Positions 1-64,000 of a DNA stretch of 64,000 bases are shown here, piece by piece (positions within the stretch are counted from its first letter, which is position 1; each line of letters opens with the position of its first letter). The position numbers and the translations under genes are program-made. The DNA lies in NCBI GenBank assembly GCA_039586365.1, contig JBDHKN010000006.1, positions 1 through 64,000 on the forward strand. The letters are read 5' to 3'. Source of the stretch: Gemmatimonadota bacterium (lineage in GTDB: Bacteria; Gemmatimonadota; Gemmatimonadetes; Gemmatimonadales; GWC2-71-9). The notes under the pieces were generated by a model. It worked only from the letters and a program-made list of their open reading frames with translations. It searched no databases and was not told the origin of the DNA.

Positions 1-110
1 TGTTGATCGGTTTGATCACGCCGATAGCGATGGAGGAGGGGTTGCGGTTTGCGATTCGAGAGGGTGGCCGTACGGTCGGTGCTGGCGTCGTAACCAAAAT
101 CCTAGAGTAG
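1..110 (+). CDS. tuf: Elongation factor Tu, 3' end (partial)
   Basis: Frame from nt 3 reads [32 protein letters not shown], the EF-Tu C-terminus; precedes rpsJ. Confidence 0.95.
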
Positions 111-187
111 AGGCGGGAGGGCTGTCCGACCCTCCGACTGTTGACTGAAGACAACGAATTCAAACGGGAAGTAGAACAGAGGTACCA

Positions 188-496
188 ATGGCCGGCCAAA
201 TCAGGATTCGACTCAAGGCGTACGATCACGTAGTGCTCGACCAGGCTGCGGCGGATATTGTGCGCACTGTCGAAAAGAGCGGGGCAACAGCCTCCGGTCC
301 CATACCGTTGCCGACGAAGACTCAGCGATGGACGGTGTTGAGAAGCCCGCACGTCGACAAGAAGAGCCGTGAGCAGTTTGAGCTCAAGACTCACAAGCGG
401 CTAATCGAGATCAACGACTCGCGGGCCCAGACCGTTGATGCACTGACCAAACTCGATCTTCCAGCCGGCGTGGACGTTGAGATCAAGGTCGAATAG
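188..496 (+). CDS. rpsJ: 30S ribosomal protein S10
   Basis: [31 protein letters not shown]. Confidence 0.98.
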
Positions 497-498
497 CG

Positions 499-1137
499 AT
501 GAACGGGATCATAGGCCGCAAGCTGGGAATGACACGGTTGTTCGAGGACGACGGCAAGGTTGTGCCCGTGACAGTAATCGAGGCCGGTCCTTGCCCGGTG
601 GTGCAAGTTAGCGATGGTGCCAAGGGTTCCAGGGCTGTGCAGCTGGGGTTCGGATCTCGCAAGGCCAAGAGAACCACGAAGGCTGAACTGGGGCATGCGA
701 AGCGGGCCAACCTGGAAGTAGCACCAGCCGTGTTGCGGAGCCTGCCATTACCGGCCGACGCCGAAACGGCGGCAGGAGACGTCGTGACTGTTGCGATATT
801 CCAGCCGGGCGACGCCATAAAGGTGACCGGGACCACCAAGGGTCGGGGATTCCAGGGTGTGGTGAAGCGCCATGGTTTCAAAGGTGGGCCTGCCACGCAC
901 GGGAGTACACGCTACAGGAGGCCCGGAAGCATGGGTGCCGGAACGGATCCGTCGCGCGTGATCAAGGGAAAACGCTTGCCGGGTCAGATGGGTTCGAAAC
1001 GACACACCGTTGTCGGACTGTCAGTGGTGAGAGTCGATAGCGAGAACAATCTGTTGTATGTGAAGGGCGCTGTTCCCGGGCCGCTGGAGGGCATCGTGCT
1101 TGTCAAGAAACAGGGAGGCAAGGGCCGTTATGCCTGA
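499..1137 (+). CDS. rplC: 50S ribosomal protein L3
   Basis: GRKLGMT, KGRGFQGVVKRHGF, operon position. Confidence 0.97.
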   Translation: MNGIIGRKLGMTRLFEDDGKVVPVTVIEAGPCPVVQVSDGAKGSRAVQLGFGSRKAKRTTKAELGHAKRANLEVAPAVLRSLPLPADAETAAGDVVTVAIFQPGDAIKVTGTTKGRGFQGVVKRHGFKGGPATHGSTRYRRPGSMGAGTDPSRVIKGKRLPGQMGSKRHTVVGLSVVRVDSENNLLYVKGAVPGPLEGIVLVKKQGGKGRYA

Positions 1138-1900
1138 TGTGCATCACTACACGGCCGCGGCTGAGAGAAAGGGCAGCTATGCGCTGCCGGCAGACTTCGA
1201 TGGCAGGGTGAACCAGGCTGTGATTCACCAGGCTGTGCGGGCGTTCAGGAACAACCAAAGACAGGGTACCGCATCGACGAAGACGCGAAGTGAGGTTTCC
1301 GGTGGAAGCCGGAAGCCTTGGCGTCAGAAGGGAACGGGCAGGGCACGGCAGGGGACGACTCGTTCACCCCTGTGGGTTGGTGGTGGCGTTGTCTTTGGCC
1401 CCAGGCCACGTAGCTACAACACCAAGGTGCCACGCAAGGTACGGCAGTTGGCACGCCGGTCCGCACTCAATGCGAGGGCAAATGAGGGTGCGATTCATGT
1501 TATCGAGGCGCTCGACTTCGAGGTACCCAAGACCCGCAAGATGGTCGCACTGCTGAAGAAGCTCGGCCTTACCGACAAGAAGGTGTTGATTCTCACGAAG
1601 GAGCCACGTCAAGAGGTCTATCTGTCCTGCCGTAACCTTCCCAAAATTAGGGTTATGCGCTATGGCGACGCTCCGGCGTACGACATCCTGTGGTCCGATT
1701 TCCTGTTAGTCGAAGAGGATGCGATCGGCGGTTTCGCCACCGAGGCGGCTACTCCCACGCGTAAAGCGAAGCGAGTGCAGAAAGCATCGGCCGTGAGCAA
1801 GAAGACGACCAAGAAGGTCGTGAAGAAGACAAGCGCAACAGCGAAGACAACGGCGGCCAGGAAGACGACCGGTAAGAAGAAGGGTGGAAGTAATGCCTAG
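1130..1900 (+). CDS. rplD: 50S ribosomal protein L4 with Lys/Thr/Ala-rich C-terminal tail
   Basis: RQGTASTKTRSEVSGGSRKPWRQKGTGRAR; ATG at 1130 overlaps rplC end. Confidence 0.96.
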   Translation: MPDVHHYTAAAERKGSYALPADFDGRVNQAVIHQAVRAFRNNQRQGTASTKTRSEVSGGSRKPWRQKGTGRARQGTTRSPLWVGGGVVFGPRPRSYNTKVPRKVRQLARRSALNARANEGAIHVIEALDFEVPKTRKMVALLKKLGLTDKKVLILTKEPRQEVYLSCRNLPKIRVMRYGDAPAYDILWSDFLLVEEDAIGGFATEAATPTRKAKRVQKASAVSKKTTKKVVKKTSATAKTTAARKTTGKKKGGSNA

Positions 1901-2180
1901 TCTCTACCGCACAGTGATTCGCCCCGTCGTCACGGAGAAATCTTCGGCGGCGTACGGTTCCAGGCGAGAGTACGCCTTCCAGGTACACCCGGACGCGACG
2001 AAGGTGCAGATCCGAGAGGCCGTTGAGCAACTCTTTGGCGTCAGGGTTACCAAGGTGAGAACGCTACGGCAGCGAGCCAAGCGACGGACCCTGGGTCGGA
2101 CGCAGGGCCGCCGCCCGGGTTGGAAAAAGGCGTATATCGTGCTGCACGAAGGCGATTCGATCGAGATTTTCGAGGGCTAA
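1893..2180 (+). CDS. rplW: 50S ribosomal protein L23
   Basis: [32 protein letters not shown]. Confidence 0.96.
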
Positions 2181-2184
2181 GGCG

Positions 2185-3024
2185 ATGGGGATCAGAAAAT
2201 TCCGCCCAATGAGTCCCGGCACCCGGGGTAGATCGGTCTCCGATTTTGCGGAGGTCACGCGGTCCACTCCAGAGAAGTCGCTCGTTGAGCCATTGAGCAA
2301 GAGCGGCGGCCGCAACAACAAGGGCCATATCACGATGCGACACCGCGGCGGCGGACACAAACGCCGCTATCGCTTGATCGACTTCAAGCGGCGGAAGTTC
2401 GGGGTCCCGGCGCGTGTTGCGGAAGTGGAGTACGACCCCAATCGAACTGCTCGCATTGCCCTGTTGAACTATGCCGACGGGGAAAAGCGGTACATACTCC
2501 ACGCTAGAGGAATGCGGGTCGGTGACAGTGTCGTGTCAGGTCCTGGCAGTGACATCCGAGTCGGCAACGCCTTGCCGCTTGCCGAGATCCCGCTCGGCAC
2601 GACGGTTCACTGTATCGAACTCAGGCCAGGCAAGGGTGGTCAACTGTGCAGGTCGGCTGGAACGGGGGCGCAAGTCGTTGCCAAAGAAGGCAGGTATGTC
2701 GCGCTCAAGTTACGCAGTGGTGAGGTCAGGATGGTGCTTGACGGGTGCATGGCGACAATCGGTGAAGTAGGCAACGCAGAGCACGAACTCATCAGTGTTG
2801 GCAAGGCGGGTAAGACGCGCTGGCTAGGCAGGCGTCCCAAGGTACGTGGCGTTGCAATGAATCCAGTCGACCACCCTCTCGGTGGTGGAGAGGGCAAGGC
2901 TTCGGGTGGTCGCCCACCAGTCACGCCGTGGGGCAAATCAGAGGGTACGAAGACGAGGCGCAGGAAGAAGCCCAGCACCAAACTAATCGTGCGCGGCCGC
3001 AAGCGCGGCAAGTCGACAAAGTAA
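2185..3024 (+). CDS. rplB: 50S ribosomal protein L2
   Basis: [37 protein letters not shown]. Confidence 0.98.
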
Positions 3025-3038
3025 GGAAACAGAGTCTT

Positions 3039-3326
3039 ATGGCCAGAAGCGTAAAGAAAGGTCCATACGTCGAGGAGTCGCTCGTAAGGAAGATCAGAGC
3101 TCTCAACGAGCGAAATGAGAAGCGCGTGTTCAAGACTTGGTCGCGTGGATCCCAGATCACGCCGGAGTTTGTGGGCCACACGATAGCGGTACACAATGGA
3201 AACAAGTTCATTCCAGTGTACGTCACGGAGAACATGGTGGGACACAAGCTCGGTGAGTTTGCACCCACGCGGCTCTTCCGTGGACACAGTGGAAAGCTGG
3301 CCGCAGACAAGAAAGTCGGCGGTTGA
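3039..3326 (+). CDS. rpsS: 30S ribosomal protein S19
   Basis: [28 protein letters not shown]. Confidence 0.97.
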
Positions 3327-3339
3327 AGCGGGGTAGTAT

Positions 3340-3696
3340 ATGGCTGCTAGAGCGATACAACGGTTTGTTCGTCAGTCGCCGCGGAAGATGCGGCTGGTGA
3401 TCGACACGATAAGGGGCAAGGACGTAAACGAGGCTTATGCCTTGTTGCGATTCTCGAAGAAGCGGGCTGCCAAGGACATTGAGAAGGTATTGCGCTCCGC
3501 CGTCGCAAACGCTGAGCAGGATGCTCTGCGCGACAATTCCGCCTTCGACGTGGACCGACTCTATGTGAACAAGGCTGTAGTGCAGGGTGGGCCAACACTG
3601 TGGCGCTACCGAGCAGCTGCGCTTGGTAGGGCCGCACCGATTCGCAAGCGTACCAGCCATGTGGAGATTCGTGTGGCTGCTAAGGAGGAACAGTAG
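3340..3696 (+). CDS. rplV: 50S ribosomal protein L22
   Basis: [25 protein letters not shown]. Confidence 0.97.
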
Positions 3697-4355
3697 TGGG
3701 TCAGAAAACCCATCCGTACGGATTCCGACTCGGCATCGTCAAGCCGTGGAGGTCGCGTTGGTTTGCAGGCAGCGACTTCGCCGATCTGCTGAAGGAAGAC
3801 GAGCTGATTCGTAGATACCTCAGATCACGGTTGGCACATGCCGCCATCTCAGAAGTCCACATTGACCGGAAACCCGGCAAAGTGACAGTCACGGTCTTCA
3901 CTGGGCGACCGGGTGTCGTGATTGGGAAGCGGGGTGCCGAAGTTGACAAGCTACGGGACGAGCTGGCGCAACTGACTGGCAAGGAAGTGGGCATAAATGT
4001 GGAGGAAATCAAGCGTCCGGAATTGGATGCGCAGCTTGTCGCCGACAACATCGCTCATCAACTCAATCAGCGCATCTCCTACCGGAGGGCAATGAAGCGT
4101 GCTGTGCAGAGTGCGATGCGCATGGGGGCGAAAGGGATAAAGATCAAGTGCGGCGGTCGTCTTGGAGGAGCGGAGATTGCTCGTTCGCAGAGCTTTCATG
4201 AGGGCCGGGTCCCGCTCCACACGCTACGGGCGGACGTTGGATATGCGACGGCAACCGCGCGGACTACATATGGGGCAATCGGTGTGAAGGTGTGGATCTT
4301 TCGCGGCGAAATCGTTGAGGACGCCCGTGGCCGCACCTACAGCACGGGAGCATAG
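3696..4355 (+). CDS. rpsC: 30S ribosomal protein S3
   Basis: [32 protein letters not shown]. Confidence 0.98.
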
Positions 4356-4357
4356 CC

Positions 4358-4771
4358 ATGCTAGCGCCAAAGCGGGTCAAGTATCGTAAGCAGATGAAGG
4401 GTCGCAATCGCGGGCACGCCAGTCGCGGCAATACAGTCGCGTTCGGCCACTATGGGTTGATGACCTTGGATGCGGGCTGGATTACCAACCGGCAGATCGA
4501 GGCGGCGCGTGTTGCACTGACCCGCACAATGAAGCGTGGTGGCAAGGTGTGGATCCGTATCTTTCCTGATAAGCCCCTGACAAAAAAGCCAGCAGAGACT
4601 CGGATGGGGAAGGGGAAGGGCAATCCCGAGTATTGGGTGGCGGTGGTGAAACCTGGGCGCGTGATGTTTGAGGTTGAGGGGGTCGGCGAGCAGCTCGCGC
4701 GCCGGGCCCTCGAGCTTGCCTCGGCGAAATTGCCTGTAAAGACGAAGTTCGTTACGCGAGAGGTCGGCTGA
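4358..4771 (+). CDS. rplP: 50S ribosomal protein L16
   Basis: [22 protein letters not shown]. Confidence 0.98.
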
Positions 4772-4773
4772 AG

Positions 4774-4995
4774 ATGGCGCTGAAGGATGCGGAACAGAAG
4801 CCCGTTGACGCGGCTCAGATGCGGGAGGCAGAGACCGCTGAACTGAGAGAAGAACTGGCTCGCTTGGAAGAGGCCCAGTTCCGACTCAAGTTCCGCTCGG
4901 CGACGGAGGCGATCGATAATCCGCTGCAGTTTAGGACAATGCGGCGCAATATCGCGCGGATCAAGACAATACTCCGTGAGAGGACGGAAGGATGA
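4774..4995 (+). CDS. rpmC: 50S ribosomal protein L29
   Basis: FRLKF...[14 protein letters not shown], between rplP and rpsQ. Confidence 0.93.
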
Positions 4996-5258
4996 GTCAG
5001 GATATTAGCACGCGTGACCGGCGCAAAGTGCGCACCGGCGTGGTGGTGAGCGACAAGATGGAACGGACCGTGGTGGTACAACTCACGCGGCGATTCGCAC
5101 ATTCGCTCTACGGGAAGCAGATAACGCGCACCAAGCGTGTATGCGCACACGATGAGAAGGGTGCCAAGGCGGGCGATACGGTCCGATTAATGGAGACGCG
5201 ACCGCTGTCAAAGACCAAGCGTTGGCGCGTCGTTGAAATAGTGACCCGGGCCAAGTAG
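4992..5258 (+). CDS. rpsQ: 30S ribosomal protein S17
   Basis: [22 protein letters not shown]. Confidence 0.97.
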
Positions 5259-5269
5259 GAGGGACGCTC

Positions 5270-5638
5270 GTGGTTCAACAAGAATCGATACTCAAGATTG
5301 CCGACAATTCGGGAGCGCGCAGGGCCCTCGTCATACGGGTCCTCGGTGGAAGTCGTCGTCGGTACGCTGGGCTTGGTGACATAGTGGTCGTCACGATCAA
5401 GGATGCCCTCCCAACTGGGCAAGTTAAGAAGGGTGATGTGGTGAAGGCTGTGATCGTCCGTACGGCCAAAGAGACACGGCGCAAAGACGGAAGCTACATC
5501 CGCTTTGATGAGAATGCGGCTGTGCTCATCAACGAGGCCGGAGAACCCCGTGCCACACGCATCTTCGGGCCTGTCGGAAGGGAGCTGCGTGAAAAGCGGT
5601 TCATGAAGATCGTATCGCTCGCACCGGAGGTGTTATAG
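5270..5638 (+). CDS. rplN: 50S ribosomal protein L14
   Basis: [29 protein letters not shown]. Confidence 0.98.
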
Positions 5639-6016
5639 ATGAGGTCGCCCCAGTACAGCAGATCATCACGACACGATGAGCCTCAGGTGCGCTTCAAGAT
5701 GTCCATCACGAAAGGTGATAGGGTGCGTGTGATCAGGGGAGAGGACGCGGGCAGTGAAGGTACTGTGCTCAAGGTGCTCCCCAAGGTGAATCGGGTTGTT
5801 GTGGAAGGCGTAAACATGGTCACGAAACACAAACGTGCATCGGCTGAGGTAGAGGGTGGCATCATCAAATTCCCAGCATCCATTCACGTATCCAACGTGA
5901 TGTTATTGGATCCCAAGTCTGGGGAGCCGACACGTGTGAGGCGACAGAAAGACAAGGACGGAACGGTTGAGCGCATAAGTAGGAAGTCGGGCCAACCGAT
6001 TCCGCGGAACCGGTAA
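5639..6016 (+). CDS. rplX: 50S ribosomal protein L24
   Basis: [13 protein letters not shown] motif, [16 protein letters not shown]; start uncertain. Confidence 0.95.
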
Positions 6017-6022
6017 CGGAGT

Positions 6023-6646
6023 ATGGCTAAGCACAAGAAGGAAAAGGCCGATACGGCAGCCGTGGAGCAGAACGCACCTGCTCCGCAGCCGCGGTTGAGG
6101 GAGTACTACACCAACGTCGTCCTACCCAAACTCATGCAAGAGTTCGGGTTCGCCAACGTGCACCAGGCGCCGAAGCTCGTGAAGATTGTCATCAACACGG
6201 GTTTGGGAGAAGCGCCGAAGAACGCTAAGGTGCTGGATGCGGCAGTGGAGGAGCTTGCGGTAATCTCCGGCCAGCGACCCGTCGTAACCAAGGCGAAGAA
6301 GGCGATTTCAAATTTCTCACTGCGGGCCGGAATGCCGGTCGGTACAGCCGTGACCTTGCGGGGCGCCAGAATGTGGGAATTCCTGGACCGTTTCATCATG
6401 GTGGCGGTGCCACGTATCCGCGACTTCCGTGGCTTCCCTACGCGGTCGTTTGATGGAAGGGGCAGCTACTCCGTCGGTATCAAGGAGCAAATGGTGTTCC
6501 CGGAAGTCGACTATGACAAGGTAGAGAAGATCCATGGGATGGACATCACCTTCGTAACGACAGCCGGCCGCGACGACATAGGACTTGCCCTGCTGCGCGA
6601 GCTGGGCATGCCGTTCCGTGGGCAGATACCGGTAAGGATTGGATAG
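6023..6646 (+). CDS. rplE: 50S ribosomal protein L5
   Basis: [26 protein letters not shown]. Confidence 0.97.
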
Positions 6647-6657
6647 GGAGCTGTTTG

Positions 6658-6843
6658 ATGGCAAAGAAATGTCTTGTTGAGAAGGCCAAGCGGAAGCCGC
6701 GTTTTAAGGTGCGTGCTTACAATCGATGCAAGCGCTGCGGTCGGCCGCGAGGATATCTCAGGAAATTTGGGCTGTGCCGAATCTGCTTCAGGGAACTGGC
6801 GCTCGAAGGCGTCATTCCTGGAGTTCGTAAAGCGAGCTGGTGA
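6658..6843 (+). CDS. rpsN: 30S ribosomal protein S14, Zn-binding (type Z)
   Basis: [10 protein letters not shown]...LCRICFRE, 61 aa. Confidence 0.96.
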
Positions 6844-6862
6844 AAGGACCTCGACTGATCAC

Positions 6863-7258
6863 ATGAGTATGACCGATCCAGTCGCCGATATGCTGACCCG
6901 CATTCGCAACGCTTGCAAGGCGGGGCATAGGAGGGTTGACATACCGGTGTCGACGTTCAAGACAGAGATCGCTCGGCTGCTCCGAGACAACCATTACATC
7001 CAAGACTACAAGGTCATTGATGATGGTCGTCATGGACGGCTGCGCGTCTATCTGAGGTACCATGGAGACGCGCCCGTAATCCGAGAGGTTCGGCGTGTTT
7101 CTCGGCCGGGGCTGCGGCGCTACGTGAAGGTCCATGATATTCCCCGGGTCAAGAATGGTCTCGGAATGGCAATTCTCTCTACCCCACGTGGCCTGATGAG
7201 CGACCGCGATGCCCGCCGGCAGCGGGTTGGTGGTGAGTTGGTAGCCGTGGTCTGGTAA
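6863..7258 (+). CDS. rpsH: 30S ribosomal protein S8
   Basis: [31 protein letters not shown]. Confidence 0.97.
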
Positions 7259-7268
7259 GGGGGCGCAG

Positions 7269-7811
7269 ATGTCTCGAATTGGCAAGAAGCCGGTGGCGGT
7301 CCCGAGCGGAGTGACGGTTCAGATCGATGGTACCCGAGTCACCGTCAAAGGACCCAAGGGACAGCTAAGTCGGAAATTGTCCTCGGAGATGACGATAGCT
7401 CTCGAGGAGGGGCGGGTCAGTGTGGTCCGTCCTTCCGATACGAAACGGCACCGCGCGCTCCATGGACTCACTCGAAGCCTGCTCAACAATATGGTAGAGG
7501 GAGTGACTAACGGCTTCAGCAAGAAGCTCGAGATCCAAGGTGTTGGCTACAAGGCGGAGCCAACTGCGAGCGGGATAAGGGTGCTGGTGGGGTATTCGCA
7601 TCCGGTTGACTACGACGCACCCGAAGGAATCAAGATCTCATGTGAGACTGGCGCTGTTGTGCGGGTCGACGGTATCGACAAGGAACTCGTGGGACAGGTC
7701 GCGGCGGAGATTCGCAGAATTCGACCACCGGAGCCATACAAAGGCAAAGGCATCCGGTACGAGGGTGAGCACGTTCGCCGTAAGGCGGGCAAGGCAGGAG
7801 CTAAAGCATGA
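7269..7811 (+). CDS. rplF: 50S ribosomal protein L6
   Basis: [27 protein letters not shown]. Confidence 0.98.
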
Positions 7812-8179
7812 GGTGGATTGGAAAGCCGAAGAACAGGAAAGAACGCCGCTACCGGCGACATTTGCGAGTCCGCAAGAAGGTCAATGGCACAGCGGAGAGC
7901 CCGCGGCTCGTGGTCTTTCGTTCGCTCAAACACACGTATGCTCAGCTCGTTGACGATTCCAGAGGTCGCACACTCGTGGGTGTGAGCGACAGATCGCGGG
8001 AGTTGGTGCGCGACAAGGCTGGGAAGGTGGGTGCGGCTCATGCGGTTGGAGTGTTGCTAGCAAAGCGGGCTACTGATCTGGGTGTGAAGCGAGTAGTGTT
8101 CGATCGCGGAGGCTATCTATACCATGGGCGCGTCAAGGCTGTGGCTGACGGTGCCCGCGAAGGTGGACTGGAGTTCTAG
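7808..8179 (+). CDS. rplR: 50S ribosomal protein L18
   Basis: [30 protein letters not shown]. Confidence 0.97.
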
Positions 8180-8183
8180 GCAA

Positions 8184-8741
8184 ATGGCGCAAGAGAAAGA
8201 GCGTGGCCCTCGACGTGAGCGCCGAGAGCGTGAGTCGGAGCTAATTGAGAACGTCATTTCGATCAATCGCGTAGCTAAAGTGGTGAAAGGTGGTCGACGG
8301 TTCTCCTTCAATGCACTCGTGGCTGTTGGTGACGGTAACGGGACGGTCGGTGTGGGAATGGGGAAGGCGAACGAGGTATCGGAGACGGTTCGTAAAGGCG
8401 TTGAGGCGGCGAAGCGCAATATGTGCGAGGTACCGCGTGCCGGAAGCACTATCCCACACGAAGTAGTTGGAACGCATGGTGCCGGCCGGGTTCTGCTGAA
8501 ACCCGCTGCATCCGGAACCGGGGTAATCGCTGGCGGGCCAGTGCGATCGGTGCTCGAGTGCGCAGGGATCAGCGATATTCTGACTAAGTCGCTAGGATCC
8601 TCTAATGCCCTGAACATGGTCTGGGCGACGGTCGATGGACTCCACAGCCTGATGACTCCAGAACAGGTCGCGAGGGAACGCGAGTTGGACGTATCTGATA
8701 TTGCGTACAGACCGCGGCAACGGGAGGAGGAAGATGCCTAG
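8184..8741 (+). CDS. rpsE: 30S ribosomal protein S5
   Basis: [30 protein letters not shown]. Confidence 0.97.
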
Positions 8742-9111
8742 CGAGAGCGGGTCGCAGGCCAAAAAGGGCACGACTGCCGCCAAGAAAGGCAGGACCAAGA
8801 AGGCCGCGAAGAAGACAACTGCGAAGAAGACAACCGCGAAGAAGACAGCCAAGAAGAAGACGGTTCGGAAAAGTCCCACTTCGCGCAAGAAGAGTGCGGC
8901 GGCCACTAGTCCCACAAATGATAGCTCTAAGAGACTCCGAGTACGGCAGGTGCGCTCTGGGATCGGATACGCCACGCGTGTCCGCCGCACTCTGACTGCT
9001 CTAGGACTGAAACACCATCAAGACGAGGTAGTGGTCGTCGACAATCCCGCCATTCAGGGAATGCTGAGACGAGTGCATCACCTTGTCAGGGTTACTTCCG
9101 AGGAAAGCTGA
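8734..9111 (+). CDS. rpmD: 50S ribosomal protein L30 with long basic N-terminal extension
   Basis: C-terminal ~60 aa [11 protein letters not shown]...TLTALGL...DNPAIQGM fits L30; between rpsE and rplO; GGAGGAGG RBS before ATG 8734. Confidence 0.9.
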
Positions 9112-9563
9112 TGTCTGAGGAACAGAAGCTCGGCTTGCACAACCTGCCCGCTCCGCCGGGAGCTGACAAGGCTCCGAAGCGGAAGGGACGGGGCACAGGC
9201 TCTGGGCTCGGTAAGACGGCCGGGCGCGGACATAAGGGGCAGCGCTCGAGAGCCAGTGGTAACGTAAGGCCGGGATTTGAGGGGGGGCAGATGCCACTCA
9301 TCCGGCGCGTACCCAAACGTGGCTTCATCAACCCATTCCGTGTGCCGAATCAGGTCGTGAACCTGCGCGATTTGGAGAAAGTGGTAGGTGACGAGATCAC
9401 TCCTGCAACGCTAATCGAGGCGGGGCTCGTGGGTGCCTCCGATTGTCCCGTCAAGATCCTGGCTACCGGCGAGGTCACACGGGCATACGTGATCAGAGGA
9501 TGCACAACATCACGCACAGCTAGGGAGAAGATTGAGCAAGCAGGTGGTCGCATCGAGAACTGA
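9111..9563 (+). CDS. rplO: 50S ribosomal protein L15
   Basis: [27 protein letters not shown]. Confidence 0.97.
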
Positions 9564-9566
9564 CCC

Positions 9567-10877
9567 ATGACAGCACCTCGCATCCCGAATCTGTTCGCCG
9601 TACCGGAGCTCAAAGACAAGCTCCTGTTCACGCTAATGTGTCTCGCTATCTACAGGCTGGGTGCCCACATCGCAACGCCAGGCGTGGACGTCCAGGTGCT
9701 GGCCGACTTCATCCGTAACCAAGGGTCGCAGACTCTCTTCGGTGTCTACGACATGTTTGTTGGTGGAGGCCTCTCCCGCGCCACAGTGCTGGCGCTCGGG
9801 ATCATGCCATACATATCCGCCTCCATCATGTTCCAGCTCGGGGGCGCGGTATTCCCGACCATCGACAAGCTGCAAAAAGAAGAGGAGGGTCGGAAGAAGA
9901 TCACCCAGTGGACCCGCTACCTGACGGTGCTGCTGTCGGTGGGCCAGGCGTACGGTTTTGCCATCTTCGCGGAACAACAGGGTGCTGTTCCCGGTGCGGG
10001 AATGGGCTTCCGCACGTTGACTGTACTGACACTCACGACTGGTGCGGTATTCGTGATGTGGCTAGGTGAGCAGATCACCGAGCGCGGCATCGGTAACGGC
10101 ATGAGCCTCCTGATCTTCTTTTCGATAATGGAAGGAATGTGGCCTGGCCTGTTCCGGACGCTCGACTTCGTGCAGACGGGGGTGATCAACTTCCCCAAGC
10201 TGGCCGTGTTAGGTGGCGTCATGGTAGGCGTCGTGGCAGGGGTCGTCGCTGTGACTGTGGCAGCCAGGAGAATCCCGATTCAGATCCCCCGTAAGGTGAT
10301 GGGACGTGGCCGAATCAGAGAAGGCCAGAAGACTTTCATCCCGATACGCATCAACTCGGCAGGAGTGATGCCCATCATCTTTGCTCAGGCTCTGATAATC
10401 GTGCCCGGTACCATAGCAACATTTAGCAATGTTGGATGGCTACGTGCGATGTCTGAGATGTTCCGCCCCGGTACGGGGGTGTACTACTCTACTTATGCGC
10501 TCTTGATCATCTTCTTCACTTACTTCTACACATCGATCATCTTCAACCCAGTGGATATTGCGGAAAACCTGAAGAAGCAGGGCGGTTTCATTCCAGGTGT
10601 GAAACCAGGAGCAGCTACCGCAGATTACATCGACACTGTGCTTAGTAGGGTTACGCTACCCGGTTCGTTGTTTCTCACGGTTGTTGCGCTACTGCCGTTC
10701 TTCATTTTTGACGCTTTCAATGTGCCGTTCCGATTCGGGGGAACTGCCCTGTTAATCGTTGTTGGTGTGGCGCTCGATACATGGGTACAAGTGCAGCAAC
10801 ATGCCCAGCTGCGTCATTACGACGATTTCATGAAACACGGGCGTGTCAAGTTCCGAGGACGGCGTCGCTACATGTAA
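9567..10877 (+). CDS. secY: Preprotein translocase subunit SecY
   Basis: LGIMPYISASI, WLGEQITERGIGNG, GVMPIIFA, multiple TM helices. Confidence 0.98.
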   Translation: MTAPRIPNLFAVPELKDKLLFTLMCLAIYRLGAHIATPGVDVQVLADFIRNQGSQTLFGVYDMFVGGGLSRATVLALGIMPYISASIMFQLGGAVFPTIDKLQKEEEGRKKITQWTRYLTVLLSVGQAYGFAIFAEQQGAVPGAGMGFRTLTVLTLTTGAVFVMWLGEQITERGIGNGMSLLIFFSIMEGMWPGLFRTLDFVQTGVINFPKLAVLGGVMVGVVAGVVAVTVAARRIPIQIPRKVMGRGRIREGQKTFIPIRINSAGVMPIIFAQALIIVPGTIATFSNVGWLRAMSEMFRPGTGVYYSTYALLIIFFTYFYTSIIFNPVDIAENLKKQGGFIPGVKPGAATADYIDTVLSRVTLPGSLFLTVVALLPFFIFDAFNVPFRFGGTALLIVVGVALDTWVQVQQHAQLRHYDDFMKHGRVKFRGRRRYM

Positions 10878-11010
10878 CCAAATCAGTGGTGCGCCAGTTC
10901 GTATCGGTGTAGGGTGAGTAATCTGGCGTAGGGAATCATACTCGGCGCTCCGAGTCACGGTGGCGATCCGTGGTTGGCGGTACCCTGCGCGCTATGGAGG
11001 TTATGGGAGT

Positions 11011-11784
11011 TTGGTGACAATCAAGTCGGTAAGGGAAATTGAGACGATGGCGGCGGCGGGTCGCATACTTGCTGACGCGTTGGCTCTCCTCTCTGAGCGG
11101 GTGAAGTCGGGCGTGAGCACTGAGGAGCTCGATGGGCTCGCAGAGGAGTTCATTCGCAGCCACCCCGGAGCGCGACCGTCGTTCAAGGGGTTGTATGGCT
11201 TCCCCAAGTCGATCTGCACATCAATCAACCAGGAAATCGTGCACGGAATACCTTCGCGAAACCGAGTCCTCCGCGACGGAGATATCCTGAGCATCGACTG
11301 TGGCGTCCTACTCGATGGCCTCCACGCAGACTCGGCAACTACGGTTCCGGTGGGTGAGATTGGTGACGGCGCCCGGGAGCTGCTCGAGGCGACCGAACGA
11401 TCCTTGTTTGCAGGAATTCGCGCTGCCGTCCTGGGCAATCACGTGGGGGACATTGGCCATGCTGTCCAGCAGGTAGCTGAGGGAGCTGGCTTCAGCGTGG
11501 TGAGGGACCTGGTGGGCCACGGCATCGGCGCGAGCTTCCATGAAGAACCCCAGGTACCCAACTACGGAGAGCCGAAACGCGGCCCGCGACTCGCCGCCGG
11601 AATGACGCTTGCCATTGAGCCCATGGTTAACACCGGGCGAGCCGATACGAGGACGCTAGATGATAAGTGGACTATCGTTACCGCCGACGGATCGCTATCA
11701 GCCCATTTCGAGCACACGGTGGTGATCGCTGAAGAGGGGCCGCGGATACTCACGGCGGCTGAGGTTACGACTAAGGCGAACTAG
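11011..11784 (+). CDS. map: Methionine aminopeptidase type I
   Basis: CTSINQEIVHGIP, GHGIG, HEEP, AIEPM, SAHFEHT; TTG/GTG start after RBS. Confidence 0.96.
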   Translation: MVTIKSVREIETMAAAGRILADALALLSERVKSGVSTEELDGLAEEFIRSHPGARPSFKGLYGFPKSICTSINQEIVHGIPSRNRVLRDGDILSIDCGVLLDGLHADSATTVPVGEIGDGARELLEATERSLFAGIRAAVLGNHVGDIGHAVQQVAEGAGFSVVRDLVGHGIGASFHEEPQVPNYGEPKRGPRLAAGMTLAIEPMVNTGRADTRTLDDKWTIVTADGSLSAHFEHTVVIAEEGPRILTAAEVTTKAN

Positions 11785-11877
11785 GTGTACGAGCTCGGTT
11801 GGAGATCGGATGGGTTTCTTATGGGTCCCGGCGACGACGCGAGGTGCCGTTCCTGAGCGATCTTCTGGTGGTTTCGC

Positions 11878-12669
11878 CTAGCGTGTCAGGACCTCCAGCA
11901 ACCACCGGTGGATCTCCGGGTTCCCCGCCACGATAGGACCCTGGTGCACGACGTCCCAACCTCCGTCAGTGTCTGTCACCACTCCCCCGGCCTCCCGGAC
12001 CAGTAGCGTTCCTGCTGCCACGTCCCAAGGTGCCAACGACAACTCCCAGAACCCGTCGAAACGGCCCGAGCTAACGTCTACAAGATCAAGCGCGGCGGAT
12101 CCTGCGCGCCGGATTCCGCTAGTACTGCACAGTATGTTGGCGAGATTTCTTAGATACTGCGGTAGCTGGTCCAACGCCTTGAATGGGAAACCGGTGCCGA
12201 TCAAAGACAGAGCCGGATCGGACGTGTCTGACACCTCCAGTCGGCGTTCACCGGACCAGGCACCCCCGCCTGCTGTGGCGTGATACACCATGTTGCGGGA
12301 GACATCGACCACGACGCCGACAATAAGTCTGCCGTCTACCATCGCAGCGATGCTTACCGCATATGTTGGATATCCGTGCAGGAAGTTGGTAGTGCCGTCG
12401 AGAGGGTCCACGATCCACAACAGCCCACCCTCCTCACCGAGGCCGCCAGGTGTGAGTTCTTCACCCATTACTGCAGAGTCTGGAACCTCCCTGAGCAACA
12501 TCTCCGTAATCAGCTGTTCTGATTCGCGGTCCACCTGCGTGACGAAGTCACTGGTCCCCTTTAGTCCCCAAGTGGCAGGCCGAGGTGGATGCTGTACCGA
12601 CCGGATATATCCTGCCGCTCGCTGGGCTGTGTCCAGCGTCAGGGTCAGTATGTCTGCGTATTTTCCCAA
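11878..12669 (-). CDS. suhB: Inositol monophosphatase family protein (SuhB-like)
   Basis: WIVDPLDGTTNF, RRAGSAALDL, WDVAAG. Confidence 0.88.
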   Translation of the reverse strand: MGKYADILTLTLDTAQRAAGYIRSVQHPPRPATWGLKGTSDFVTQVDRESEQLITEMLLREVPDSAVMGEELTPGGLGEEGGLLWIVDPLDGTTNFLHGYPTYAVSIAAMVDGRLIVGVVVDVSRNMVYHATAGGGAWSGERRLEVSDTSDPALSLIGTGFPFKALDQLPQYLRNLANILCSTSGIRRAGSAALDLVDVSSGRFDGFWELSLAPWDVAAGTLLVREAGGVVTDTDGGWDVVHQGPIVAGNPEIHRWLLEVLTR

Positions 12670-12671
12670 CC

Positions 12672-12700
12672 TTGCGACCCCCTTGGTGTTTCCATAGCTT
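12672..12700 (+). promoter_or_regulatory. Putative sigma70 promoter of trpS (probably leaderless)
   Basis: TTGCGA-N17-TAGCTT, then 6 nt to the ATG; no SD. Confidence 0.45.
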
Positions 12701-12706
12701 GCTCTG

Positions 12707-13705
12707 ATGCGACGAGTATTCTCAGGAATTCAGCCATCTGGCGAACTGCACCTCGGCAACTACCTAGGTGCCGTGCAGAATTGGGTGCGGATGCAACAGG
12801 AGTATGAGTGTGTCTTCTGCATCGTCGATTACCACGCTGTAACCCAAGACTACGATCAAGCCGTCCTAAGCGCCCGCACATTCGATATGGCGGTCAGCCT
12901 CATTGCTGCCGGTATCGACCCTGAGCGCGCAATCCTGTTCGTACAATCACACGTTCCCGAGCACACTGAGCTGGGCTGGGTCTTCACTACGGTGACACCG
13001 ATTGGTGAGCTCGAGCGGATGACCCAATTTAAGGATAAGTCTCGCCGTCACGAAAGTGTGTTGGCCGGACTTCTCAACTATCCTGTACTTCAGGCAGCTG
13101 ACGTGCTGTTGTACAAAGCAGAGTTCGTACCGGTCGGTGACGACCAAGTCCAGCACGTTGAGCTGATGCGCGGGATAGCTCGGAAGTGGAATGCCAGGTA
13201 CGCAGACGGCTACTTCCCAGAGCCACAAGCCGTGATCACGGAAGCGAGGCGGATAATCGGCCTGGACGGACAGGCCAAGATGTCGAAGAGTCTGGACAAT
13301 ACCATCGGTATCATGGAAAGCCCCGACAGCATTTGGAAGCGCCTCAGACCGGCGGTGACCGATCCGGCTCGCGTGAAACGCACGGACCGTGGAACACCGG
13401 AAGTGTGCAATATCTACTCACTGCACCGGTACTTCTCTTCACCAGATGTGGTAACTGAAGTGGCAGACAAGTGCCGGTCCGCCGCCTGGGGGTGCTTGGA
13501 CTGTAAGCAGGCCTTGGCCGAATCTGTGACTGGTGCCTTCGCTGATATGCGGGAGAGAGCAGCGGAGCTGAAGTCGGATCCCGGTAAAGTGCATGAGATT
13601 CTTCGCGCTGGTGCTGATCGGGCGCGTGGAATCGCAGTGCAAACGATGAGCGGCGTGCGTGAGCGGATGGGATTGATGTCTGCTAGGCTCTGGCAGAACG
13701 GGTGA
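12707..13705 (+). CDS. trpS: Tryptophan--tRNA ligase
   Basis: SGIQPSGELHLGNY, YPVLQAAD, VPVGDDQ, KMSKS. Confidence 0.97.
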   Translation: MRRVFSGIQPSGELHLGNYLGAVQNWVRMQQEYECVFCIVDYHAVTQDYDQAVLSARTFDMAVSLIAAGIDPERAILFVQSHVPEHTELGWVFTTVTPIGELERMTQFKDKSRRHESVLAGLLNYPVLQAADVLLYKAEFVPVGDDQVQHVELMRGIARKWNARYADGYFPEPQAVITEARRIIGLDGQAKMSKSLDNTIGIMESPDSIWKRLRPAVTDPARVKRTDRGTPEVCNIYSLHRYFSSPDVVTEVADKCRSAAWGCLDCKQALAESVTGAFADMRERAAELKSDPGKVHEILRAGADRARGIAVQTMSGVRERMGLMSARLWQNG

Positions 13706-13788
13706 GATGGCGGCGCCGCAGAGTACATTTGATCTCAAGGCGGAGCAGGTGGGCGTCCGTACGGCCCCCTCTATTCAACGGCCTTAGG

Positions 13789-14817
13789 GTGAAGCGAGCA
13801 GTCGTAGATCTGTCATCGTCGTTACCGATCTGGTCGATGCCTCCCGATTTGGTTGCCACATTGCGTCGCGCTTTTGGTCTTGGCTGGGAGGTTGTTGAGG
13901 TAGCCGAACGAACTCCGAGTGAGGGTGATGAATCCGGTGCGTCGTTGGAGGTAGGGCACGCTGCTGTCGATGCGGAAGTGTACCTCGGATGGGGTGTCTC
14001 GTTGGAGGTGATCAAACAAGCCGGAGAGAAGCTTCGGTGGGTGCACACTGCTGCTGCTGGAGTCGGCAGCAGCATCACACCTGAGTTGCACTCCAGTCGT
14101 GCCGTCTTCACCAATTCCCGAGGCATACACGCGGCCCCGATCGCTGATTGGGTCGTCGCGGCGATCGGCTTCTGTGTACGCGGCTTTCACGTTGCAGTAG
14201 CAGCTCAAAGAGAGAAGCGGTGGGCTAGGAGTCAGCTGACTCAACTTGACAGCCCGATTCGGGAATTTGCTGATCTCCGAGTTGGTCTCGTAGGATATGG
14301 CGGTATCGGACGCGTGGTCGCCAGGCGTTGTCGGGCGCTGGGCATGACGGTTCGGGCTGTGCGCCGAAGCTCCCGCAAGGCGCGGCCTATGAACCTAGTC
14401 TGGCTAGGGTGTGCGGGTGATCTTCCTGACCTTGCTCGCCGGAGTGACGTTCTAGTGATTGCCGTTCCCCATACGCGGGAAACTGTGAGGCTGATTGACG
14501 AGTCGGTGTTGGCCTTGCTGCCGCGAGGGGCTTACGTTCTCAATGTGGCCCGGGGTGCGGTCCTGGACGAGGAAGCCGTAGTGAGTCACCTTGATAGCGG
14601 GCAGCTGGCAGGCTGTGTGCTGGATGTTTGTGGTGCCGAGCCGTTACCGGAGGATCACGAGTTTTGGTGCAATCCCAAGGTGTTTGTCACACCCCATGTG
14701 AGCGGCGTATCGCACGGGTTCTGGAAGCGGGAGATGGCTCTCATTCTCGAGAATATCGGTCGGCACAAGAAGGGTGACCGCCTCAGGAACTTAGTCGACA
14801 TGGAGTCCGGTTATTGA
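13789..14817 (+). CDS. D-2-hydroxyacid dehydrogenase family protein
   Basis: VGYGGIG Rossmann motif, NVARGAV, LDV...EPL, TPHVSG; start uncertain. Confidence 0.88.
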   Translation: MKRAVVDLSSSLPIWSMPPDLVATLRRAFGLGWEVVEVAERTPSEGDESGASLEVGHAAVDAEVYLGWGVSLEVIKQAGEKLRWVHTAAAGVGSSITPELHSSRAVFTNSRGIHAAPIADWVVAAIGFCVRGFHVAVAAQREKRWARSQLTQLDSPIREFADLRVGLVGYGGIGRVVARRCRALGMTVRAVRRSSRKARPMNLVWLGCAGDLPDLARRSDVLVIAVPHTRETVRLIDESVLALLPRGAYVLNVARGAVLDEEAVVSHLDSGQLAGCVLDVCGAEPLPEDHEFWCNPKVFVTPHVSGVSHGFWKREMALILENIGRHKKGDRLRNLVDMESGY

Positions 14818-14820
14818 TCT

Positions 14821-15888
14821 ATGGAGAGCATAATCAAAGCGGCGGTAGAGCGTGGCGCGTCCGACGTGCATATCAAGGCAGGTGACGTATTCCGCGCGAG
14901 AATTGGAGGTGAACTGAAGCCGCTCACCAAGCAACGGCTCACACCTGAGCAGACCAAGAGTATCGCGCTTCGATTTATCGTTTCGGAGGAAGTCCGCAGC
15001 CGTGTTGACCAGATTCAGGACTACGATTGCTCATGGGGATCTCCTGGGATTGGCCGATTCCGAGTGAACATTCTGCGGCAGCGGTCATCGTTCATGATAG
15101 TAATGCGGGTCATTCCGTTTGAAGTTCCAACCCTGGATAAGCTGCAGCTCCCACGAGTCCTCGAGACGATTGCGGAGTTCGAACGCGGGATCGTCTTAGT
15201 CACTGGACCGACTGGTAGTGGGAAGAGCGCAACTATGGCAGGATTACTCAATCACATCAACACGACTAGTAAGCGGCACATCGTCACTCTGGAGGATCCA
15301 ATAGAGTTCCTACATCGCGATCTCAATAGCTCTGTCACGCAGCGCGAGATTGGAGCTGACACGACCAGTTTCAGCGTCGGGCTCAAGGCTGCGATGAGGC
15401 AAGACTGCAATGTCATAATGATCGATCAGCTGCCAGATCTGCTCACTGTTGACACGGCACTCAAAGTGGGCGAAATGGGTCATCTTCTCATGAGTACCCT
15501 ACCAACGCCGGACGCCACCACCACAATTGCGCGTCTCGTAGCCATGTTCCCGCCTGACGAACAGGAGATTGCGCGACAGAGACTGGCGAATACTCTGATG
15601 GCAGTTGTTTCGCAGCGGCTGCTTCCGCGAGCCGATGGGACCGGGAGGTGTCCCGTGTGTGAAGTGCTCATCTGCACACCAGAAATCAGCGATCTGATCA
15701 GCGACCGGACCCGAGTGGGTGACCTCAAGGGTTTCATTGCAAAGGGGGTCAACGAGAGCGGCATGCAGACTTTCGATCAACACCTGACGGATCTTGTGGA
15801 TGGGAAAGTCATCACTCTGGAGGCGGCCAAGATCGCAGCCAACGATCCCACGGCGTTCGAGGATCGATTGGGTGAAGGTTCAGAGTAG
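14821..15888 (+). CDS. PilT/PilU-family ATPase with degenerate catalytic motifs
   Basis: ASDVHIKAG, RFRVN, GPTGSGKS, TLEDPIEF, SQRL, GMQTFDQ; Walker B and His box altered. Confidence 0.85.
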   Translation: MESIIKAAVERGASDVHIKAGDVFRARIGGELKPLTKQRLTPEQTKSIALRFIVSEEVRSRVDQIQDYDCSWGSPGIGRFRVNILRQRSSFMIVMRVIPFEVPTLDKLQLPRVLETIAEFERGIVLVTGPTGSGKSATMAGLLNHINTTSKRHIVTLEDPIEFLHRDLNSSVTQREIGADTTSFSVGLKAAMRQDCNVIMIDQLPDLLTVDTALKVGEMGHLLMSTLPTPDATTTIARLVAMFPPDEQEIARQRLANTLMAVVSQRLLPRADGTGRCPVCEVLICTPEISDLISDRTRVGDLKGFIAKGVNESGMQTFDQHLTDLVDGKVITLEAAKIAANDPTAFEDRLGEGSE

Positions 15889-15990
15889 CTATCCACAGCA
15901 CGGCACCCGAGGGAAGCCGATTCTACTACCGGTCAGGATGGTTGAGATCCACTGGTACGTGTCCCGTTCCATCTAACCCTAGCTACAGAA

Positions 15991-16896
15991 ATGAATCAAA
16001 GACCTGACAGACCAAATGGACTCCTGGTTCCACTCACGACCCCGTTCGATAGCGCCACAGGGGACATCGCACCAATTCACTTGCGGGATAATGCGCGAGC
16101 GCTGCTGGAGGCTGGTGTAAACGGTCTCGTAGCGTGTGGATCTACTGGGGAAGCGGCTCTGCTCAACGAAGAAGAGTATTGCAGCGTTGTATCCTGGCTT
16201 CGTGACGTGGTTCCAGGTGATAAATGGCTCATAGCTGGGGCAGGTCGTGAAAGCACACGTGCCACTGTCAGCGCCTGTCGCGTTGCCGCCGACGAAGGTG
16301 CCGACGCTGTATTGGTGAGGGCCCCTTCATACTATGCACCTTCGCTAACCGGCGCGGCACTGACTGCTCACTTCGAAAAGGTAGCCGACGAGTCTCCAGT
16401 GCCGGTGCTGCTCTATAACATGCCTAAGTATACGCACATTGCCATGACGGATTCTCTGTTTGCGTCATTGTCCGATCACAGCAATGTCTGGGGAGCTAAG
16501 GATTCCTCAGGGGACATCAAGAACTTCGCTAGCTACCGCGATGCAGTCCCGCACTGGACGCTGCTCATCGGCTCAGGAGCATTGTACTACGCAGCTCTCG
16601 AGATGGGTGGTGCTGGAGCTGTCGCCGCAACTGGATGCTTCGCGGTTGGGCACACTCTTGAGATTGGCGCGGCGTTCGCAGCCGGTGACAGACGCCGGGC
16701 TGGTGCGGCTCAGGAGATCGTGGGACCGCTGCATCGTGAGATTGTTGGGGGGTTCGGAGTGGCTGGTGTGAAGGCTGCAGTGGACTTTGTTGGACTAGCT
16801 GGCGGTGCAGTCAGACCTCCCTTGCGTGATTTGCCAGACAAGGACCGTGACAAGGTGAGAGGCGTCCTACGCCCAGCCGGTCTGGTTTCTGATTAG
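15991..16896 (+). CDS. Dihydrodipicolinate synthase (DapA) family class I aldolase
   Basis: TTPF, GSTGE, LYNMP, Schiff-base Lys in GAKDSSG. Confidence 0.88.
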   Translation: MNQRPDRPNGLLVPLTTPFDSATGDIAPIHLRDNARALLEAGVNGLVACGSTGEAALLNEEEYCSVVSWLRDVVPGDKWLIAGAGRESTRATVSACRVAADEGADAVLVRAPSYYAPSLTGAALTAHFEKVADESPVPVLLYNMPKYTHIAMTDSLFASLSDHSNVWGAKDSSGDIKNFASYRDAVPHWTLLIGSGALYYAALEMGGAGAVAATGCFAVGHTLEIGAAFAAGDRRRAGAAQEIVGPLHREIVGGFGVAGVKAAVDFVGLAGGAVRPPLRDLPDKDRDKVRGVLRPAGLVSD

Positions 16897-16897
16897 T

Positions 16898-18010
16898 GTG
16901 CTGGACGTCGGCTGGGCCGCCCAATTCCTGCAACGGATCGCGGTGCCGCGCCTACCAGGATCGGAATCTCTAAGGGACGTCGAAGCAGCCATCGTCGAGC
17001 GCTTGACTGAATCGGGCTACACGGTTTTCAAAGACAGTTTCATCGCCTCAGCAAGCCCACTCATATCGGCTTCGGTAGCCGGAGCCGGGTTCGGCTGGAC
17101 CGCGCTAATCCTCGTACCGCTGTTGACCTTCGGACCGCCGGGTTGGACCGTGGCGCTCACTGGGATAGGTGCATTCACTCTGGTCTCGCTTTTGGCGGTT
17201 GGACTGTATCGGGGCTGGGTGGAGCTTGGTATGCTCAAGGCCGAGGCCGTCAACATCTGGGCAAAACGTGATCGGCCCGCAGTATGGCTGGTTGCACACT
17301 CTGACAGCAAATCCCAGCAGCTATCGCTAGGTGGGCGGGTATTGGCTGTCACGATACTGTGTGCGGGATTGGCCCTCATGATCGTGGCACTTACCCTCAG
17401 GATATTCACTCCGCTACCATGGTGGTTTGCGTTCCCGGTTGGCGTGGCGACAGCGTTAGGGGGCGGTGCACTATCTCGCGCTACGGTATCGAACGATTCT
17501 CCGGGAGCGGTCGACAATGCCACCGGCGTGTTGGCCGCACTGGTCGCCGCTGATGGCCTGCGAACCCGAGGCGATATTGGTGTGCTGATAACTGGTGCGG
17601 AGGAATTCGGCATGGCGGGAGCCGCTGCATGGACCAGCCAGTACGGTGGAGAAGGGATGTTCGTCAACTTTGACAGCCTCGATTCGCGTGGAAGCTACCG
17701 AGTGACGATCCATCGGGCTCGCGCTCAGGATGAGATGAGTGGCCGGGGCCAAGAGATCGCGAATGCGTTGACCTCACAGCTAACGAGTCTGGGACAAAGG
17801 GTCGTCTGTCGCAGCTTGCCTCCAGGGATACTGGTAGATGGAGTGGCCCTTGCTCGAGCTGGGATGCCGGGAGTATCCCTGAGCCGCGGTGACTGGAACA
17901 CGCTGAGAGTAGTCCATACATCGAGGGACTCGAGCGATCGGGTCGACGTCGCCGCTGCTGTCATGGCGGGTAGGGCGACTGCTGCAGCGCTGGACGGTTG
18001 GCTTGGTTGA
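16898..18010 (+). CDS. M28-family metallopeptidase with TM segments
   Basis: AHSDS, GAVDNATG, GAEEFG, NFD, VHTSRD motifs. Confidence 0.8.
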   Translation: MLDVGWAAQFLQRIAVPRLPGSESLRDVEAAIVERLTESGYTVFKDSFIASASPLISASVAGAGFGWTALILVPLLTFGPPGWTVALTGIGAFTLVSLLAVGLYRGWVELGMLKAEAVNIWAKRDRPAVWLVAHSDSKSQQLSLGGRVLAVTILCAGLALMIVALTLRIFTPLPWWFAFPVGVATALGGGALSRATVSNDSPGAVDNATGVLAALVAADGLRTRGDIGVLITGAEEFGMAGAAAWTSQYGGEGMFVNFDSLDSRGSYRVTIHRARAQDEMSGRGQEIANALTSQLTSLGQRVVCRSLPPGILVDGVALARAGMPGVSLSRGDWNTLRVVHTSRDSSDRVDVAAAVMAGRATAAALDGWLG

Positions 18011-18035
18011 CGGCCCTAGCGGTGAAGCCTAGCTT
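18007..18035 (+). promoter_or_regulatory. Putative sigma70 promoter upstream of purA
   Basis: TTGACG-N17-TAGCTT. Confidence 0.5.
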
Positions 18036-18047
18036 TCTCCGAAGGAT

Positions 18048-18074
18048 ACCCCGGGGGTAGCCCCGGGGTTTTTT
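18048..18074 (+). terminator. Intrinsic terminator-like hairpin
   Basis: ACCCCGGGG-GTAG-CCCCGGGGT followed by a T-run. Confidence 0.75.
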
Positions 18075-18104
18075 GCGCTCTACCCGCGGAAGGTGGGTTG
18101 CACA

Positions 18105-19388
18105 ATGTTTGGTCCTGTTGCCCGCTGCGTTGTCGTTGTGGGGGCTCAATGGGGGGACGAGGGGAAGGGCAAGATCGTCGACATTATGTCTCAACACGCC
18201 GATCTGGTAGTCCGCTATCAGGGAGGGGCCAACGCCGGCCACACTGTGGTGTGTGGCAAGGAACAGTTCATTCTTCACCTGGTTCCTTCCGGGATCCTCC
18301 ATCAGTCGGCCCTCTGTCTCATAGCAAACGGCGTTGTGCTGGATCCGAATACGCTGATGGAAGAACTTGAGGCCCTGGAACAACGAGGGACTGAGGTTGA
18401 GGGGCGCCTGCTGATCTCTGACCGGGCCCACCTGGTGCTTCCCTATCACGTACTGCTGGACCGGGCCCGCGAGAGGACAGGCAATATCGGCACTACTGGG
18501 CGGGGTATCGGGCCTGCGTATGAAGATAAGTATGGGCGGCGCGGTATTCGCGTGGGCGACCTGCGGGACGGAAACCGGCTCCAGGAGTTGGTCAGGAGTA
18601 ACGTCGAGCGTGCCAACCGCCTTTGCGAGATGTTGGATTTCAGCGAACGGGCGGACTTGGCGGATCACGTGCGAATACTCGAACGGGTCAGGCCGAGGCT
18701 CCTACCACTCATAGCGGATACCGGCTTCCTTATACATGAGGCCATAAAGGCGCGGCGGAACGTACTGCTTGAGGGAGCCCAGGGAACGCTGCTAGATGTG
18801 GATCATGGAACCTACCCATTCGTGACCTCATCTAACACGACCGCGGGGGGGGCAGCAACCGGATCGGGCATCGGTCCGACGTCAATCGAAGCCGTAGTGG
18901 GCGTTGTGAAAGCGTACACAACTCGTGTTGGGAACGGGCCACTGCCGACTGAAGCGAAAGATGACGTGGGTAGGCGTTTACGAGAACTGGGGGGGGAGTA
19001 TGGGGCCACCACGGGCAGGCCACGCCGATGCGGCTGGTTCGATGCTGTCGTCGCTTCGTACGCGGCTCGAGTCAACGGTATCACGCAGCTGGCCGTGACG
19101 AAGCTCGATGTACTAGACACCGTCCCCTCGGTCCCGATCTGTGTGGGATATGAGCTGGATGGGGAACGAATGCTCTCTTTCCCGGCTGACATTGCTAGTC
19201 TCGATCGAATCGAGCCAGTATACCAGGAGATGGAAGGCTGGGTGACGTCCACGGGAGATGCACGTCGACCCGATGATCTACCTCGCCAAGCTCGAGCCTA
19301 CCTCGATCGGATTGCTGAGATGATCGGAGCACCTATCGAATACGTCAGCGTCGGGAGCCGTCGCGACCAGGTCATCCAGTTCAATTGA
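18105..19388 (+). CDS. purA: Adenylosuccinate synthetase
   Basis: GAQWGDEGKGK, GGANAGHT, EGAQG, GATTGRPRRCGW. Confidence 0.98.
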   Translation: MFGPVARCVVVVGAQWGDEGKGKIVDIMSQHADLVVRYQGGANAGHTVVCGKEQFILHLVPSGILHQSALCLIANGVVLDPNTLMEELEALEQRGTEVEGRLLISDRAHLVLPYHVLLDRARERTGNIGTTGRGIGPAYEDKYGRRGIRVGDLRDGNRLQELVRSNVERANRLCEMLDFSERADLADHVRILERVRPRLLPLIADTGFLIHEAIKARRNVLLEGAQGTLLDVDHGTYPFVTSSNTTAGGAATGSGIGPTSIEAVVGVVKAYTTRVGNGPLPTEAKDDVGRRLRELGGEYGATTGRPRRCGWFDAVVASYAARVNGITQLAVTKLDVLDTVPSVPICVGYELDGERMLSFPADIASLDRIEPVYQEMEGWVTSTGDARRPDDLPRQARAYLDRIAEMIGAPIEYVSVGSRRDQVIQFN

Positions 19389-19443
19389 AGAGGTTGGAAG
19401 TGAACAGTCGGTCGCAAGTTCTAGAAGTCTGAATGTGAGGTTG

Positions 19444-21837
19444 TTACAGGAACTTGGTCAACCGCTCACGAATGCTTCTACCGGGCGAGCGTTCCCTGCG
19501 GTTGCTGCCCTTGGAGTAGTAGCTGTAGTAACGGTCGTGTCGCTGACTCACGCTATTGAGGACCACCCCAGCTATTCTAGCATGCACCCGGCCTAGCTGA
19601 CTCATAGTCCGCTGCGCTGCTGACTCCTCAGTGTCACCACTCCTAAACACCAAGATCATTGCATCGACCGATGCGCCAACCACTATCGCGTCAGTCACCG
19701 GCAGGGCAGGAGGCGTGTCCAACACCACGTAGGCATAGTCGCGTCGAGCGTCGCCCAGTAATTGCCGCATGGCATCCGATCCCAAGAGTTCTGCTGGATT
19801 GGGTGGCTTGGGACCGCTGGGTAGAACGTCGAGGTTCTCCGCGACGTCTGGTCTCATGGCTTCGCGCATGCTGGCGTTACCGATCAGCACGTCCGTGAGG
19901 CCGGGTTCGTCGACCAACTGGAAGGTCCGATGAATCAAAGGCCGCCGTAAATCTCCGTCGATCAAGAGAACACGGTTGCCACTCTGCGCGAGCACCAAAG
20001 CCAGGTTTGCCGCGGTCGTGGATTTCCCTTCGCCAGGGCCAGGGCTCGTGACCGCAACGACTTGAACTGGCCGCTCAGCTGCGACGAACGTCACGTTGGT
20101 CCTCAGTGAACGGTAGGCTTCGACGGTTGGGTCGTCGGGGTCGAGCACGCGCATGGCCAGTATGGGCTTGCGCCCACCGTTGGCCACGACCGACAGCTTG
20201 GGCTCGTAGGGGATCAGGCCAAGCACTGGTACGCCGACAACACGTTCCACATCTGCTGCGGTTTTGATCGTCTGGTCTAGGTACTCGAGGAAGAAGGCTC
20301 CACCTATGCCGAGCAGTAACCCTACAAGCAGACCCAACAGGATCTTCTGCCTGAGATTTGTGCCGATCGGCATGGGGGGTGAAGCCCCATCCAGGATGGT
20401 CACGTACGGAGCAATCGAGGCTTCCTGCATCTGGACTTGCTGGTACTGTCCGAGCAAGTAACTATATGTGTCGTGCAGTATGTCACGTTCGATTTCCAAC
20501 TGTGCGATTCGAGTTGCCTTACCCGGAAAAGTCCCAAGTCGGGCTCGTAGTTCGGCAATGTTGGCACCCATTGCCGCGCGTCGGTCCTCCAAACCTTGAG
20601 CCGCAGCTTCTACGGCAGCCCTGAGGGCTTCGTGCCCCGCGCGAATGCGTTGGCTGATCGCACCGACCTGGGGGTTGTCCTCACTCAATCCCAAAGCTCC
20701 AGCAGTTAGCGTCCTCTGTTCCTGGTACAGATCGAGCAGACTGTGAATCTGAAACACGATGGCCGCGTTGGCTGCGCTACCTTGTAGGGCCGCGAGCCGG
20801 TTCAGCGTTTCGATGCCGATTGAGTCTTCGTAGGCGAGCGCCTCTCGGAGCGTGGAGAGCTCGATCAGGATCCGCTGTCTCTCCTGTTCCGCAGACTGAA
20901 TCGACTGAACGACGGCCCGCTCTTCTGCCGAGAGGTCAGTGATCTGCTGCCCCTCCTTGAATTCCTGCAGCTCCCTGAGCTTCGCCTGGAGGTCGTTATC
21001 TGCCCGGTCTAGCTGCACCAATATGTGTTGCGCTCGCTGCGTGGCCAGTTGCCTTGCCCGGTCCGCTCCGTCGAGCCTGAGTTGCAGAGCGGACTGGTTG
21101 AGAACGTGCGGCACCAGAGTGGGATCGCTACCGGTGAACGTGATATCCACCGCGTTGGTGGCTTCCCTCACGCCGTACCAGACACTTGCGTTCACCCAGG
21201 CAGCCGCGGCTTCAGGACTCACGATACGGAACCGGACCATACCATCGGGCAGCTGCGCAGTGAGCAATTGAAACGAGAATCCAGGCCCCTCGACAGTCTC
21301 CTGGCGTGTCCCTGACCAGACCAGGGCACCAGTCAGTTCGTCCTGCAGTTGGAATCGCCGGGGCGCGTCTGAATGCAGCAGTACATAGTCTCCCAGGGGT
21401 GCGTCCGGCTCAACCTGCACAGCTGCGAATACGTTGCCACGGTGGACCGAGGGGTCGATGAGCTCTAGCTGCAGATCGAGAGCATCCACCACTCGCAGAG
21501 CGAGTTGTTGTGTTGTCAGCACAAGAGCTTCGGAGAGAACCGGGTCCGTGCGCAGGGCGAGTTCATCCACATCAATATCGTCCATGCGTGCGAACACTTG
21601 TTTCGGCGAACTTATCTGCACGGTTAGCTGCGATCTGTACTGTGTGACGGCATCTCGTCCAGTGAAGTACGCAGCACCGGTGACGAGCGCAGGGACGATC
21701 ACGACCACCCGCCAGTGGTGAGATACAACGGCTGCGAGATCCTTGAGGTGGACCTCGCGTCCCGCTGAAGCTAGGCCAGCTGCAGGCAACTTCGCTGGCT
21801 TAGAGCCCGTGACACCCTCAGCCGTAGTGTGCGCCAC
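19444..21837 (-). CDS. Wzc/GumC-like polysaccharide co-polymerase and BY-type tyrosine autokinase
   Basis: Two TM segments around a coiled-coil region, SPGPGEGKSTT Walker A, DGDLRRP, LDTPP, terminal Tyr cluster RYYSYYS. Confidence 0.9.
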   Translation of the reverse strand: MAHTTAEGVTGSKPAKLPAAGLASAGREVHLKDLAAVVSHHWRVVVIVPALVTGAAYFTGRDAVTQYRSQLTVQISSPKQVFARMDDIDVDELALRTDPVLSEALVLTTQQLALRVVDALDLQLELIDPSVHRGNVFAAVQVEPDAPLGDYVLLHSDAPRRFQLQDELTGALVWSGTRQETVEGPGFSFQLLTAQLPDGMVRFRIVSPEAAAAWVNASVWYGVREATNAVDITFTGSDPTLVPHVLNQSALQLRLDGADRARQLATQRAQHILVQLDRADNDLQAKLRELQEFKEGQQITDLSAEERAVVQSIQSAEQERQRILIELSTLREALAYEDSIGIETLNRLAALQGSAANAAIVFQIHSLLDLYQEQRTLTAGALGLSEDNPQVGAISQRIRAGHEALRAAVEAAAQGLEDRRAAMGANIAELRARLGTFPGKATRIAQLEIERDILHDTYSYLLGQYQQVQMQEASIAPYVTILDGASPPMPIGTNLRQKILLGLLVGLLLGIGGAFFLEYLDQTIKTAADVERVVGVPVLGLIPYEPKLSVVANGGRKPILAMRVLDPDDPTVEAYRSLRTNVTFVAAERPVQVVAVTSPGPGEGKSTTAANLALVLAQSGNRVLLIDGDLRRPLIHRTFQLVDEPGLTDVLIGNASMREAMRPDVAENLDVLPSGPKPPNPAELLGSDAMRQLLGDARRDYAYVVLDTPPALPVTDAIVVGASVDAMILVFRSGDTEESAAQRTMSQLGRVHARIAGVVLNSVSQRHDRYYSYYSKGSNRRERSPGRSIRERLTKFL

Positions 21838-22191
21838 TCGGCGGCTCCGTCAAAGCCGCTGGCCAGGCGGCGCCCCTCAATTCTCGAGGCAGTGATGGGC
21901 TCCTGCAGTTAGAGCTGTAGGATTTCAAGACGCAGGCCGAATCGAGAACGTGGCTATTAGCAAATGTCTGTCTTCCGAAACTCGGTTGCGGGCTCACGGT
22001 GTGAGTGCCCTGCCACATGTTTCATTAGACTGAAGGGCTAGGCACGGCGGTCAGCTGTTTGGGGCAATATAAGGGAACTCGAAGAAGTTGCACAAGTCGT
22101 GATACTTCAAACTGTTACGTGCCATCGTGCAGGTATTTCTGAGCCGCCATTGGTATGTCTTAGTGACAGCTCACTCACTGCGTCCGAGTGT

Positions 22192-24711
22192 TTAGAAGGG
22201 TTTTCGGTTTCCTTGGTTCGTCCAAATGAGTACGACGCCGCAGCCGCTCTCGGCCCCCCCATATTTCGCCGGCATTTCGGATGGGCTACGGTAGATCTCC
22301 ATTCCGATAACTTCCTCCGGCTGAATCACCTGGGCAAGTGATTCGAAGGTGTCAAACGGAATTTGCCTGTCATCAACGAACAGATTGGGGGCTGTGCATC
22401 CCCCGCCCGGGCCTGATGGCATGCCTGTCACCCGGAGCAGAGTCCCAGACATCCCATCTCTACCATCGGGTACGATGATCACGCCGGGGATTGCGGTCAG
22501 GAGGTCGCCGATGTCCCTGGCCGCGCCGAGTCGGCTCTCGATCCCTTGGCGATCCATGAATCGTCCCAATCCCCGCTCCCGCCTCTCAGAGAAACCGACG
22601 TCATCAAGGTATTGCACAGCGGTGGCGGAGACTTCGATTGGCTCCAGCGCAATGACTGCCGTGGGCTCGAGGAGCACACTGAGGGTCACCTGAGCTTCGC
22701 TCTCGTCGATCCAGAGTTCCTGCACCCAATTGCGGTATCCCGTGCGCCGGAACGAGATTGTGTTCGCGCCTCGCGCCCACTGGGCTGCGACGAGGTCAAA
22801 AGTCCCATCCTCGCGGCTCACCACCGATTCGCGGCCGTTGAGGCTCACTGCGACACCCTCGAGGCCCTGACCCGACGCCCGATCGACGACCAACCCGGAG
22901 AGGAGCGCCTGGGAGATCGTGGTCGTGCCGGGCTCATCGTCAATTCCCATGCCGAGATTGACCATCCATATCGGCGGTGGTGCGGGATGAGAATAACTGT
23001 ATGCCTGATCTGGACGCCTGTCCCACGCGTATAACAAGTCGCCTTCAGCCATCCGGGGAAAGATGACATTCGCGGTTCGGCTCTTCCTCCTCCGGTGGTC
23101 TGCCTTGATGGAAACCGGGCGTCCAACCGGCAGACCGCAGAGGACAAAGAAACCCGCGTCGTCAGTCTCACCAACTTGCTGCATATCTCTGATTGTGAAT
23201 CGCTCATCATCCGGAACGACCTCTTGCCAGGACGCCGTAACACGCGCGCCGGAGACGGCTTCGTGGTCACTGCCCGCGACGCGGCCGACTACAACTCTCA
23301 GATCCTGACGATTGGAGCTTGTGCCGCAAAGGTGGGCCGCCATGGTGTTGGAGTGGGGGATCGTCACCACGACCGTATCGGTGCGTTCACGGGCAAGATC
23401 TACGGTGATTTCCGGGGAATCCAAGCCGATTGAGTCGAGCCAGGGGTGCGCGAAAGAAACCGTGTACTCACCTTCCAACGGTACGGCAAGGTGGAACTCA
23501 CCGTTGCGGTCCGTGGACGTCCAGAAGTCGGTTCCTGCGATCACCACGTGCCCGCCGGCGAGCGGTTGGGACTTTGTGCTGTCGAAAATCGGCCCAATTA
23601 TATGCGCGAGCGTGGCTGGGTAGATCTTGGATCCGTCGCTAGCGGTGATCTCGAGGATCTCTCCTCCGATGTCCTGGAAGCCATTGATGACGGCTTCCTG
23701 CCGACGGGCACCCTCTACGGCATTGCCCCTCACCCGCACGTGGATGAGCGGAGTCCTCGCCTGCCATCGCTGGACTATCCATGCCCCGGAAGGGATCTTC
23801 ATGAACTCAACTGTGGCTCCTGCACGTTCATCCGCCACGTTCCCGGGCAACTCGGTGTACGCAACTTCGAGTTTGTGGAGTTCGGATGTCGACTCGTCCA
23901 GCCAAAGCGCCCCTCTCACTTCGGTCACACTACGGTCCGGGGTGGGCTCAAAAGCAAGACCGACGCGTCCGGGGTGTTCGACGGAGTCGCGCACTACGTG
24001 AAAGCAATGAGTGCTCAGAAAGGCGTCGTCCAAGAGGACACGGGCATCCGGCACGTAGTACCAATTCTCGTTGCCCCGCCGAACGATGTAGCCATCGGCT
24101 GCGAGTTGCGCTGCAGGAAGGCTCATGTAGGGCTGAGCCGTGACGCCCTCCCTAGTACGTCCGGTCTCTTTGGTTATGCGACGCCGGTTTGCAGAGAGAT
24201 CTCTGGTGTAGCTGTACCTTCTATAGTGATATAGTTCCTGAGTCCCGCTCCAGGCCGTTGCTGCTAGGGCCTTGCGGATCTCTTCCCAAATGAGGCCCGT
24301 GGCGAGCGCTCGCTCAGGGTTCACGTGACAGCGATCCTCCCCGGCCACCTCTACTACATCGAGGCGCACCGGGAGTGCGGTGACCTCCAATGAGAGTGTG
24401 AGGATGGTGTCTGACAGGAGTTGAAAAGGGTCGGAGACAAAGGTGCCATAGCCGATCCGCTCGGATCGTAGGCGGTAGACACCACTGTTCGGGGCCGCTA
24501 GGTCGAACCGTCCCTCTGATGAAGTGAGAGCGCGAGCCACTTCCACGCTATCCTCGTTGAGGAGAACGACGAAACCGGTTCCAACCGGCACACCGTTAGT
24601 GGCATCTACGACCGTCCCCTGAACTGCCTGTGCGGCGAGGCTGAATGGCACTGACAAAACCAGTGCGGCAGCCGTGAGCGAAACCTCGAGTCTTGCCATT
24701 GCCCTTTGCAT
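22192..24711 (-). CDS. Secreted protein with carboxypeptidase-regulatory-like repeats and C-terminal TonB-plug-like domain
   Basis: Signal peptide (SLAAQ), repeated GxVVD/TDxxGxF beta-sandwich units, EVIGMEIYR...CGVVLIWT plug-type end; start uncertain. Confidence 0.7.
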   Translation of the reverse strand: MQRAMARLEVSLTAAALVLSVPFSLAAQAVQGTVVDATNGVPVGTGFVVLLNEDSVEVARALTSSEGRFDLAAPNSGVYRLRSERIGYGTFVSDPFQLLSDTILTLSLEVTALPVRLDVVEVAGEDRCHVNPERALATGLIWEEIRKALAATAWSGTQELYHYRRYSYTRDLSANRRRITKETGRTREGVTAQPYMSLPAAQLAADGYIVRRGNENWYYVPDARVLLDDAFLSTHCFHVVRDSVEHPGRVGLAFEPTPDRSVTEVRGALWLDESTSELHKLEVAYTELPGNVADERAGATVEFMKIPSGAWIVQRWQARTPLIHVRVRGNAVEGARRQEAVINGFQDIGGEILEITASDGSKIYPATLAHIIGPIFDSTKSQPLAGGHVVIAGTDFWTSTDRNGEFHLAVPLEGEYTVSFAHPWLDSIGLDSPEITVDLARERTDTVVVTIPHSNTMAAHLCGTSSNRQDLRVVVGRVAGSDHEAVSGARVTASWQEVVPDDERFTIRDMQQVGETDDAGFFVLCGLPVGRPVSIKADHRRRKSRTANVIFPRMAEGDLLYAWDRRPDQAYSYSHPAPPPIWMVNLGMGIDDEPGTTTISQALLSGLVVDRASGQGLEGVAVSLNGRESVVSREDGTFDLVAAQWARGANTISFRRTGYRNWVQELWIDESEAQVTLSVLLEPTAVIALEPIEVSATAVQYLDDVGFSERRERGLGRFMDRQGIESRLGAARDIGDLLTAIPGVIIVPDGRDGMSGTLLRVTGMPSGPGGGCTAPNLFVDDRQIPFDTFESLAQVIQPEEVIGMEIYRSPSEMPAKYGGAESGCGVVLIWTNQGNRKPF

Positions 24712-24845
24712 AGACAGCCTAATCGGGTCCGTGCTGGTTGTCCTCCACAGGCCTAACGCTGCTCCTCGGCATACGTGTGAATATACTGGATGGTGACCTG
24801 CAGGTTCCGCCATTCAATTCCAAGCCGTCCCCTGAGCCTGTGCAG

Positions 24846-26513
24846 CTACTCTGGCCCAATCCGCTCCGTCCAGAGGTTGACCGGTGCGTAGAGCTTGTAA
24901 ACCGGGCACATCTCGGGATTGGCGCTCCACTGGGTGGCTAGGTACCGATCGAAGAAGTTCCACACCACCAGACCGTCGTCACTCTCGGGCTCCAACAGGT
25001 ATGCCGCCACGGGGCCAAGCGCCTGGGCGGTGCTGACGAACAACGTGCCGACAGGAAACTCCTTCTCAACCATCGCATACTCACCCCGCACGGAACTGGT
25101 GTAGTGCCCCTGGTTCAACCGGGTGGCAGGGATTACCTCGGTGACCGTGAAGGACTCGACCGTCAGCTTTGTTGTTTCCTTCAACTGCTCCACGGCCACT
25201 CCGTGCTGGAGCAACTTCTTGAGAACAGCATCGTCCTGGATGGGGATCAGATAACCGCGGGGAAAGCGGACTGTACGCTTAGGTGTATAGCGAGCGAGGT
25301 AGGGTACGTTTGCATATGTCTTCTTCACGCCTGTGGGTCGGTAGCGTGGACGACCACCGGGTCGCTCCATCAACTCCATCTCATATCCTTGGATCGTGAT
25401 GTGCAAGTCGATTGGCGCGCGGTCGTACTCAACCACGAAGACATCTTGCCTTGAAGGATTTGCTCCCCGCGCGATGGCTCTCCGGTCAGCGTCGCGCACG
25501 AGTGCCACCATCTCGTCCCTATTGGCGTGAATATGATCGAGGAAGGCCAGAAAGAGGTTGTAAGCTCCCTGCACTCGGGTCTCGAAGTCGACGTACGGGT
25601 ACTGCTCGTTCAAGACCGAGAAGCGGTTCCTCAGGCCCACATAGTTGCTTAGATACCGCGGTTGGGGTCCCAAAGGAATCCAACCCGTCTCCGGCTTGCT
25701 TGGGTCGATGAAGTCACCATGAGGGACGGTTAGCGTATGATATCCCTCACGCATGCGCTCTTCCACGGCCGGTAGCAGCACGTCAGCCATGTAGCTCAGG
25801 ATAGCTGCATCGCCGTTGGGATTGAGGCCCCATGTCCAAGTGACCGGTTCCTGGTGGTAGGAACCATTGTGCGTGTGGCTGTCGAGGAAAAAGATGGGGT
25901 CCCAGCCGAGTAACACGTGCTGGATGAGTCCGGCCACCTCTGGGCTCTCGACCTTCATCCCGTCGCGGTTCAGGTCGAGGTTCTGTCCGTTGTAGCGTAT
26001 GCCCACCCCCTGTTCTGGTCCCACTTGGTTAGTACGGTTCTGCGTGCTGATGTTCTCGTTTCCGTCTGCATTGAAAATGGGAGCAATTAGAATCACGAGC
26101 TTGTCGAGGTAGCCGGCTGTCTTTCCCAGTGTGATGTCTCGGGCAAGCATCTGGGCGGCTTCTTTCCCTTCGACCTCACCAGCGTGGATGTTGGCCTGGA
26201 TGTACACCACCGCACGCTCGTCGTATCGCAGGTCGGTCGGCGATGCAGGCACTGGGTCGCCGATGACTATGAGTGGCACCTCTCTTCCCTCCGTGCTGGT
26301 TCCCATTGTCTCCACCCTGACCAAGGAACTCTGGCGCTGCAGCTGCCTGATGAACTCCATGATATCCGCGTGGCGGGAAGTCGCTTTGAACCCACTCGCT
26401 TCAGCTACGGTCAGCAGGCCTTGCTGCCCGGCGAGTCCTGCGGTAGTACAGGGCAGAGCCGCAAACGCCAGGGCCACCCACCGTCCGATTTGGACTACTC
26501 TCATCCCTTTCAT
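24846..26513 (-). CDS. Secreted M14-family zinc carboxypeptidase
   Basis: Signal peptide, IHAGEVEG, NADG, DLNRD, DSHT. Confidence 0.85.
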   Translation of the reverse strand: MKGMRVVQIGRWVALAFAALPCTTAGLAGQQGLLTVAEASGFKATSRHADIMEFIRQLQRQSSLVRVETMGTSTEGREVPLIVIGDPVPASPTDLRYDERAVVYIQANIHAGEVEGKEAAQMLARDITLGKTAGYLDKLVILIAPIFNADGNENISTQNRTNQVGPEQGVGIRYNGQNLDLNRDGMKVESPEVAGLIQHVLLGWDPIFFLDSHTHNGSYHQEPVTWTWGLNPNGDAAILSYMADVLLPAVEERMREGYHTLTVPHGDFIDPSKPETGWIPLGPQPRYLSNYVGLRNRFSVLNEQYPYVDFETRVQGAYNLFLAFLDHIHANRDEMVALVRDADRRAIARGANPSRQDVFVVEYDRAPIDLHITIQGYEMELMERPGGRPRYRPTGVKKTYANVPYLARYTPKRTVRFPRGYLIPIQDDAVLKKLLQHGVAVEQLKETTKLTVESFTVTEVIPATRLNQGHYTSSVRGEYAMVEKEFPVGTLFVSTAQALGPVAAYLLEPESDDGLVVWNFFDRYLATQWSANPEMCPVYKLYAPVNLWTERIGPE

Positions 26514-26612
26514 GATGTCTCTCCTCAATCCTTGGCTCCCGAGCCACGTTGATACGTGTCTATCCAAAGATAGCTCGCGCAGTTCTCTTGATTCGCAGTC
26601 GTGTCTCAATGA

Positions 26613-26756
26613 CTAGAGGTCTCCTAGCCGTCTCACTGACTGGGCTTCCACGGCGTCGGGTTGGGCCGTCGCCATCCGACGGTGAAGGTCAACTTGTCCA
26701 AGATGGTACGCCAGAGCGGCAGCCAGGTGGGTCAACTTCGGCACCGTTGCAGTCAT
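26613..26756 (-). pseudogene. Possible C-terminal fragment of a DinB-family protein (47 codons)
   Basis: MTATVPKLTHLAAALAYHLGQVDLHRRM resembles the DinB H...YHLGQ helix from memory; far too short for a full domain. Confidence 0.35.
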
Positions 26757-26954
26757 GGGAATCCTCACCTCGCAGACGCCGTCAGTACGACTCGCAGCCG
26801 GTATCTGCCAGCAAAGTCCTGAGGGGCAGCGTCCAATTTCTGGGGAGTCTTCTGTCGTGACACCGGGCTGGCCATGGCGGCAGAGACTGGTCGTGGGTAG
26901 CAGGTTGGCAGCCCAGTGACGGTCCTGGGTCCATTAACGGTCACTGCCAGGCTG

Positions 26955-27449
26955 CTAGCCCCTGCCCGGGGGTGGGAAGGAGTGTGCCGAATACTGGATC
27001 TTCCATTCGCCGTCTCGTAGGACATAGATACTCGTGTAGGTGCCCGACGACCGTGCTGTGTCGCCGGCCGTGAGAATGGCTGTGAACTCAAAAGTGGCGG
27101 TGGAGACCGCTACGTCGCGGCTGAGCACATCAATGTGGATGTCTAGCCAGCGCAGGTCTGCCTCCACTACTCCGCCGAACTGAGCATCCATGATGTCGGC
27201 AAAGGCTCCATGAGAACGCGTCACCCGACCACGCGCCACATAGGTCAGCTCATCGCTATCGCGATAGTAGCTGAGCAGACGACCAAACTGCAGCGCGTTG
27301 GTTGCCTGGGGGATCTCGTCGAACAGCTGGCCAACCCTACTAGCGATTGCATCCCGTTCCTCGGGGGTGAGCAGGTGTTCGGACGCAGGTTCGCAGCCCA
27401 GGCTTAGGCCGACCAGCAGGCCAACCGCTGCAACATTTGACAGGGTCAT
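26955..27449 (-). CDS. NTF2-like (SnoaL/DUF4440) putative lipoprotein
   Basis: Lipobox-like LSLGC, C-terminal DGEWKIQYSAHS. Confidence 0.75.
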   Translation of the reverse strand: MTLSNVAAVGLLVGLSLGCEPASEHLLTPEERDAIASRVGQLFDEIPQATNALQFGRLLSYYRDSDELTYVARGRVTRSHGAFADIMDAQFGGVVEADLRWLDIHIDVLSRDVAVSTATFEFTAILTAGDTARSSGTYTSIYVLRDGEWKIQYSAHSFPPPGRG

Positions 27450-27779
27450 GATGGTCTCCGTCGTACAAGTCCGATCGATAGCAGGCGGCAGACCCGATTA
27501 GTACTGCCGGCCATCCTGTGCTCAGACACGGACAGGGTCAAGTAACCATCCCTGGTCGAGAGCTACAAGCCCTGCTGCCGCCACAAACCGAGGACTCGCG
27601 TTGCACGTTCTCGTCAAGACAGCAAGTGAACGTACGGCGTTGCTCCGGGTCCGAAGAAACTCCGTAGACCAGAATCCCCTCGATCCAGTCATTGGTCAGC
27701 TTGCTGGGCGCGTAGCCGACTTCTATACTTCTGGACTTCAATAACTTCCCTTTAACAAGTTGATCGCGAAGACTCCCCG

Positions 27780-29114
27780 ATGGCCGATACCTCGCTCATG
27801 GACAGACTCGTGTCGCTCGCCAAGCGACGTGGATTCGTTTACCAATCTTCCGAGATCTACGGTGGGGTCGGATCCGTGTGGGATTACGGGCCGCTGGGCG
27901 TCGAGCTCAAGAAGAACCTCAAAGAGCGCTGGTGGCGCTCCATGGTTCACGAGCGCGAGGACATTGAGGGACTAGATGCCGCGATCCTGATGCACCCGAG
28001 GGTTTGGGAAGCCTCCGGACACGTGTCGGGATTCACCGATCCGCTGGTCGATTGCAGACAGTGCAAGAACCGGTTTCGTGATGATGATCCGCGGATCAAG
28101 GGGGAACCGGGGCATCCCGAGACCAAATGCCCAGTCTGCGGTAACAAGGGAACCTTGACCGAACCACGCCTTTTCAACCTCATGTTCAAGACCTTCATGG
28201 GGCCGGTGGAAGAGGACGCTGCGATCGTGTATCTGCGGCCGGAGACCGCTCAGGGCATCTACGTCAACTACCTCAACGTGCAGCAATCCGCAAGGCAGAA
28301 GATTCCGTTTGGAATAGCTCAGGTCGGCAAGGCATTTCGCAACGAAATAACCCCTGGGAACTTCATCTTCCGCACCCGCGAGTTCGAGCAGATGGAGATG
28401 CAGTTTTTTGTGAAGCCGGGTGACGACGACAAATGGTTCGAGGAATGGCGTGGCATCCGCATGCAGTGGCACAAAGACCTCGGGATCGCTCCCGGGAAGC
28501 TGCGCTTTCACGAACACGCATCAGATGAATTAGCCCACTACGCCAAGGTTGCCTACGACATCGAGTACCAATTCCCCTTCGGGTGGCAAGAATTCGAGGG
28601 TATCCACAATCGGACCGACTTCGACCTCCATCGCCACCAGGAATACTCAGGCAAGAAACTCGAGTACGTGGATACGGCCAACAATGAACGCTACATCCCC
28701 TACATAATCGAGACGTCGCTCGGGGCGGACCGGCTAGCATTGGTGGTTCTGGTTGACGCGTATCGCGAGGAGGAGGTGCATGGGGAAAAGCGAGTCGTGC
28801 TTGGGCTCCATCCGACGATCGCGCCCGTCAAAGTAGGCGTCTTCCCATTGGTAAAGAAAGACGGTATGCCGGAGCTGTCGCGCCGGATGTTCGACGACCT
28901 ACGCTCACGGTTCCCGGCGTTCTATGACGACGGTGGGTCAATCGGTCGACGTTACCGGCGTCAGGACGAGGCGGGCACACCATTCGGGGTCACGGTGGAC
29001 GGCCAAAGCCTCGAAGATGGCACCGTTACTGTTCGGCACCGGGACACGTTGGAGCAGGACAGGGTGAGCAAAGACCAACTGATTCAGTATGTCACTGAGC
29101 GACTGAGCGGGTGA
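27780..29114 (+). CDS. glyQS: Glycine--tRNA ligase (alpha2 type)
   Basis: [51 protein letters not shown]. Confidence 0.97.
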
Positions 29115-29451
29115 GGATAGACAGGATCGTCTCTGCCGGGGAAGAGTTGCAGGAAACCCTCGGCCGGGAGCATACCTTACTCTCGCCGGTCACAAGAGCG
29201 AACCGGAATTTCAGAAAATCTTCTGATTAGCCGGGTATCTCCCAGCCTGGCAAATGGAAGCTGCTCTTCAGGCGATGCTGCTGGAGCGTTTCGATGAGCG
29301 CTGGTACCCCAATCGCGCAGCCGGCAGGTTCCTTCATGAGTTGACGGAACACGGCCAGCAGATCCCAACCGATCGCTTGGCCAAGGATGCTACTGGCTGC
29401 CGGCTCTGGCTCGAACCGGTGCGCGTTCGCTTGGAAGAGTTGTTGAATTGA
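29111..29451 (+). pseudogene. Probable decayed remnant of a gene coupled to glyQS
   Basis: GTG overlapping the glyQS stop opens [21 protein letters not shown]; shifted frame LTLAGHKSEPEFQKIF*; then C-terminal-like YLPAWQMEAAL...ERFDERWY...RLEELLN*. Confidence 0.5.
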
Positions 29452-29523
29452 GTCGCCAGCCGACAGCAGCTACGCATCAGCCGAAAGGTGAAGGCCGCCA
29501 GCTGAAAGCTCAACTTCGCCGCT

Positions 29524-29820
29524 CTAACCCCTCTTGCGCACGTACTCCGAGACTACATCCTGCGCGAATTCGAGAATCTGCTCCGGCGAATCGTCGGGAT
29601 CGCACATCTCAGGCGTCTCGATGATATCGGTGACCATCTCTTCCCACCATGGTGCTTCCAGGATAGCCGTGCACCCTTCTGCGTCGAGTCCTACCCCGAT
29701 CATCTCGTCCCGCGTCGGAATGTCGAATTCGATGCACACCCCGCCACCTGATCCACCGTCCTTCAGGCGGACCTTCTGTCGCAGGTACTTGATGATCGCC
29801 CGCAGTTCCTCGGAGTTCAT
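29524..29820 (-). CDS. Hypothetical acidic protein (98 aa)
   Basis: Clean ORF with AAGGAG RBS; no recognised motif. Confidence 0.6.
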   Translation of the reverse strand: MNSEELRAIIKYLRQKVRLKDGGSGGGVCIEFDIPTRDEMIGVGLDAEGCTAILEAPWWEEMVTDIIETPEMCDPDDSPEQILEFAQDVVSEYVRKRG

Positions 29821-29929
29821 TCGGGACTCCTTCACTGATCACTTTTCTCCACTGACTGCTCGCCTATCATACTTCACCGCTTGCTGCTGCACTACTCACC
29901 GCATACTGCCAGGGTGTCGTGACGTCGGC

Positions 29930-30031
29930 TCACTGCTGATCTTTCTTGGCAGACTGAAACAGCAGATACACAAATCCGCCCCAAACCCCCGCCAGCACGA
30001 TGATCATCATGATCCAGCCGCTTGCGCTCAT
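29930..30031 (-). CDS. Small single-TM subunit of NSS transporter (MetS-like), 33 aa
   Basis: MSASGWIMMIIVLAGVWGGFVYLLFQSAKKDQQ*, 1 nt after the transporter stop, AAGGAAGGAG RBS; absent from ORF track. Confidence 0.8.
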   Translation of the reverse strand: MSASGWIMMIIVLAGVWGGFVYLLFQSAKKDQQ

Positions 30032-30032
30032 A

Positions 30033-31496
30033 CTAGGCTCCTTCCTTTACGCCGACGCGGGCAGCCCACCAGCGGTTGAAGAGAATGAGTACCGCGATCA
30101 ACAGCGCCCACTGCGCGAGCGTCGTTCCCAGGCTCAAGGTGTGGAACGGGTTCCACCAGCCCTCCGGGTCGTATACAGCTACAGCTTGATAGAACCACCA
30201 GATCATGAGCGCGACGAACTCCAAGGGGATTACGTACTTTATGACGAACACGAACCAGCGACCAATGGGTCGCCGTTCCTCTGGGGTGTTGATCAGCCGG
30301 TCGCGGAATCGTCCCGCTCCGTACTTGGCTGCGGCCAGAGAAATGAAGAGACCAGACACTATTAGCCCAAGTCCCCACACCCAGTCCTGATTCTGGAAGA
30401 ATCCGAGCTTCCAAGCTGAGGGAAGTCCCAAGAGGAATCCGACCACCCCAACAAGTGGTACCGCAATCTTACGCTTGATCCCTAGGTCGACGCCTATGCG
30501 CGTTGCCATCTCGATCATTGCAATGAGCGAGGACATTGCGGCAAAGCTCAGGGCGAGGAAAAACATGGCGAGGAATAGCTGTCCGGCCGGTATCTGTGCA
30601 AAGAGCTGAGGCATCCAGATAAAGGTCAGTCCTTCATTGCCCGCACCTAACGCTACTCGAGCTTCCACCTCCGGCAACACTGCGAAGACGGTGCACATGA
30701 CCGCGATGCCGGCCAGCAGCGATGCGGTGTAGTCGCCAAACGCCGTAGTGTAACCGGTCAGCACGAAGTCGTGCTTCTTCTGGAGGTATACGCCGTAGGT
30801 CATTGCCAAGCCCCATGCTGCGCCGACGCTCCAGGCGGACTGACTCAACGCCTCGAGCCACACTTCGTGAGATAGTAAGTCACGCCAGACCGGCGTAAAC
30901 AGGAATCCAAGGCCTTTGATTGCCCCGGGGAGGGTCACAGCCCGTATCGCTGCCACCGTCAATAACACAAACAATATCGGAATCAGCAGGCGGTTAGTCC
31001 GTTCGATACCCTTGACGACTCCGCGGGAGATGATGAAACAGCCGACAGCCATCGCCAGAAAATGAAAGTACACAGGCTGGATACCGCTGCTTGTGAAATT
31101 CTCCCAATACGTCTCAAAGTTGCCACTGGTGAATCCGGGGCCGAGCGTCGCGAAGAAATATTTGATGCACCATCCAGTGACGACAGAGTAGTAGAACATG
31201 ATGAAGCAGGTGCAGAGTCCCACAAAGGCACCCATCCAGTTGTACTTGCTCCCAATCAGATGTCCGATAGCTCCCGCGGGACCCCTCCGAGTGTGCTTAC
31301 CCAGTGCGAACTCGCTGATTATCAAGGGGAGGGACCAGGCAAACATGAACAGCAGCCAGGCGATCAGGAATGCACCGCCGCCGTTGGCGGCCGCAACTCG
31401 GGGAAACCGCCAGATATTTCCGGTTCCCACGGCCATGCCTATGGCCGCGAGCAGGATGCCCCAGCGGGTGCTGAATTGGTCGTTGTTTTCGGTCAT
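30033..31496 (-). CDS. Sodium-dependent transporter (NSS/SNF family)
   Basis: GMAVGTGNIWRFP, NGGGAF, multiple TM helices. Confidence 0.93.
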   Translation of the reverse strand: MTENNDQFSTRWGILLAAIGMAVGTGNIWRFPRVAAANGGGAFLIAWLLFMFAWSLPLIISEFALGKHTRRGPAGAIGHLIGSKYNWMGAFVGLCTCFIMFYYSVVTGWCIKYFFATLGPGFTSGNFETYWENFTSSGIQPVYFHFLAMAVGCFIISRGVVKGIERTNRLLIPILFVLLTVAAIRAVTLPGAIKGLGFLFTPVWRDLLSHEVWLEALSQSAWSVGAAWGLAMTYGVYLQKKHDFVLTGYTTAFGDYTASLLAGIAVMCTVFAVLPEVEARVALGAGNEGLTFIWMPQLFAQIPAGQLFLAMFFLALSFAAMSSLIAMIEMATRIGVDLGIKRKIAVPLVGVVGFLLGLPSAWKLGFFQNQDWVWGLGLIVSGLFISLAAAKYGAGRFRDRLINTPEERRPIGRWFVFVIKYVIPLEFVALMIWWFYQAVAVYDPEGWWNPFHTLSLGTTLAQWALLIAVLILFNRWWAARVGVKEGA

Positions 31497-31950
31497 GTGT
31501 GCCCTCAGTGAGTTTTCGGATGGTTCCAAGCCCAAACTCTGGCCGGTCATTTTAGCCCGATTCCAGGGAAATGGGAACAGCAGAGGGATGCTAGGGGTGC
31601 TACTCCGACAGCCCGAGTCATCATCTCTTTCCCCAACTGTCTGACGCAAGTCTCGGCCTCGGCGTAGCTAAATGCACCGGTGCGAAGTCCCCAAACTGAA
31701 TCCAAGCCACTTGCGACTCACCCAATCCCTAAAGGCAATTTGGGAGGCAGTGTGCGACCTTTTGGAGCAACAAAGATGTTGCTCATTTCGTGCTCCAACT
31801 TGGAGTTTCCTGGCATCCGCCACGTTCCTGCGCTCAAGAATTGCGGTGTCGTTACTTTAGGTTTCTGGCGGGGATTCCGTTGGAACCTTATTATCCCGCG
31901 CCTGGGTTACAGCATTCTCCTGCCGTTTGATGATTCTCGGAGGTCTGTGC

Positions 31951-33264
31951 TTGAAGGAACAAAGCTCGAGCCACAAAGAACGTTCCCGCTCCGCAGTGCT
32001 ATGTGAGCGTGCTGGCAAAGTGCTCGTGGGCGGAGTGAACAGTCCGGTGCGTGCCTTCCGAGCGGTGGGAGGCAAGCCGGTCTTCATAGACCGCATGGAG
32101 GGTGCGTGCGTCCACGACGTGGATGGAAACACCTATGTAGATCTAGTGGGCAGTTGGGGGCCCTCGGTTGTGGGGCACGCGCACGCGGACGTGGTTGAGG
32201 CGGTGCGAGAGGCGGCCGCACGGGGTCTGAGTTTTGGCGCTTGTTGTGCAGCGGAGGCTGAGTTGGCGGAACTCATCGTCGGGGCCGTGCCATCCATTGA
32301 GCTGGTCCGGTTCGTCAACAGCGGTACCGAAGCTACCATGAGTGCGATCCGCCTCGCACGGGCCGCCACGGGTAGGTCCAAGATCCTCAAGTTCGTGGGG
32401 TGCTACCATGGGCACGTCGACGGGCTGTTAGTGGCTGCCGGTTCGGGAGCGGCTACGTTTGGGGTGCCCGATTCGGCTGGTGTGCCTGCATCGTACACCC
32501 GTGAAACCCTACTGGCTCAATTCAATGACTTGAAGGCAGTAGAACGGGTCATGAGCCGGCATGGCTCGGAGGTAGCCGCGATCTTGGTTGAGCCGGTGGC
32601 GGGGAATATGGGCTACGTGGAGCCGGTTCGCGGATTCTTGGGGGGGCTGCGCACACTGTGCGATGAACATGGCAGCCTGTTGATCTTCGACGAAGTGATG
32701 ACCGGCTTCAGGGTCGCGTGGGGCGGTTATCAGAACTCTTGTGGCATCAATCCCAATTTGACCTGCTTGGGCAAAGTCATTGGTGGTGGGATGCCGGTAG
32801 CAGCCTATGGTGGTGCGAAGGAACTCATGGAGCTGGTGAGTCCTCTGGGGCCAACCTATCAAGCCGGTACGCTGAGCGGCAGCCCCGTCGGCATGGCTGC
32901 CGGTATCGCGACTCTGAAGCTGTGCAAGGCGACCGGCTTCTACGATTCGCTACATGGCAAGTCCCTGCAACTTGCGCTGGGGCTCCAAGCAGCAGCAGCT
33001 GAGGCGGGTCTTACCGTGCAGACGGGTGCCACTGGAGGGATGTTGGGTATGGCTTTCCTGGACCGGCCGGTGCGCAACTTCGCTGACGCGCAGGCCTGCA
33101 ATCACGATCTGTTTGCTGCGTTCTTCCGAGCGATGCTGGACCGGGGCGTTTGGCTGCCACCCTCGGGATACGAAGCCATGTTCCTCTCCGCCGCGCACGA
33201 CGACGACGCGATCGGGCGGATTCTCGACGCAGCAAGAGAGAGCTTCCGAATTCGACTGCCATGA
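31951..33264 (+). CDS. hemL: Glutamate-1-semialdehyde 2,1-aminomutase
   Basis: GGVNSPVRAF, NSGTEATMSA, DEVMTGFR, LGKVIGGG, YQAGTLSG; TTG start after GGAGGT. Confidence 0.96.
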   Translation: MKEQSSSHKERSRSAVLCERAGKVLVGGVNSPVRAFRAVGGKPVFIDRMEGACVHDVDGNTYVDLVGSWGPSVVGHAHADVVEAVREAAARGLSFGACCAAEAELAELIVGAVPSIELVRFVNSGTEATMSAIRLARAATGRSKILKFVGCYHGHVDGLLVAAGSGAATFGVPDSAGVPASYTRETLLAQFNDLKAVERVMSRHGSEVAAILVEPVAGNMGYVEPVRGFLGGLRTLCDEHGSLLIFDEVMTGFRVAWGGYQNSCGINPNLTCLGKVIGGGMPVAAYGGAKELMELVSPLGPTYQAGTLSGSPVGMAAGIATLKLCKATGFYDSLHGKSLQLALGLQAAAAEAGLTVQTGATGGMLGMAFLDRPVRNFADAQACNHDLFAAFFRAMLDRGVWLPPSGYEAMFLSAAHDDDAIGRILDAARESFRIRLP

Positions 33265-34151
33265 ACTCCCTACGTGTGGGAACTCGTGGCAGCGATCTGG
33301 CGCTATGGCAGGCGAACTGGATCTGTGATCGGTTGCGCGATACGCACTCAGGTGTGGCGGCCGAGCTAGTTGTCATCAAGACCCACGGTGACGTGACTGC
33401 GGATGAGAGGTTCGGTCGGACCTGGCCTGTAGGAGCGTTCGTCAGGGCGTTGGAAACGGCCCTGCTCGACGAGAGGATCGATGTCGCGGTGCACAGCTGC
33501 AAAGACCTGCAGACCACTCAGACGAGCGGGCTGCGGATTGCGGCAACGCCGGTGCGGGAAGTCGCGAACGACGTGCTCCTAACCAGCACGGGCGTACGAT
33601 TGGACAGCCTGCCTCCCCTCGCGCGCATCGGGACGAGCAGTCCGCGCCGGGCCGCCCAGATACTACAACTGGGGGACTTCGAGATCGTCCCTCTGCGGGG
33701 CAATGTTCCGACTCGTATAGCCAAGATGGAGCAGCAAGGTCTCGATGGGATCGTGCTGGCGGCGGCCGGGCTCAGGCGGTTGGGGATCGACTATCCCCAC
33801 GCGATCGACCTCCCCACGGATAGCTTCGTTCCCGCGCCGGGCCAGGGTGCGTTGGCGGTTCAGGTGCGTGCAGGGAGTGAAGCCTCGGAGCTAGTGACGG
33901 TCCTGGAGGATCCGCCGACGCGCGCAGCCGTTACCGCCGAGCGGTGTCTCCTCCGCGAGATCAACGCGGGCTGCCACACACCGGTCGGTGCGCTGGCCAC
34001 GGTGGATGCCGGGACGATATCACTCCAGGCGCAGTTGTTCAGTGACGATTACAGGCGCTGCGTGGCAGGTAGCGAGTCGGGTATGATTCCCGAGGTCATC
34101 GGAGCAAGCTTAGCCCGCAGACTGATGGAAGAGCTACGGGGCCGGCGGTAG
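33261..34151 (+). CDS. hemC: Hydroxymethylbilane synthase
   Basis: GTRGSDLALWQA, AVHSCKD, GTSSPRR, RGNV, PAPGQGAL, GCHTP; ATGA overlap with hemL. Confidence 0.95.
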   Translation: MNSLRVGTRGSDLALWQANWICDRLRDTHSGVAAELVVIKTHGDVTADERFGRTWPVGAFVRALETALLDERIDVAVHSCKDLQTTQTSGLRIAATPVREVANDVLLTSTGVRLDSLPPLARIGTSSPRRAAQILQLGDFEIVPLRGNVPTRIAKMEQQGLDGIVLAAAGLRRLGIDYPHAIDLPTDSFVPAPGQGALAVQVRAGSEASELVTVLEDPPTRAAVTAERCLLREINAGCHTPVGALATVDAGTISLQAQLFSDDYRRCVAGSESGMIPEVIGASLARRLMEELRGRR

Positions 34152-34158
34152 TAGCTGC

Positions 34159-35184
34159 TCAGCCGTGGGTTTCTTGCCACCAGCGGGCGTAGTCCAACGC
34201 TGCATAAGAGAATATCAGGTCTGCACCGGCGCGCGATATCCCCAAGAGCGCCTCTGTCATGCAGGCCCGGTAGTCGAGCCAACCCCTATCCGCCGCCGCT
34301 TTGATCATGGAGTATTCTCCGCTCACTTGGTATGCGGCGATTGGTAGTGCAGTACCTTTCCGGAGCCGGCTTATCACGTCGAGGTAGGGAAGAGCTGGTT
34401 TGACCATTAGGATGTCCGCACCCTCATCCTCGTCGAGCATGGCCTCGACTGACGCTTCGCGGGCGTTTGCCGGGTCAATCTGGTAAGTCTTTTTGTCCGT
34501 GGGGACGTTTGGGGCGGCAGCCGGGGCGGAATCGAGCGCCTCCCGAAATGGTCCGTAGTACCCCGAGGCATACTTTGCGGTGTAACTCAGAATAGCCACG
34601 TCAAACGCCTCTGCCGCGTCTAGGGCAGCGCGGATGGCGGCGACCCGCCCATCCATCATGTCGGACGGAGCGACCATGTCTGCACCGGCTTCCGCATGCA
34701 GCACGGCCATCCTGGCCAACATATCTACGGTTTCATCGTTGAGTATTGTCCCATCTGGAGAGACCAGTCCGTCGTGTCCATGACTCGAATAGGGGTCAAG
34801 AGCGATATCAGTGACAATGTAGGCTTCGGGGATCGCTTGCTTCAGAGTCTGAACCGCTTGGCAGAGCAGGTTGTCCGGATTCACCGCCTCCTGCGCATCA
34901 GGTGTCTTGCGAGATGGATCGATGGCAGGGAACAGAGCGAAAGCACCTAGGCCCAGCGAAAGGGCCTCCTTACATCGCTTGATGATTAGATCTACCGACA
35001 GGCGGGCATGGCCAGGCATCGCTTCGATCGGCTGGGATATGTTCCGACCAGCTACTGTGAACAGCGGCAGGACCAGGTGGTTGGGCCCGAGGTTGGCCTC
35101 CTGTACCAAGCCACGTATGACGGCGTTGCGTCGCAGTCGGCGGGGGCGACGCCACGGACGGGGAAGTTCGGACAGCGAATGCAT
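34159..35184 (-). CDS. hemB: Porphobilinogen synthase (Asp-type metal site)
   Basis: RPRRLR, DIALDPYSSHGHDG, APSDMMDGR, MVKP, YQVSGEY. Confidence 0.96.
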   Translation of the reverse strand: MHSLSELPRPWRRPRRLRRNAVIRGLVQEANLGPNHLVLPLFTVAGRNISQPIEAMPGHARLSVDLIIKRCKEALSLGLGAFALFPAIDPSRKTPDAQEAVNPDNLLCQAVQTLKQAIPEAYIVTDIALDPYSSHGHDGLVSPDGTILNDETVDMLARMAVLHAEAGADMVAPSDMMDGRVAAIRAALDAAEAFDVAILSYTAKYASGYYGPFREALDSAPAAAPNVPTDKKTYQIDPANAREASVEAMLDEDEGADILMVKPALPYLDVISRLRKGTALPIAAYQVSGEYSMIKAAADRGWLDYRACMTEALLGISRAGADLIFSYAALDYARWWQETHG

Positions 35185-35310
35185 GCTACGTTCCTTTCGC
35201 CACTACAGTCAGTCAAGCTATCGCCTTCGAAAGTAATTGACCCACCGCCAAGCTCGAGCGATAGGGGGGAGTCTGTCCGTTGTGAGCTGCAGCACACCAA
35301 GACCCGTAAA

Positions 35311-35397
35311 CGTGACAAAAATCTCGCAAGGCCTTGACTCGGGTCCGCCGAGCGCTAAAATGAGAAAAGTCGCACAAACGTGACGAATATCTCGCAA
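35311..35397 (+). promoter_or_regulatory. rex promoter flanked by two operator-like sites
   Basis: CGTGACAAAAATCTCGCAA (35311), TTGACT(35334)-N16-TAAAAT(35356), CGTGACGAATATCTCGCAA (35379). Confidence 0.75.
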
Positions 35398-36075
35398 AGC
35401 GCCAGCGAAGGCAGTGTTCCGTCGCTGAGCGGAGGTGCTTTGGCACGCCTTAGAAGATTGGTACTCGAACGATTGATGCGGTACTATCGGTTCCTCTCGG
35501 GATCGACGGGCAGGAAGTCGCCCAAGACAGTCACGAGTGCTCAAATCGCCGAGGCTCTGGATCTCGATCCCACCCAAGTGCGCAAGGATTTCGGTGCCAT
35601 CGGTCTCCTCGGCATGGGCCGAGTCGGATTCGATAGATGTGAGGTATGCCGTTCTATCAGGGTGGTCATGGGTTTCGACCAGGAATATGAGGCAGTGGTG
35701 ATAGGCGCCGGTAACCTGGGTGCCGCACTCATGACTTATTCTGGGTTTGATTCCTATGGGTTGCGCATAGTGGCGGCCTTCGACAATGACCGGCGTGTCA
35801 TAGGCCGTAAAATCGCAGGACATAAGATTCAATCCACCAGGTCGCTCACGCCGTTCATCAAAAAGCATGCGATTCGCCTCGCTATCCTCACGACGCCGGT
35901 CGAGGTGTCTCAGAAGGTCACGGATCGTCTGGTAGCGACCGGCATAGAGGCGATCTGGAACTTCACTCCCACTCACCTCGTGGTACCGCCGAGCGTATTC
36001 GTGCGGAACGAGCACATTTCGCTGGGTTTGTCGGTGCTCGCGTACCATTTGAAGGAAGACGCGGCGGAGGAGTAG
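35380..36075 (+). CDS. rex: Redox-sensing transcriptional repressor Rex
   Basis: RLMRYYRFL, TSAQIAEAL...TQVRKDF wHTH, IGAGNLGAAL dinucleotide motif, AIWNFTP; start uncertain. Confidence 0.93.
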   Translation: MTNISQSASEGSVPSLSGGALARLRRLVLERLMRYYRFLSGSTGRKSPKTVTSAQIAEALDLDPTQVRKDFGAIGLLGMGRVGFDRCEVCRSIRVVMGFDQEYEAVVIGAGNLGAALMTYSGFDSYGLRIVAAFDNDRRVIGRKIAGHKIQSTRSLTPFIKKHAIRLAILTTPVEVSQKVTDRLVATGIEAIWNFTPTHLVVPPSVFVRNEHISLGLSVLAYHLKEDAAEE

Positions 36076-36176
36076 GCGGCCGTGGCGTCCCCCGGGGATT
36101 TCCCGAAAATAATGCCAAGGATTTCTGAAGGGTCGTGCTGCCGCATTGCCCTTGGCGCCCAGTCCCAATGGTAAAT

Positions 36177-36394
36177 CGTGACGATAATCTCACATACTCA
36201 TGAGATATCGTGATAAATATCTCGTAATCCTTCGCAATGCACTTGCCTCCGCCGGACCGGGCTGCCAGATTGAATCGTGACAAAAATCTCACACTGAGCA
36301 GGTTTACCGTGACAAATATCTCACAAGGCCTTGACGGGGGTGTTTCACGAGCTAATATGAGCTTGAGCGTGAAATCGTGACAAAAATCTCACAA
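36177..36394 (+). promoter_or_regulatory. aprBA promoter with five operator-like sites
   Basis: CGTGA-N8-TC(A/G)(C/T)A at 36177, 36209, 36276, 36308, 36376; TTGACG(36331)-N16-TAATAT(36353). Confidence 0.8.
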
Positions 36395-36590
36395 CCCAGG
36401 CGCAGTCGCTGCGCACCCGAATTGGACGTCTTTTGGTAGCGTGTCTGACGGGTAGAGCAGCTGTCGATGTGGTCCGCGCCGACTCTCTGTTGCTTGGCGC
36501 CTGTCGGCAGATGATGCCGGTGTGGATTTCCAATTGCAGGTTGGGTCGTATTCCCGGGATGCCCTATCTGAGTAGAAAGGAAGAAGGAAG

Positions 36591-37058
36591 ATGCCAAGTT
36601 TCGTAAACCCGGACAAATGTGACGGATGCAAGGCTCTCGACAAGACGGCCTGTCAGTTCATTTGCCCGAACGACCTCATGGTCTTGAACAAGGATACCAT
36701 GAAGGCCTTCAACCAGGATCCACAGATGTGCTGGGAGTGCTACAGCTGCGTGAAGATCTGTCCGACGCAGGCGATTGAGGTACGTGGGTACGCTGACTTC
36801 GTGCCGCTGGGAGCGAGTGTTACGGCGATGCGCAGTACCGAGGACATCATGTGGACGGTTCAGTTCCGCAGTAAGGAGATCAAGCCGAAGCGGTTCAAGT
36901 TTCCCCACCGTAGGGGTGTTGAGGAAGGCAAAGCACAGCCATTCGATCACTATCCGACGGGCGACGATGATATCAAGAGCCCGACCTTGATGTGTGAGCC
37001 AGCCGGACTGAATACCGATAGAGGTCCGGTGAAAATGGACAAGGTGCCGACGGTGTAG
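36591..37058 (+). CDS. aprB: Adenylylsulfate reductase beta subunit
   Basis: MPSFV..KCDGCKALDKTACQFICPNDLM, CWECYSCVKICP, VRGYADF. Confidence 0.97.
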   Translation: MPSFVNPDKCDGCKALDKTACQFICPNDLMVLNKDTMKAFNQDPQMCWECYSCVKICPTQAIEVRGYADFVPLGASVTAMRSTEDIMWTVQFRSKEIKPKRFKFPHRRGVEEGKAQPFDHYPTGDDDIKSPTLMCEPAGLNTDRGPVKMDKVPTV

Positions 37059-37122
37059 TCGAGCACGGTCATGCAAAGAACTTGTTTCTTCGGCTGAGGA
37101 AACTCCAAGGAGAAGAGCGAAA

Positions 37123-39015
37123 ATGCCGAAATTTGAAACCGTAACGGTTGAGACGGACCTGCTGATCTGCGGCGGCGGGATGGCCGCCTGCGGTGCAGCT
37201 GTGGAAGCGGCGTACTGGGCCAAAAGGCATGGGCTGAAGGTCACGGTGGTCGACAAGGCGGCGATGGACCGCTCTGGGGCTGTCGCGATGGGCCTCTCTG
37301 CCATCAACCAGTACGTGGACCTGAACAGCGGTAACAACACGCTGAACGATTACATCGACTACGTCCGCAACGACCTCATGGGTATCACGCGTGAGGATCT
37401 GGTAGCGAGCATCGCACGTCACGTGGACTCGACTGTCCACCTCTTCGAGAAGTGGGGTCTGCCCATCTGGAAGGACCAGGACGGCAACTATGTCCACGAG
37501 GGTCGTTGGCAGTTGATGATCAATGGTGAGTCGTACAAAGTCATCGTTGCCGAGGCAGCCAAGAACGCCCTGGCTGAGGCCGGTGGGGAGTACTTCGAGC
37601 GCGTCTTCATAACCCACCCACTGATGGACGGTGACAAGTGCGTGGGTGCGATTGGCTTCAGCGTCAGAGAGAACAAGGTGTATGTCTTCAAGGCCAAGGC
37701 CACGTTGGTGGCCATGGGTGGAGCGGTGCACGTGTTCAAGCCGCGCTCCACTGGTGAGGGCTTCGGCCGTTCCTGGTATCCGCCGTTCAACTCCGGCGCC
37801 AGCGCCTTTTTCACAATCTATGCCGGTGCCGAGATGACCTGTCAGGAAGTCCGGTTCATTCCGGTGCGCTTCAAAGACGCGTACGGACCGGTCGGTGCGT
37901 GGTTCCTGCTATTCAAGTCTATCGCAACGAATGCTTACGGCGGCAACTACATGCAGGACAACGCCGCAGAGCTCGACAAGTGGGAGCCCTACGGCAAGGT
38001 GAAGCCGCGTCCCGCCAACATCCGCAATTGGCTGATGATGTTGGATGTAATGGAAGGCAAGAGCCCCATCTACATGCAGACAGCCGATGCCATCAAGGCA
38101 ATTGCCGACAAAGCACCGGACGAGAAGGCCGCTAAGAAGAAGCTGAAGGAGCTGGAAGCAGAAGCTTGGGAGGACTTCCTCGACATGACGATCTCGCAGG
38201 CGATTCTCTGGGCTGCAACGAATGTCGAGCCCGAAAGGAAGCCGTCCGAGATCATGGCTTGTGATCCCTACTTCATCGGCTCCCACTCCGGTGCGTCCGG
38301 GGCTTGGGTCTCTGGACCGGAAGACCTCCAGACTGCGGAGACCAAGGCTGAGTACTTCTGGGGCTATCCGCACATGACGACGGTCAAAGGGATGTTCGCC
38401 GCGGGTGACGCCTCGGGAGCTTCGAGCCACAAGTTCTCATCCGGCTCGCACGCCGAAGGCCGTATTGCCGCCAAGGGAGCCATCTCCTACATCGTCGACA
38501 ACAACACCCCACCCAACGTGGACCAGAAGCAGGTCGACGCGTTGACAGAGGAGATCCTGAAGCCACTCGACACCTTTGAGCAGTTCAAGGGTGCCACGAC
38601 TGATCCGAACATCAATCCCAACTACATCCGCCCAACGCAGTTCATGTACCGGCTGCAGAAGATCATGGACGAGTATTCGGGTGGTGTGTCGAGTCAGTTC
38701 AAGACCAATGACAAGCTCCTCGAGAAGGGCATGGAGTTGCTGGGTTACCTCAAGGAAGATGCTGGTCAACTCGCGGCGGAGAACCTACACGAGCTGATGC
38801 GGTGCTGGGAGAACGTCCATCGGATGTTCCAGGCGGACGCGCACATGCGTTCCATTCTCTTTCGTGAGGAGACTCGTTGGCCAGGTTACTACTTCCGGGC
38901 TGACAAGCCAAGCATGGACGACAAGAATTGGCTCGCCTTCTGCAATTGTGTTTACAAGAAGGACACGGGCGAGTGGGAGATGATCAAGAGGCCTGTCAAG
39001 CGCATCACAGCGTAG
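37123..39015 (+). CDS. aprA: Adenylylsulfate reductase alpha subunit
   Basis: DKAAMDRSGAVAMGLSAIN, WQLMINGESYK, RFKDAYGPVGAWFLLFK, HKFSSGSHAEGR. Confidence 0.98.
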   Translation: MPKFETVTVETDLLICGGGMAACGAAVEAAYWAKRHGLKVTVVDKAAMDRSGAVAMGLSAINQYVDLNSGNNTLNDYIDYVRNDLMGITREDLVASIARHVDSTVHLFEKWGLPIWKDQDGNYVHEGRWQLMINGESYKVIVAEAAKNALAEAGGEYFERVFITHPLMDGDKCVGAIGFSVRENKVYVFKAKATLVAMGGAVHVFKPRSTGEGFGRSWYPPFNSGASAFFTIYAGAEMTCQEVRFIPVRFKDAYGPVGAWFLLFKSIATNAYGGNYMQDNAAELDKWEPYGKVKPRPANIRNWLMMLDVMEGKSPIYMQTADAIKAIADKAPDEKAAKKKLKELEAEAWEDFLDMTISQAILWAATNVEPERKPSEIMACDPYFIGSHSGASGAWVSGPEDLQTAETKAEYFWGYPHMTTVKGMFAAGDASGASSHKFSSGSHAEGRIAAKGAISYIVDNNTPPNVDQKQVDALTEEILKPLDTFEQFKGATTDPNINPNYIRPTQFMYRLQKIMDEYSGGVSSQFKTNDKLLEKGMELLGYLKEDAGQLAAENLHELMRCWENVHRMFQADAHMRSILFREETRWPGYYFRADKPSMDDKNWLAFCNCVYKKDTGEWEMIKRPVKRITA

Positions 39016-39030
39016 GCTAAATAGATCTGC

Positions 39031-39071
39031 CAGGATTCTTGGGCGTCGCGGTGCGGCGTCCGAGGGTCCTG
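39031..39071 (+). other. 19-bp RNA stem-loop after aprA
   Basis: CAGGATTCTTGGGCGTCGC-GGT-GCGGCGTCCGAGGGTCCTG pairs fully with five G-U wobbles; no U-tract. Confidence 0.7.
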
Positions 39072-39198
39072 ACTCCTGAATCAACTTCGATTTTCCTTCG
39101 TGCAAGTCCGAAGGCGTCTTTACAGACTGTGGGGCCGTGAACGGATGATCGCGGTTCCCGGACCAATCCGAAGGACCGTTGAGCAACCGAGGAATCCC

Positions 39199-39483
39199 AT
39201 GGCAGACACACGTCGAACCTGCCCCCACTGCGGATCCCACCTCAAGAAGTGGTTGGTTCCGGCTGAGGCGAGCTGGAGCGAGGAGTTCTTCTTTGTCTGT
39301 TTCAATGACGACTGCTCCTACTATAAGGACGGCTGGCGCTGGATGAAAGAGAAGTACAACCAAGAAGCTTCCTATCGATACATGATCAATCCAACTACCG
39401 GTGCCGCATCGATGATACCAGTGTGGTCTGACTCCGCAACTCGGGAAATGGTGGTGGAGGATGCCGAAGGAGATGAAGCATGA
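39199..39483 (+). CDS. Hypothetical Zn-ribbon-like protein (94 aa)
   Basis: CPHCG...CFNDDC, aromatic-rich; GAGGA RBS; ATGA overlap with next gene. Confidence 0.75.
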   Translation: MADTRRTCPHCGSHLKKWLVPAEASWSEEFFFVCFNDDCSYYKDGWRWMKEKYNQEASYRYMINPTTGAASMIPVWSDSATREMVVEDAEGDEA

Positions 39484-40370
39484 GCGACGGTCAGGACTCC
39501 CCGACCAGGGACCAACGTGAACAGCTGCAAGAGAAGATATTGACGGAATACCCTCGGCTCGGGCGGGACGACACGTTCCAGTTCTCTTGTCACCCCGGCG
39601 TGTCCTGCTTCAACAAGTGCTGCGGCGACGTCAACATATTCCTTTCTCCATATGATGTACTGCGAATGAAGCGGCGGCTCGGCATGAGTTCGACCGCTTT
39701 TCTGGACAAATACGCCCTCATGCCCGTTCAGAAGGACATGAAGACACCCGTCGTCATGCTGCGTATGAACGAGGACGATACTAAGAGTTGCCCTCACTTG
39801 ACGGGCGGGGGGTGCGGCATCTACTCGGACCGACCATGGCCTTGTCGCATGTATCCGTTGGGGTTGGCGGCACAAAAGGATACGTCAGATGGATGGCGGG
39901 GTGATCGGTTCTATTTCGTGCTGCAAGAAGAAGGGTGTAAGGGATTCGGGGAAGGGCAGCAGTGGACGGTGCAGCAGTGGCTCGATGACCAAGGCATCGG
40001 CGAGTACGACGAATGGGGAGAAGCGTTCAAGGAACTGGCGCTTCACAAGTTCTTCGAGGAAGGTGGCGTCCTTTCACCTGAGAAGATGCACATGTTCTTC
40101 ACTGCGTGCTACGACTTGGACAAGTTCCGGGAGTTCGTGTTCGGTAGCACGCTGTTGCAGCGGTTCGAGATGGACGAAGACTTCGTTGAAGAAATGCGCT
40201 ACGAGGATGAAGCGTTGTTGCGGTTCGCGTTCTTGTGGCTGCGATTCAGTCTCTTCGGCGAGCCAACAATGAAGGTGAAGAAGGGCGTTTTCGAAGCCTT
40301 CAAGGGAAGCGTCGACAAGAAGCGGTTGTTCGACAGAGAGTTGGTCAAGACCTCCGAAGGGGATGCATGA
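39480..40370 (+). CDS. YkgJ-family cysteine-cluster protein
   Basis: FSCHPGVSCFNKCC, LSPYD, CPHL...CGIYSDRPWPCRMYP. Confidence 0.85.
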   Translation: MSDGQDSPTRDQREQLQEKILTEYPRLGRDDTFQFSCHPGVSCFNKCCGDVNIFLSPYDVLRMKRRLGMSSTAFLDKYALMPVQKDMKTPVVMLRMNEDDTKSCPHLTGGGCGIYSDRPWPCRMYPLGLAAQKDTSDGWRGDRFYFVLQEEGCKGFGEGQQWTVQQWLDDQGIGEYDEWGEAFKELALHKFFEEGGVLSPEKMHMFFTACYDLDKFREFVFGSTLLQRFEMDEDFVEEMRYEDEALLRFAFLWLRFSLFGEPTMKVKKGVFEAFKGSVDKKRLFDRELVKTSEGDA

Positions 40371-41635
40371 TGAGCGGGCATGGCAAGAAGGGAAAGATCC
40401 TCGTGGTTGGTGGCGGGATCAGCGGTGTGACTGCAGCTGTGGAAGCAGCCGAGGCGGGTTGCGAGGTGGTGCTGGTGGAGAGGAATCCGTACTTGGGTGG
40501 CCGGGTGGCTCAAATGAACCAGTACTTCCCGAAACTCTGTCCGCCCAATTGCGGCTTGGAGATAAACTTCCGTCGCATGAAGACCAATCCGCGGATTCAA
40601 ATTCTAACGACGTCGGAAGTCGAGCAGATCACTGGTGCACCGGGCCACTACAAGGCAACGATCCGCCAGCATCCGCGGTTTGTAAACAGTAAATGCACCG
40701 GTTGCGGCGCATGCGTAGATGCTTGTCCAGTGGAGCGGCCCGACGCATTCAACTACGGAATGGGGTCGACCAAGGCAGTGTACCTGCCCTACGAGATGGC
40801 CTACCCGATGCGGTTCGTGATCGACGGCAGCGTGTGCCCCGGAGCAGAGTGCGGCAAGTGCGTACCGGCGTGTCCCTACGATGCCATCGACCTGGCCATG
40901 CAACCGGGGGTAATCGAACTGGAAGTCCAGGCGGTTGTCTGGGCCACCGGCTGGGACCCCTACGATGCGAAGAAGATCGAAGGTCTGGGTTTTGGGACAT
41001 ATCCGAACGTGATAACCAATGTCATGATGGAGCGGCTGGCTGCACTCGGTGGTCCCACTGCAGGAAAGATTCAGCGACCCTCGGATGCCAAGGAAATCGA
41101 GTCGGCAGCGTTCGTTCAGTGTGCCGGTTCTCGCGACGAAAACTACCTGAAGCACTGCTCTGGAGTGTGCTGTCTCGGATCGCTCAAGCAGGCCCGCTAC
41201 GTTCGCGAACAGTATCCCGAGGCGCAGATCTACATCTTCTACATCGACATCCGCGCACCAGGTCGGCTCGAGGATTTCTTCGTGGCGACCGAGGCAGACG
41301 AGAGACTCACTCTGATCAAAGGCAAAGTCGCTAAGATCGTCGAAGATTCGGCTAGTGGCGATCTGCAGGTCGAGGCGGAGGACACGCTCTCGGGTGAGCG
41401 GGTGATACAGAAGGTAGATCTCGTTGTGCTGGCGACAGGTTTGGTGCCAAACGGTGCCGGTGCCACACAGGTCGAGGGTGGCTTGTCGACCGATGAGGAC
41501 GGGTTCCTGCAGACCGAGCAGTCGCTTGGTGGACTGCTGGCCGCCGGATGTGCTAAGCGCCCGACGGAAGTGGCAACATGTGTTCGTGATGCCACCGGCG
41601 CTGTAGCAAAGGCTTTGCACTTCAGCGGGGAGTAG
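40367..41635 (+). CDS. qmoA: QmoA (HdrA-like flavoprotein)
   Basis: VVGGGISG, YFPKLCPPNCGLEIN, inserted ferredoxin motifs, QCAGSRD...CSGVCC; next to aprA. Confidence 0.92.
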   Translation: MMSGHGKKGKILVVGGGISGVTAAVEAAEAGCEVVLVERNPYLGGRVAQMNQYFPKLCPPNCGLEINFRRMKTNPRIQILTTSEVEQITGAPGHYKATIRQHPRFVNSKCTGCGACVDACPVERPDAFNYGMGSTKAVYLPYEMAYPMRFVIDGSVCPGAECGKCVPACPYDAIDLAMQPGVIELEVQAVVWATGWDPYDAKKIEGLGFGTYPNVITNVMMERLAALGGPTAGKIQRPSDAKEIESAAFVQCAGSRDENYLKHCSGVCCLGSLKQARYVREQYPEAQIYIFYIDIRAPGRLEDFFVATEADERLTLIKGKVAKIVEDSASGDLQVEAEDTLSGERVIQKVDLVVLATGLVPNGAGATQVEGGLSTDEDGFLQTEQSLGGLLAAGCAKRPTEVATCVRDATGAVAKALHFSGE

Positions 41636-41639
41636 AGCG

Positions 41640-43883
41640 GTGGAAAAGAAAGTAGCCGTTTACATATGCCAAGGTTGCGATATCGGAGCCTCGTTGGATG
41701 TCGGGGCGCTGAGCAAGGTTGCCACTGGTGAGTGCAACGCGGCGATTTGCCGTGACCACGAATGTCTCTGCTGCGACGAAGGCCGCGAAATGATAAAGCA
41801 GGATGTCCGGGAGGGCGCCAACGCTCTGGTGGTCGCTGCCTGCTCACCGCGCTTCATGACTGACGTCTTCATGTTCGATGGGTGCCGGACGGAACGGGTG
41901 AACTTGCGGGAGCACGTGGTCTGGAGCCACGAGCCAAACGACGAAGACACCCAGATGCTCGCTGACGACTATCTGCGCATGGGGGTAGCGCGGGCAAAGA
42001 AAGCGGAACTGCCCGATTCCTTCGAGACAGAGATCAACAAGACTGTTCTCGTGGTAGGGGGCGGGGCGACGGGCATGACGGCAGCCTTGGACGCAGCTGG
42101 TGCTGGCTACGAAGTGGTGCTGGTGGAAAGAGAGGAACAACTGGGTGGCTGGGCCGGCAAGTTCAAGTATCGGTTCCCGCTGAGTGCACCCTACCGAGAG
42201 CTGGAGTTGGTCGATCTCAAGCCGCGCATTGAAGCGGTCGAGAGCAATGAACGGATCAAGGTCTACAAAGGTGCCACGATAGGGCGCATTGACGGACAGC
42301 CCGGACAGTTTGATGTCTCTGTCAAGGCCAATGGCTCGTCAGCCGAGTTCCGTGTCGGCGCTATCGTGCAGGCAACGGGCTGGAAGCCATACGACGCGTC
42401 CAAACTTGGCCACTTGGGATACGGTCGCTGCCCCAACGTGATCACCAACGTTGAGATGGAGGAGTTGATCGCTGCCGGCAAGATCAACCGTCCCTCCGAT
42501 GGTAAGCCCGCCCGTCGCATTGCCTTCATCCAGTGCGCGGGATCTCGCGATAAGGAACACTTGCCGTACTGCTCGGGAGTGTGTTGTCGCGTGACGATCA
42601 AGCAAGCGATGGTTGCCCGGCAGTACGACTCGGAGACTGAGGCCTACGTGCTCTACAAGGACATCCGCACGCCGGGTCAATACGAGGACTTTTATCGCCG
42701 GGCTCAAGAAGACAGCGGCATCTTCTTCACCAAGGCGGAGGTCGTGGGTGTCGAGGAGACGGGAGAGCACAACCTGCAGGTGGAAGCAAAGGACACGCTG
42801 CTCGGTGACAGGATCTTGGTCGAGGCCGACTTGGTCGTCTTGGCCACCGGTATGGTGCCCACCGCGGCTGATGGAGAGCTAATCCGCCGCTTCGTAGACG
42901 CCAAGGCGGTCGTCGCAAAAGGCGAAGCAGGTGCACAACTGGAAGCGGCCAAGAAGACGGTGGAGGAACTGCAGCATGTTGAGGGAACCTCGATTCTCAA
43001 TTTGACCTATCGGCAGGGACCGGACCTCCCGTCTCTCAAATACGACTTCCCCGACTCGCATTTCATCTGTTTCCCTTACGAGACACGACGCACCAGTATC
43101 TATACGGCCGGCTGCCTGCGCGCACCGAGTGATTCCCTGGTTTCTATGGAGGACGGTGCCGGTGCTGCGCTCAAGGCAATTCAGAGCCTAGAGTTGGCCG
43201 CCAAAGGAGAGGCGGTGCATCCTCGTTGGGGTGATGCTTCCTTTCCCGACTTCTTCCTGCAGCGGTGTACGCAGTGCAAGCGGTGCACTGAGGAATGCCC
43301 CTTTGGAACTCTGAACGAGGATGTCAAGGGCACGCCGCAACCCAATATCACTCGCTGCCGCCGGTGCGGCATTTGTATGGGCGCGTGTCCCGAACGGATC
43401 ATCTCGTTCAAAGACTACTCCGTAGAAATCATCTCCTCGATGATCAAATCGGTTGAGATCCCCGACGAGTTCGAGGAGAAGCCTCGTCTGCTCGGCCTGA
43501 TCTGTGAGAATGATGCCTATCCCACTCTTGACACAGCCGGCCTCAAGCGAATCAAGCACAGCGCGTTCATTCGCCTTATACCGGTGCGGTGCCTGGGATC
43601 CGTAAACATCGTCTGGATTGCCGACGCTTTGTCGCGTGGCTTTGACGGAATCCTGCTAGTCGGATGCAAGTCGGGCGACGACTACCAGTGCCATTTCATC
43701 CGCGGCAGCGAACTGATGGGCACGCGAAGCGACAACATCCGTGAGAAGCTCACCCAACTGGCCCTGGAAGAGGAACGCGTGCGGCTGGAGCAACTGCCTA
43801 TCTCCGAATACGAGAGGCTACCGCAAATCATCAACGAGTTTGCGGAGCAGATTGAAGAGATTGGATTGAACCCGTTCAAGTGA
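41640..43883 (+). CDS. qmoB: QmoB (HdrA-MvhD fusion)
   Basis: AACSPR, QCAGSRD, FICFPYETRRT, CTQCKRCTEECP, CENDAYP, GCKSGDDYQCHF. Confidence 0.95.
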   Translation: MEKKVAVYICQGCDIGASLDVGALSKVATGECNAAICRDHECLCCDEGREMIKQDVREGANALVVAACSPRFMTDVFMFDGCRTERVNLREHVVWSHEPNDEDTQMLADDYLRMGVARAKKAELPDSFETEINKTVLVVGGGATGMTAALDAAGAGYEVVLVEREEQLGGWAGKFKYRFPLSAPYRELELVDLKPRIEAVESNERIKVYKGATIGRIDGQPGQFDVSVKANGSSAEFRVGAIVQATGWKPYDASKLGHLGYGRCPNVITNVEMEELIAAGKINRPSDGKPARRIAFIQCAGSRDKEHLPYCSGVCCRVTIKQAMVARQYDSETEAYVLYKDIRTPGQYEDFYRRAQEDSGIFFTKAEVVGVEETGEHNLQVEAKDTLLGDRILVEADLVVLATGMVPTAADGELIRRFVDAKAVVAKGEAGAQLEAAKKTVEELQHVEGTSILNLTYRQGPDLPSLKYDFPDSHFICFPYETRRTSIYTAGCLRAPSDSLVSMEDGAGAALKAIQSLELAAKGEAVHPRWGDASFPDFFLQRCTQCKRCTEECPFGTLNEDVKGTPQPNITRCRRCGICMGACPERIISFKDYSVEIISSMIKSVEIPDEFEEKPRLLGLICENDAYPTLDTAGLKRIKHSAFIRLIPVRCLGSVNIVWIADALSRGFDGILLVGCKSGDDYQCHFIRGSELMGTRSDNIREKLTQLALEEERVRLEQLPISEYERLPQIINEFAEQIEEIGLNPFK

Positions 43884-43900
43884 CCCTAGGAGCGCCGAGG

Positions 43901-45072
43901 ATGTCCGAGGCCCTATTGTTGAAACCGGACCGGAAGTTCGTCGAGGCGATCGTCGCATCAGGTGGTGACGGATCTGGGCTCAGTGGGGTCTCAGAGACCG
44001 TCTAATGGCGGACCCTGACATCTGGCTTTGCCACCAGTGCAACGACTGTTCCAAGAAATGCCCGCGCGGGGCACGACCGGGTGACGTGCTCGCAGCGGTA
44101 CGCAAACAAGCGGTGCAGTACCATTCGGCTCCGCGGTTTCTTGGCAACTTGGTGAATCGCACCAAGTACTTCCCGCTGCTGTTCATGGCTTTGCCGGCAA
44201 TACTACTGGCGCTGGCACTTACGGTTCGCGAGCCCCTGGAGCAGTTGCTCTCGCTCGGTGAGCCCCACGAAGCTCTGTACGCTGCGTTTTTCCCCCATTG
44301 GCTGCTGATCGGGTTCTACGCGTCCTTCACGGGTTTGGCCTTCATCGGTGCTGTGGTAGGCGTTGTGCGGTTCTGGCAAGCGATGCGAGTTGCTGACGCA
44401 GGTACCGATTCGGGACCACAGACTCTCGGAGTTGTACCCAGTATGGTACGGACCCTCAGATCGATCCTCTTCCATGACAAGTTCGCCAAGTGTACGGATC
44501 AAGCCTCTCGGCGCTGGACGCATTTGCTGGCTTTCTACGGTTTCGTAGCGTTGTTCGTGGTCACGATCTGGGCGACCATCGACCTTTACTTAATGCCCGT
44601 ATTTGGAGTGGATTCGCTCTATCCCTTTGACCTTCTTCACCCTATGAAGCTGCTCGCGAACGTAGGTGGTGTGGTGTTGGTGGTCGGGTGTGTGAAGGCG
44701 ATAACTGACCGCAGGCGTAGCCAATCGTCGGTCACCACGGCATTCGACAATCTCTTTGTTTGGTTGCTGCTGGGTGTGGCCGTTACGGGGTTCCTGACTG
44801 AGGTGTTCCGGTTCGCAATAGAGGGCGCAGGGCAATCAGGACTGACATTCAGCGCCTATTTCACGTATTTCGTACACCTGGTACTGGTGTTCGGGCTGCT
44901 GGTTTACCTGCCCTATTCGAAGTTCGCTCACTTGATATACCGCACGGTTGCTCTGGTTTACGCCGAGCATTCTGGACGGAACTTAGACGGTCGCCAACTG
45001 CTGCCGGCGGCAGGCGCCCGGCCGCAGATTGAATCTCATGCTGACAAGGCCATCGAGGCCGCAAACGCGTGA
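43901..45072 (+). pseudogene. qmoC: QmoC interrupted by an internal deletion and frameshift at ~43970
   Basis: MSEALLLKPDRKFVEAIVASGGD from 43901, then IWAQWGLRDRLMADPDIWLCHQCNDCSKKCPRGA in another frame from 43972, followed by the TM/heme-b domain (PYSKFAH). Confidence 0.85.
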
Positions 45073-45086
45073 CAGGGGAACAAAAC

Positions 45087-46319
45087 ATGGATCAGCTAGT
45101 CAAGCCACATGGCAAAGAAAAGAAGCTCAAGCCCCTTATTCTCAAGGGCAAGGAGCTTGGTGAGGAACAGAAGAAAGCCGAGTCTCTCAAGAAGATCACC
45201 ATGACTTCACGCGAGACGGGAGATGCCATCATGATGGGCATCGGCGGGTTCACACCGCTCGATGGCTTCATGGGCAGTGCCGACTGGAAGGGTGTCTGCA
45301 CGGACATGAAGCTGAGCGACGGAACGTTCTGGCCGATTCCCGTGACTGTGTCGGCTACGAAGCATGACGCCGACTCGATCAAAGAGGGTCAGGAAGTGAC
45401 CCTGGTCGACGAAGAGACCGGGACCAACATGGCCACAATGAAGGTGACGGAAAAGTACACCATCGATAAGCAGTTGGAGTGCAAAGAAGTGTACAGGACG
45501 GATGATTCGGAACATCCCGGCGTAGCGATGGTGATGGCGCAGGAGGACTTCAATCTGGGCGGGCCAATCAAGGTTCTGAGTGAGAGTTACTTCCCAGAGG
45601 AGTTCAAAGATGTCTACATGCGGCCCGCTGAGTCGCGGCAGCTGTTCAATGAGAAGGGGTGGCGGACCGTAGCTGCGTTGCAGTTGCGCAACCCGATGCA
45701 CCGCTCGCACGAGTACCTGGCCAAGATCGCTTTGGAAGTTCTGGACGGCCTGTTTATCCATCAATTGGTCGGCAAACTGAAACCGGGCGACATACCGGCC
45801 GATGTTCGAGTCAACTGTATCAACACTTTGGTGGAGAACTACTTCCTGAAGGACTCGGTTGTTCAGGGCGGTTACCCACTCGACATGCGCTACGCTGGGC
45901 CACGCGAGGCCCTACTCCACGCGGTGTTTCGGCAGAACTATGGATGCAGTCACTTGATTGTGGGCCGTGACCACGCTGGAGTAGGTAGCTACTACGGACC
46001 GTTCGACGCGCAAGAGATCTTCCATGAGATACCGGCGGGAGCACTCGAGACCCAACCGCTGAAGATCGACTGGACCTTCTACTGCTTCAAGTGTCGCGGC
46101 ATGGCTTCCATGAAGACCTGCCCGCATGGCAAGGATGACCGGCTTCTATTGAGCGGCACGGTTCTGAGAAAGACTCTCTCGGAGGGTGGAGATCCACCAG
46201 ATGACTTCAGCCGTCCTGAGGTGTTGGCCATTCTGAAGGACTACTACTCCGGTCTGGAAGAGAAGGTCGAGATAAAGCTACACCAGTTCGCAACGGGGGA
46301 TGTGAAGAAGAAGAAGTGA
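45087..46319 (+). CDS. sat: Sulfate adenylyltransferase
   Basis: [40 protein letters not shown]. Confidence 0.97.
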
Positions 46320-46485
46320 AGGATTGGCCGTACGTGAAGACCGTGCCACAGTACACGGCTGACCTGTGAGCGTATCGCTCGAGTGAACGGCTTCGCCGCG
46401 GGCAACTAACAGCGACATGTAGACCGCAACCAGGCCATGATGAGCGGCCAGATGTGAAACGTGGGCCCAAGAACGGAGGACGTAG

Positions 46486-46803
46486 ATGGAACAGAAGGAA
46501 TTCGGTGGTAGGCTGCTAGAAATCGACGAGGACGGATTCATCCAGGATCCCGATGCTTGGGATCAGGCCGTTGCCGCCGATCTTGCGAAGACCGAAGGCG
46601 TTGACAACATGACGGACGATCACTGGAAGGTCGTCAACTATTTGAGGGAGTACTATCTCGAGTACAACATGGCTCCCATGATCCGCAAGCTTTGCAAGCA
46701 GACGGGCTTCAAGCTGAAGGAGATCTACGATCTGTTTCCCAGCGGCCCGGCGAAGGGTGCCTGTAAGGTGGCTGGACTTCCCAAGCCTACCGGCTGTGTG
46801 TGA
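46486..46803 (+). CDS. dsrC: DsrC sulfur-carrier protein
   Basis: DEDGF, HWKVV, LFPSGPAKGACKVAGLPKPTGCV with both C-terminal cysteines. Confidence 0.97.
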   Translation: MEQKEFGGRLLEIDEDGFIQDPDAWDQAVAADLAKTEGVDNMTDDHWKVVNYLREYYLEYNMAPMIRKLCKQTGFKLKEIYDLFPSGPAKGACKVAGLPKPTGCV

Positions 46804-46936
46804 TCTGAGTGACTCGCGGGCCGGACTAATGCCGCACGCGTTGTCCGGCCGCGAGCCGCAATAGGAGCAACTTGGATCGCTCAGCCAGCTGGCCGCTGGC
46901 TGACACTCACTGGCAACAAAGGAGGAGGGCAGGATC

Positions 46937-47470
46937 TTGTCTCTGGACGTACTGTTGCGCAACAGTGAAGATGCCATCCTTTCGAGATGGTTAGACGACG
47001 CATTGGCTGTGTATCCCGGAGATTCAGCTGCAATATTCAAGCGCGAGAAGGATCCCTTCGCCAACCCCATTGGACGCAGCCTCCGGGAAGGAACGCGAGG
47101 AATTCTCCGTGCCCTAGTGAACGGAAAGAATGCCGAAGTGGTGCGCCAACATGTGTCCGAGATCATGAGGATCGGGGCGGTGCAACAGCATTCGCCCTCC
47201 CGGGCAATCGGTTTCCTGTTTTCTCTCAAGGGTGCGATCCGAGCTGAACTGCATGGAGCAGTCACGCAAGCCGAATATTCGTCCGCGTTGGCGGAACTAG
47301 ACAACCAGATCGATCAGATTGGTCTGATGGCCTTCGACATCTACGTCCAGTACAGAGAGCAAGTGTGCGAGCTACGCATCAACGAAGTCAAGCGGCAGGT
47401 CTCTCGGATTGTGGACAAGATGAACAGGCGTGTTCCTGATCAGGAATTGGTCCAGATCGATCACCCATGA
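46937..47470 (+). CDS. dsrT: DsrT (RsbRD N-terminal-like)
   Basis: KDPFANPIG, IMRIGAVQ, AFDIYVQYRE; immediately upstream of dsrM. Confidence 0.85.
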   Translation: MSLDVLLRNSEDAILSRWLDDALAVYPGDSAAIFKREKDPFANPIGRSLREGTRGILRALVNGKNAEVVRQHVSEIMRIGAVQQHSPSRAIGFLFSLKGAIRAELHGAVTQAEYSSALAELDNQIDQIGLMAFDIYVQYREQVCELRINEVKRQVSRIVDKMNRRVPDQELVQIDHP

Positions 47471-47510
47471 GAGTGTCGGTGGGAGTGAACGTGAGAAGGA
47501 AGGGTTTCTG

Positions 47511-48500
47511 ATGAACATCCTGGTGCCCCTCTTAGGTGTGGGTGGGCTCTTCCTGCTGGGCTTACTCGGTGCAGCAGCCGGAATGCAGTGGCTTTTCGGT
47601 ATTCTGTTACCCTACGTTGCCCTGGCTCTCTTTCTCGGCGGTCTGATATACCGGGTCATTAGTTGGGCGAACATCCCCGTTCCTTTCCGGATCCCGACAA
47701 CATGTGGGCAGCAGAAGTCACTGCCTTGGATTAGGCAGCAAAAGCTGGACAATCCCAGCACCACGCTTGGTGTCGTAGGGAGAATGGCGCTGGAGGTACT
47801 CTTCTTCCGCTCGTTGCTGAGGAACACCAAGACCGCATTGGTCGATGGCGACAAGCTTGCCTATGGAACTGATCTATCGCTTTGGCTCGGAGCCATGGCG
47901 ATGCACTGGTCGCTGTTGATAGTCCTGATCAGACACCTGCGGTTTTTCACCAATCCGGTCCCCTCCCTTGTGACATTTATTGAACAGACTGACGGGTTCA
48001 TGGAGGTGGGTCTGCCGGTCATCTTCGCGACCACAATCGTATTCGCTGTGGCATTGGCATATCTGCTATACAGGAGGGTCGCCAATCCCCAGGTGAGATA
48101 CATCTCACTGGCCGGCGACTACTTCGCGCTGTTTCTGCTGTTGGGAATCGGTATGAGCGGATTCTGGCTCAGGCACCTGGCCAAGACAGACGTAACAGCA
48201 GTCAAAGAACTCGTCCTGGGATTGACGTATTTCGCGCCCAGCGTCCCAGACGGAATAAGCCCACTGTTCTTTGGGCACCTCTTTCTGGTGTCTGTGCTGC
48301 TGAGCTACTTCCCGGTCAGTAAGCTGCTGCACATGCCCGGTGTGTTTCTGAGCCCGACTCGGAACATGGCAAACAACAATCGAGCGGTTAGGCACGTGAA
48401 CCCGTGGGATTACCCCGTCAAAGTGCACAGCTACGAAGAGTATGAGGATGAACTCAGGGACAAGATGAAAGCGGCCGGCATCCCGGTCGAGAGGCAATAG
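47511..48500 (+). CDS. dsrM: DsrM membrane cytochrome b
   Basis: PVPFRIPTTCGQQKSL, RHLRFF, SKLLHMPGVFLSPTRN. Confidence 0.95.
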   Translation: MNILVPLLGVGGLFLLGLLGAAAGMQWLFGILLPYVALALFLGGLIYRVISWANIPVPFRIPTTCGQQKSLPWIRQQKLDNPSTTLGVVGRMALEVLFFRSLLRNTKTALVDGDKLAYGTDLSLWLGAMAMHWSLLIVLIRHLRFFTNPVPSLVTFIEQTDGFMEVGLPVIFATTIVFAVALAYLLYRRVANPQVRYISLAGDYFALFLLLGIGMSGFWLRHLAKTDVTAVKELVLGLTYFAPSVPDGISPLFFGHLFLVSVLLSYFPVSKLLHMPGVFLSPTRNMANNNRAVRHVNPWDYPVKVHSYEEYEDELRDKMKAAGIPVERQ

Positions 48501-48504
48501 ATCG

Positions 48505-50148
48505 ATGTCAAAGCCGGACGAATCAGACTATTACAGGCAGGAAGACCTGCTGAAGCTGGACTGGCGCCCCCCCAATACGGCGTGGATGGACACTCCTGTG
48601 GACATCAGGCCGGGTTCGTTCATATATCCCGGCAAAGCCAAGAATCTCAAGGTTCTGGACTTGCCGAATCCGAGGGACTGGGCGGTAACGGACGACGACT
48701 GGAAGCTTCCTGAGGGCTGGAAGCGGACTGTCTTGGAGGGGATGGCGGAGCGGCTGAAGCGATATCGCACGTTCAGGATCTTCATGGACACCTGTGTACG
48801 TTGCGGGGCCTGCGCAGATAAGTGCCACTTCTTCATCGGTAGTGGTGACCCAAAGAACATGCCGGTACTCCGGGCCGAACTGCTGCGGTCCATCTACCGC
48901 AAGGATTTCACGGCGCTGGGTAGGGTCTTCGGCAGGCTGGCTGGCGGCCGCGAACTCACCGAAGACGTGATCAAGGAGTGGTTTTACTACTTCTTCCAGT
49001 GTACTGAGTGTAGGCGTTGCTCGGTCTTCTGTCCTTACGGCATCGACACGGCCGAGATCACTATGATCGGGAGGGAGCTGCTGGGCCTCCTCGGGGTTTA
49101 CGTAAACTGGGTGATCGAGCCGGTCGCAAACTGCTACAAGGTGGGAAACCACTTGGGAATACAGCCACACGGCCTGGCGGACACCTTGGAGTTCATGGCG
49201 GGTGACATCGAAGAAGCGACTGGCATCAAAGTCGACATCCCGATCAACAAGAAGGGCGCTGAGATCCTTTTCGTCACCCCGTCGGGCGATTTCGTGGCCG
49301 ATCCTGGAATCTACACGTGTATGTCCTATATGCTGCTGTTCCATGAACTGGGGATCGACTACACCTGGAGTACGTACGCTTCTGATGGGGGCAATTTCGG
49401 GCTGTTCACATCACATGAGATGATGAAACGCCTCAACGCCAAGATCTACGCCGAGGCCAAGCGTTTGGGAGTAAAGTGGATCTTGGGAGGCGAGTGCGGC
49501 CACATGTGGAGGGTAATCCATCAGTACATGGATACCATGAATGGTCCGGCTGACTTCCTGGAGGTGCCTCAGTCTCCCATAACAGGAACCGTGTTCGAGA
49601 ACGCTCGATCCACAAAGATGACGCACCTGATGGAGTTCACTGCTGACCTAATCCGGCATGGAAAGCTGAAGCTCGATCCCTCACGCAATGACCACATCAG
49701 GGTCACCTTCCACGACTCGTGTAACCCGGCCCGAGCCATGGGCATCTTTGAAGAACCACGCTACGTCTTGCGAAATGTGTGCAACAACTTCTTCGAGATG
49801 CCCGAGAACACCATACGGGAGCAAACGTTTTGCTGTGGAGGTGGTGCCGGGCTGGGAACGGACGAGAACATGGAGATGCGGTTGCGCGGTGGCCTTCCGA
49901 GGGGTAACGCGGTGAGGTACGTGCAAGAGAAGCACGGGGTGAATCAGCTTGCCGCGATGTGTGCTATCGACCGGGCAACCCTGGTGACCGTGTGTGACTA
50001 CTGGGCACCTGGAGTCAAGGTGACCGGTATCAGCGAGCTGGTTGCAAATGCCATGATCTTCCGGGGTGAGAACAAGCGGACGCACAACCTACGTTTGGAA
50101 CCGATCCCTGGGATGGGAGCTGAGGAGGGGGAACCCAGCGATGACTGA
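48505..50148 (+). CDS. dsrK: DsrK (HdrD-like Fe-S protein)
   Basis: CVRCGACADKC, CTECRRCSVFCP, GECGH, HDSCN, CCGGG. Confidence 0.96.
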   Translation: MSKPDESDYYRQEDLLKLDWRPPNTAWMDTPVDIRPGSFIYPGKAKNLKVLDLPNPRDWAVTDDDWKLPEGWKRTVLEGMAERLKRYRTFRIFMDTCVRCGACADKCHFFIGSGDPKNMPVLRAELLRSIYRKDFTALGRVFGRLAGGRELTEDVIKEWFYYFFQCTECRRCSVFCPYGIDTAEITMIGRELLGLLGVYVNWVIEPVANCYKVGNHLGIQPHGLADTLEFMAGDIEEATGIKVDIPINKKGAEILFVTPSGDFVADPGIYTCMSYMLLFHELGIDYTWSTYASDGGNFGLFTSHEMMKRLNAKIYAEAKRLGVKWILGGECGHMWRVIHQYMDTMNGPADFLEVPQSPITGTVFENARSTKMTHLMEFTADLIRHGKLKLDPSRNDHIRVTFHDSCNPARAMGIFEEPRYVLRNVCNNFFEMPENTIREQTFCCGGGAGLGTDENMEMRLRGGLPRGNAVRYVQEKHGVNQLAAMCAIDRATLVTVCDYWAPGVKVTGISELVANAMIFRGENKRTHNLRLEPIPGMGAEEGEPSDD

Positions 50149-50521
50149 CAAGGCAAAGGCAATTGCCGGTCTGGCTGTCTTCGTCGTTCTGGTGACATAT
50201 CCCTTCTGGTCCGGGCTGGGATCTGATGCAGAAGCTGGCGCACCCGAGCTGGAGCTGCCCGAGGACGAAGCCAATTGTGTGGAAGAGACGCAGTTTATGA
50301 CGGCGAACCACATGGACTTGTTGAACCAATGGCGGAACGCGGTAGTGCGCGACGGCGAAAGGGAGTACATGTCGACCTCAGGTGAACGGCACGTGATGAG
50401 CCTGACCGGTACGTGTATGGGATGTCACAGCAACAGGGACGCGTTTTGCACGCGGTGTCATGACTACTCGGACGTGTCACCGGCCTGCTGGGATTGTCAT
50501 GTCGAGCCGGAAGGGAGCTGA
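50141..50521 (+). CDS. dsrJ: DsrJ triheme cytochrome c
   Basis: N-terminal anchor, HMDLL, CMGCH, CTRCH, CWDCH. Confidence 0.95.
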   Translation: MTDKAKAIAGLAVFVVLVTYPFWSGLGSDAEAGAPELELPEDEANCVEETQFMTANHMDLLNQWRNAVVRDGEREYMSTSGERHVMSLTGTCMGCHSNRDAFCTRCHDYSDVSPACWDCHVEPEGS

Positions 50522-50524
50522 ACG

Positions 50525-51328
50525 ATGGGGGTGAGCCGACGCGATTTTCTCAAGGAGGCCGGATCCGCTGCATTGGGCGTGGGCTGTGGCTTGCCGTTCC
50601 TGGGCACTGGGTGCAGGGCCGGGAGTGAAGAGCCACATGAAGCTGAATCGTCTGCAAGCCAATGGGCGATGGTGGTTGATATCGAGAAGTGCCGCAGCGA
50701 GGAAGTGCGGCGAGTCTGTACGGAAGCCTGCAATATCGCGCACAATGTTCCTGCGATCCCTGATCCGGCAGAAGAGATCAAATGGATCTGGGCAGAGCAT
50801 TATGAGAACGTTTTTCCCGATCAAGTCCACAACCGCACGGCCGCCTTCATAAGACAGACACCGGTGCTCGTGCTCTGCAACCATTGTGACAACCCACCCT
50901 GCGTAAGGGTATGTCCCACCCAGGCTACTTGGAAGCGGGAGGCGGATGGAATCGTAATGATGGACATGCACCGGTGCATAGGCTGTCGCTATTGCATGGC
51001 GGCATGTCCCTACGGATCCAGGAGCTTCAACTGGGGTGACCCGCGTGAGTACATCCCGACGGACGAGAACGGCCAGTTTCTGTCGGATTACCCGACACGG
51101 TCGAAGGGTGTGGTGGAAAAGTGCAACTTCTGCGCAGAGAGATTGCGGGAGGGACTTCGGCCGGCCTGTGTGGAAGCGGTGAACCAGATACCGGGTGGGG
51201 AGGGGGCACTGACGTTCGGGGATCTGAGTGATCCGGAGTCAGAGGTCAGTCGTATGTTGAGTGAGACTAATACGATCAGCAGAAGAGTAAACCTAGGAAC
51301 CGGCCCAAATGTGTACTATAAGATCTAA
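50525..51328 (+). CDS. dsrO: DsrO periplasmic Fe-S protein
   Basis: Tat SRRDFL, CNHCDNPPCVRVCP, CIGCRYCMAACP, KCNFC. Confidence 0.94.
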   Translation: MGVSRRDFLKEAGSAALGVGCGLPFLGTGCRAGSEEPHEAESSASQWAMVVDIEKCRSEEVRRVCTEACNIAHNVPAIPDPAEEIKWIWAEHYENVFPDQVHNRTAAFIRQTPVLVLCNHCDNPPCVRVCPTQATWKREADGIVMMDMHRCIGCRYCMAACPYGSRSFNWGDPREYIPTDENGQFLSDYPTRSKGVVEKCNFCAERLREGLRPACVEAVNQIPGGEGALTFGDLSDPESEVSRMLSETNTISRRVNLGTGPNVYYKI

Positions 51329-51370
51329 CTTGCTACGCGCGACAATCGGGAGAACCAAGAGGTAGCCGCT

Positions 51371-52531
51371 ATGCTGGAAACCGCATTCCGCGGGGGTAGG
51401 AAGTATTGGATTCTCCTAGGGGTCTGGGGATTGTTGATCCTTGTTGGCTTGGGAGCCTATGGCAGGCAGTTGGTGGAAGGTCTGCGTATCACCGGTATGA
51501 GCCAAGACGTGACTTGGGGATTGTACATCGCGCAATTCACTTTCCTCGTCGGTGTGGCAGCTTCTGCAGTAATGGTGGTTTTGCCGTACTACCTGCACAA
51601 CTACAAGGCGTTCGGCAAGATGGTGATTCTGGGCGAGTTTCTCGCCATTTCGGCGGTGCTCATGTGCATGTTGTTCGTCTTCGTCGACATGGGTCAGCCC
51701 AGGAGGGTGCTCAACGTACTGCTCCACCCTACCCTCAACTCCGTGATGTTCTGGGATTTCCTGGTCCTTGGAGGCTACGGCATCATAAACTTCGTTGTCG
51801 GGGCCGTGACATTTGACGCCGAGCGGAAGGGAACCCCTGCGCCCAGGTGGATCAAGCCGCTAATCTACCTTTCGATCCCTTGGGCGGTCAGCATCCATAC
51901 GGTCACGGCCTTTCTCTATTCAGGGCTTGAAGCCAGGTCATTCTGGATGACCGCTATATTGGCTCCCCGTTTCTTGGCTTCGGCATTTGCGTCGGGCCCC
52001 AGCCTGTTGATCGTGCTGGCTCTGATTCTGCGGAGGTTCACCAAGTTCGACCCCGGCAAGGAAGCTATTCAGAAGCTGGCTCTGATAGTCACCTATGCGA
52101 TGGTGATTAACGTCTTCTTCGTAGGCGTCGAGCTGTTTTCCGGCCTATACAGTGACATGCCGCACCATGTGCATGCGTTCGAGTATCTGTTCGTTGGCCT
52201 GCACGGGCATGCCGCTCTCACTCCTTGGGTGTGGGTTGGCGAGGTCTTCACGGTGTGTTGTGTTGTGGGTCTGTTGATCCCCAAGGTACGTAGGCAGGAG
52301 AAGTACTTGGCAGTGCTTGCCGTTGGGGTGATCACCGCCATTTGGATCGAGAAGGGTGTCGCAATGGTGGTGACTGGCTTCATTCCGTCGCCACTGGGCA
52401 GGATAACGGAGTATGCGCCAACAGCGCCGGAGATCGCAATCACGATCGGTGTCTACGCGTTGGGGTTCTTCGTGCTTACAGTGCTTTACAAGATGGTTGT
52501 GAGTGTTAGAGAACAGTTGGATCTAGCTTGA
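51371..52531 (+). CDS. dsrP: DsrP (NrfD-family membrane protein)
   Basis: [32 protein letters not shown]. Confidence 0.94.
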
Positions 52532-52574
52532 AAGAAGGAGCGGTAACAACGCCATCATTCCAAGACCAAAGGAG

Positions 52575-53801
52575 ATGACGATGGCAGACTTAGGTAGCAA
52601 CGGTACGCCGTTACTGGACGAACTGGAGAAAGGGCCGTGGCCCAGTTTTGTCACGGAAATCAAGCAGACTGCCGGGTTTAGCAAACCAGCCGAGCAGTTG
52701 TTGGCGTTGCTGGAACGGTCCTACAGAGAGAGAATTGGTCACTGGAAGCACGGCGGTATTGTGGGTGTGATGGGATACGGTGGAGGCGTGATCGGCCGCT
52801 ACAACGATCTACCTGAGGAATATCCGGAGATCGCCCATTTCCACACTCTGCGGGTCAACATGCCTACCGGTTGGTTCTACACGTCCGAGGCGTTGAGAAC
52901 GATCTGTGACATTTGGGAGAGACACGGCTCCGGATTGACAAACATGCATGGGTCCACGGGTGACATCATCTTGTTGGGCACCACGACGGACGAGCTCGAG
53001 CCGACTTTTGCCGAGTTGACTGCCAACAGTTTCGACCTGGGTGGATCCGGTTCCGATATGCGCACGCCTAGCGCGTGTGTGGGTCCTGCCCGGTGCGAAT
53101 GGGCTTGCTACGACACGCTACACCTGTGCAATGACCTTACACAACATTTCCAAGACGAGCTGCACCGCCCAGCATTTCCCTACAAGTTCAAGTTCAAGTG
53201 TGCGGGCTGTCCGAACGACTGTGTGGCGTCAGTAGCCAGAGCAGATATGTCGATTATCGGCACCTGGCGGGACGAGATCCAGATCGATCAGGCAGAGGTG
53301 AAAGCTGCGGCCAAGACGGGACTCGACATCCAGAAGGATGTCTGCTTCCTTTGCCCCACCAAATGCATCGAGTGGGATGGCAAGAAGCTGGAGATCGACG
53401 ACGAGAACTGCGTGAAGTGCATGCACTGTATCAACGTTATGCCCAAGGCGTTGCGCCCCGGCAAAGATCGTGGGGCGACGATTCTGCTCGGTGCCAAAGC
53501 ACCGATTGTCGAAGGTGCATTGTTATCCTCGGTGTTGGTCCCGTTCATGAAACTCGAACCACCGTATGATGAGCTCAAGGACCTCGTGGAGAGGATTTGG
53601 GATTTCTGGGGCGAGCACGGCAAGAACCGAGAGCGTGTGGGAGAGCTGATGCAGCGTGTGGGGCTGGGGAACTTCTTGGAGGCGATCGAGGTGGAGCCGA
53701 TTCCGGAAATGATCGCGTATCCGCGAGAGAACCCATACGTATTCTACGAAGAGTACTATGAAGAAGGCGAAGAAGGGGAAGAAGCGGAGGAGGACGAGTA
53801 A
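52575..53801 (+). CDS. dsrA: Dissimilatory sulfite reductase alpha subunit
   Basis: [47 protein letters not shown]; start may be 52581. Confidence 0.98.
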
Positions 53802-53863
53802 AGCAACCGGATCAGTGGATCCGACAGAGCATTAAAAAACAATCGTTCTTGGGAGATATATCG

Positions 53864-54940
53864 ATGGCAACCGAGAGAATAACTGATATCGGGCCTCCGC
53901 ATTACGAAAAATTCCTACCACCCGTGATAAAGCAAAACTACGGGAAGTGGAAATACCACGAGATCCTCAGGCCCGGCGTGATGGTTCACGTGGCCGAATC
54001 CGGCGACAAGCTCTTCACGGTGCGTGCGGCCTCACCACGGCTGCTCGGCATCAAGAAGATCCGCGAGTTCGCGGATCTGGCGGACAAGTATTGTGGTGGG
54101 CACCTCCGCTTCACTAGCCGCAACAACGTCGAATTCCTGCTTACGGACGATTCGAAGATCAACGATCTCATCGCCGACCTGAAGAAATTGGGACATCCGG
54201 TGGGCGGCATAGGCAACGCGATCTCCAACATCGTTCACACGCAGGGATGGGTACACTGCCACTCAGCTGCGACGGATGCATCCGGTGTTGTGAAAGCGGT
54301 GATGGACGATCTGTGTGGGTACTTCACTGGCGATATCGAACTGCCAGGCAAGCTGCGGGTCGCCCTTGCGTGCTGTCTCAATATGTGTGGTGCGGTGCAC
54401 TGTTCGGACATCGCGATCCTAGGTATACACCGCAGGCCGCCAAGAATCCAAGCTGGTCTGAATAAGGTATGCGAAATCCCCAACGTGGTGGCTTCCTGTC
54501 CCACGGCAGCAATCCGGCCGGCAACAGTTGACGGTGCTCCCACGGTAGAGATAGATGAAGAGAACTGCATGTTCTGCGCGAACTGTTTCTCGGTCTGCCC
54601 GGCACTACCAATGGCTGACGCGCTCAACGACGGTGTATCCATCTGGGTCGGGGGGAAAGTCTCGAACGCCCGCAAGGAACCAACCTTCTCCAAGCTGGCT
54701 ATTCCGTTCTTGCCCAACAATCCGCCGCGGTGGCCGGAGGTGACTGAGGCTGTGCGGAACATAGTGGAAGTATGGGTCAAGAACGCCCGCAAGTTCGAGC
54801 GGATGGGTGAGTTCATCGAGCGTATCGGCTGGCCCCGTTTCTTCAAGATGACGGGCATTGAGTTCGCTAAAGAGCATATTGACGATTACAAATACGCGGG
54901 CCTTTCGTACAAACGGTCTGCACAGCTCAGACACAACTAG
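53864..54940 (+). CDS. dsrB: Dissimilatory sulfite reductase beta subunit
   Basis: [46 protein letters not shown]. Confidence 0.98.
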
Positions 54941-54950
54941 GAGGTGTACG

Positions 54951-55196
54951 GTGGCCGTCACGCCCGAAGAAGTAGCGGACGCCATGTACGAGTTGGTCAA
55001 GGAGTATCAGGGCAAGAAGAAGCTCAAAGCCGGTGACTTGACCAAGGCGATGATCCAGAAGTATGGCGAAGGCGAAGTGGACAAGAAGCTGTGCAAGGCC
55101 GCCATCCGGACTCTGATGGATTCGGGAAGGTGTGTCTACACGTACTTCGGCGGCAGCTTCATAGAACTCCCGCCCGAGGAAGGCGTTGAGAGGTAG
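54951..55196 (+). CDS. dsrD: DsrD family protein (81 aa)
   Basis: Small Lys-rich protein directly after dsrB, GGAGGT RBS, AIRTLMDSGRCVYTYFGGSF. Confidence 0.8.
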   Translation: MAVTPEEVADAMYELVKEYQGKKKLKAGDLTKAMIQKYGEGEVDKKLCKAAIRTLMDSGRCVYTYFGGSFIELPPEEGVER

Positions 55197-55222
55197 GCTG
55201 TCTCCCGGGGGGAAAGTGATGT

Positions 55223-55271
55223 CAGATGCATGCACTCTCCGCTCCCAGCGGGCGGAAGAGGCGTGTGTCTG
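55223..55271 (+). other. Long RNA stem-loop after dsrD
   Basis: CAGATGCATGC pairs with GCGTGTGTCTG (3 G-U); inner CTCT/AGAG and CCGCTC/GGGCGG. Confidence 0.6.
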
Positions 55272-55308
55272 TGACGATAGATAATCACGTGTCACGCGAG
55301 GTGATCGT

Positions 55309-56985
55309 ATGGCTATGAAGAAGGTCAAGAAAAAGAAGAAGTCTTTCGGTTCGAGGGGCGGCGCCTCGCGTGACCAATCGCCACTGCGACCCAAACACGT
55401 GGAGAAGAAGCCCCCATGTAGGGATACATGTCCGAGCGGCAACGATATTCGCAAGTTTCTGACGACGCTCGCTCATGCTGAGCGGCTAGGAAAGACGGCG
55501 GAGCAAGCACTCCAAGAAGCTTGGGAGGTCTACACGGACACTAGTCCGTTTCCGTCGGTGTGTGGCCGGGTATGTCCGGCTCCATGTGAAACCGGATGCA
55601 ACCGGAAGGACCTCGATGGTGCGGTGAGTATCAATAAGGTCGAACGGGCCATCGGCGACTTCGGTCTGGCGAGGGGTCTCAAGCTGAAGGCCCTCTCTGA
55701 TGAGAAGAAACCGCAGAAGATAGCCGTCGTAGGCGCGGGTCCCAGTGGCCTTTCCTGTGCCTACCAGCTGGCTCGGCGCGGATATGGCGTAACCGTCTTC
55801 GAGTCCACGGAGAAGACTGGCGGCATGTTGCGGTGGGGCATCCCCGGGTATCGGCTACCCGAATCGGTACTCGACGGAGAGATCCAGAAGATCCTCGACC
55901 TGGGAGTGGAACTCAAGTGCGGCGTGAAGGTGGGCAAGGACATCACCGTTGATGAGCTGAAGCAGTCATACGATGCCGTATACGTCGCGCTCGGCGCCCA
56001 GCAGGGAGTCACTCTGGGCGTTGAAGGTGAGGATGCTCCCAACGTGTTCTCCGGAGTGGATTTCCTCAGCCGTTTCCACCACGGTGAAAAGCTGGACCTG
56101 GGCAAGGATGTGGTGGTAATCATCGTCGGTGGAGGTGACACCGCCATCGACGCGGCGCGGATCTGCAAACGGCTGGGCGCCAATGTAACGATCCTATACC
56201 GCCGAACCCGCAAGGAGATGCCGGCGATCGATGAGGAAGTCGATGAGGCGATCAAAGAAGGCATCACAATCGAGTTTCTGGCCGCACCAATAGGTTTCCG
56301 CAAAGAGGGCGACCTCGTCGTAGCGATGCGAGCTATCCGCATGGAGTTGGGTGAGCCGGACTCGTCAGGTCGTCGTCGACCGGTTCCCATCGAGGGTTCG
56401 GAGTTCGAGATACCCGCCAGCGCAGTCATCTCTGCGGTGAGTCAGGCACCCGATTTCGGCGGCTTCGAGGATCTCATCGAAGGCAAGGATTGGATCAAGG
56501 TCGACAACCAGGGGGCAACCAAGGTGGCAGGAATATGGGCTGGTGGCGACGTGACAGCCCTGGATCTAGTCACGACTGCCGTAGGTCACGGTCGGCGCGC
56601 AGCCGAGGCGATCGAACGCAAATTCCTGGGCAGGCAATTCGAAGAAGACAGGATGACGGTGATCAGAAGTGATCGTATGCTGTTGGATCACTACGACAAG
56701 ATAGACCGTCAAGAACCTGCAGCCCTGGATGTTGGCGAGCGTTTGACCTCGATCGAAACGGAAGTCAACTTGGGTCTAACCGATGACCAAGTGCTGACTG
56801 AAGCGCGGCGCTGCATGAGCTGCGGATACTGCATCGATTGCGAGAAGTGCTGGATGTACTGTCAGGACCAGGCGATTGACAAGCCGCTGCAGAAGGGATT
56901 GCTGTATCCGTTCAAGATGCAGAACTGCACAGGCTGCAGTAAGTGTGCGGAAATATGCCCTTGTGGCTTCATAGAGATGCACTGA
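55309..56985 (+). CDS. dsrL: DsrL Fe-S flavoprotein (YRR motif)
   Basis: PPCRDTCP, CGRVCPAPCETGCNR, GAGPSG, GGGDTAID, YRRT, C-terminal CMSCGYCIDCEKC and CTGCSKCAEICPCG. Confidence 0.92.
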   Translation: MAMKKVKKKKKSFGSRGGASRDQSPLRPKHVEKKPPCRDTCPSGNDIRKFLTTLAHAERLGKTAEQALQEAWEVYTDTSPFPSVCGRVCPAPCETGCNRKDLDGAVSINKVERAIGDFGLARGLKLKALSDEKKPQKIAVVGAGPSGLSCAYQLARRGYGVTVFESTEKTGGMLRWGIPGYRLPESVLDGEIQKILDLGVELKCGVKVGKDITVDELKQSYDAVYVALGAQQGVTLGVEGEDAPNVFSGVDFLSRFHHGEKLDLGKDVVVIIVGGGDTAIDAARICKRLGANVTILYRRTRKEMPAIDEEVDEAIKEGITIEFLAAPIGFRKEGDLVVAMRAIRMELGEPDSSGRRRPVPIEGSEFEIPASAVISAVSQAPDFGGFEDLIEGKDWIKVDNQGATKVAGIWAGGDVTALDLVTTAVGHGRRAAEAIERKFLGRQFEEDRMTVIRSDRMLLDHYDKIDRQEPAALDVGERLTSIETEVNLGLTDDQVLTEARRCMSCGYCIDCEKCWMYCQDQAIDKPLQKGLLYPFKMQNCTGCSKCAEICPCGFIEMH

Positions 56986-56989
56986 CCTT

Positions 56990-58399
56990 GTGAGCACACC
57001 GCGAGTACTGATCGCAGGGCTACGCGGAGGCAGCGGCAAGACGGTAATATCTCTGGGACTCGTGGCAACCTGGCGCAAGCAAGGTTGTCACGTTTCGCCC
57101 TTCAAGAAGGGACCAGACTACATCGATGCAGCCTGGCTATCGGCTGCGGCAGGCAAACCCTGCCGGAACCTCGATCTCTTCCTCATGACCCCAGATACGG
57201 TCCTGCGCTCGTTCGCAGCTGCGGCCGGGCCGGCCGACGTGGCTGTCATAGAGGGCAATCGCGGGTTGTTCGACGGCATGGACGCCCGGGGCAGCTACAG
57301 CACGGCCGAGTTGGCCAAGTTGCTGAAGAGCCCGGTGTTGCTCGCTGTCGATTGCACAAAGGCAACGCGTACCATCGCGGCAATGGTCCTAGGTTGTCAG
57401 AGACTCGATCCCAGCGTCTCGCTTCGCGGTGTCATTCTGAACAATGTGGCCGGTCCTCGGCACGAGTCGGTGCTGCGTGAAGCAATGGCTGAGATCAGCG
57501 GGCTGCCCGTGGTGGGTGCGCTGGGCCGAATCCCCGGAGAGCTCTTTCCAGAACGGCACCTTGGGCTCGTGCCACCCCAAGAGCACGAGCAATTGTCTCC
57601 AGCGATACAACAGGCCGCCAGTGCGGTCGAACAGCAGTTGGACTTGGCCGCCATCTGGGACATTGCGCGCCAAGCTCCAGAGCTCGACCCCCACGACTCG
57701 AATCCGACTGCCACAGGTGACGAGGGGCGGAATGCCGTCAGGATCGGTGTGTTCCGCGACGCTGCATTTCAGTTCTACTATCCCGAGAACCTCGAGGCCC
57801 TGGTTCGGCAGGGGGCGATCTTGCTGGAGGTTTCTCCGCTCCACGATACTGCGCTACCGGACGTGGATGCCCTGTACCTCGGGGGAGGATTTCCGGAGAC
57901 AGCAGCACCGGCGTTGGCAGACAACAGGCAATTCCTGGACTCGCTACGTGACTCAGTCAACAGTGGCTTGCCGGTATACGCAGAGTGCGGGGGAGCGGTC
58001 TTTCTGGGGGAGAAGCTCCTCTACAATCATAGAGAATACCCGATGGCGGGCATACTACCAGTCGTTTTCTGCTTCGAGGCAAAACCGCGGGGGCACGGCT
58101 ACGCCGTACTCGAAACCGTGGAGAACAACCCGTTTTTCACAGTCGGGGAATGTCTCCAAGGGCATGAGTTCCACTACACCCACATGCAGTCGTCTGCGGT
58201 GGAGGATCTGAAGTTCGCATTCCGGGTCCGTCGCGGCTATGGATTCGATGGCCAAAGGGACGGCTTGTGTTATCGCAATGTGCTCGCGTCCTACACTCAC
58301 CTGCATGCGTTGGGGACGGAGAGTTGGGCTCCGTCCGTGGTTCGGGCCGCCACCCGGTTCAAGTCGCGGAGCGCGAGCCATACTGGCGTTGGCCTCTAG
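56990..58399 (+). CDS. dsrN: DsrN (cobyrinate a,c-diamide synthase family)
   Basis: GGSGKT, FKKGPDYID, IEGNRGLFDG, ERHLGL, YAECGG, GHEFHY; inside dsr cluster. Confidence 0.9.
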   Translation: MSTPRVLIAGLRGGSGKTVISLGLVATWRKQGCHVSPFKKGPDYIDAAWLSAAAGKPCRNLDLFLMTPDTVLRSFAAAAGPADVAVIEGNRGLFDGMDARGSYSTAELAKLLKSPVLLAVDCTKATRTIAAMVLGCQRLDPSVSLRGVILNNVAGPRHESVLREAMAEISGLPVVGALGRIPGELFPERHLGLVPPQEHEQLSPAIQQAASAVEQQLDLAAIWDIARQAPELDPHDSNPTATGDEGRNAVRIGVFRDAAFQFYYPENLEALVRQGAILLEVSPLHDTALPDVDALYLGGGFPETAAPALADNRQFLDSLRDSVNSGLPVYAECGGAVFLGEKLLYNHREYPMAGILPVVFCFEAKPRGHGYAVLETVENNPFFTVGECLQGHEFHYTHMQSSAVEDLKFAFRVRRGYGFDGQRDGLCYRNVLASYTHLHALGTESWAPSVVRAATRFKSRSASHTGVGL

Positions 58400-58411
58400 G
58401 AGGACGGAACC

Positions 58412-59065
58412 GTGCCGATCATCACAATCTCGCGGGGGACGTTGAGTGGCGGACAAGCGGTGGCTGAGTGTCTCGCTGGTAGACTTGGGTACCCGTGTGT
58501 CGGTCGCGAGATCGTTCAAGAAGCGGCCCGAAAGCTGGGTGTATCTGAGGAGACCCTGAGTGGGAAGTTCGAGACCCCCCCTGGACGATGGCATCGGCTG
58601 ACTAACGAGCGTAGGCTGTACCTTCACGCGGTTCAGGCTGCCCTAGCGGACCAGTGTGTGACTGGGGAGCTGGTTTACCACGGTCTGGCTGGGCAGCTGC
58701 TGCTGCGGGGCCAGCCCGGAGTGCTGCGAGCCCGGCTTATTGCACCATTGGATATGCGAGTGCGTGCCTTGACGGAAGCACACCATAGAATGAGCCCCAA
58801 GGCTGCGGAGGAATTCATCGAGAGCGTGGATGAAGACCGCAGGCGTTGGGTCAGACTGATGTACGGAGCCGACGTCGAGGACCCATCTCTGTACGATCTA
58901 ACGATCAACCTACAGTCCATTTCCACTGAGACAGCGTGTACGAGCATTGCGGAAGCGGTTGCACAGCCACAGTACAAGATAACGGACGAAGTAAGGGCGA
59001 AGCTGGAGGCGTTCGCGGCCCAATGCCACGAACAACTGCAGGCGGCTGCGTCGCAGCGCTCATGA
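58412..59065 (+). CDS. Cytidylate-kinase-like family protein
   Basis: ITISRGTLSGG, VYHGLAGQ, RLIAP, YDLTIN. Confidence 0.8.
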   Translation: MPIITISRGTLSGGQAVAECLAGRLGYPCVGREIVQEAARKLGVSEETLSGKFETPPGRWHRLTNERRLYLHAVQAALADQCVTGELVYHGLAGQLLLRGQPGVLRARLIAPLDMRVRALTEAHHRMSPKAAEEFIESVDEDRRRWVRLMYGADVEDPSLYDLTINLQSISTETACTSIAEAVAQPQYKITDEVRAKLEAFAAQCHEQLQAAASQRS

Positions 59066-59154
59066 GGCGGATGAACTGTTCATGCCGCTTGCAGGCACAA
59101 AGTTGGCTAGCAGGGCGAACTAGCGCCGTCGCCGACGTTAAAGAGGGCTGAAGA

Positions 59155-59973
59155 GTGGCGATCATTACCATCAGTCGAGGAAGCAAGAGTGGCGGGCAGG
59201 AAATGGCGGAATGTCTGGCCGCGCAACTGCAGTATCGCATCGTTGGACGAGAGATTGTACAGGAAGCGGCTACCAGGCTCGACGTTTCAGAGGAGGCCTT
59301 GAGCCACCAGATGGAGCACACACCCAAGCTGTGGGATAGGCATGCTGCGACGCGGCGGCTATATGTGGCGGCCGTGCAAGCGGCCCTCGCCGAGTATGTG
59401 GCCGAGGGAGATCTGGTGTACCATGGCTTGGCGGGACAACTACTCCTGAGGGGCCTACCGGCTGTGCTGCGGGTGCGGCTCATCGCACCGAGAGAGAGGC
59501 GGGTCCGAACGCTGGTGGAGACGCGTCAGATGGATGAGGCCTCGGCCGAAGAGTTCATTCAGCATGTCGATGGAGCACGTGCTCGCTGGGTCAAAATGAT
59601 GTACGGCGAAAACATCGAGGACCCGGCACTTTATGACATGGTGGTAAACCTGGAGACCATGTCTGTGCCCGGTGCCTGTGCTGCACTCGCGACTGTGGCA
59701 AAGCGGCCGGACTTTGCGGTTACTGGTGAGGTAAAGGCGTGTCTACGGGACTTTCGCTTGGCGTCCAACGTCAAAGTCGCGCTAGCGAGAGCACGTGAGA
59801 CACGGCCTCACATTCTGGACGTGTGGGTCAGAGGGGGCGTCGTCGAGATATCCGGCAGCGTTCCCGTCCTCAAAACAGGCCGGATGGGGGATCGTATCAG
59901 CGAGGTAGCACGTTCTGTCCCCGGCGTTGAGGAAGTCCGTATGAAGCTGCAGTGGTACGACCCGTATCCTTAG
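59155..59973 (+). CDS. Cytidylate-kinase-like protein with BON-like C-terminal domain
   Basis: ITISRGSKSGG, VYHGLAGQ, YDMVVN; C-terminal GVVEISG...ARSVPGVEEV. Confidence 0.8.
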   Translation: MAIITISRGSKSGGQEMAECLAAQLQYRIVGREIVQEAATRLDVSEEALSHQMEHTPKLWDRHAATRRLYVAAVQAALAEYVAEGDLVYHGLAGQLLLRGLPAVLRVRLIAPRERRVRTLVETRQMDEASAEEFIQHVDGARARWVKMMYGENIEDPALYDMVVNLETMSVPGACAALATVAKRPDFAVTGEVKACLRDFRLASNVKVALARARETRPHILDVWVRGGVVEISGSVPVLKTGRMGDRISEVARSVPGVEEVRMKLQWYDPYP

Positions 59974-60012
59974 GACAGAATCGCGCGTTGGACGAGTGAA
60001 GGTGAGGGGTGA

Positions 60013-61083
60013 GTGTCCGACTCTACTGAACAGCCTATGCCTACTATCGCGAGCACACCTGCCACAACAGGGCAGGTGCTCATAGATCCGGGAACAGCGG
60101 AAGGTCCTCAGCGGTTGCGCGTACTTCCTGCGGTGATCCGCCTAGCGGTGTTGCTCTTTGTCATCATGTTGCTCAACCCGACGGAGGTGCACGCGTGCCA
60201 GGAAGCAGCAGTGGCGGCCGACACCAGTATGACCTCATGGTGGGTGTGGCCGCTTGTTCTCTTCCTAATCACGTTTGTCATGGGGATCCTGGCTGCTCTA
60301 GGTGGTGTTGGAGGGGGAGTGCTCTTCGTGCCAATTGTCAGCGGTTTCTTCCCATTTCACCTCGACTTCGTTCGCGGCTGCGGACTGTTAGTGGCGCTGA
60401 GCGGTGCACTTGCCGCGGGTCCGGGTTTCTTGAAGATGAACTTGGCCAGTCTGCGCTTGGCCATGCCTGTGGCGTTGATTGCATCCACTTGTGCCATTAT
60501 CGGCGCCATGATCGGGCTCGCGCTCCCGACGAACGTTGTGCAGACGGCGCTAGGTGCCACCATCCTGGGGATAGTCGCCCTAATGATGGCAGCGAAGAAG
60601 TCAGAGTTCCCCGAAGTCGCCGAAGCGGACCGCCTCTCTTCAGCGCTCAAGATCTATGGTGTGTATACTGAGGCCAGTCTGGGCCGGGCGATAGACTGGA
60701 AAGTGCACCGGACGGTATACGGTCTACTTCTATTCATCATCATCGGTGTCATGGCAGGCATGTTTGGGCTCGGCGCGGGTTGGGCCAACGTTCCGGTTCT
60801 GAACCTGGTTATGGGTGCCCCGCTCAAGATCAGCGTGGCCACCAGCAAGTTTCTCCTCTCCATAACGGATACGTCGGCGGCTTGGATCTATGTTAACAAT
60901 GGTGCTGTGATCCCGATGATGGTTGTCCCCTCGCTGGTCGGCATCATGCTGGGCTCTTTCATCGGCGTGCGAATTTTGCGGGTCGCCAAGCCGGCGTTTG
61001 TTCGCAAGATGGTGATCGGACTGTTGCTTTTCGCCGGTGCCAAAGCGATCACCAAAGGACTAGACCTCCCGTTCATCGTCTAG
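60013..61083 (+). CDS. TauE/SafE (TSUP) family sulfur-compound transporter
   Basis: GGVGGGVLFVP, GMFGLGAGWANVP, multiple TMs; start uncertain. Confidence 0.88.
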   Translation: MSDSTEQPMPTIASTPATTGQVLIDPGTAEGPQRLRVLPAVIRLAVLLFVIMLLNPTEVHACQEAAVAADTSMTSWWVWPLVLFLITFVMGILAALGGVGGGVLFVPIVSGFFPFHLDFVRGCGLLVALSGALAAGPGFLKMNLASLRLAMPVALIASTCAIIGAMIGLALPTNVVQTALGATILGIVALMMAAKKSEFPEVAEADRLSSALKIYGVYTEASLGRAIDWKVHRTVYGLLLFIIIGVMAGMFGLGAGWANVPVLNLVMGAPLKISVATSKFLLSITDTSAAWIYVNNGAVIPMMVVPSLVGIMLGSFIGVRILRVAKPAFVRKMVIGLLLFAGAKAITKGLDLPFIV

Positions 61084-61102
61084 CAGAACATGAGGCATCG
61101 CA

Positions 61103-61549
61103 ATGTCTGAGGACGCAATAGAGTCGAGACCCAACGAAGAACAGTTGCTGTACGCCAAGATCCTGGAGATTGGCATGTTCGTTGGGCTGGGGCTTCTGCT
61201 CGTAACGTTCTTCCTCTATGTCTCTGGCATAGTCGCGCCGGCGGTGCCGGTTGAGGAATTGCCCAAGTATTGGGAAATGAGCGTCCACGATTATTTGGAA
61301 GCCACAAACCACGACTATGTACACCGGGAACACGCCATCACGGGTTGGTCTTGGCTCTCTGTACTTGGAAAGGGAGACTACCTCAATTTTCTGGGGATCG
61401 CCCTACTATCTGGAGTGACGGTCGTCTGCTATTTGGGGATTGTGCCGACGCTAATCAAGAAGAGGGATCTTGTCTTCGCTGCCATCTCCTTGATGGAAGT
61501 CGTGATCCTGACGCTCGCGGCGAGCGGCATCCTCAGTGTCGGGCACTAG
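61103..61549 (+). CDS. DUF1634-like membrane protein
   Basis: Three hydrophobic helices, directly after TauE gene, TLAASGI C-terminus. Confidence 0.7.
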   Translation: MSEDAIESRPNEEQLLYAKILEIGMFVGLGLLLVTFFLYVSGIVAPAVPVEELPKYWEMSVHDYLEATNHDYVHREHAITGWSWLSVLGKGDYLNFLGIALLSGVTVVCYLGIVPTLIKKRDLVFAAISLMEVVILTLAASGILSVGH

Positions 61550-61598
61550 CACTTGGGTTTCTGAAGGCGGCAGTGTGACTACTGATTCTAGCGGAACC

Positions 61599-62072
61599 AT
61601 GCGGTTCCTTCCGATAGGACTTGACGTCCGTGGCAGGGTTTGCCTGGTTGTTGGCGGTGGGAGTGTAGGGACTCGCAAGGCAGTGACACTTGCTCAGGCG
61701 GGTGCAGCCGTAACGGTAGTCTCGCCTGTCGTCACTGCTGAACTTGCCGAGCAGATACGCGCTGGCCGCATCAATTGGGTGGAGGGAAAGTTCCGAGACG
61801 GGCATCTGTCTGGTGTCTTCCTCGCGGTTGCTGCTACGGATGACGATGCCTTGAATGCCATAGTCGTCAGGGTCGCGGGGGAGCGTGGTGCCCTGGTCTG
61901 CGATGCCTCGTCAGCCGAGCGCTCTCAAGTGATCTTCGGCGCTGTGCTGGAGAGTGATGAAGCCACCGTTGCCGTCTTCACGGATGGCCGAAATCCAGCA
62001 CAGGCTAGGCGGACACGCGACCAGATTGCAGGTTTCATTGCCGCGGAACGCAAGGTTGGGCCTCAGTCCTGA
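61599..62072 (+). CDS. Precorrin-2 dehydrogenase-like (SirC/CysG-B domain)
   Basis: FLPIGLDVRGRVCLVVGGGSVGTRK, VVSP, AATDDDALN. Confidence 0.85.
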   Translation: MRFLPIGLDVRGRVCLVVGGGSVGTRKAVTLAQAGAAVTVVSPVVTAELAEQIRAGRINWVEGKFRDGHLSGVFLAVAATDDDALNAIVVRVAGERGALVCDASSAERSQVIFGAVLESDEATVAVFTDGRNPAQARRTRDQIAGFIAAERKVGPQS

Positions 62073-62258
62073 TTTGCCTGTGTCGACGAACTTGATCGGA
62101 TTGGAGAGAGGAGCGGTGAGCAAGACGCTGGATTAGATTCAAGACGCAGTCCCCCTGCAGGCAATCTCGCTCGGATGTCTTAGACACTCCACCGAAACAT
62201 CTTGCCATGAGAAGGCTGTGAGCGAGGTGCCTGTAGTGAATTTGTCGCAGAGTGAGCC

Positions 62259-64000
62259 ATGTCCACGTTCACCACAGACAGCTCGGCAACATCACCCATG
62301 CACCAGGGGCGTAGCTCGCTAGTGCCGGGGCGGCGGGGAGTGTTGTTGCTCAATCTGGGAATGCCTGGCCGAAGTGACCCTTCTTCCGTGCGCCAGTTCC
62401 TCTTGCAGTTTCTTGACGATCCTCTCGTCATCGGCTCGCTCCCGGAACTCAGGTGGCTCCGACGGGGTCTGCGCAGTTGGATGCTCCGCTTGCGGGCAGC
62501 GCGCCTGGTGGATTCCTGCCGCACATACAGGGAGGATAGCGGGTCTCAGCCGAACATCATTGCGGAACAGGCTGCTGCGCTGGGTGCTGTTCTTCCAGAG
62601 CACTGGCGGGTATTCACGGGTACACGCTATGGGGAACCATCGATCTCTGCAGTGCTGAAGCAGATGCAGGACGAGGGTATCGAGCGAATCGTGGCAGTAC
62701 CGCTGTATCCGCAATTCGACCAGGCGACCACAGGCACGATCATGCGCGAACTGTACCGTGTCGTGGGTGAAACGGCACGAAGTATGAGCCTTGCCACTCG
62801 TGCTGCGTGGCACGACGACAGCGGCTACGTGAGTGCCCAAGCGAGATTGATTGCGGAATGGGCACAGTCCCATGATCTGTGGCCGGATGACTCGCACTTG
62901 CTCTTCACGGCCTACGGTCCACCCGGTTCCGGCGTGCAGCGCGAAGATACGTACGCGCCACAGATGAGGAGAACGGTCGATCTGGTGGCTCAACGGTTAG
63001 GCTGGTCTGCGGATCTAGTGTCATTAGCCTTCCAGGGACGGTTCGGTATGGAGCCGGGCCCCGCATGTAGGCCCATCGCCGGCGACGAGCTGGAGCGACT
63101 TGCTCGTTTGGGTGTCAAGAAGGTGCTCGTCTGCCACCTCACCTTTGCCGAGCAGGGTGTGGGTGCCGTGCGGCAGATAGATGGGCAGTCCCAGAAGTTG
63201 TTCGCAGCAAGCGGAGGTCGTCTCCACAATTGCCCGACTCTCTACACACAGAGACCGTTTATCTCCGCGTTGCGAAGCTTGGTAATAGGAGGTCCTAGGC
63301 CGGCTTCGGGCCGAGGGGCTAAACCTCTTCTGGTGCCCAGACTCGACACGGGTCTGACGGACGACGATCCGAAGGCTCTGGTGATGATCGGGACGTCGCT
63401 GGCAAGGCGGCTGCGGTCCGGGCGCGGTCCGCATCTGAAGCACAACCACCCTGGCGTGTTCGCCAAGGTACGCAAGTCACGGAAGACCTTGCTGGGATTC
63501 CTGGATTGGGTCCGTGAGGAGGGGATTGTCAAGGAGGCGTTCGTCTGGAACACGTGCCAGCGGCTCGAGTTCTACGGATGGCTCGCGGATCCGGATGACT
63601 CCGTCGACCGCGAGTGGGTCGTCGCGACAGTGCGGAGCAGACTGTTCGAGACCGAACCAGAAGACCTCCATGTCAACGTGTTGTTTGGCGTCAACGCCTG
63701 GCATCACCTAATGCGCACAGCGTCTGGATTGAATAGCGCGCTGCCAGGGGACACGGACGTGGTGGCACAACTGCAAACGTCCTGCCAGATAGCCGAACGT
63801 GCGAGGGTTGCGGGCCCAATCGCAGCTCGACTGGTAAGGAGCGCAGTGGAGCTGACCCACAAAGTACGCGCTGAAACTGCGTGGGGCCAGTTCAGCTCTG
63901 GGTACTGCCTCGCTGCTCTGTCCCACGTTCGTGCAGTGAGCGGCGTCGATCTAGACGCGTGTCGCCACCTCGTCATTGGTGGCTCAGCCACGTCACGTTC
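62259..64000 (+). CDS. Fusion of degenerate ferrochelatase-like domain and glutamyl-tRNA reductase-like domain (partial)
   Basis: One stop-free frame from ATG 62259 to window end: GVLLLNLGMP, RYGEPSI, VPLYPQF, LLFTAYG, FQGRFG, then NTCQRLEFY and HHLMRTASGLNS. Confidence 0.85.
   Translation, partial: MSTFTTDSSATSPMHQGRSSLVPGRRGVLLLNLGMPGRSDPSSVRQFLLQFLDDPLVIGSLPELRWLRRGLRSWMLRLRAARLVDSCRTYREDSGSQPNIIAEQAAALGAVLPEHWRVFTGTRYGEPSISAVLKQMQDEGIERIVAVPLYPQFDQATTGTIMRELYRVVGETARSMSLATRAAWHDDSGYVSAQARLIAEWAQSHDLWPDDSHLLFTAYGPPGSGVQREDTYAPQMRRTVDLVAQRLGWSADLVSLAFQGRFGMEPGPACRPIAGDELERLARLGVKKVLVCHLTFAEQGVGAVRQIDGQSQKLFAASGGRLHNCPTLYTQRPFISALRSLVIGGPRPASGRGAKPLLVPRLDTGLTDDDPKALVMIGTSLARRLRSGRGPHLKHNHPGVFAKVRKSRKTLLGFLDWVREEGIVKEAFVWNTCQRLEFYGWLADPDDSVDREWVVATVRSRLFETEPEDLHVNVLFGVNAWHHLMRTASGLNSALPGDTDVVAQLQTSCQIAERARVAGPIAARLVRSAVELTHKVRAETAWGQFSSGYCLAALSHVRAVSGVDLDACRHLVIGGSATSR

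Follow-up and report, generated by a model that had tools for sequence, protein, structure and literature searches.

Oriented, asymmetric boxes around two predicted promoters as likely operators of a cluster-linked Rex paralogue in a Gemmatimonadota sulfate-respiration locus

The window analyzed here is a stretch of 64,000 nucleotides from a Gemmatimonadota bacterium (contig JBDHKN010000006.1), read on the forward strand. The neighbors named in an earlier note on this DNA, rex, aprB, and aprA, are confirmed by profile search. The rex gene, here termed rex2, stands before a co-oriented sulfate-respiration cluster led by aprBA (Table 1), in which the dsrT, dsrK/J/O/P, dsrD, dsrL, dsrN, and qmoA/B labels are those that we assume from position and the usual gene order. 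A zinc-finger protein encoded behind aprA (39100-39483) matches PF04606 (Ogr/Delta) with 31.6 bits (cut-off 26.3). The genome carries two Rex genes, the cluster copy (Rex2) and a housekeeping copy (Rex1) that has a separate canonical box.

Table 1. Genes, predicted promoters, and boxes at the rex2-aprBA locus. Box scores come from the relatives-only matrix; inferred start sites (near 35368 and 36365) are placed 7 nt past the -10.
Feature	Position	Strand	Remarks
hemB	34159..35184	-	divergent from rex2; hemL and hemC converge on hemB
Box 1	35308..35329	+	22 bp; dyad centre 35318.5; 36.0 bits; 4 bp short of rex2 -35; centre about -49.5 from inferred rex2 start site
Predicted sigma-70 promoter, rex2	35334..35361	+	-35 at 35334-35339; 16-bp spacer; -10 at 35356-35361; geometry kept in relatives
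Box 2	35376..35397	+	29.6 bits; 68 bp from box 1; 3' of inferred rex2 start site, centre about +18.5
rex2	35440..36075	+	211 aa; TTG start behind GGAGG site; Rex-family repressor, separate clade
Rex2 wing G58-F64	35611..35631	+	G60-R61 where canonical Rex has R60-G61
Rex2 C67-x-x-C70	35638..35649	+	start of helix 4 in DNA-binding domain; clade-specific
Box 3	36174..36195	+	28.3 bits; about -180.5 from inferred aprB start site
Box 4	36206..36227	+	29.7 bits; 32 bp from box 3; about -148.5 from inferred aprB start site
Box 5	36273..36294	+	33.3 bits; 67 bp from box 4; about -81.5 from inferred aprB start site
Box 6	36305..36326	+	27.5 bits; 32 bp from box 5; 4 bp short of aprB -35; about -49.5 from inferred aprB start site
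Predicted sigma-70 promoter, aprBA-led cluster	36331..36358	+	-35 at 36331-36336; 16-bp spacer; -10 at 36353-36358
Box 7	36373..36394	+	37.4 bits; 68 bp from box 6; 3' of inferred aprB start site, about +18.5
Target cluster, co-oriented	36591..62072	+	aprB, aprA, two small Cys-rich genes, qmoABC, sat, dsrC, then RsbRD_N (dsrT-like)
Target cluster, remainder		+	dsrM and dsrKJOP-like, dsrA, dsrB, dsrD-like, dsrL-like, dsrN-like, siroheme-synthesis gene

The earlier note had placed seven operator-like sites at 35311, 35379, 36177, 36209, 36276, 36308, and 36376, and all seven are present on the plus strand with successive gaps of 68, 798, 32, 67, 32, and 68 bp, so that its two 32-bp pairs offset by 99 bp also stand. 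Their pattern has seven matches where 0.06 are expected, a number reached in none of 100 shuffles, and their consensus is AAW-C-GTGA-WAAAAA-TCTC-R-N-W-W. In a genome-wide scan, as the note had suggested, a matrix made from the seven boxes scores them at 29-36 bits and everything else in the 5.44-Mb genome at 21.7 bits or less, and a matrix from relatives only again ranks them at the top of the genome (27.5-37.4 bits, with the next site at 22.3). A search of 34900-36700 for structured RNA gave no Rfam match at E values up to 1. Four RNA runs (contigs only) contained 5-11% of the words, and coverage of the region was mostly from other organisms' aprBA, with no box covered, so that these runs speak neither for nor against expression or the start sites.

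The core had been read as GTGA-N8-TCAC with an 8-nt spacer, but this form is present in only four of the seven window sites, whereas GTGA-N6-TCTC is present in all seven: the halves, GTGA on the left and GAGA on the right, keep the canonical 6-nt register. The same question can be put to 119 sites at related loci, each counted once (three are canonical-type boxes, at L066, L068, and L069) and gathered by a matrix that started from the seven boxes in the window, a seed that favored N8 because those seven lean towards C at +16. GTGA-N6-TCNC is found in 115 and GTGA-N8-TCAC in 36. Position +16, used by N8 alone, is unconstrained (0.07 bit, with C in 52 sites). The T of the N8 TCAC, at +13, is kept in 97 sites and replaced by A or G in 22, while +12, a position outside the N8 core, is C in 118; position 0 is C in 104. 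The information profile mirrors itself with r 0.82 at N6 and 0.15 at N8, and motif discovery in the related clusters, likewise suggested in the earlier note, returned a 14-bp G-t-G-A-N6-T-C-t-C core by de novo expectation maximization run without the window. Taken alone, GTGA-N8-TCAC shows little enrichment in the window, with 6 matches where 1.4 are expected, and two of these lie within other genes; these, at 22163 and 48093, fall below the 14-bit threshold of either matrix and were taken as chance. It could still be argued that a widened Rex2 dimer sits on a palindrome with GTGA and TCAC halves 8 bp apart, for beyond the sites that fit it N8 has well matched pairs (+3:+14 1.00, +4:+13 0.80, +6:+11 0.89) and a summed core complementarity (2.83) close to that of N6 (3.03). 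Given the free +16, the variable +13, the near-invariant +12, and the poor mirror, and an N6 register with the same flanks in sister Rex branches, we regard this as very improbable. From these comparisons of sites, the motif contains the ordinary Rex spacing of six bases, and N8 is a mis-register.

The protein encoded by rex2 matches the Rex family NF003994 with 207.9 bits (cut-off 130), and its N-terminal winged helix (PF06971) and C-terminal Rossmann domain (PF02629) are both over cut-off; its AlphaFold model has a pLDDT of 87.7, and the best Foldseek matches are all Rex structures with TM of about 0.8. The roles of its NAD(H)-site and wing residues are taken from a Rex structure (PMC8836258). 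The NAD(H) site is intact, with G89, G91, G94, Y100, and D115 in 40 of 40 Rex2 rows, and Arg48 and Lys49 of the recognition helix are present in 120 of 120 Rex2 homologues. The translation bears out the wing sequence GMGRVGF given in the earlier note. In place of the canonical Arg60-Gly61 and Tyr64, Rex2 rows have G60 (37/40), R61 (39/40), and F64 (36/40); a basic residue 61 is not peculiar to Rex2, as among other Rex rows 40 of 45 have Pro60 and 36 of 45 have Lys or Arg61. The CxxC motif, which is spanned by a helix predicted in the model (66-77), has both cysteines in 111 of 120 homologues and C70 in all 120, while Cys is absent from the four commonest residues at positions 67 and 70 in Rex1 or other Rex rows. 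In a quick tree Rex2 forms a separate clade (SH-aLRT 96), with hosts among Gemmatimonadota, Planctomycetota, and Desulfobacterota genomes. Divergence of the Rex2 domain correlates with site score (rho 0.52), a relation among kin that is driven by three Longimicrobiales-like rows and to which we therefore give no weight as evidence.

Both predicted promoters are near the sigma-70 consensus and lie in a cassette with the order box, -35, -10, box, in which each -35 has a box 4 bp to its 5' side and each -10 has one just 3', and this cassette recurs in relatives of three phyla. Among the 41 listed box pairs that are 55-72 bp apart, the upstream box is followed by a TTG at a distance of 4 bp in 31 and of 5 bp in two; the distance from the -10 to the downstream box differs by several bases among the listed pairs. 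Orientation is likewise kept, with 110 of the 119 related sites in the plus orientation. The helical phasing claimed earlier holds in part: short spacings in relatives (22, 31-32, 42, and 52 bp) are near whole turns, but those of 67-68 and 99 bp are not at 10.5 bp per turn.

The motif follows Rex2. Among relatives, which are kin and are not counted as independent, sites are found 5' of rex2 in 31 of 37 regions (two of the six upstream regions without a site are short). All 22 intervals from rex2 to aprB contain them, and four of 13 further metagenome Rex2 loci have no site. Sites are also found where rex2 heads cbiX-cobA/hemD in place of aprBA, and box pairs stand 5' of separate qmoAB and aprB operons. 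In 400 sampled genomes of the phylum, the strict pattern is present in four of five with Rex2 and one of 395 without, a co-occurrence that is partly circular as two or more of the four Rex2 genomes that match had supplied loci for deriving the pattern; among ten aprB genomes, the five without Rex2 had no strict match. The seven boxes thus likely belong to the adjacent Rex2, and comparison with these loci also favors the autoregulation put forward in the earlier note, with sites at rex2's own promoter as well as that of aprBA.

The letters of the sites vary with the protein. In a tally of half-sites upstream of rex genes, made under a scoring rule without flank scoring, GTGA is found in 53 of 54 half-sites of Rex with an RG wing, GATA in 42 of 46 with a P[KR] wing and V, I, or L at residue 45, and GAGA in 29 of 42 with a P[KR] wing and T45, while Rex2 half-sites are divided between GTGA (43) and GAGA (39). 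Across branches, the letters of half-sites and flanks go with residue 45 of the recognition helix and residues 60-61 of the wing. The altered specificity relative to canonical Rex suggested in the earlier note is borne out at the level of comparison; the tie that it drew between wing and box is kept as regards the flank letters and lost as regards the spacer, which the wing does not track.

The G-x-G-A core is also read by CRP-family proteins, and the boxes could be degenerate sites of a host CRP/FNR-family protein controlling rex2 and aprBA. The N6 register, the A-rich flanks, and the ATC right half resemble the CRP/FNR consensus TGTGA-N6-TCACA; three CRP/FNR genes are over the Pfam cut-off in the genome, two of CRP type with an SRETVSR helix, and one is found in four of five other Rex2 hosts. 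Against this, TGTGA-N6-TCACA has no match in 35300-36400, C at position 0 and T at +13 prevail among the related sites, no CRP gene lies on the rex2 contig, and CRP is not known to activate from centers at -49.5 and +18.5. One motif is moreover shared by hosts of three phyla, the strict pattern is nearly absent from the sampled genomes without Rex2 (CRP genes were counted in six genomes only), and near-identical GTGA/GAGA sites stand 5' of unrelated T45-type rex genes (L222, L241). Since the letters track Rex residues 45 and 60-61, Rex2 is favored as the binder, and control by CRP/FNR seems to us quite improbable. The zinc-finger protein behind aprA is another candidate, as a P2 Ogr-like activator acting near -55 on TGT-N12-ACA, which we take to be the Ogr/NucC site and with which the N8 reading coincides; it matches PF04606, and its gene is present in all five further Rex2 hosts tested. 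Yet TGT-N12-ACA is found in only two of the 119 sites, G056 and contig C16 have the gene with canonical-type Rex boxes and no Rex2-type box pairs, and there is no match among phage records. We rejected it as the binder and give it next to no chance of being right.

Two further readings stay within the Rex family. Binding by Rex1, or by a Rex1-Rex2 heterodimer with one half per subunit, would explain the asymmetry of the boxes; both genes are in the genome, and the left GTGA is Rex1-like while the right GAGA is typical of T45-type Rex. This we hold to be extremely improbable, and the heterodimer is disfavored in that Rex2 is the only Rex gene found in nine of ten non-Gemmatimonadota hosts (completeness not given), where the sites are equally asymmetric, and in that the Rex1 matrix gives the seven boxes at most 4.4 bits against 31.4 for Rex1's own box. 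Alternatively, Rex2 at the upstream box might activate or hold RNA polymerase, with the 4-bp gap and the orientation reflecting polymerase contact, as the near-constant gap to the TTG, the looser distance to the downstream box, and the common orientation would allow. But Rex proteins are described as repressors in PMC8836258, PMC4045070, and PMC7531388, the second box occupies the early transcribed region, both promoters as they stand are near consensus, and common ancestry of the cassette could equally fix the gap, and activation has, in our view, very little chance of being correct.

We consider it quite likely, from sequence comparison, that the asymmetric 22-bp N6 boxes are Rex2 operators through which Rex2 would repress rex2 and the aprBA-led cluster until NADH causes its release. 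Rex structures suggest that each subunit would use Arg48 and Lys49 to read the G-x-G-A of each half-site, while Thr45 and the G60-R61 wing would explain the tolerance of GAGA and the outward-shifted A/T flank. Going by the promoter geometry, the upstream box would keep polymerase from making contacts 5' of the -35 and the downstream one would obstruct the start region, while the additional boxes, at a spacing of three turns, would contribute cooperative occupancy. As in the family generally, NADH bound in the Rossmann fold, which is intact, would bring the dimer into a closed form and so lift repression of the pathway when there is need for an electron sink. A symmetric homodimer alone does not predict that 110 of 119 sites share one orientation, and this counts against the Rex2 model; contact with polymerase or with a neighboring dimer is the most likely cause of an oriented, lopsided site.

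More tentatively, and on balance we doubt it, Rex2 could be a two-input sulfur-redox sensor that moves with sulfate-respiration genes across phyla, sensing NADH via the Rossmann fold and, via the C67-x-x-C70 beside its DNA-binding wing, a signal from a thiol, persulfide, or metal. It would clamp a sigma-70 promoter from both sides by lopsided operators of fixed orientation, its dimers being linked over 2-4 helical turns or by a 67-bp loop. If so, no earlier Rex would have had a second sensory input or operators that depend on direction, and a two-residue recognition code would insulate it from the host Rex. Knowledge of transcriptional control of sulfate respiration comes almost entirely from Desulfovibrio, and the locus offers a testable layout of regulator, operator, and promoter for uncultured Gemmatimonadota and Planctomycetota and for some Desulfobacterota clusters. 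It shows how a cluster-linked pathway could bring its own redox switch without cross-talk with the host Rex, and a Rex-family code relating residue 45 to the half-site core and wing residues 60-61 to the flank could predict regulons that canonical-box scans miss. Because the sigma-70 cassette is near consensus, the main claims can be tested in E. coli or in vitro without culturing.

In Desulfovibrio, PMC7531388 and PMC4045070 describe Rex as a repressor of sat with a predicted site at apsAB, and give the Rex regulon of D. vulgaris and D. alaskensis as sat and qmo, with apsAB, dsrABD, and dsrMKJOP predicted. In the D. alaskensis rex mutant, according to PMC4045070, apsAB, dsrABD, and dsrMKJOP are uninduced despite conserved sites, which counts against the Rex2 repression model. 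The present locus resembles that regulon in having a Rex-family protein with sites before sulfate-reduction genes, and by analogy the NADH logic is probably shared. Unlike in Desulfovibrio, the likely regulator is Rex2, a second paralogue that is linked to the cluster and has an asymmetric box to itself, while the housekeeping Rex has canonical boxes, and the strong sites are limited to two promoters.

The canonical Rex operator is TTGTGAA-N4-TTCACAA (PMC6391272, PMC5317091). The Rex2 boxes share with it, including the Rex1 box of the same genome, the dyad, the G-x-G-A core positions, the A/T-rich center, and the location at a rex promoter. They differ in that -1/+16 are free (invariant in Rex1 boxes), the right half is TCTC, +10 is A rather than T, position 0 is C, the conserved flank is shifted out to -3/-2 and +17/+18, and the boxes form oriented pairs around the core promoter. 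Halves of G-x-G-A and T-C-x-C 6 bp apart, found in all seven window sites and in 115 of the 119 related ones, and a location at promoters of rex and redox genes are both those of a Rex operator; we class the boxes as a variant operator and not as canonical because the Rex1 matrix scores them so low, the palindrome being absent. Their closest structural precedent is the T. maritima Rex-NAD+-DNA complex (PDB 7WB3), in which Arg48 and Lys49 read the natural TM0201 operator with GTGA and GAGA halves 6 bp apart (PMC8836258). Both systems have one half of each kind, with a Rex homodimer bound there and predicted here, but in T. maritima GAGA is a tolerated deviation in one site, with an R60-G61 wing and T flanks, whereas here it is the consensus, with a G60-R61 wing. 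Rex2 nests, in the quick tree, inside the branch with G-x-P-[KR]-x-G-[YF] wings, which is associated with ATCGATA or ATCGAGA palindromes, and it shares with this branch T45, a basic residue 61, a W-A-T-C-like flank, and a GAGA half. The boxes of that branch are mostly symmetric, unlike those described here, and compared with it Gly60, the CxxC motif, and the link to aprBA, qmo, and siroheme genes belong to Rex2 only.

The seven sites described in the earlier note are all present on the + strand at the starts it gave, against 0.06 expected and with 0 of 100 shuffles reaching seven, and consecutive sites lie 68, 798, 32, 67, 32, and 68 bp apart (the table gives their placement around rex2, the cluster-linked Rex gene). 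Downstream, in the same orientation, lie aprB, aprA, qmoC, sat, dsrC, dsrM, dsrA, and dsrB among other genes, each of these eight above its NCBIfam cut-off; close relatives are labelled Gemmatimonadota. A genome-wide matrix scan, as recommended in the earlier note, leaves the seven sites standing alone: a matrix built from them gives 29–36 bits for the sites themselves in the 5.44-Mb assembly and at most 21.7 bits for the best other match.

The reading of these sites as GTGA-N8-TCAC, with an 8-bp spacer, fails. GTGA-N6-TCTC is found in 7/7 window sites and GTGA-N8-TCAC in 4/7. Our comparison set comprised 75 regions (upstream of a rex homologue, and the rex-to-aprB interval or 400 bp behind rex) from 36 loci at 57–74% identity plus two additional stretches. 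With the window left out, EM from random seeds recovered the box core de novo from these related clusters, in the N6 form, as a 14-bp G-t-G-A-N6-T-C-t-C. The 119 sites, each counted once, follow AAW-C-GTGA-WAAAAA-TCTC-R-N-W-W (C = position 0), in which G+1, G+3, and C+14 (119/119), C+12 (118/119), A+4 (117/119), and T+11 (116/119) are near-invariant and +13 is more variable (97 T, 11 A, 11 G); the boxes are asymmetric, and their orientation is fixed in 110/119. N6-TCNC matches 115/119 sites and N8-TCAC 36/119, and the mirror symmetry of the information profile is best at N6 (r 0.82, versus 0.15 at N8). True binding of Rex2 in the N8 register could appeal to a summed core complementarity nearly equal to that of N6 (2.83 versus 3.03), but the near-equality arises because an AC after TCTC creates a TCAC shifted by two bases, and the outer C that N8 requires at +16 is C in just 52/119 sites (0.07 bit). 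We therefore consider N8 binding very improbable; judged from the aligned sites, the register is N6.

The host genome has a second Rex gene, on contig C59, whose product, the housekeeping Rex1, is 36% identical to Rex2. Of the 40 relatives searched, most have a gene of the Rex1 type (some Rex in 38/41 genomes). The box TTGTGAA-N4-TTCACAA, the canonical consensus given in PMC6391272 and PMC5317091, lies with at most 2 mismatches upstream of 25/26 Rex1 genes; the 26th sits where the scanned sequence ends. In a quick tree, Rex2 stands apart as a clade of 40 rows (SH-aLRT 96), with hosts labelled Gemmatimonadota, Planctomycetota, and Thermodesulfobacteriota. It has both Rex domains, the Rex fold, and an intact NAD(H) site, and is distinguished by T45, G60, R61, and F64. 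At the start of helix 4 it carries C67-x-x-C70 (both Cys 111/120, C70 120/120); Cys is outside the four commonest residues at 67 and 70 in Rex1 and other Rex rows, and the pair is mostly absent from distant Rex representatives (21 of 150 inspected). It is possibly a thiol or metal switch, and equally possibly structural. Tandem rex2 copies occur in L054/L035 (G005) and L037 (G007), the second copy without a recognisable first helix.

Motif and Rex2 are found together. Sites precede rex2 in 31/37 regions and occupy the rex2-aprB interval in 22/22. A rex2 gene away from aprBA is instead the first gene of a siroheme-type operon (cbiX, cobA/hemD), with the box pair kept (L044 checked). Across five whole genomes the strict pattern matched 23 times and a reversed control 0 times; the matches away from rex2 stood ahead of aprB or of an independent qmoAB operon. 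A phylum sample of 400 genomes has Rex2 in 5, with the strict pattern in 4/5 and weaker sites, found by matrix, in the fifth (L162), and one single match among the 395 Rex2-less genomes; at least two of the four pattern-positive genomes had contributed training loci, and the 395-genome negative count is therefore the independent part. The sample has aprB in 10 genomes, and the five with aprB but without Rex2 gave no strict match and no matrix match within 1.5 kb of aprB. One of these five, G056, carries canonical-type boxes ahead of dsrA and sat, and the Rex2 matrix gives one of those boxes 18.3 bits as well. Thirteen further metagenome Rex2 loci, some duplicating earlier loci, reach at least 19 bits in 9 and fall below in 4 (L192 was scanned along its whole locus; L190 was dropped as too short). 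In G041 (L153, L278) aprB is cut by a masked stretch or break, aprA was not found, and the remaining cluster lies 1 Mb away.

Boxes 1-2 and boxes 6-7 each enclose a predicted promoter, TTGAC-N-16 bp-TA-A/T-AT. Among 41 box pairs 55–72 bp apart, three of them from the window, the gap from upstream box to TTG is 4 bp in 31 and 5 bp in 2, and the spacing is 66–69 bp in 32. With a start site inferred 7 nt behind the -10, the flanking boxes centre at -49.5 and +18.5, and boxes 3, 4, and 5 at -180.5, -148.5, and -81.5 from the putative aprB start. FNR represses ndh from -50.5 and CRP activates from -41.5 or -61.5; by analogy, the box positions appear repressor-like. The phased array envisaged in the earlier note survives in part: all 18 same-strand gaps below 55 bp in relatives measure 22, 31–32, 42, or 52 bp, at most 1 bp off whole turns (chance of four such gap classes about 0.6% by our own arithmetic), but at 10.5 bp per turn the gaps of 57, 67–68, and 99 bp do not correspond to whole turns. 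Helical phasing thus gains modest support from the short gaps. At the loose positions, two boxes of one promoter share 3.41/6, versus 2.84/6 across genomes (32 pairs), which would fit co-adaptation or local copying.

We propose that Rex2-NAD+ dimers occupy both flanks of each promoter, perhaps cooperatively, and would there repress rex2 itself and the aprBA-led cluster, NADH releasing Rex2 from the boxes; we regard this mechanism as probable. The identity of the binder can be approached through other Rex branches. Rex2 nests (quick tree) among 44 more distant Rex loci with mostly a G-x-P-[KR]-x-G-[YF] wing, whose upstream regions yield de novo the palindrome tATCGATAaAwwTtTATCGATa in the same N6 register. 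With register fixed, flanks unscored, and loci non-redundant, an RG wing with A/S45 goes with sites in 26/26 loci, GTGA in 53/54 halves, and flank TT; a P[KR] wing with V/I/L45 with sites in 17/50 loci and GATA in 42/46 halves; and a P[KR] wing with T45 with sites in 13/24 loci, GAGA in 29/42 halves, and flank W-A/C-T-C. The Rex2 type has sites in 26/38 loci, with 43 GTGA and 39 GAGA halves and flank W-W-N-Y, and the same rule found no site in 8 loci with an RG wing and T45. Boxes of GTGA-N6-TCTC form much like those of the window occur at two unrelated T45 loci (L222, L241). The altered wing to which the earlier note ascribed a changed specificity is real, but it tracks the flank, not the spacer. 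This half-site and flank pattern, its counts inflated by kinship, would be expected if Rex is the binder but not if CRP is, and a CRP/FNR protein as binder is very unlikely.

That Rex2 activates these promoters or holds polymerase there we judge very unlikely. Binding by Rex1 or a Rex1-Rex2 heterodimer is extremely improbable: the Rex1 matrix picks out its own sites at other places in the genome and gives the seven at most 4.4 bits, and a relatives-only Rex2 matrix ranks them top of the genome (27.5–37.4 bits; next 22.3); the heterodimer is unlikely because 9/10 non-Gemmatimonadota hosts showed one Rex gene alone. An Ogr-like zinc finger as binder is scarcely credible. With Rex2 still the preferred binder, what merits testing is the asymmetric box specific to this paralogue, the cassette of boxes and promoter, the half-site and flank code, and the CxxC pair.

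Some observations stand beside this scheme. The G-x-P-[KR]-wing branch (L074-L117, L194-L260) has its own autoregulatory palindrome upstream of rex, with ATCGATA halves for V/I/L45 and ATCGAGA halves for T45, of which the literature search found no printed account. In Longimicrobiales-like hosts, with a GISRVGY Rex2 wing, L066, L068, and L069 have a canonical Rex1-type box about 70 bp before aprB plus diverged Rex2 boxes, and double control by Rex1 and Rex2 is possible. The C16 cluster may be a second acquisition or another organism's contig. The presumed DsrD-like frame would fit a reductive direction, and the bracketing of the cluster by tetrapyrrole/siroheme genes echoes the rex2-cbiX-cobA/hemD operons of relatives.

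Coordinates of features in the window and related contigs (C, contigs of host assembly G000; L, related loci)
Feature	Location	Strand	Remarks
Tetrapyrrole/siroheme genes, upstream	31927-35184		hemL-hemC convergent on hemB
rex2	35440-36075	+	two sites 5', five between its end and aprB
Hairpin, 13 pairs	36392-36424	- (as listed)	from end of box 7, within roughly 225-nt predicted aprB leader
Two small Cys-rich genes	39100-40370		between aprA and qmoA; Pfam Ogr_Delta and CxxCxxCC matches
DsrD-like frame (presumed)	54858-55196		between dsrB and dsrL-like gene
Tetrapyrrole/siroheme genes, downstream	61536 onward (C97 to about 66.5 kb)		cysG-N and cobA/hemD-like gene
MerR-like regulator gene (label by eye)	C97, about 71.4-71.9 kb		outside window, in nearby redox gene cluster
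Second sat-aprB-aprA cluster (L169, L264)	C16:1-7290		divergent qmoC; 67-75% identity to window sat, aprB, aprA; Rex2 gene absent from contig
Canonical-type Rex boxes of C16 cluster	4497, 4573, 4952		
Candidate Rex sites elsewhere in G000	C68:15106, C92:13951, C130:3687, C69:22192, C79:5718		one before atpA-like gene (22.3 and 18.8 bits on two matrices), one before icd-like gene (labels by eye)
Further canonical Rex1-type box	L162:1430		before aprB, Longimicrobiales-like host

Desulfovibrio offers an established case of Rex acting on sulfate reduction: a D. vulgaris rex mutant has sat up about 11-fold (PMC7531388), and in D. alaskensis the response of sat and qmo is weak and that of apsAB, dsrABD, and dsrMKJOP absent (PMC4045070). 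The portions consulted of PMC11451228, PMC11725836, and PMC5886521 contain no variant box of the Rex2 kind, and a literature search, mostly at title and abstract level and without RegPrecise, found no paper that treats the Rex2 clade, the box it would bind, or a CxxC in any Rex. In the T. maritima Rex-NAD+-DNA structure, G5 is contacted by Arg48, G7 and A8 by Lys49, and two flanking T's by the wing residues Arg60 and Gly61 (PMC8836258); in S. agalactiae, Rex contacts the same pair of guanines, with Ala47 (residue 45 here) reaching T6 via water (PMC8376106). On sequence grounds, the array is probably a set of conserved operators of a dedicated Rex paralogue, a variant on the known Rex theme, and its boxes resemble the natural T. 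maritima operator of that structure, which likewise joins one GAGA and one GTGA half 6 bp apart (PMC8836258).

Follow-up and report, generated by a model that had tools for sequence, protein, structure and literature searches.

The locus raises the question of why a single polypeptide on a dsr/apr island of a Gemmatimonadota bacterium should combine a ferrochelatase (HemH)-like part with a glutamyl-tRNA reductase (GluTR, HemA)-like part, and which of the two halves still works. The window (the whole stretch of DNA that was analysed, 64,000 nucleotides) holds 580 stop-free codons of this frame (62259-63998, plus strand), and in the genome the frame runs on to a stop on contig C97, giving a protein of 748 amino acids. 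The protein matched Pfam Ferrochelatase over residues 26-342 (187 bits) and GlutR_N over residues 409-540 (68 bits at a cut-off of 27), followed by a weak Shikimate_DH-type Rossmann match (residues 564-673, E 0.054). It terminates without a dimerisation domain, and in the Pfam search GlutR_dimer (PF00745) was absent from P0002 and from all 110 family entries. An earlier note made from the sequence of the window had described more than 580 uninterrupted codons in one polypeptide, an N-terminal part resembling HemH, a tyrosine in place of the catalytic histidine, the stretch EQGVGAVRQID where an acidic segment is expected, and a HemA part with the catalytic cysteine and the variant motifs GDTD and VIGGSATS. 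All of these readings were reproduced: codon TAC aligns with the catalytic histidine of human ferrochelatase, EQGVGAVRQID aligns with the pi-helix, codon TGC for Cys433 begins at 63555, and both variant motifs are present (Table 1). The reductase half and its relatives are called variant HemA below.

Table 1. Features of the fusion gene and of the tetrapyrrole genes around it. Positions refer to the window or, with the prefix C97, to the genome contig.
Feature	Position	Strand	Basis or remark
hemL, glutamate-1-semialdehyde aminomutase	31927..33264	+	over TIGR00713 cut-off
hemC	33150..34151	+	
hemB	34159..35184	-	
dsrA and dsrB, siroheme users	52575..54940	+	
CbiA/CobB-family amidase, DsrN by position	56990..58399	+	3' of dsrAB-dsrL; name inferred
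SirC / CysG-N precorrin-2 dehydrogenase	61536..62072	+	directly upstream of the fusion
HemH-HemA fusion ORF	62259..64000, runs on past the window to C97:64505	+	open frame; junction spanned by contig
Domain of ferrochelatase fold (aa 26-342) lacking the catalytic His and Glu; lip aa 44-90 retained	62334..63284	+	Pfam, alignment
Tyr219 (TAC), position of the catalytic His	62913..62915	+	alignment to human ferrochelatase; contigs
Gly302, position of the catalytic Glu	63162..63164	+	alignment to human ferrochelatase
GlutR_N catalytic domain of the variant reductase: Cys433 (63555-63557), His483, Ser493, Asp498, Asp500, Gln504	63480..63878	+	Pfam, alignment
Rossmann domain start, GGSATS at 63978; YR and DFN past the window to about C97:64277	63948..64000	+	alignment
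CbiX/SirB-type chelatase	C97:64549-64905		directly downstream of the fusion, past the window
CobA-HemD fusion	C97:64886-66457		after the CbiX/SirB-type gene, past the window

Two checks that the note had proposed, sequence support across the domain junction and a search for the domain architecture, came out in favour of a genuine fusion. A contig assembled from run X1 covers 63135-64000 without a gap and bridges the junction, and contigs of runs X2 and X3, which come from two further studies, show no change in the Tyr219 codon; this support consists of assembled contigs, not raw reads, and X1 is possibly the source sample. Of the 111 matches from a protein search, one is the entry of the window itself and one a canonical HemA; the other 109 are relatives, and all but one of these (108) are two-domain proteins. 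These homologues, the intact frames in G002, G006 and G007 and the bridging contig rule out an assembly artefact. The fusion gene is the sole match to either family in its genome (86% complete), and neither a sigma-70 promoter nor a terminator was found in 61900-62400.

By source names the family is hosted by Gemmatimonadota, Planctomycetota/Phycisphaerae and Zixibacteria, mostly by Planctomycetota and Gemmatimonadota. A query with the reductase half added stand-alone forms of variant HemA and 12 SirC-HemA fusions; in those at L076:8265-10010 and L096:1701-3443 the dehydrogenase stands in the chelatase's place. At E 1e-30 the family comprises 64 clusters among 1.84 billion representatives, separated by a gap from canonical HemA, which lies at about 30% identity, and the 38 distant members examined include more decayed fusions as well as stand-alone forms whose TCNR and GEQE/GEKD motifs bridge to canonical GluTR. 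P0255 and P0263, GluTR-like stand-alone proteins of 360-368 residues with TCNR, GEQE/GEDE, GGS/GGN and DFNS motifs, are candidates for an unfused sister group. P0092 (1269 residues) reads as a triple fusion of HemH, variant HemA and HemN with an intact chelatase score, possibly a read-through in one assembly. The earlier note knew of no description of the architecture, and none was found in the literature open to the search, including term look-ups in the accessible text of PMC13564367, PMC7242693, PMC11316326, PMC10581226, PMC10504309 and PMC10591310; automatic JGI names of the type 'protoheme ferro-lyase/glutamyl-tRNA reductase' exist for family entries. We therefore regard the proteins as a real fusion family with a divergent GluTR subfamily, both apparently undescribed.

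The surroundings of the gene point to siroheme. The window also holds apr, qmo, sat, dsrC, dsrMKJOP, dsrAB, dsrL and a DsrN-like amidase, followed by sirC, the fusion, cbiX and cobA-hemD; the dsr, apr, qmo and sat names other than dsrA are presumed ones, given partly by motifs and gene order. If the fusion is the reductase, the island covers all steps from Glu-tRNA to siroheme amide, the role of DsrN being taken from the accessible text of PMC10504309. Among the 69 loci collected, all 36 Gemmatimonadota-type loci adjoin sirC, cbiX or cobA and none adjoins hemN/E/Y, whereas 27 of 31 Planctomycetota loci, plus 2 unlabelled ones, adjoin hemN/E/Y. Likewise, dsrA was found in 31 of 37 Gemmatimonadota-type carrier genomes vs 2 of 14 from Planctomycetota. 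When 400 genomes spread evenly over the phylum were sampled, variant HemA occurred in 4 and dsrA in 7, all 4 lying within the 7 (kin, and so not independent), which bears out the link to dsr clusters that the earlier note had drawn. The dsrA-bearing genomes that lack variant HemA are of two kinds: in G050 a canonical hemA lies beside sirC and cobA in the dsr island, and in G137 and G186 the gene order of the window is kept minus the fusion gene, with canonical hemA elsewhere.

Several further features of these loci were recorded. A gene at 35380-36075 of the window (PF06971 and PF02629), which we take to encode a Rex-type redox regulator, lies between hemB and aprB, and the block hemL-hemC-hemB-rex-aprB recurs in G279. 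Between dsrN and sirC, two tandem cytidylate-kinase-like genes (PF13189; 58412-59973), the second with a BON domain, are followed by a TauE exporter, an arrangement conserved in several loci. A second sat-aprB-aprA set is present at G000:C16:820-4335 (69-73% identical to the reference proteins used). The dsrA-bearing Phycisphaerales genome G310 has two fusion copies about 8 kb apart (L103:13066-15390 and L065:9854-12229), one in a hemN/E/Y cluster and the other, with a GERE motif, in a siroheme cluster adjoining rex and aprB; this second cluster (hemL-hemC-hemB-cobA-cbiX-rex-aprB) resembles that of the window. The second copy was considered as a bridge to the dsr clade and rejected, as it does not group with the Gemmatimonadota clade in the tree.

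Variant HemA was compared with canonical GluTR (HemA/GtrR; PF05201, TIGR01035) from M. kandleri (1GPJ) and Arabidopsis (4N7R), to which it is about 25% identical. TCxRxE, the His, GLxS, G-acid-x-acid and the Gln are in register, a Rossmann domain comes next, and the genome has hemL; Cys433, GDTD and GGSATS line up with TCNR, GEGQ/GEQE and GAGKM/GAGEM. Over 110 aligned rows, T432, C433, R435, E437, S493, P496, G497, T540, W542, G574, S576, T578, R602 and DFN672-674 are invariant, and H483 (106 rows), D498 (108), D500 (107) and Q504 (109) nearly so. The putative substrate-pocket His, Ser and Gln are retained, while at both acidic positions nearly every row has Asp, with GE in some relatives; the positions of these presumed pocket residues (His, Ser, Glu-x-Gln/Glu and Gln) come from the 1GPJ/4N7R alignment. 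There are also differences: variant HemA has GGS[AT]TS, YR and DFNxxGS for GAGxM, NR and DIAVPRD, its N-terminal motifs are replaced, it has no dimerisation domain, and a chelatase or SirC domain precedes it. Its score against the hemA equivalog model TIGR01035 is 79.3 at a cut-off of 209.55, so that strict membership in hemA fails. In a profile comparison with canonical HemA, the alignment extends up to the long helix before the dimer domain, where the variant HemA family ends; the Rossmann domain was aligned by profile (probability 98.4), although its motif reads GGSATS and PF01488 stayed under its cut-off. In the canonical three-domain HemA of the G050 dsr island (L127:11171-12421) the nucleotide-binding motif reads IGVNQM, so that this motif can vary.

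Whether variant HemA is the working GluTR was addressed by genome content, using the carrier genomes of 50 of the 69 loci (19 were left out) together with G000, 51 genomes in total; most of them are incomplete, so that 'not found' does not equal absence. Variant HemA is the only GlutR_N match in the genome of the window, which also encodes HemL and the downstream HemB, HemC and HemD. Canonical hemA was not found in 29 of the 51 carriers (19 of 37 of the Gemmatimonadota type and 10 of 14 from Planctomycetota; the single-contig genomes G279 and G310 are among the 29), and none of the 5 carriers tested had an ALA synthase over the cut-off. Since no other HemA-type gene was found in the genome and the gene sits in a complete siroheme kit on the dsr/apr island, variant HemA is likely a working GluTR and, judged by its sequence and setting, likely the source of ALA for siroheme. 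A related NADPH-dependent acyl-thioester reductase acting on another substrate would also account for the score far below the hemA cut-off, for the Asp in place of Glu in the substrate motif, for the altered nucleotide-binding and N-terminal motifs and for the presence of a canonical hemA alongside in 22 of 51 carriers (one of these broken in the assembly). We consider this very improbable: variant HemA is the sole HemA-type gene where the pathway is otherwise complete, it invariably lies in tetrapyrrole clusters, canonical hemA occupies its role in the G050 island, and the Atlas commonly contains GluTR-like clusters of 320-370 residues, most of them without the dimer domain.

The chelatase half is recognisable but damaged in the window. 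It scores 143.9 against TIGR00109 (cut-off 124.6), and compared with HemH/PpfC (human 2QD3 and 1HRK; PF00762) the whole fold, RYG, PLYPQF and the lip are present. Its pocket, however, has Tyr for the catalytic His (human H263), Gly for the pi-helix Glu (human E343), Gln for Asp, Gly for Ser and Ala for Trp; the counterparts of human Y123, S303, W310 and D340 have also disappeared. According to the accessible text of PMC9133952, all H263 variants studied in human ferrochelatase are inactive, and E343K is inactive yet co-purifies with protoporphyrin; by this comparison the domain is likely dead as an enzyme, as the earlier note had proposed, and binding of a porphyrin would be possible.

Across the family the chelatase is found in all stages of decay. 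The 110 rows fall into 37 intact copies, 10 in which His and Glu are kept but the loops are altered, and 63 decayed ones. The last figure is a maximum, as some entries are gene calls cut short at the N-terminus; the chelatase of L045, at a contig end, and that of L051, interrupted by a gap of N, could not be judged. Columns conserved at 90% or more number 102 in the intact copies and 18 in the decayed ones. Position 219 of the decayed rows is occupied by H (17), D (10), S (7), P (7), Q (5), R (4), Y (3), a gap (3) or others (7). Selection was estimated from pairs with unsaturated dS, saturated ones being excluded. Between the window copy and its nearest relative L106, dN/dS is 0.33 (CI 0.24-0.47) for the chelatase and 0.13 (CI 0.08-0.19) for the reductase. 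In intact pairs the two halves have near-equal values (0.10/0.14, 0.04/0.05 and 0.24/0.20), and in decayed pairs the chelatase value is 2.5 to 7 times that of the reductase. Purifying selection on the chelatase domain is relaxed yet present.

The pattern of decay fits a loss of use. Intact chelatases occur in Planctomycetota copies within haem clusters, and the dsr-island copies erode by many routes. Of the carriers lacking a canonical hemA hit, 3 of 19 had HemE, vs 17 of 18 of those with canonical hemA, and the latter mostly have a separate HemH. Six Gemmatimonadota copies keep His and Glu; the idea that they do so for want of another HemH was ruled out, since each of the six genomes has a second one. 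The N-domain has a class II chelatase fold and lies between sirC and cobA, and there is no cbiX within 10 kb of these six copies, which would suit its re-use as sirohydrochlorin ferrochelatase in the siroheme kit. A CbiX/SirB gene was found, however, in 35 of 37 Gemmatimonadota-type carriers, all six included, and directly behind the gene of the window, whose own copy has neither His nor Glu; this rules out a SirB stand-in, and the idea can be given hardly any weight.

The earlier note had suggested that the dead domain serves as a tyrosine-liganded tetrapyrrole sensor or as a scaffold controlling ALA supply for siroheme or haem. A built-in sensor, i.e. a dead chelatase that slows the fused reductase when it has haem, siroheme or a precursor bound, has several points in its favour beside the porphyrin held by human E343K. 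The lip is still present in the window's clade, as are the equivalents of human R115, R164, Y165, Q302 and F337, Tyr219 is common to P0002, P0004, P0005 and L106, and the chelatase dN/dS is below 1; in plants, according to the parts of the sources available, ferrochelatase FC2 belongs to a complex inactivating GluTR (FC2-POR-FLU; bioRxiv 10.1101/2022.10.12.511875) and haem-bound GBP governs GluTR stability (PMC6597238). These plant systems likewise tie a ferrochelatase or haem-binding protein to GluTR, but they consist of separate plastid proteins. A conserved axial ligand and an intact pocket were not found across the decayed copies: Tyr219, whose codon differs by a single base from CAC for His, is seen in 3 of 110 rows, which belong to close kin, eleven other states are seen among the decayed copies (the non-His ones being D, S, P, Q, R, G, I, E, V and A), and the lip that closes the pocket is present in 3 of 63, the window's three-member clade. 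The lip is moreover the fastest-evolving part in the window-L106 pair (dN/dS 0.69, CI 0.31-1.71), the four pocket residues named above are gone from the window copy, and the search of the genome for a route to haem b found none. A Tyr-based haem sensor thus appears unlikely, and a sensor of any of these kinds seems to us improbable. The earlier note had also held that homologues keeping His and Glu would count against it, and this objection holds in part: each residue is kept in 64 of 110 rows, and the window copy lacks both.

The siroheme part of the proposed ALA supply is supported by the kit and the island. HemE, HemN, ChdC, AhbAB and AhbD were not found in the 86%-complete genome, which makes a role in haem supply doubtful, and the siroheme-to-haem (Ahb) route was ruled out, PF17805 being over the cut-off in 0 of 51 genomes and AhbD in 0 of 5. 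G000 and the single-contig genome G279 (whose coordinates match G006) have a dsr/apr island with haem-dependent membrane subunits, yet no HemE, HemN, ChdC or AhbAB was found in them, nor AhbD over the cut-off. As DsrM needs haem according to the accessible text of PMC10504309, haem scavenging or an unknown haem route is possible in these two.

If the domain is neither enzyme nor sensor, it might be a pure passenger, functionless and surviving since a stop or frameshift would sever the reductase, on its way to in-frame deletion. The graded series looks like such a course: it runs from intact copies through those with His and Glu but altered loops and those of the window type to copies without the lip, and ends with the domain missing or exchanged for SirC. 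Variant HemA without the chelatase exists at 4 stand-alone loci and in 2 SirC fusions with all catalytic motifs kept, which counts against an indispensable structural role; the chelatase was lost on at least 3 separate tree branches, and the need to fold can by itself give a dN/dS below 1. Against mere decay stand the purifying selection and the lip and pocket residues retained in the window's clade. Outright loss, moreover, is limited to genomes that also hold canonical hemA (6 of 6; none of the 17 judgeable genomes with variant HemA as the only one), although these cases represent few independent events, and hints at a structural role. In addition, W116, R181, D187, Q194, W249 and G345 are common to intact and decayed fusions and rare or absent in 14 stand-alone HemH (one from the unpublished genome G021, the set not being a sister lineage), and the residues surviving in decayed copies are a non-pocket set, which may point to an interface aiding the dimer-less reductase. 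On balance we think a pure passenger unlikely, and the scaffold part of the earlier suggestion finds some support here. A broader version, in which the chelatase of the Phycisphaerae fusion holds and controls the dimer-less reductase in cis and the window's clade is a pseudo-enzyme keeping a tetrapyrrole pocket, tuning the precursor for siroheme or scavenged haem in sulfate-reducing Gemmatimonadota without a known haem b route, is tentative and would rank as rather unlikely.

The dead domain is thus likely structural or residual, and not a sensor. The reading we favour, with a probability of about 0.6, is that a divergent GluTR lacking the dimerisation domain would make glutamate-1-semialdehyde for the siroheme of the dsr island, behind a ferrochelatase domain without His and Glu that would persist as a folded structural partner and not as an enzyme or dedicated sensor. 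Cys433 would attack Glu-tRNA, NADPH bound at the GGSATS/YR Rossmann fold would reduce the thioester, and HemL, HemB, HemC, CobA-HemD, SirC, CbiX and DsrN of the same island would complete siroheme (amide) for DsrAB.

The fusion may have originated as a two-enzyme gene in a haem cluster, a state still seen in Planctomycetota, and may then have been recruited into the siroheme kit for its reductase, where the chelatase, substrate-less (no HemE found) or redundant with a second HemH, would have eroded in frame. That intact forms preceded decayed ones is indicated by the stand-alone HemH, which keep His and Glu. The dsr-island copies form one clade (SH-aLRT 100 and 97) nested inside the Planctomycetota forms in both domain trees. 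In an AU test, however, Planctomycetota as one clade was not rejected (p 0.19), the HemA outgroup is long-branched, and DsrAB of Gemmatimonadota was not acquired from other phyla according to the accessible text of PMC11316326, so that a transfer of the fusion from Planctomycetota to the dsr clade is suggested only.

Known fusions such as CysG and the HemH-HemQ (CpfC-ChdC) protein of C. acnes also place pathway enzymes in one chain but, as far as the accessible text of PMC13564367 and PMC7242693 goes, they join consecutive steps, whereas the HemH-HemA fusion joins the first and last steps and has one half dead in this lineage. Standard hemA models miss this divergent GluTR subfamily, so that genomes carrying it seem incapable of making ALA and are at the same time annotated as having a ferrochelatase. 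The series that leads from intact copies to dead, deleted or SirC-swapped ones is a clean case of a fused enzyme becoming a pseudo-enzyme, and the intact Planctomycetota fusion, a single natural chain, lends itself to testing whether the last part of the haem pathway has a direct effect on the first step. In dsr-bearing Gemmatimonadota, the fusion marks the siroheme kit.
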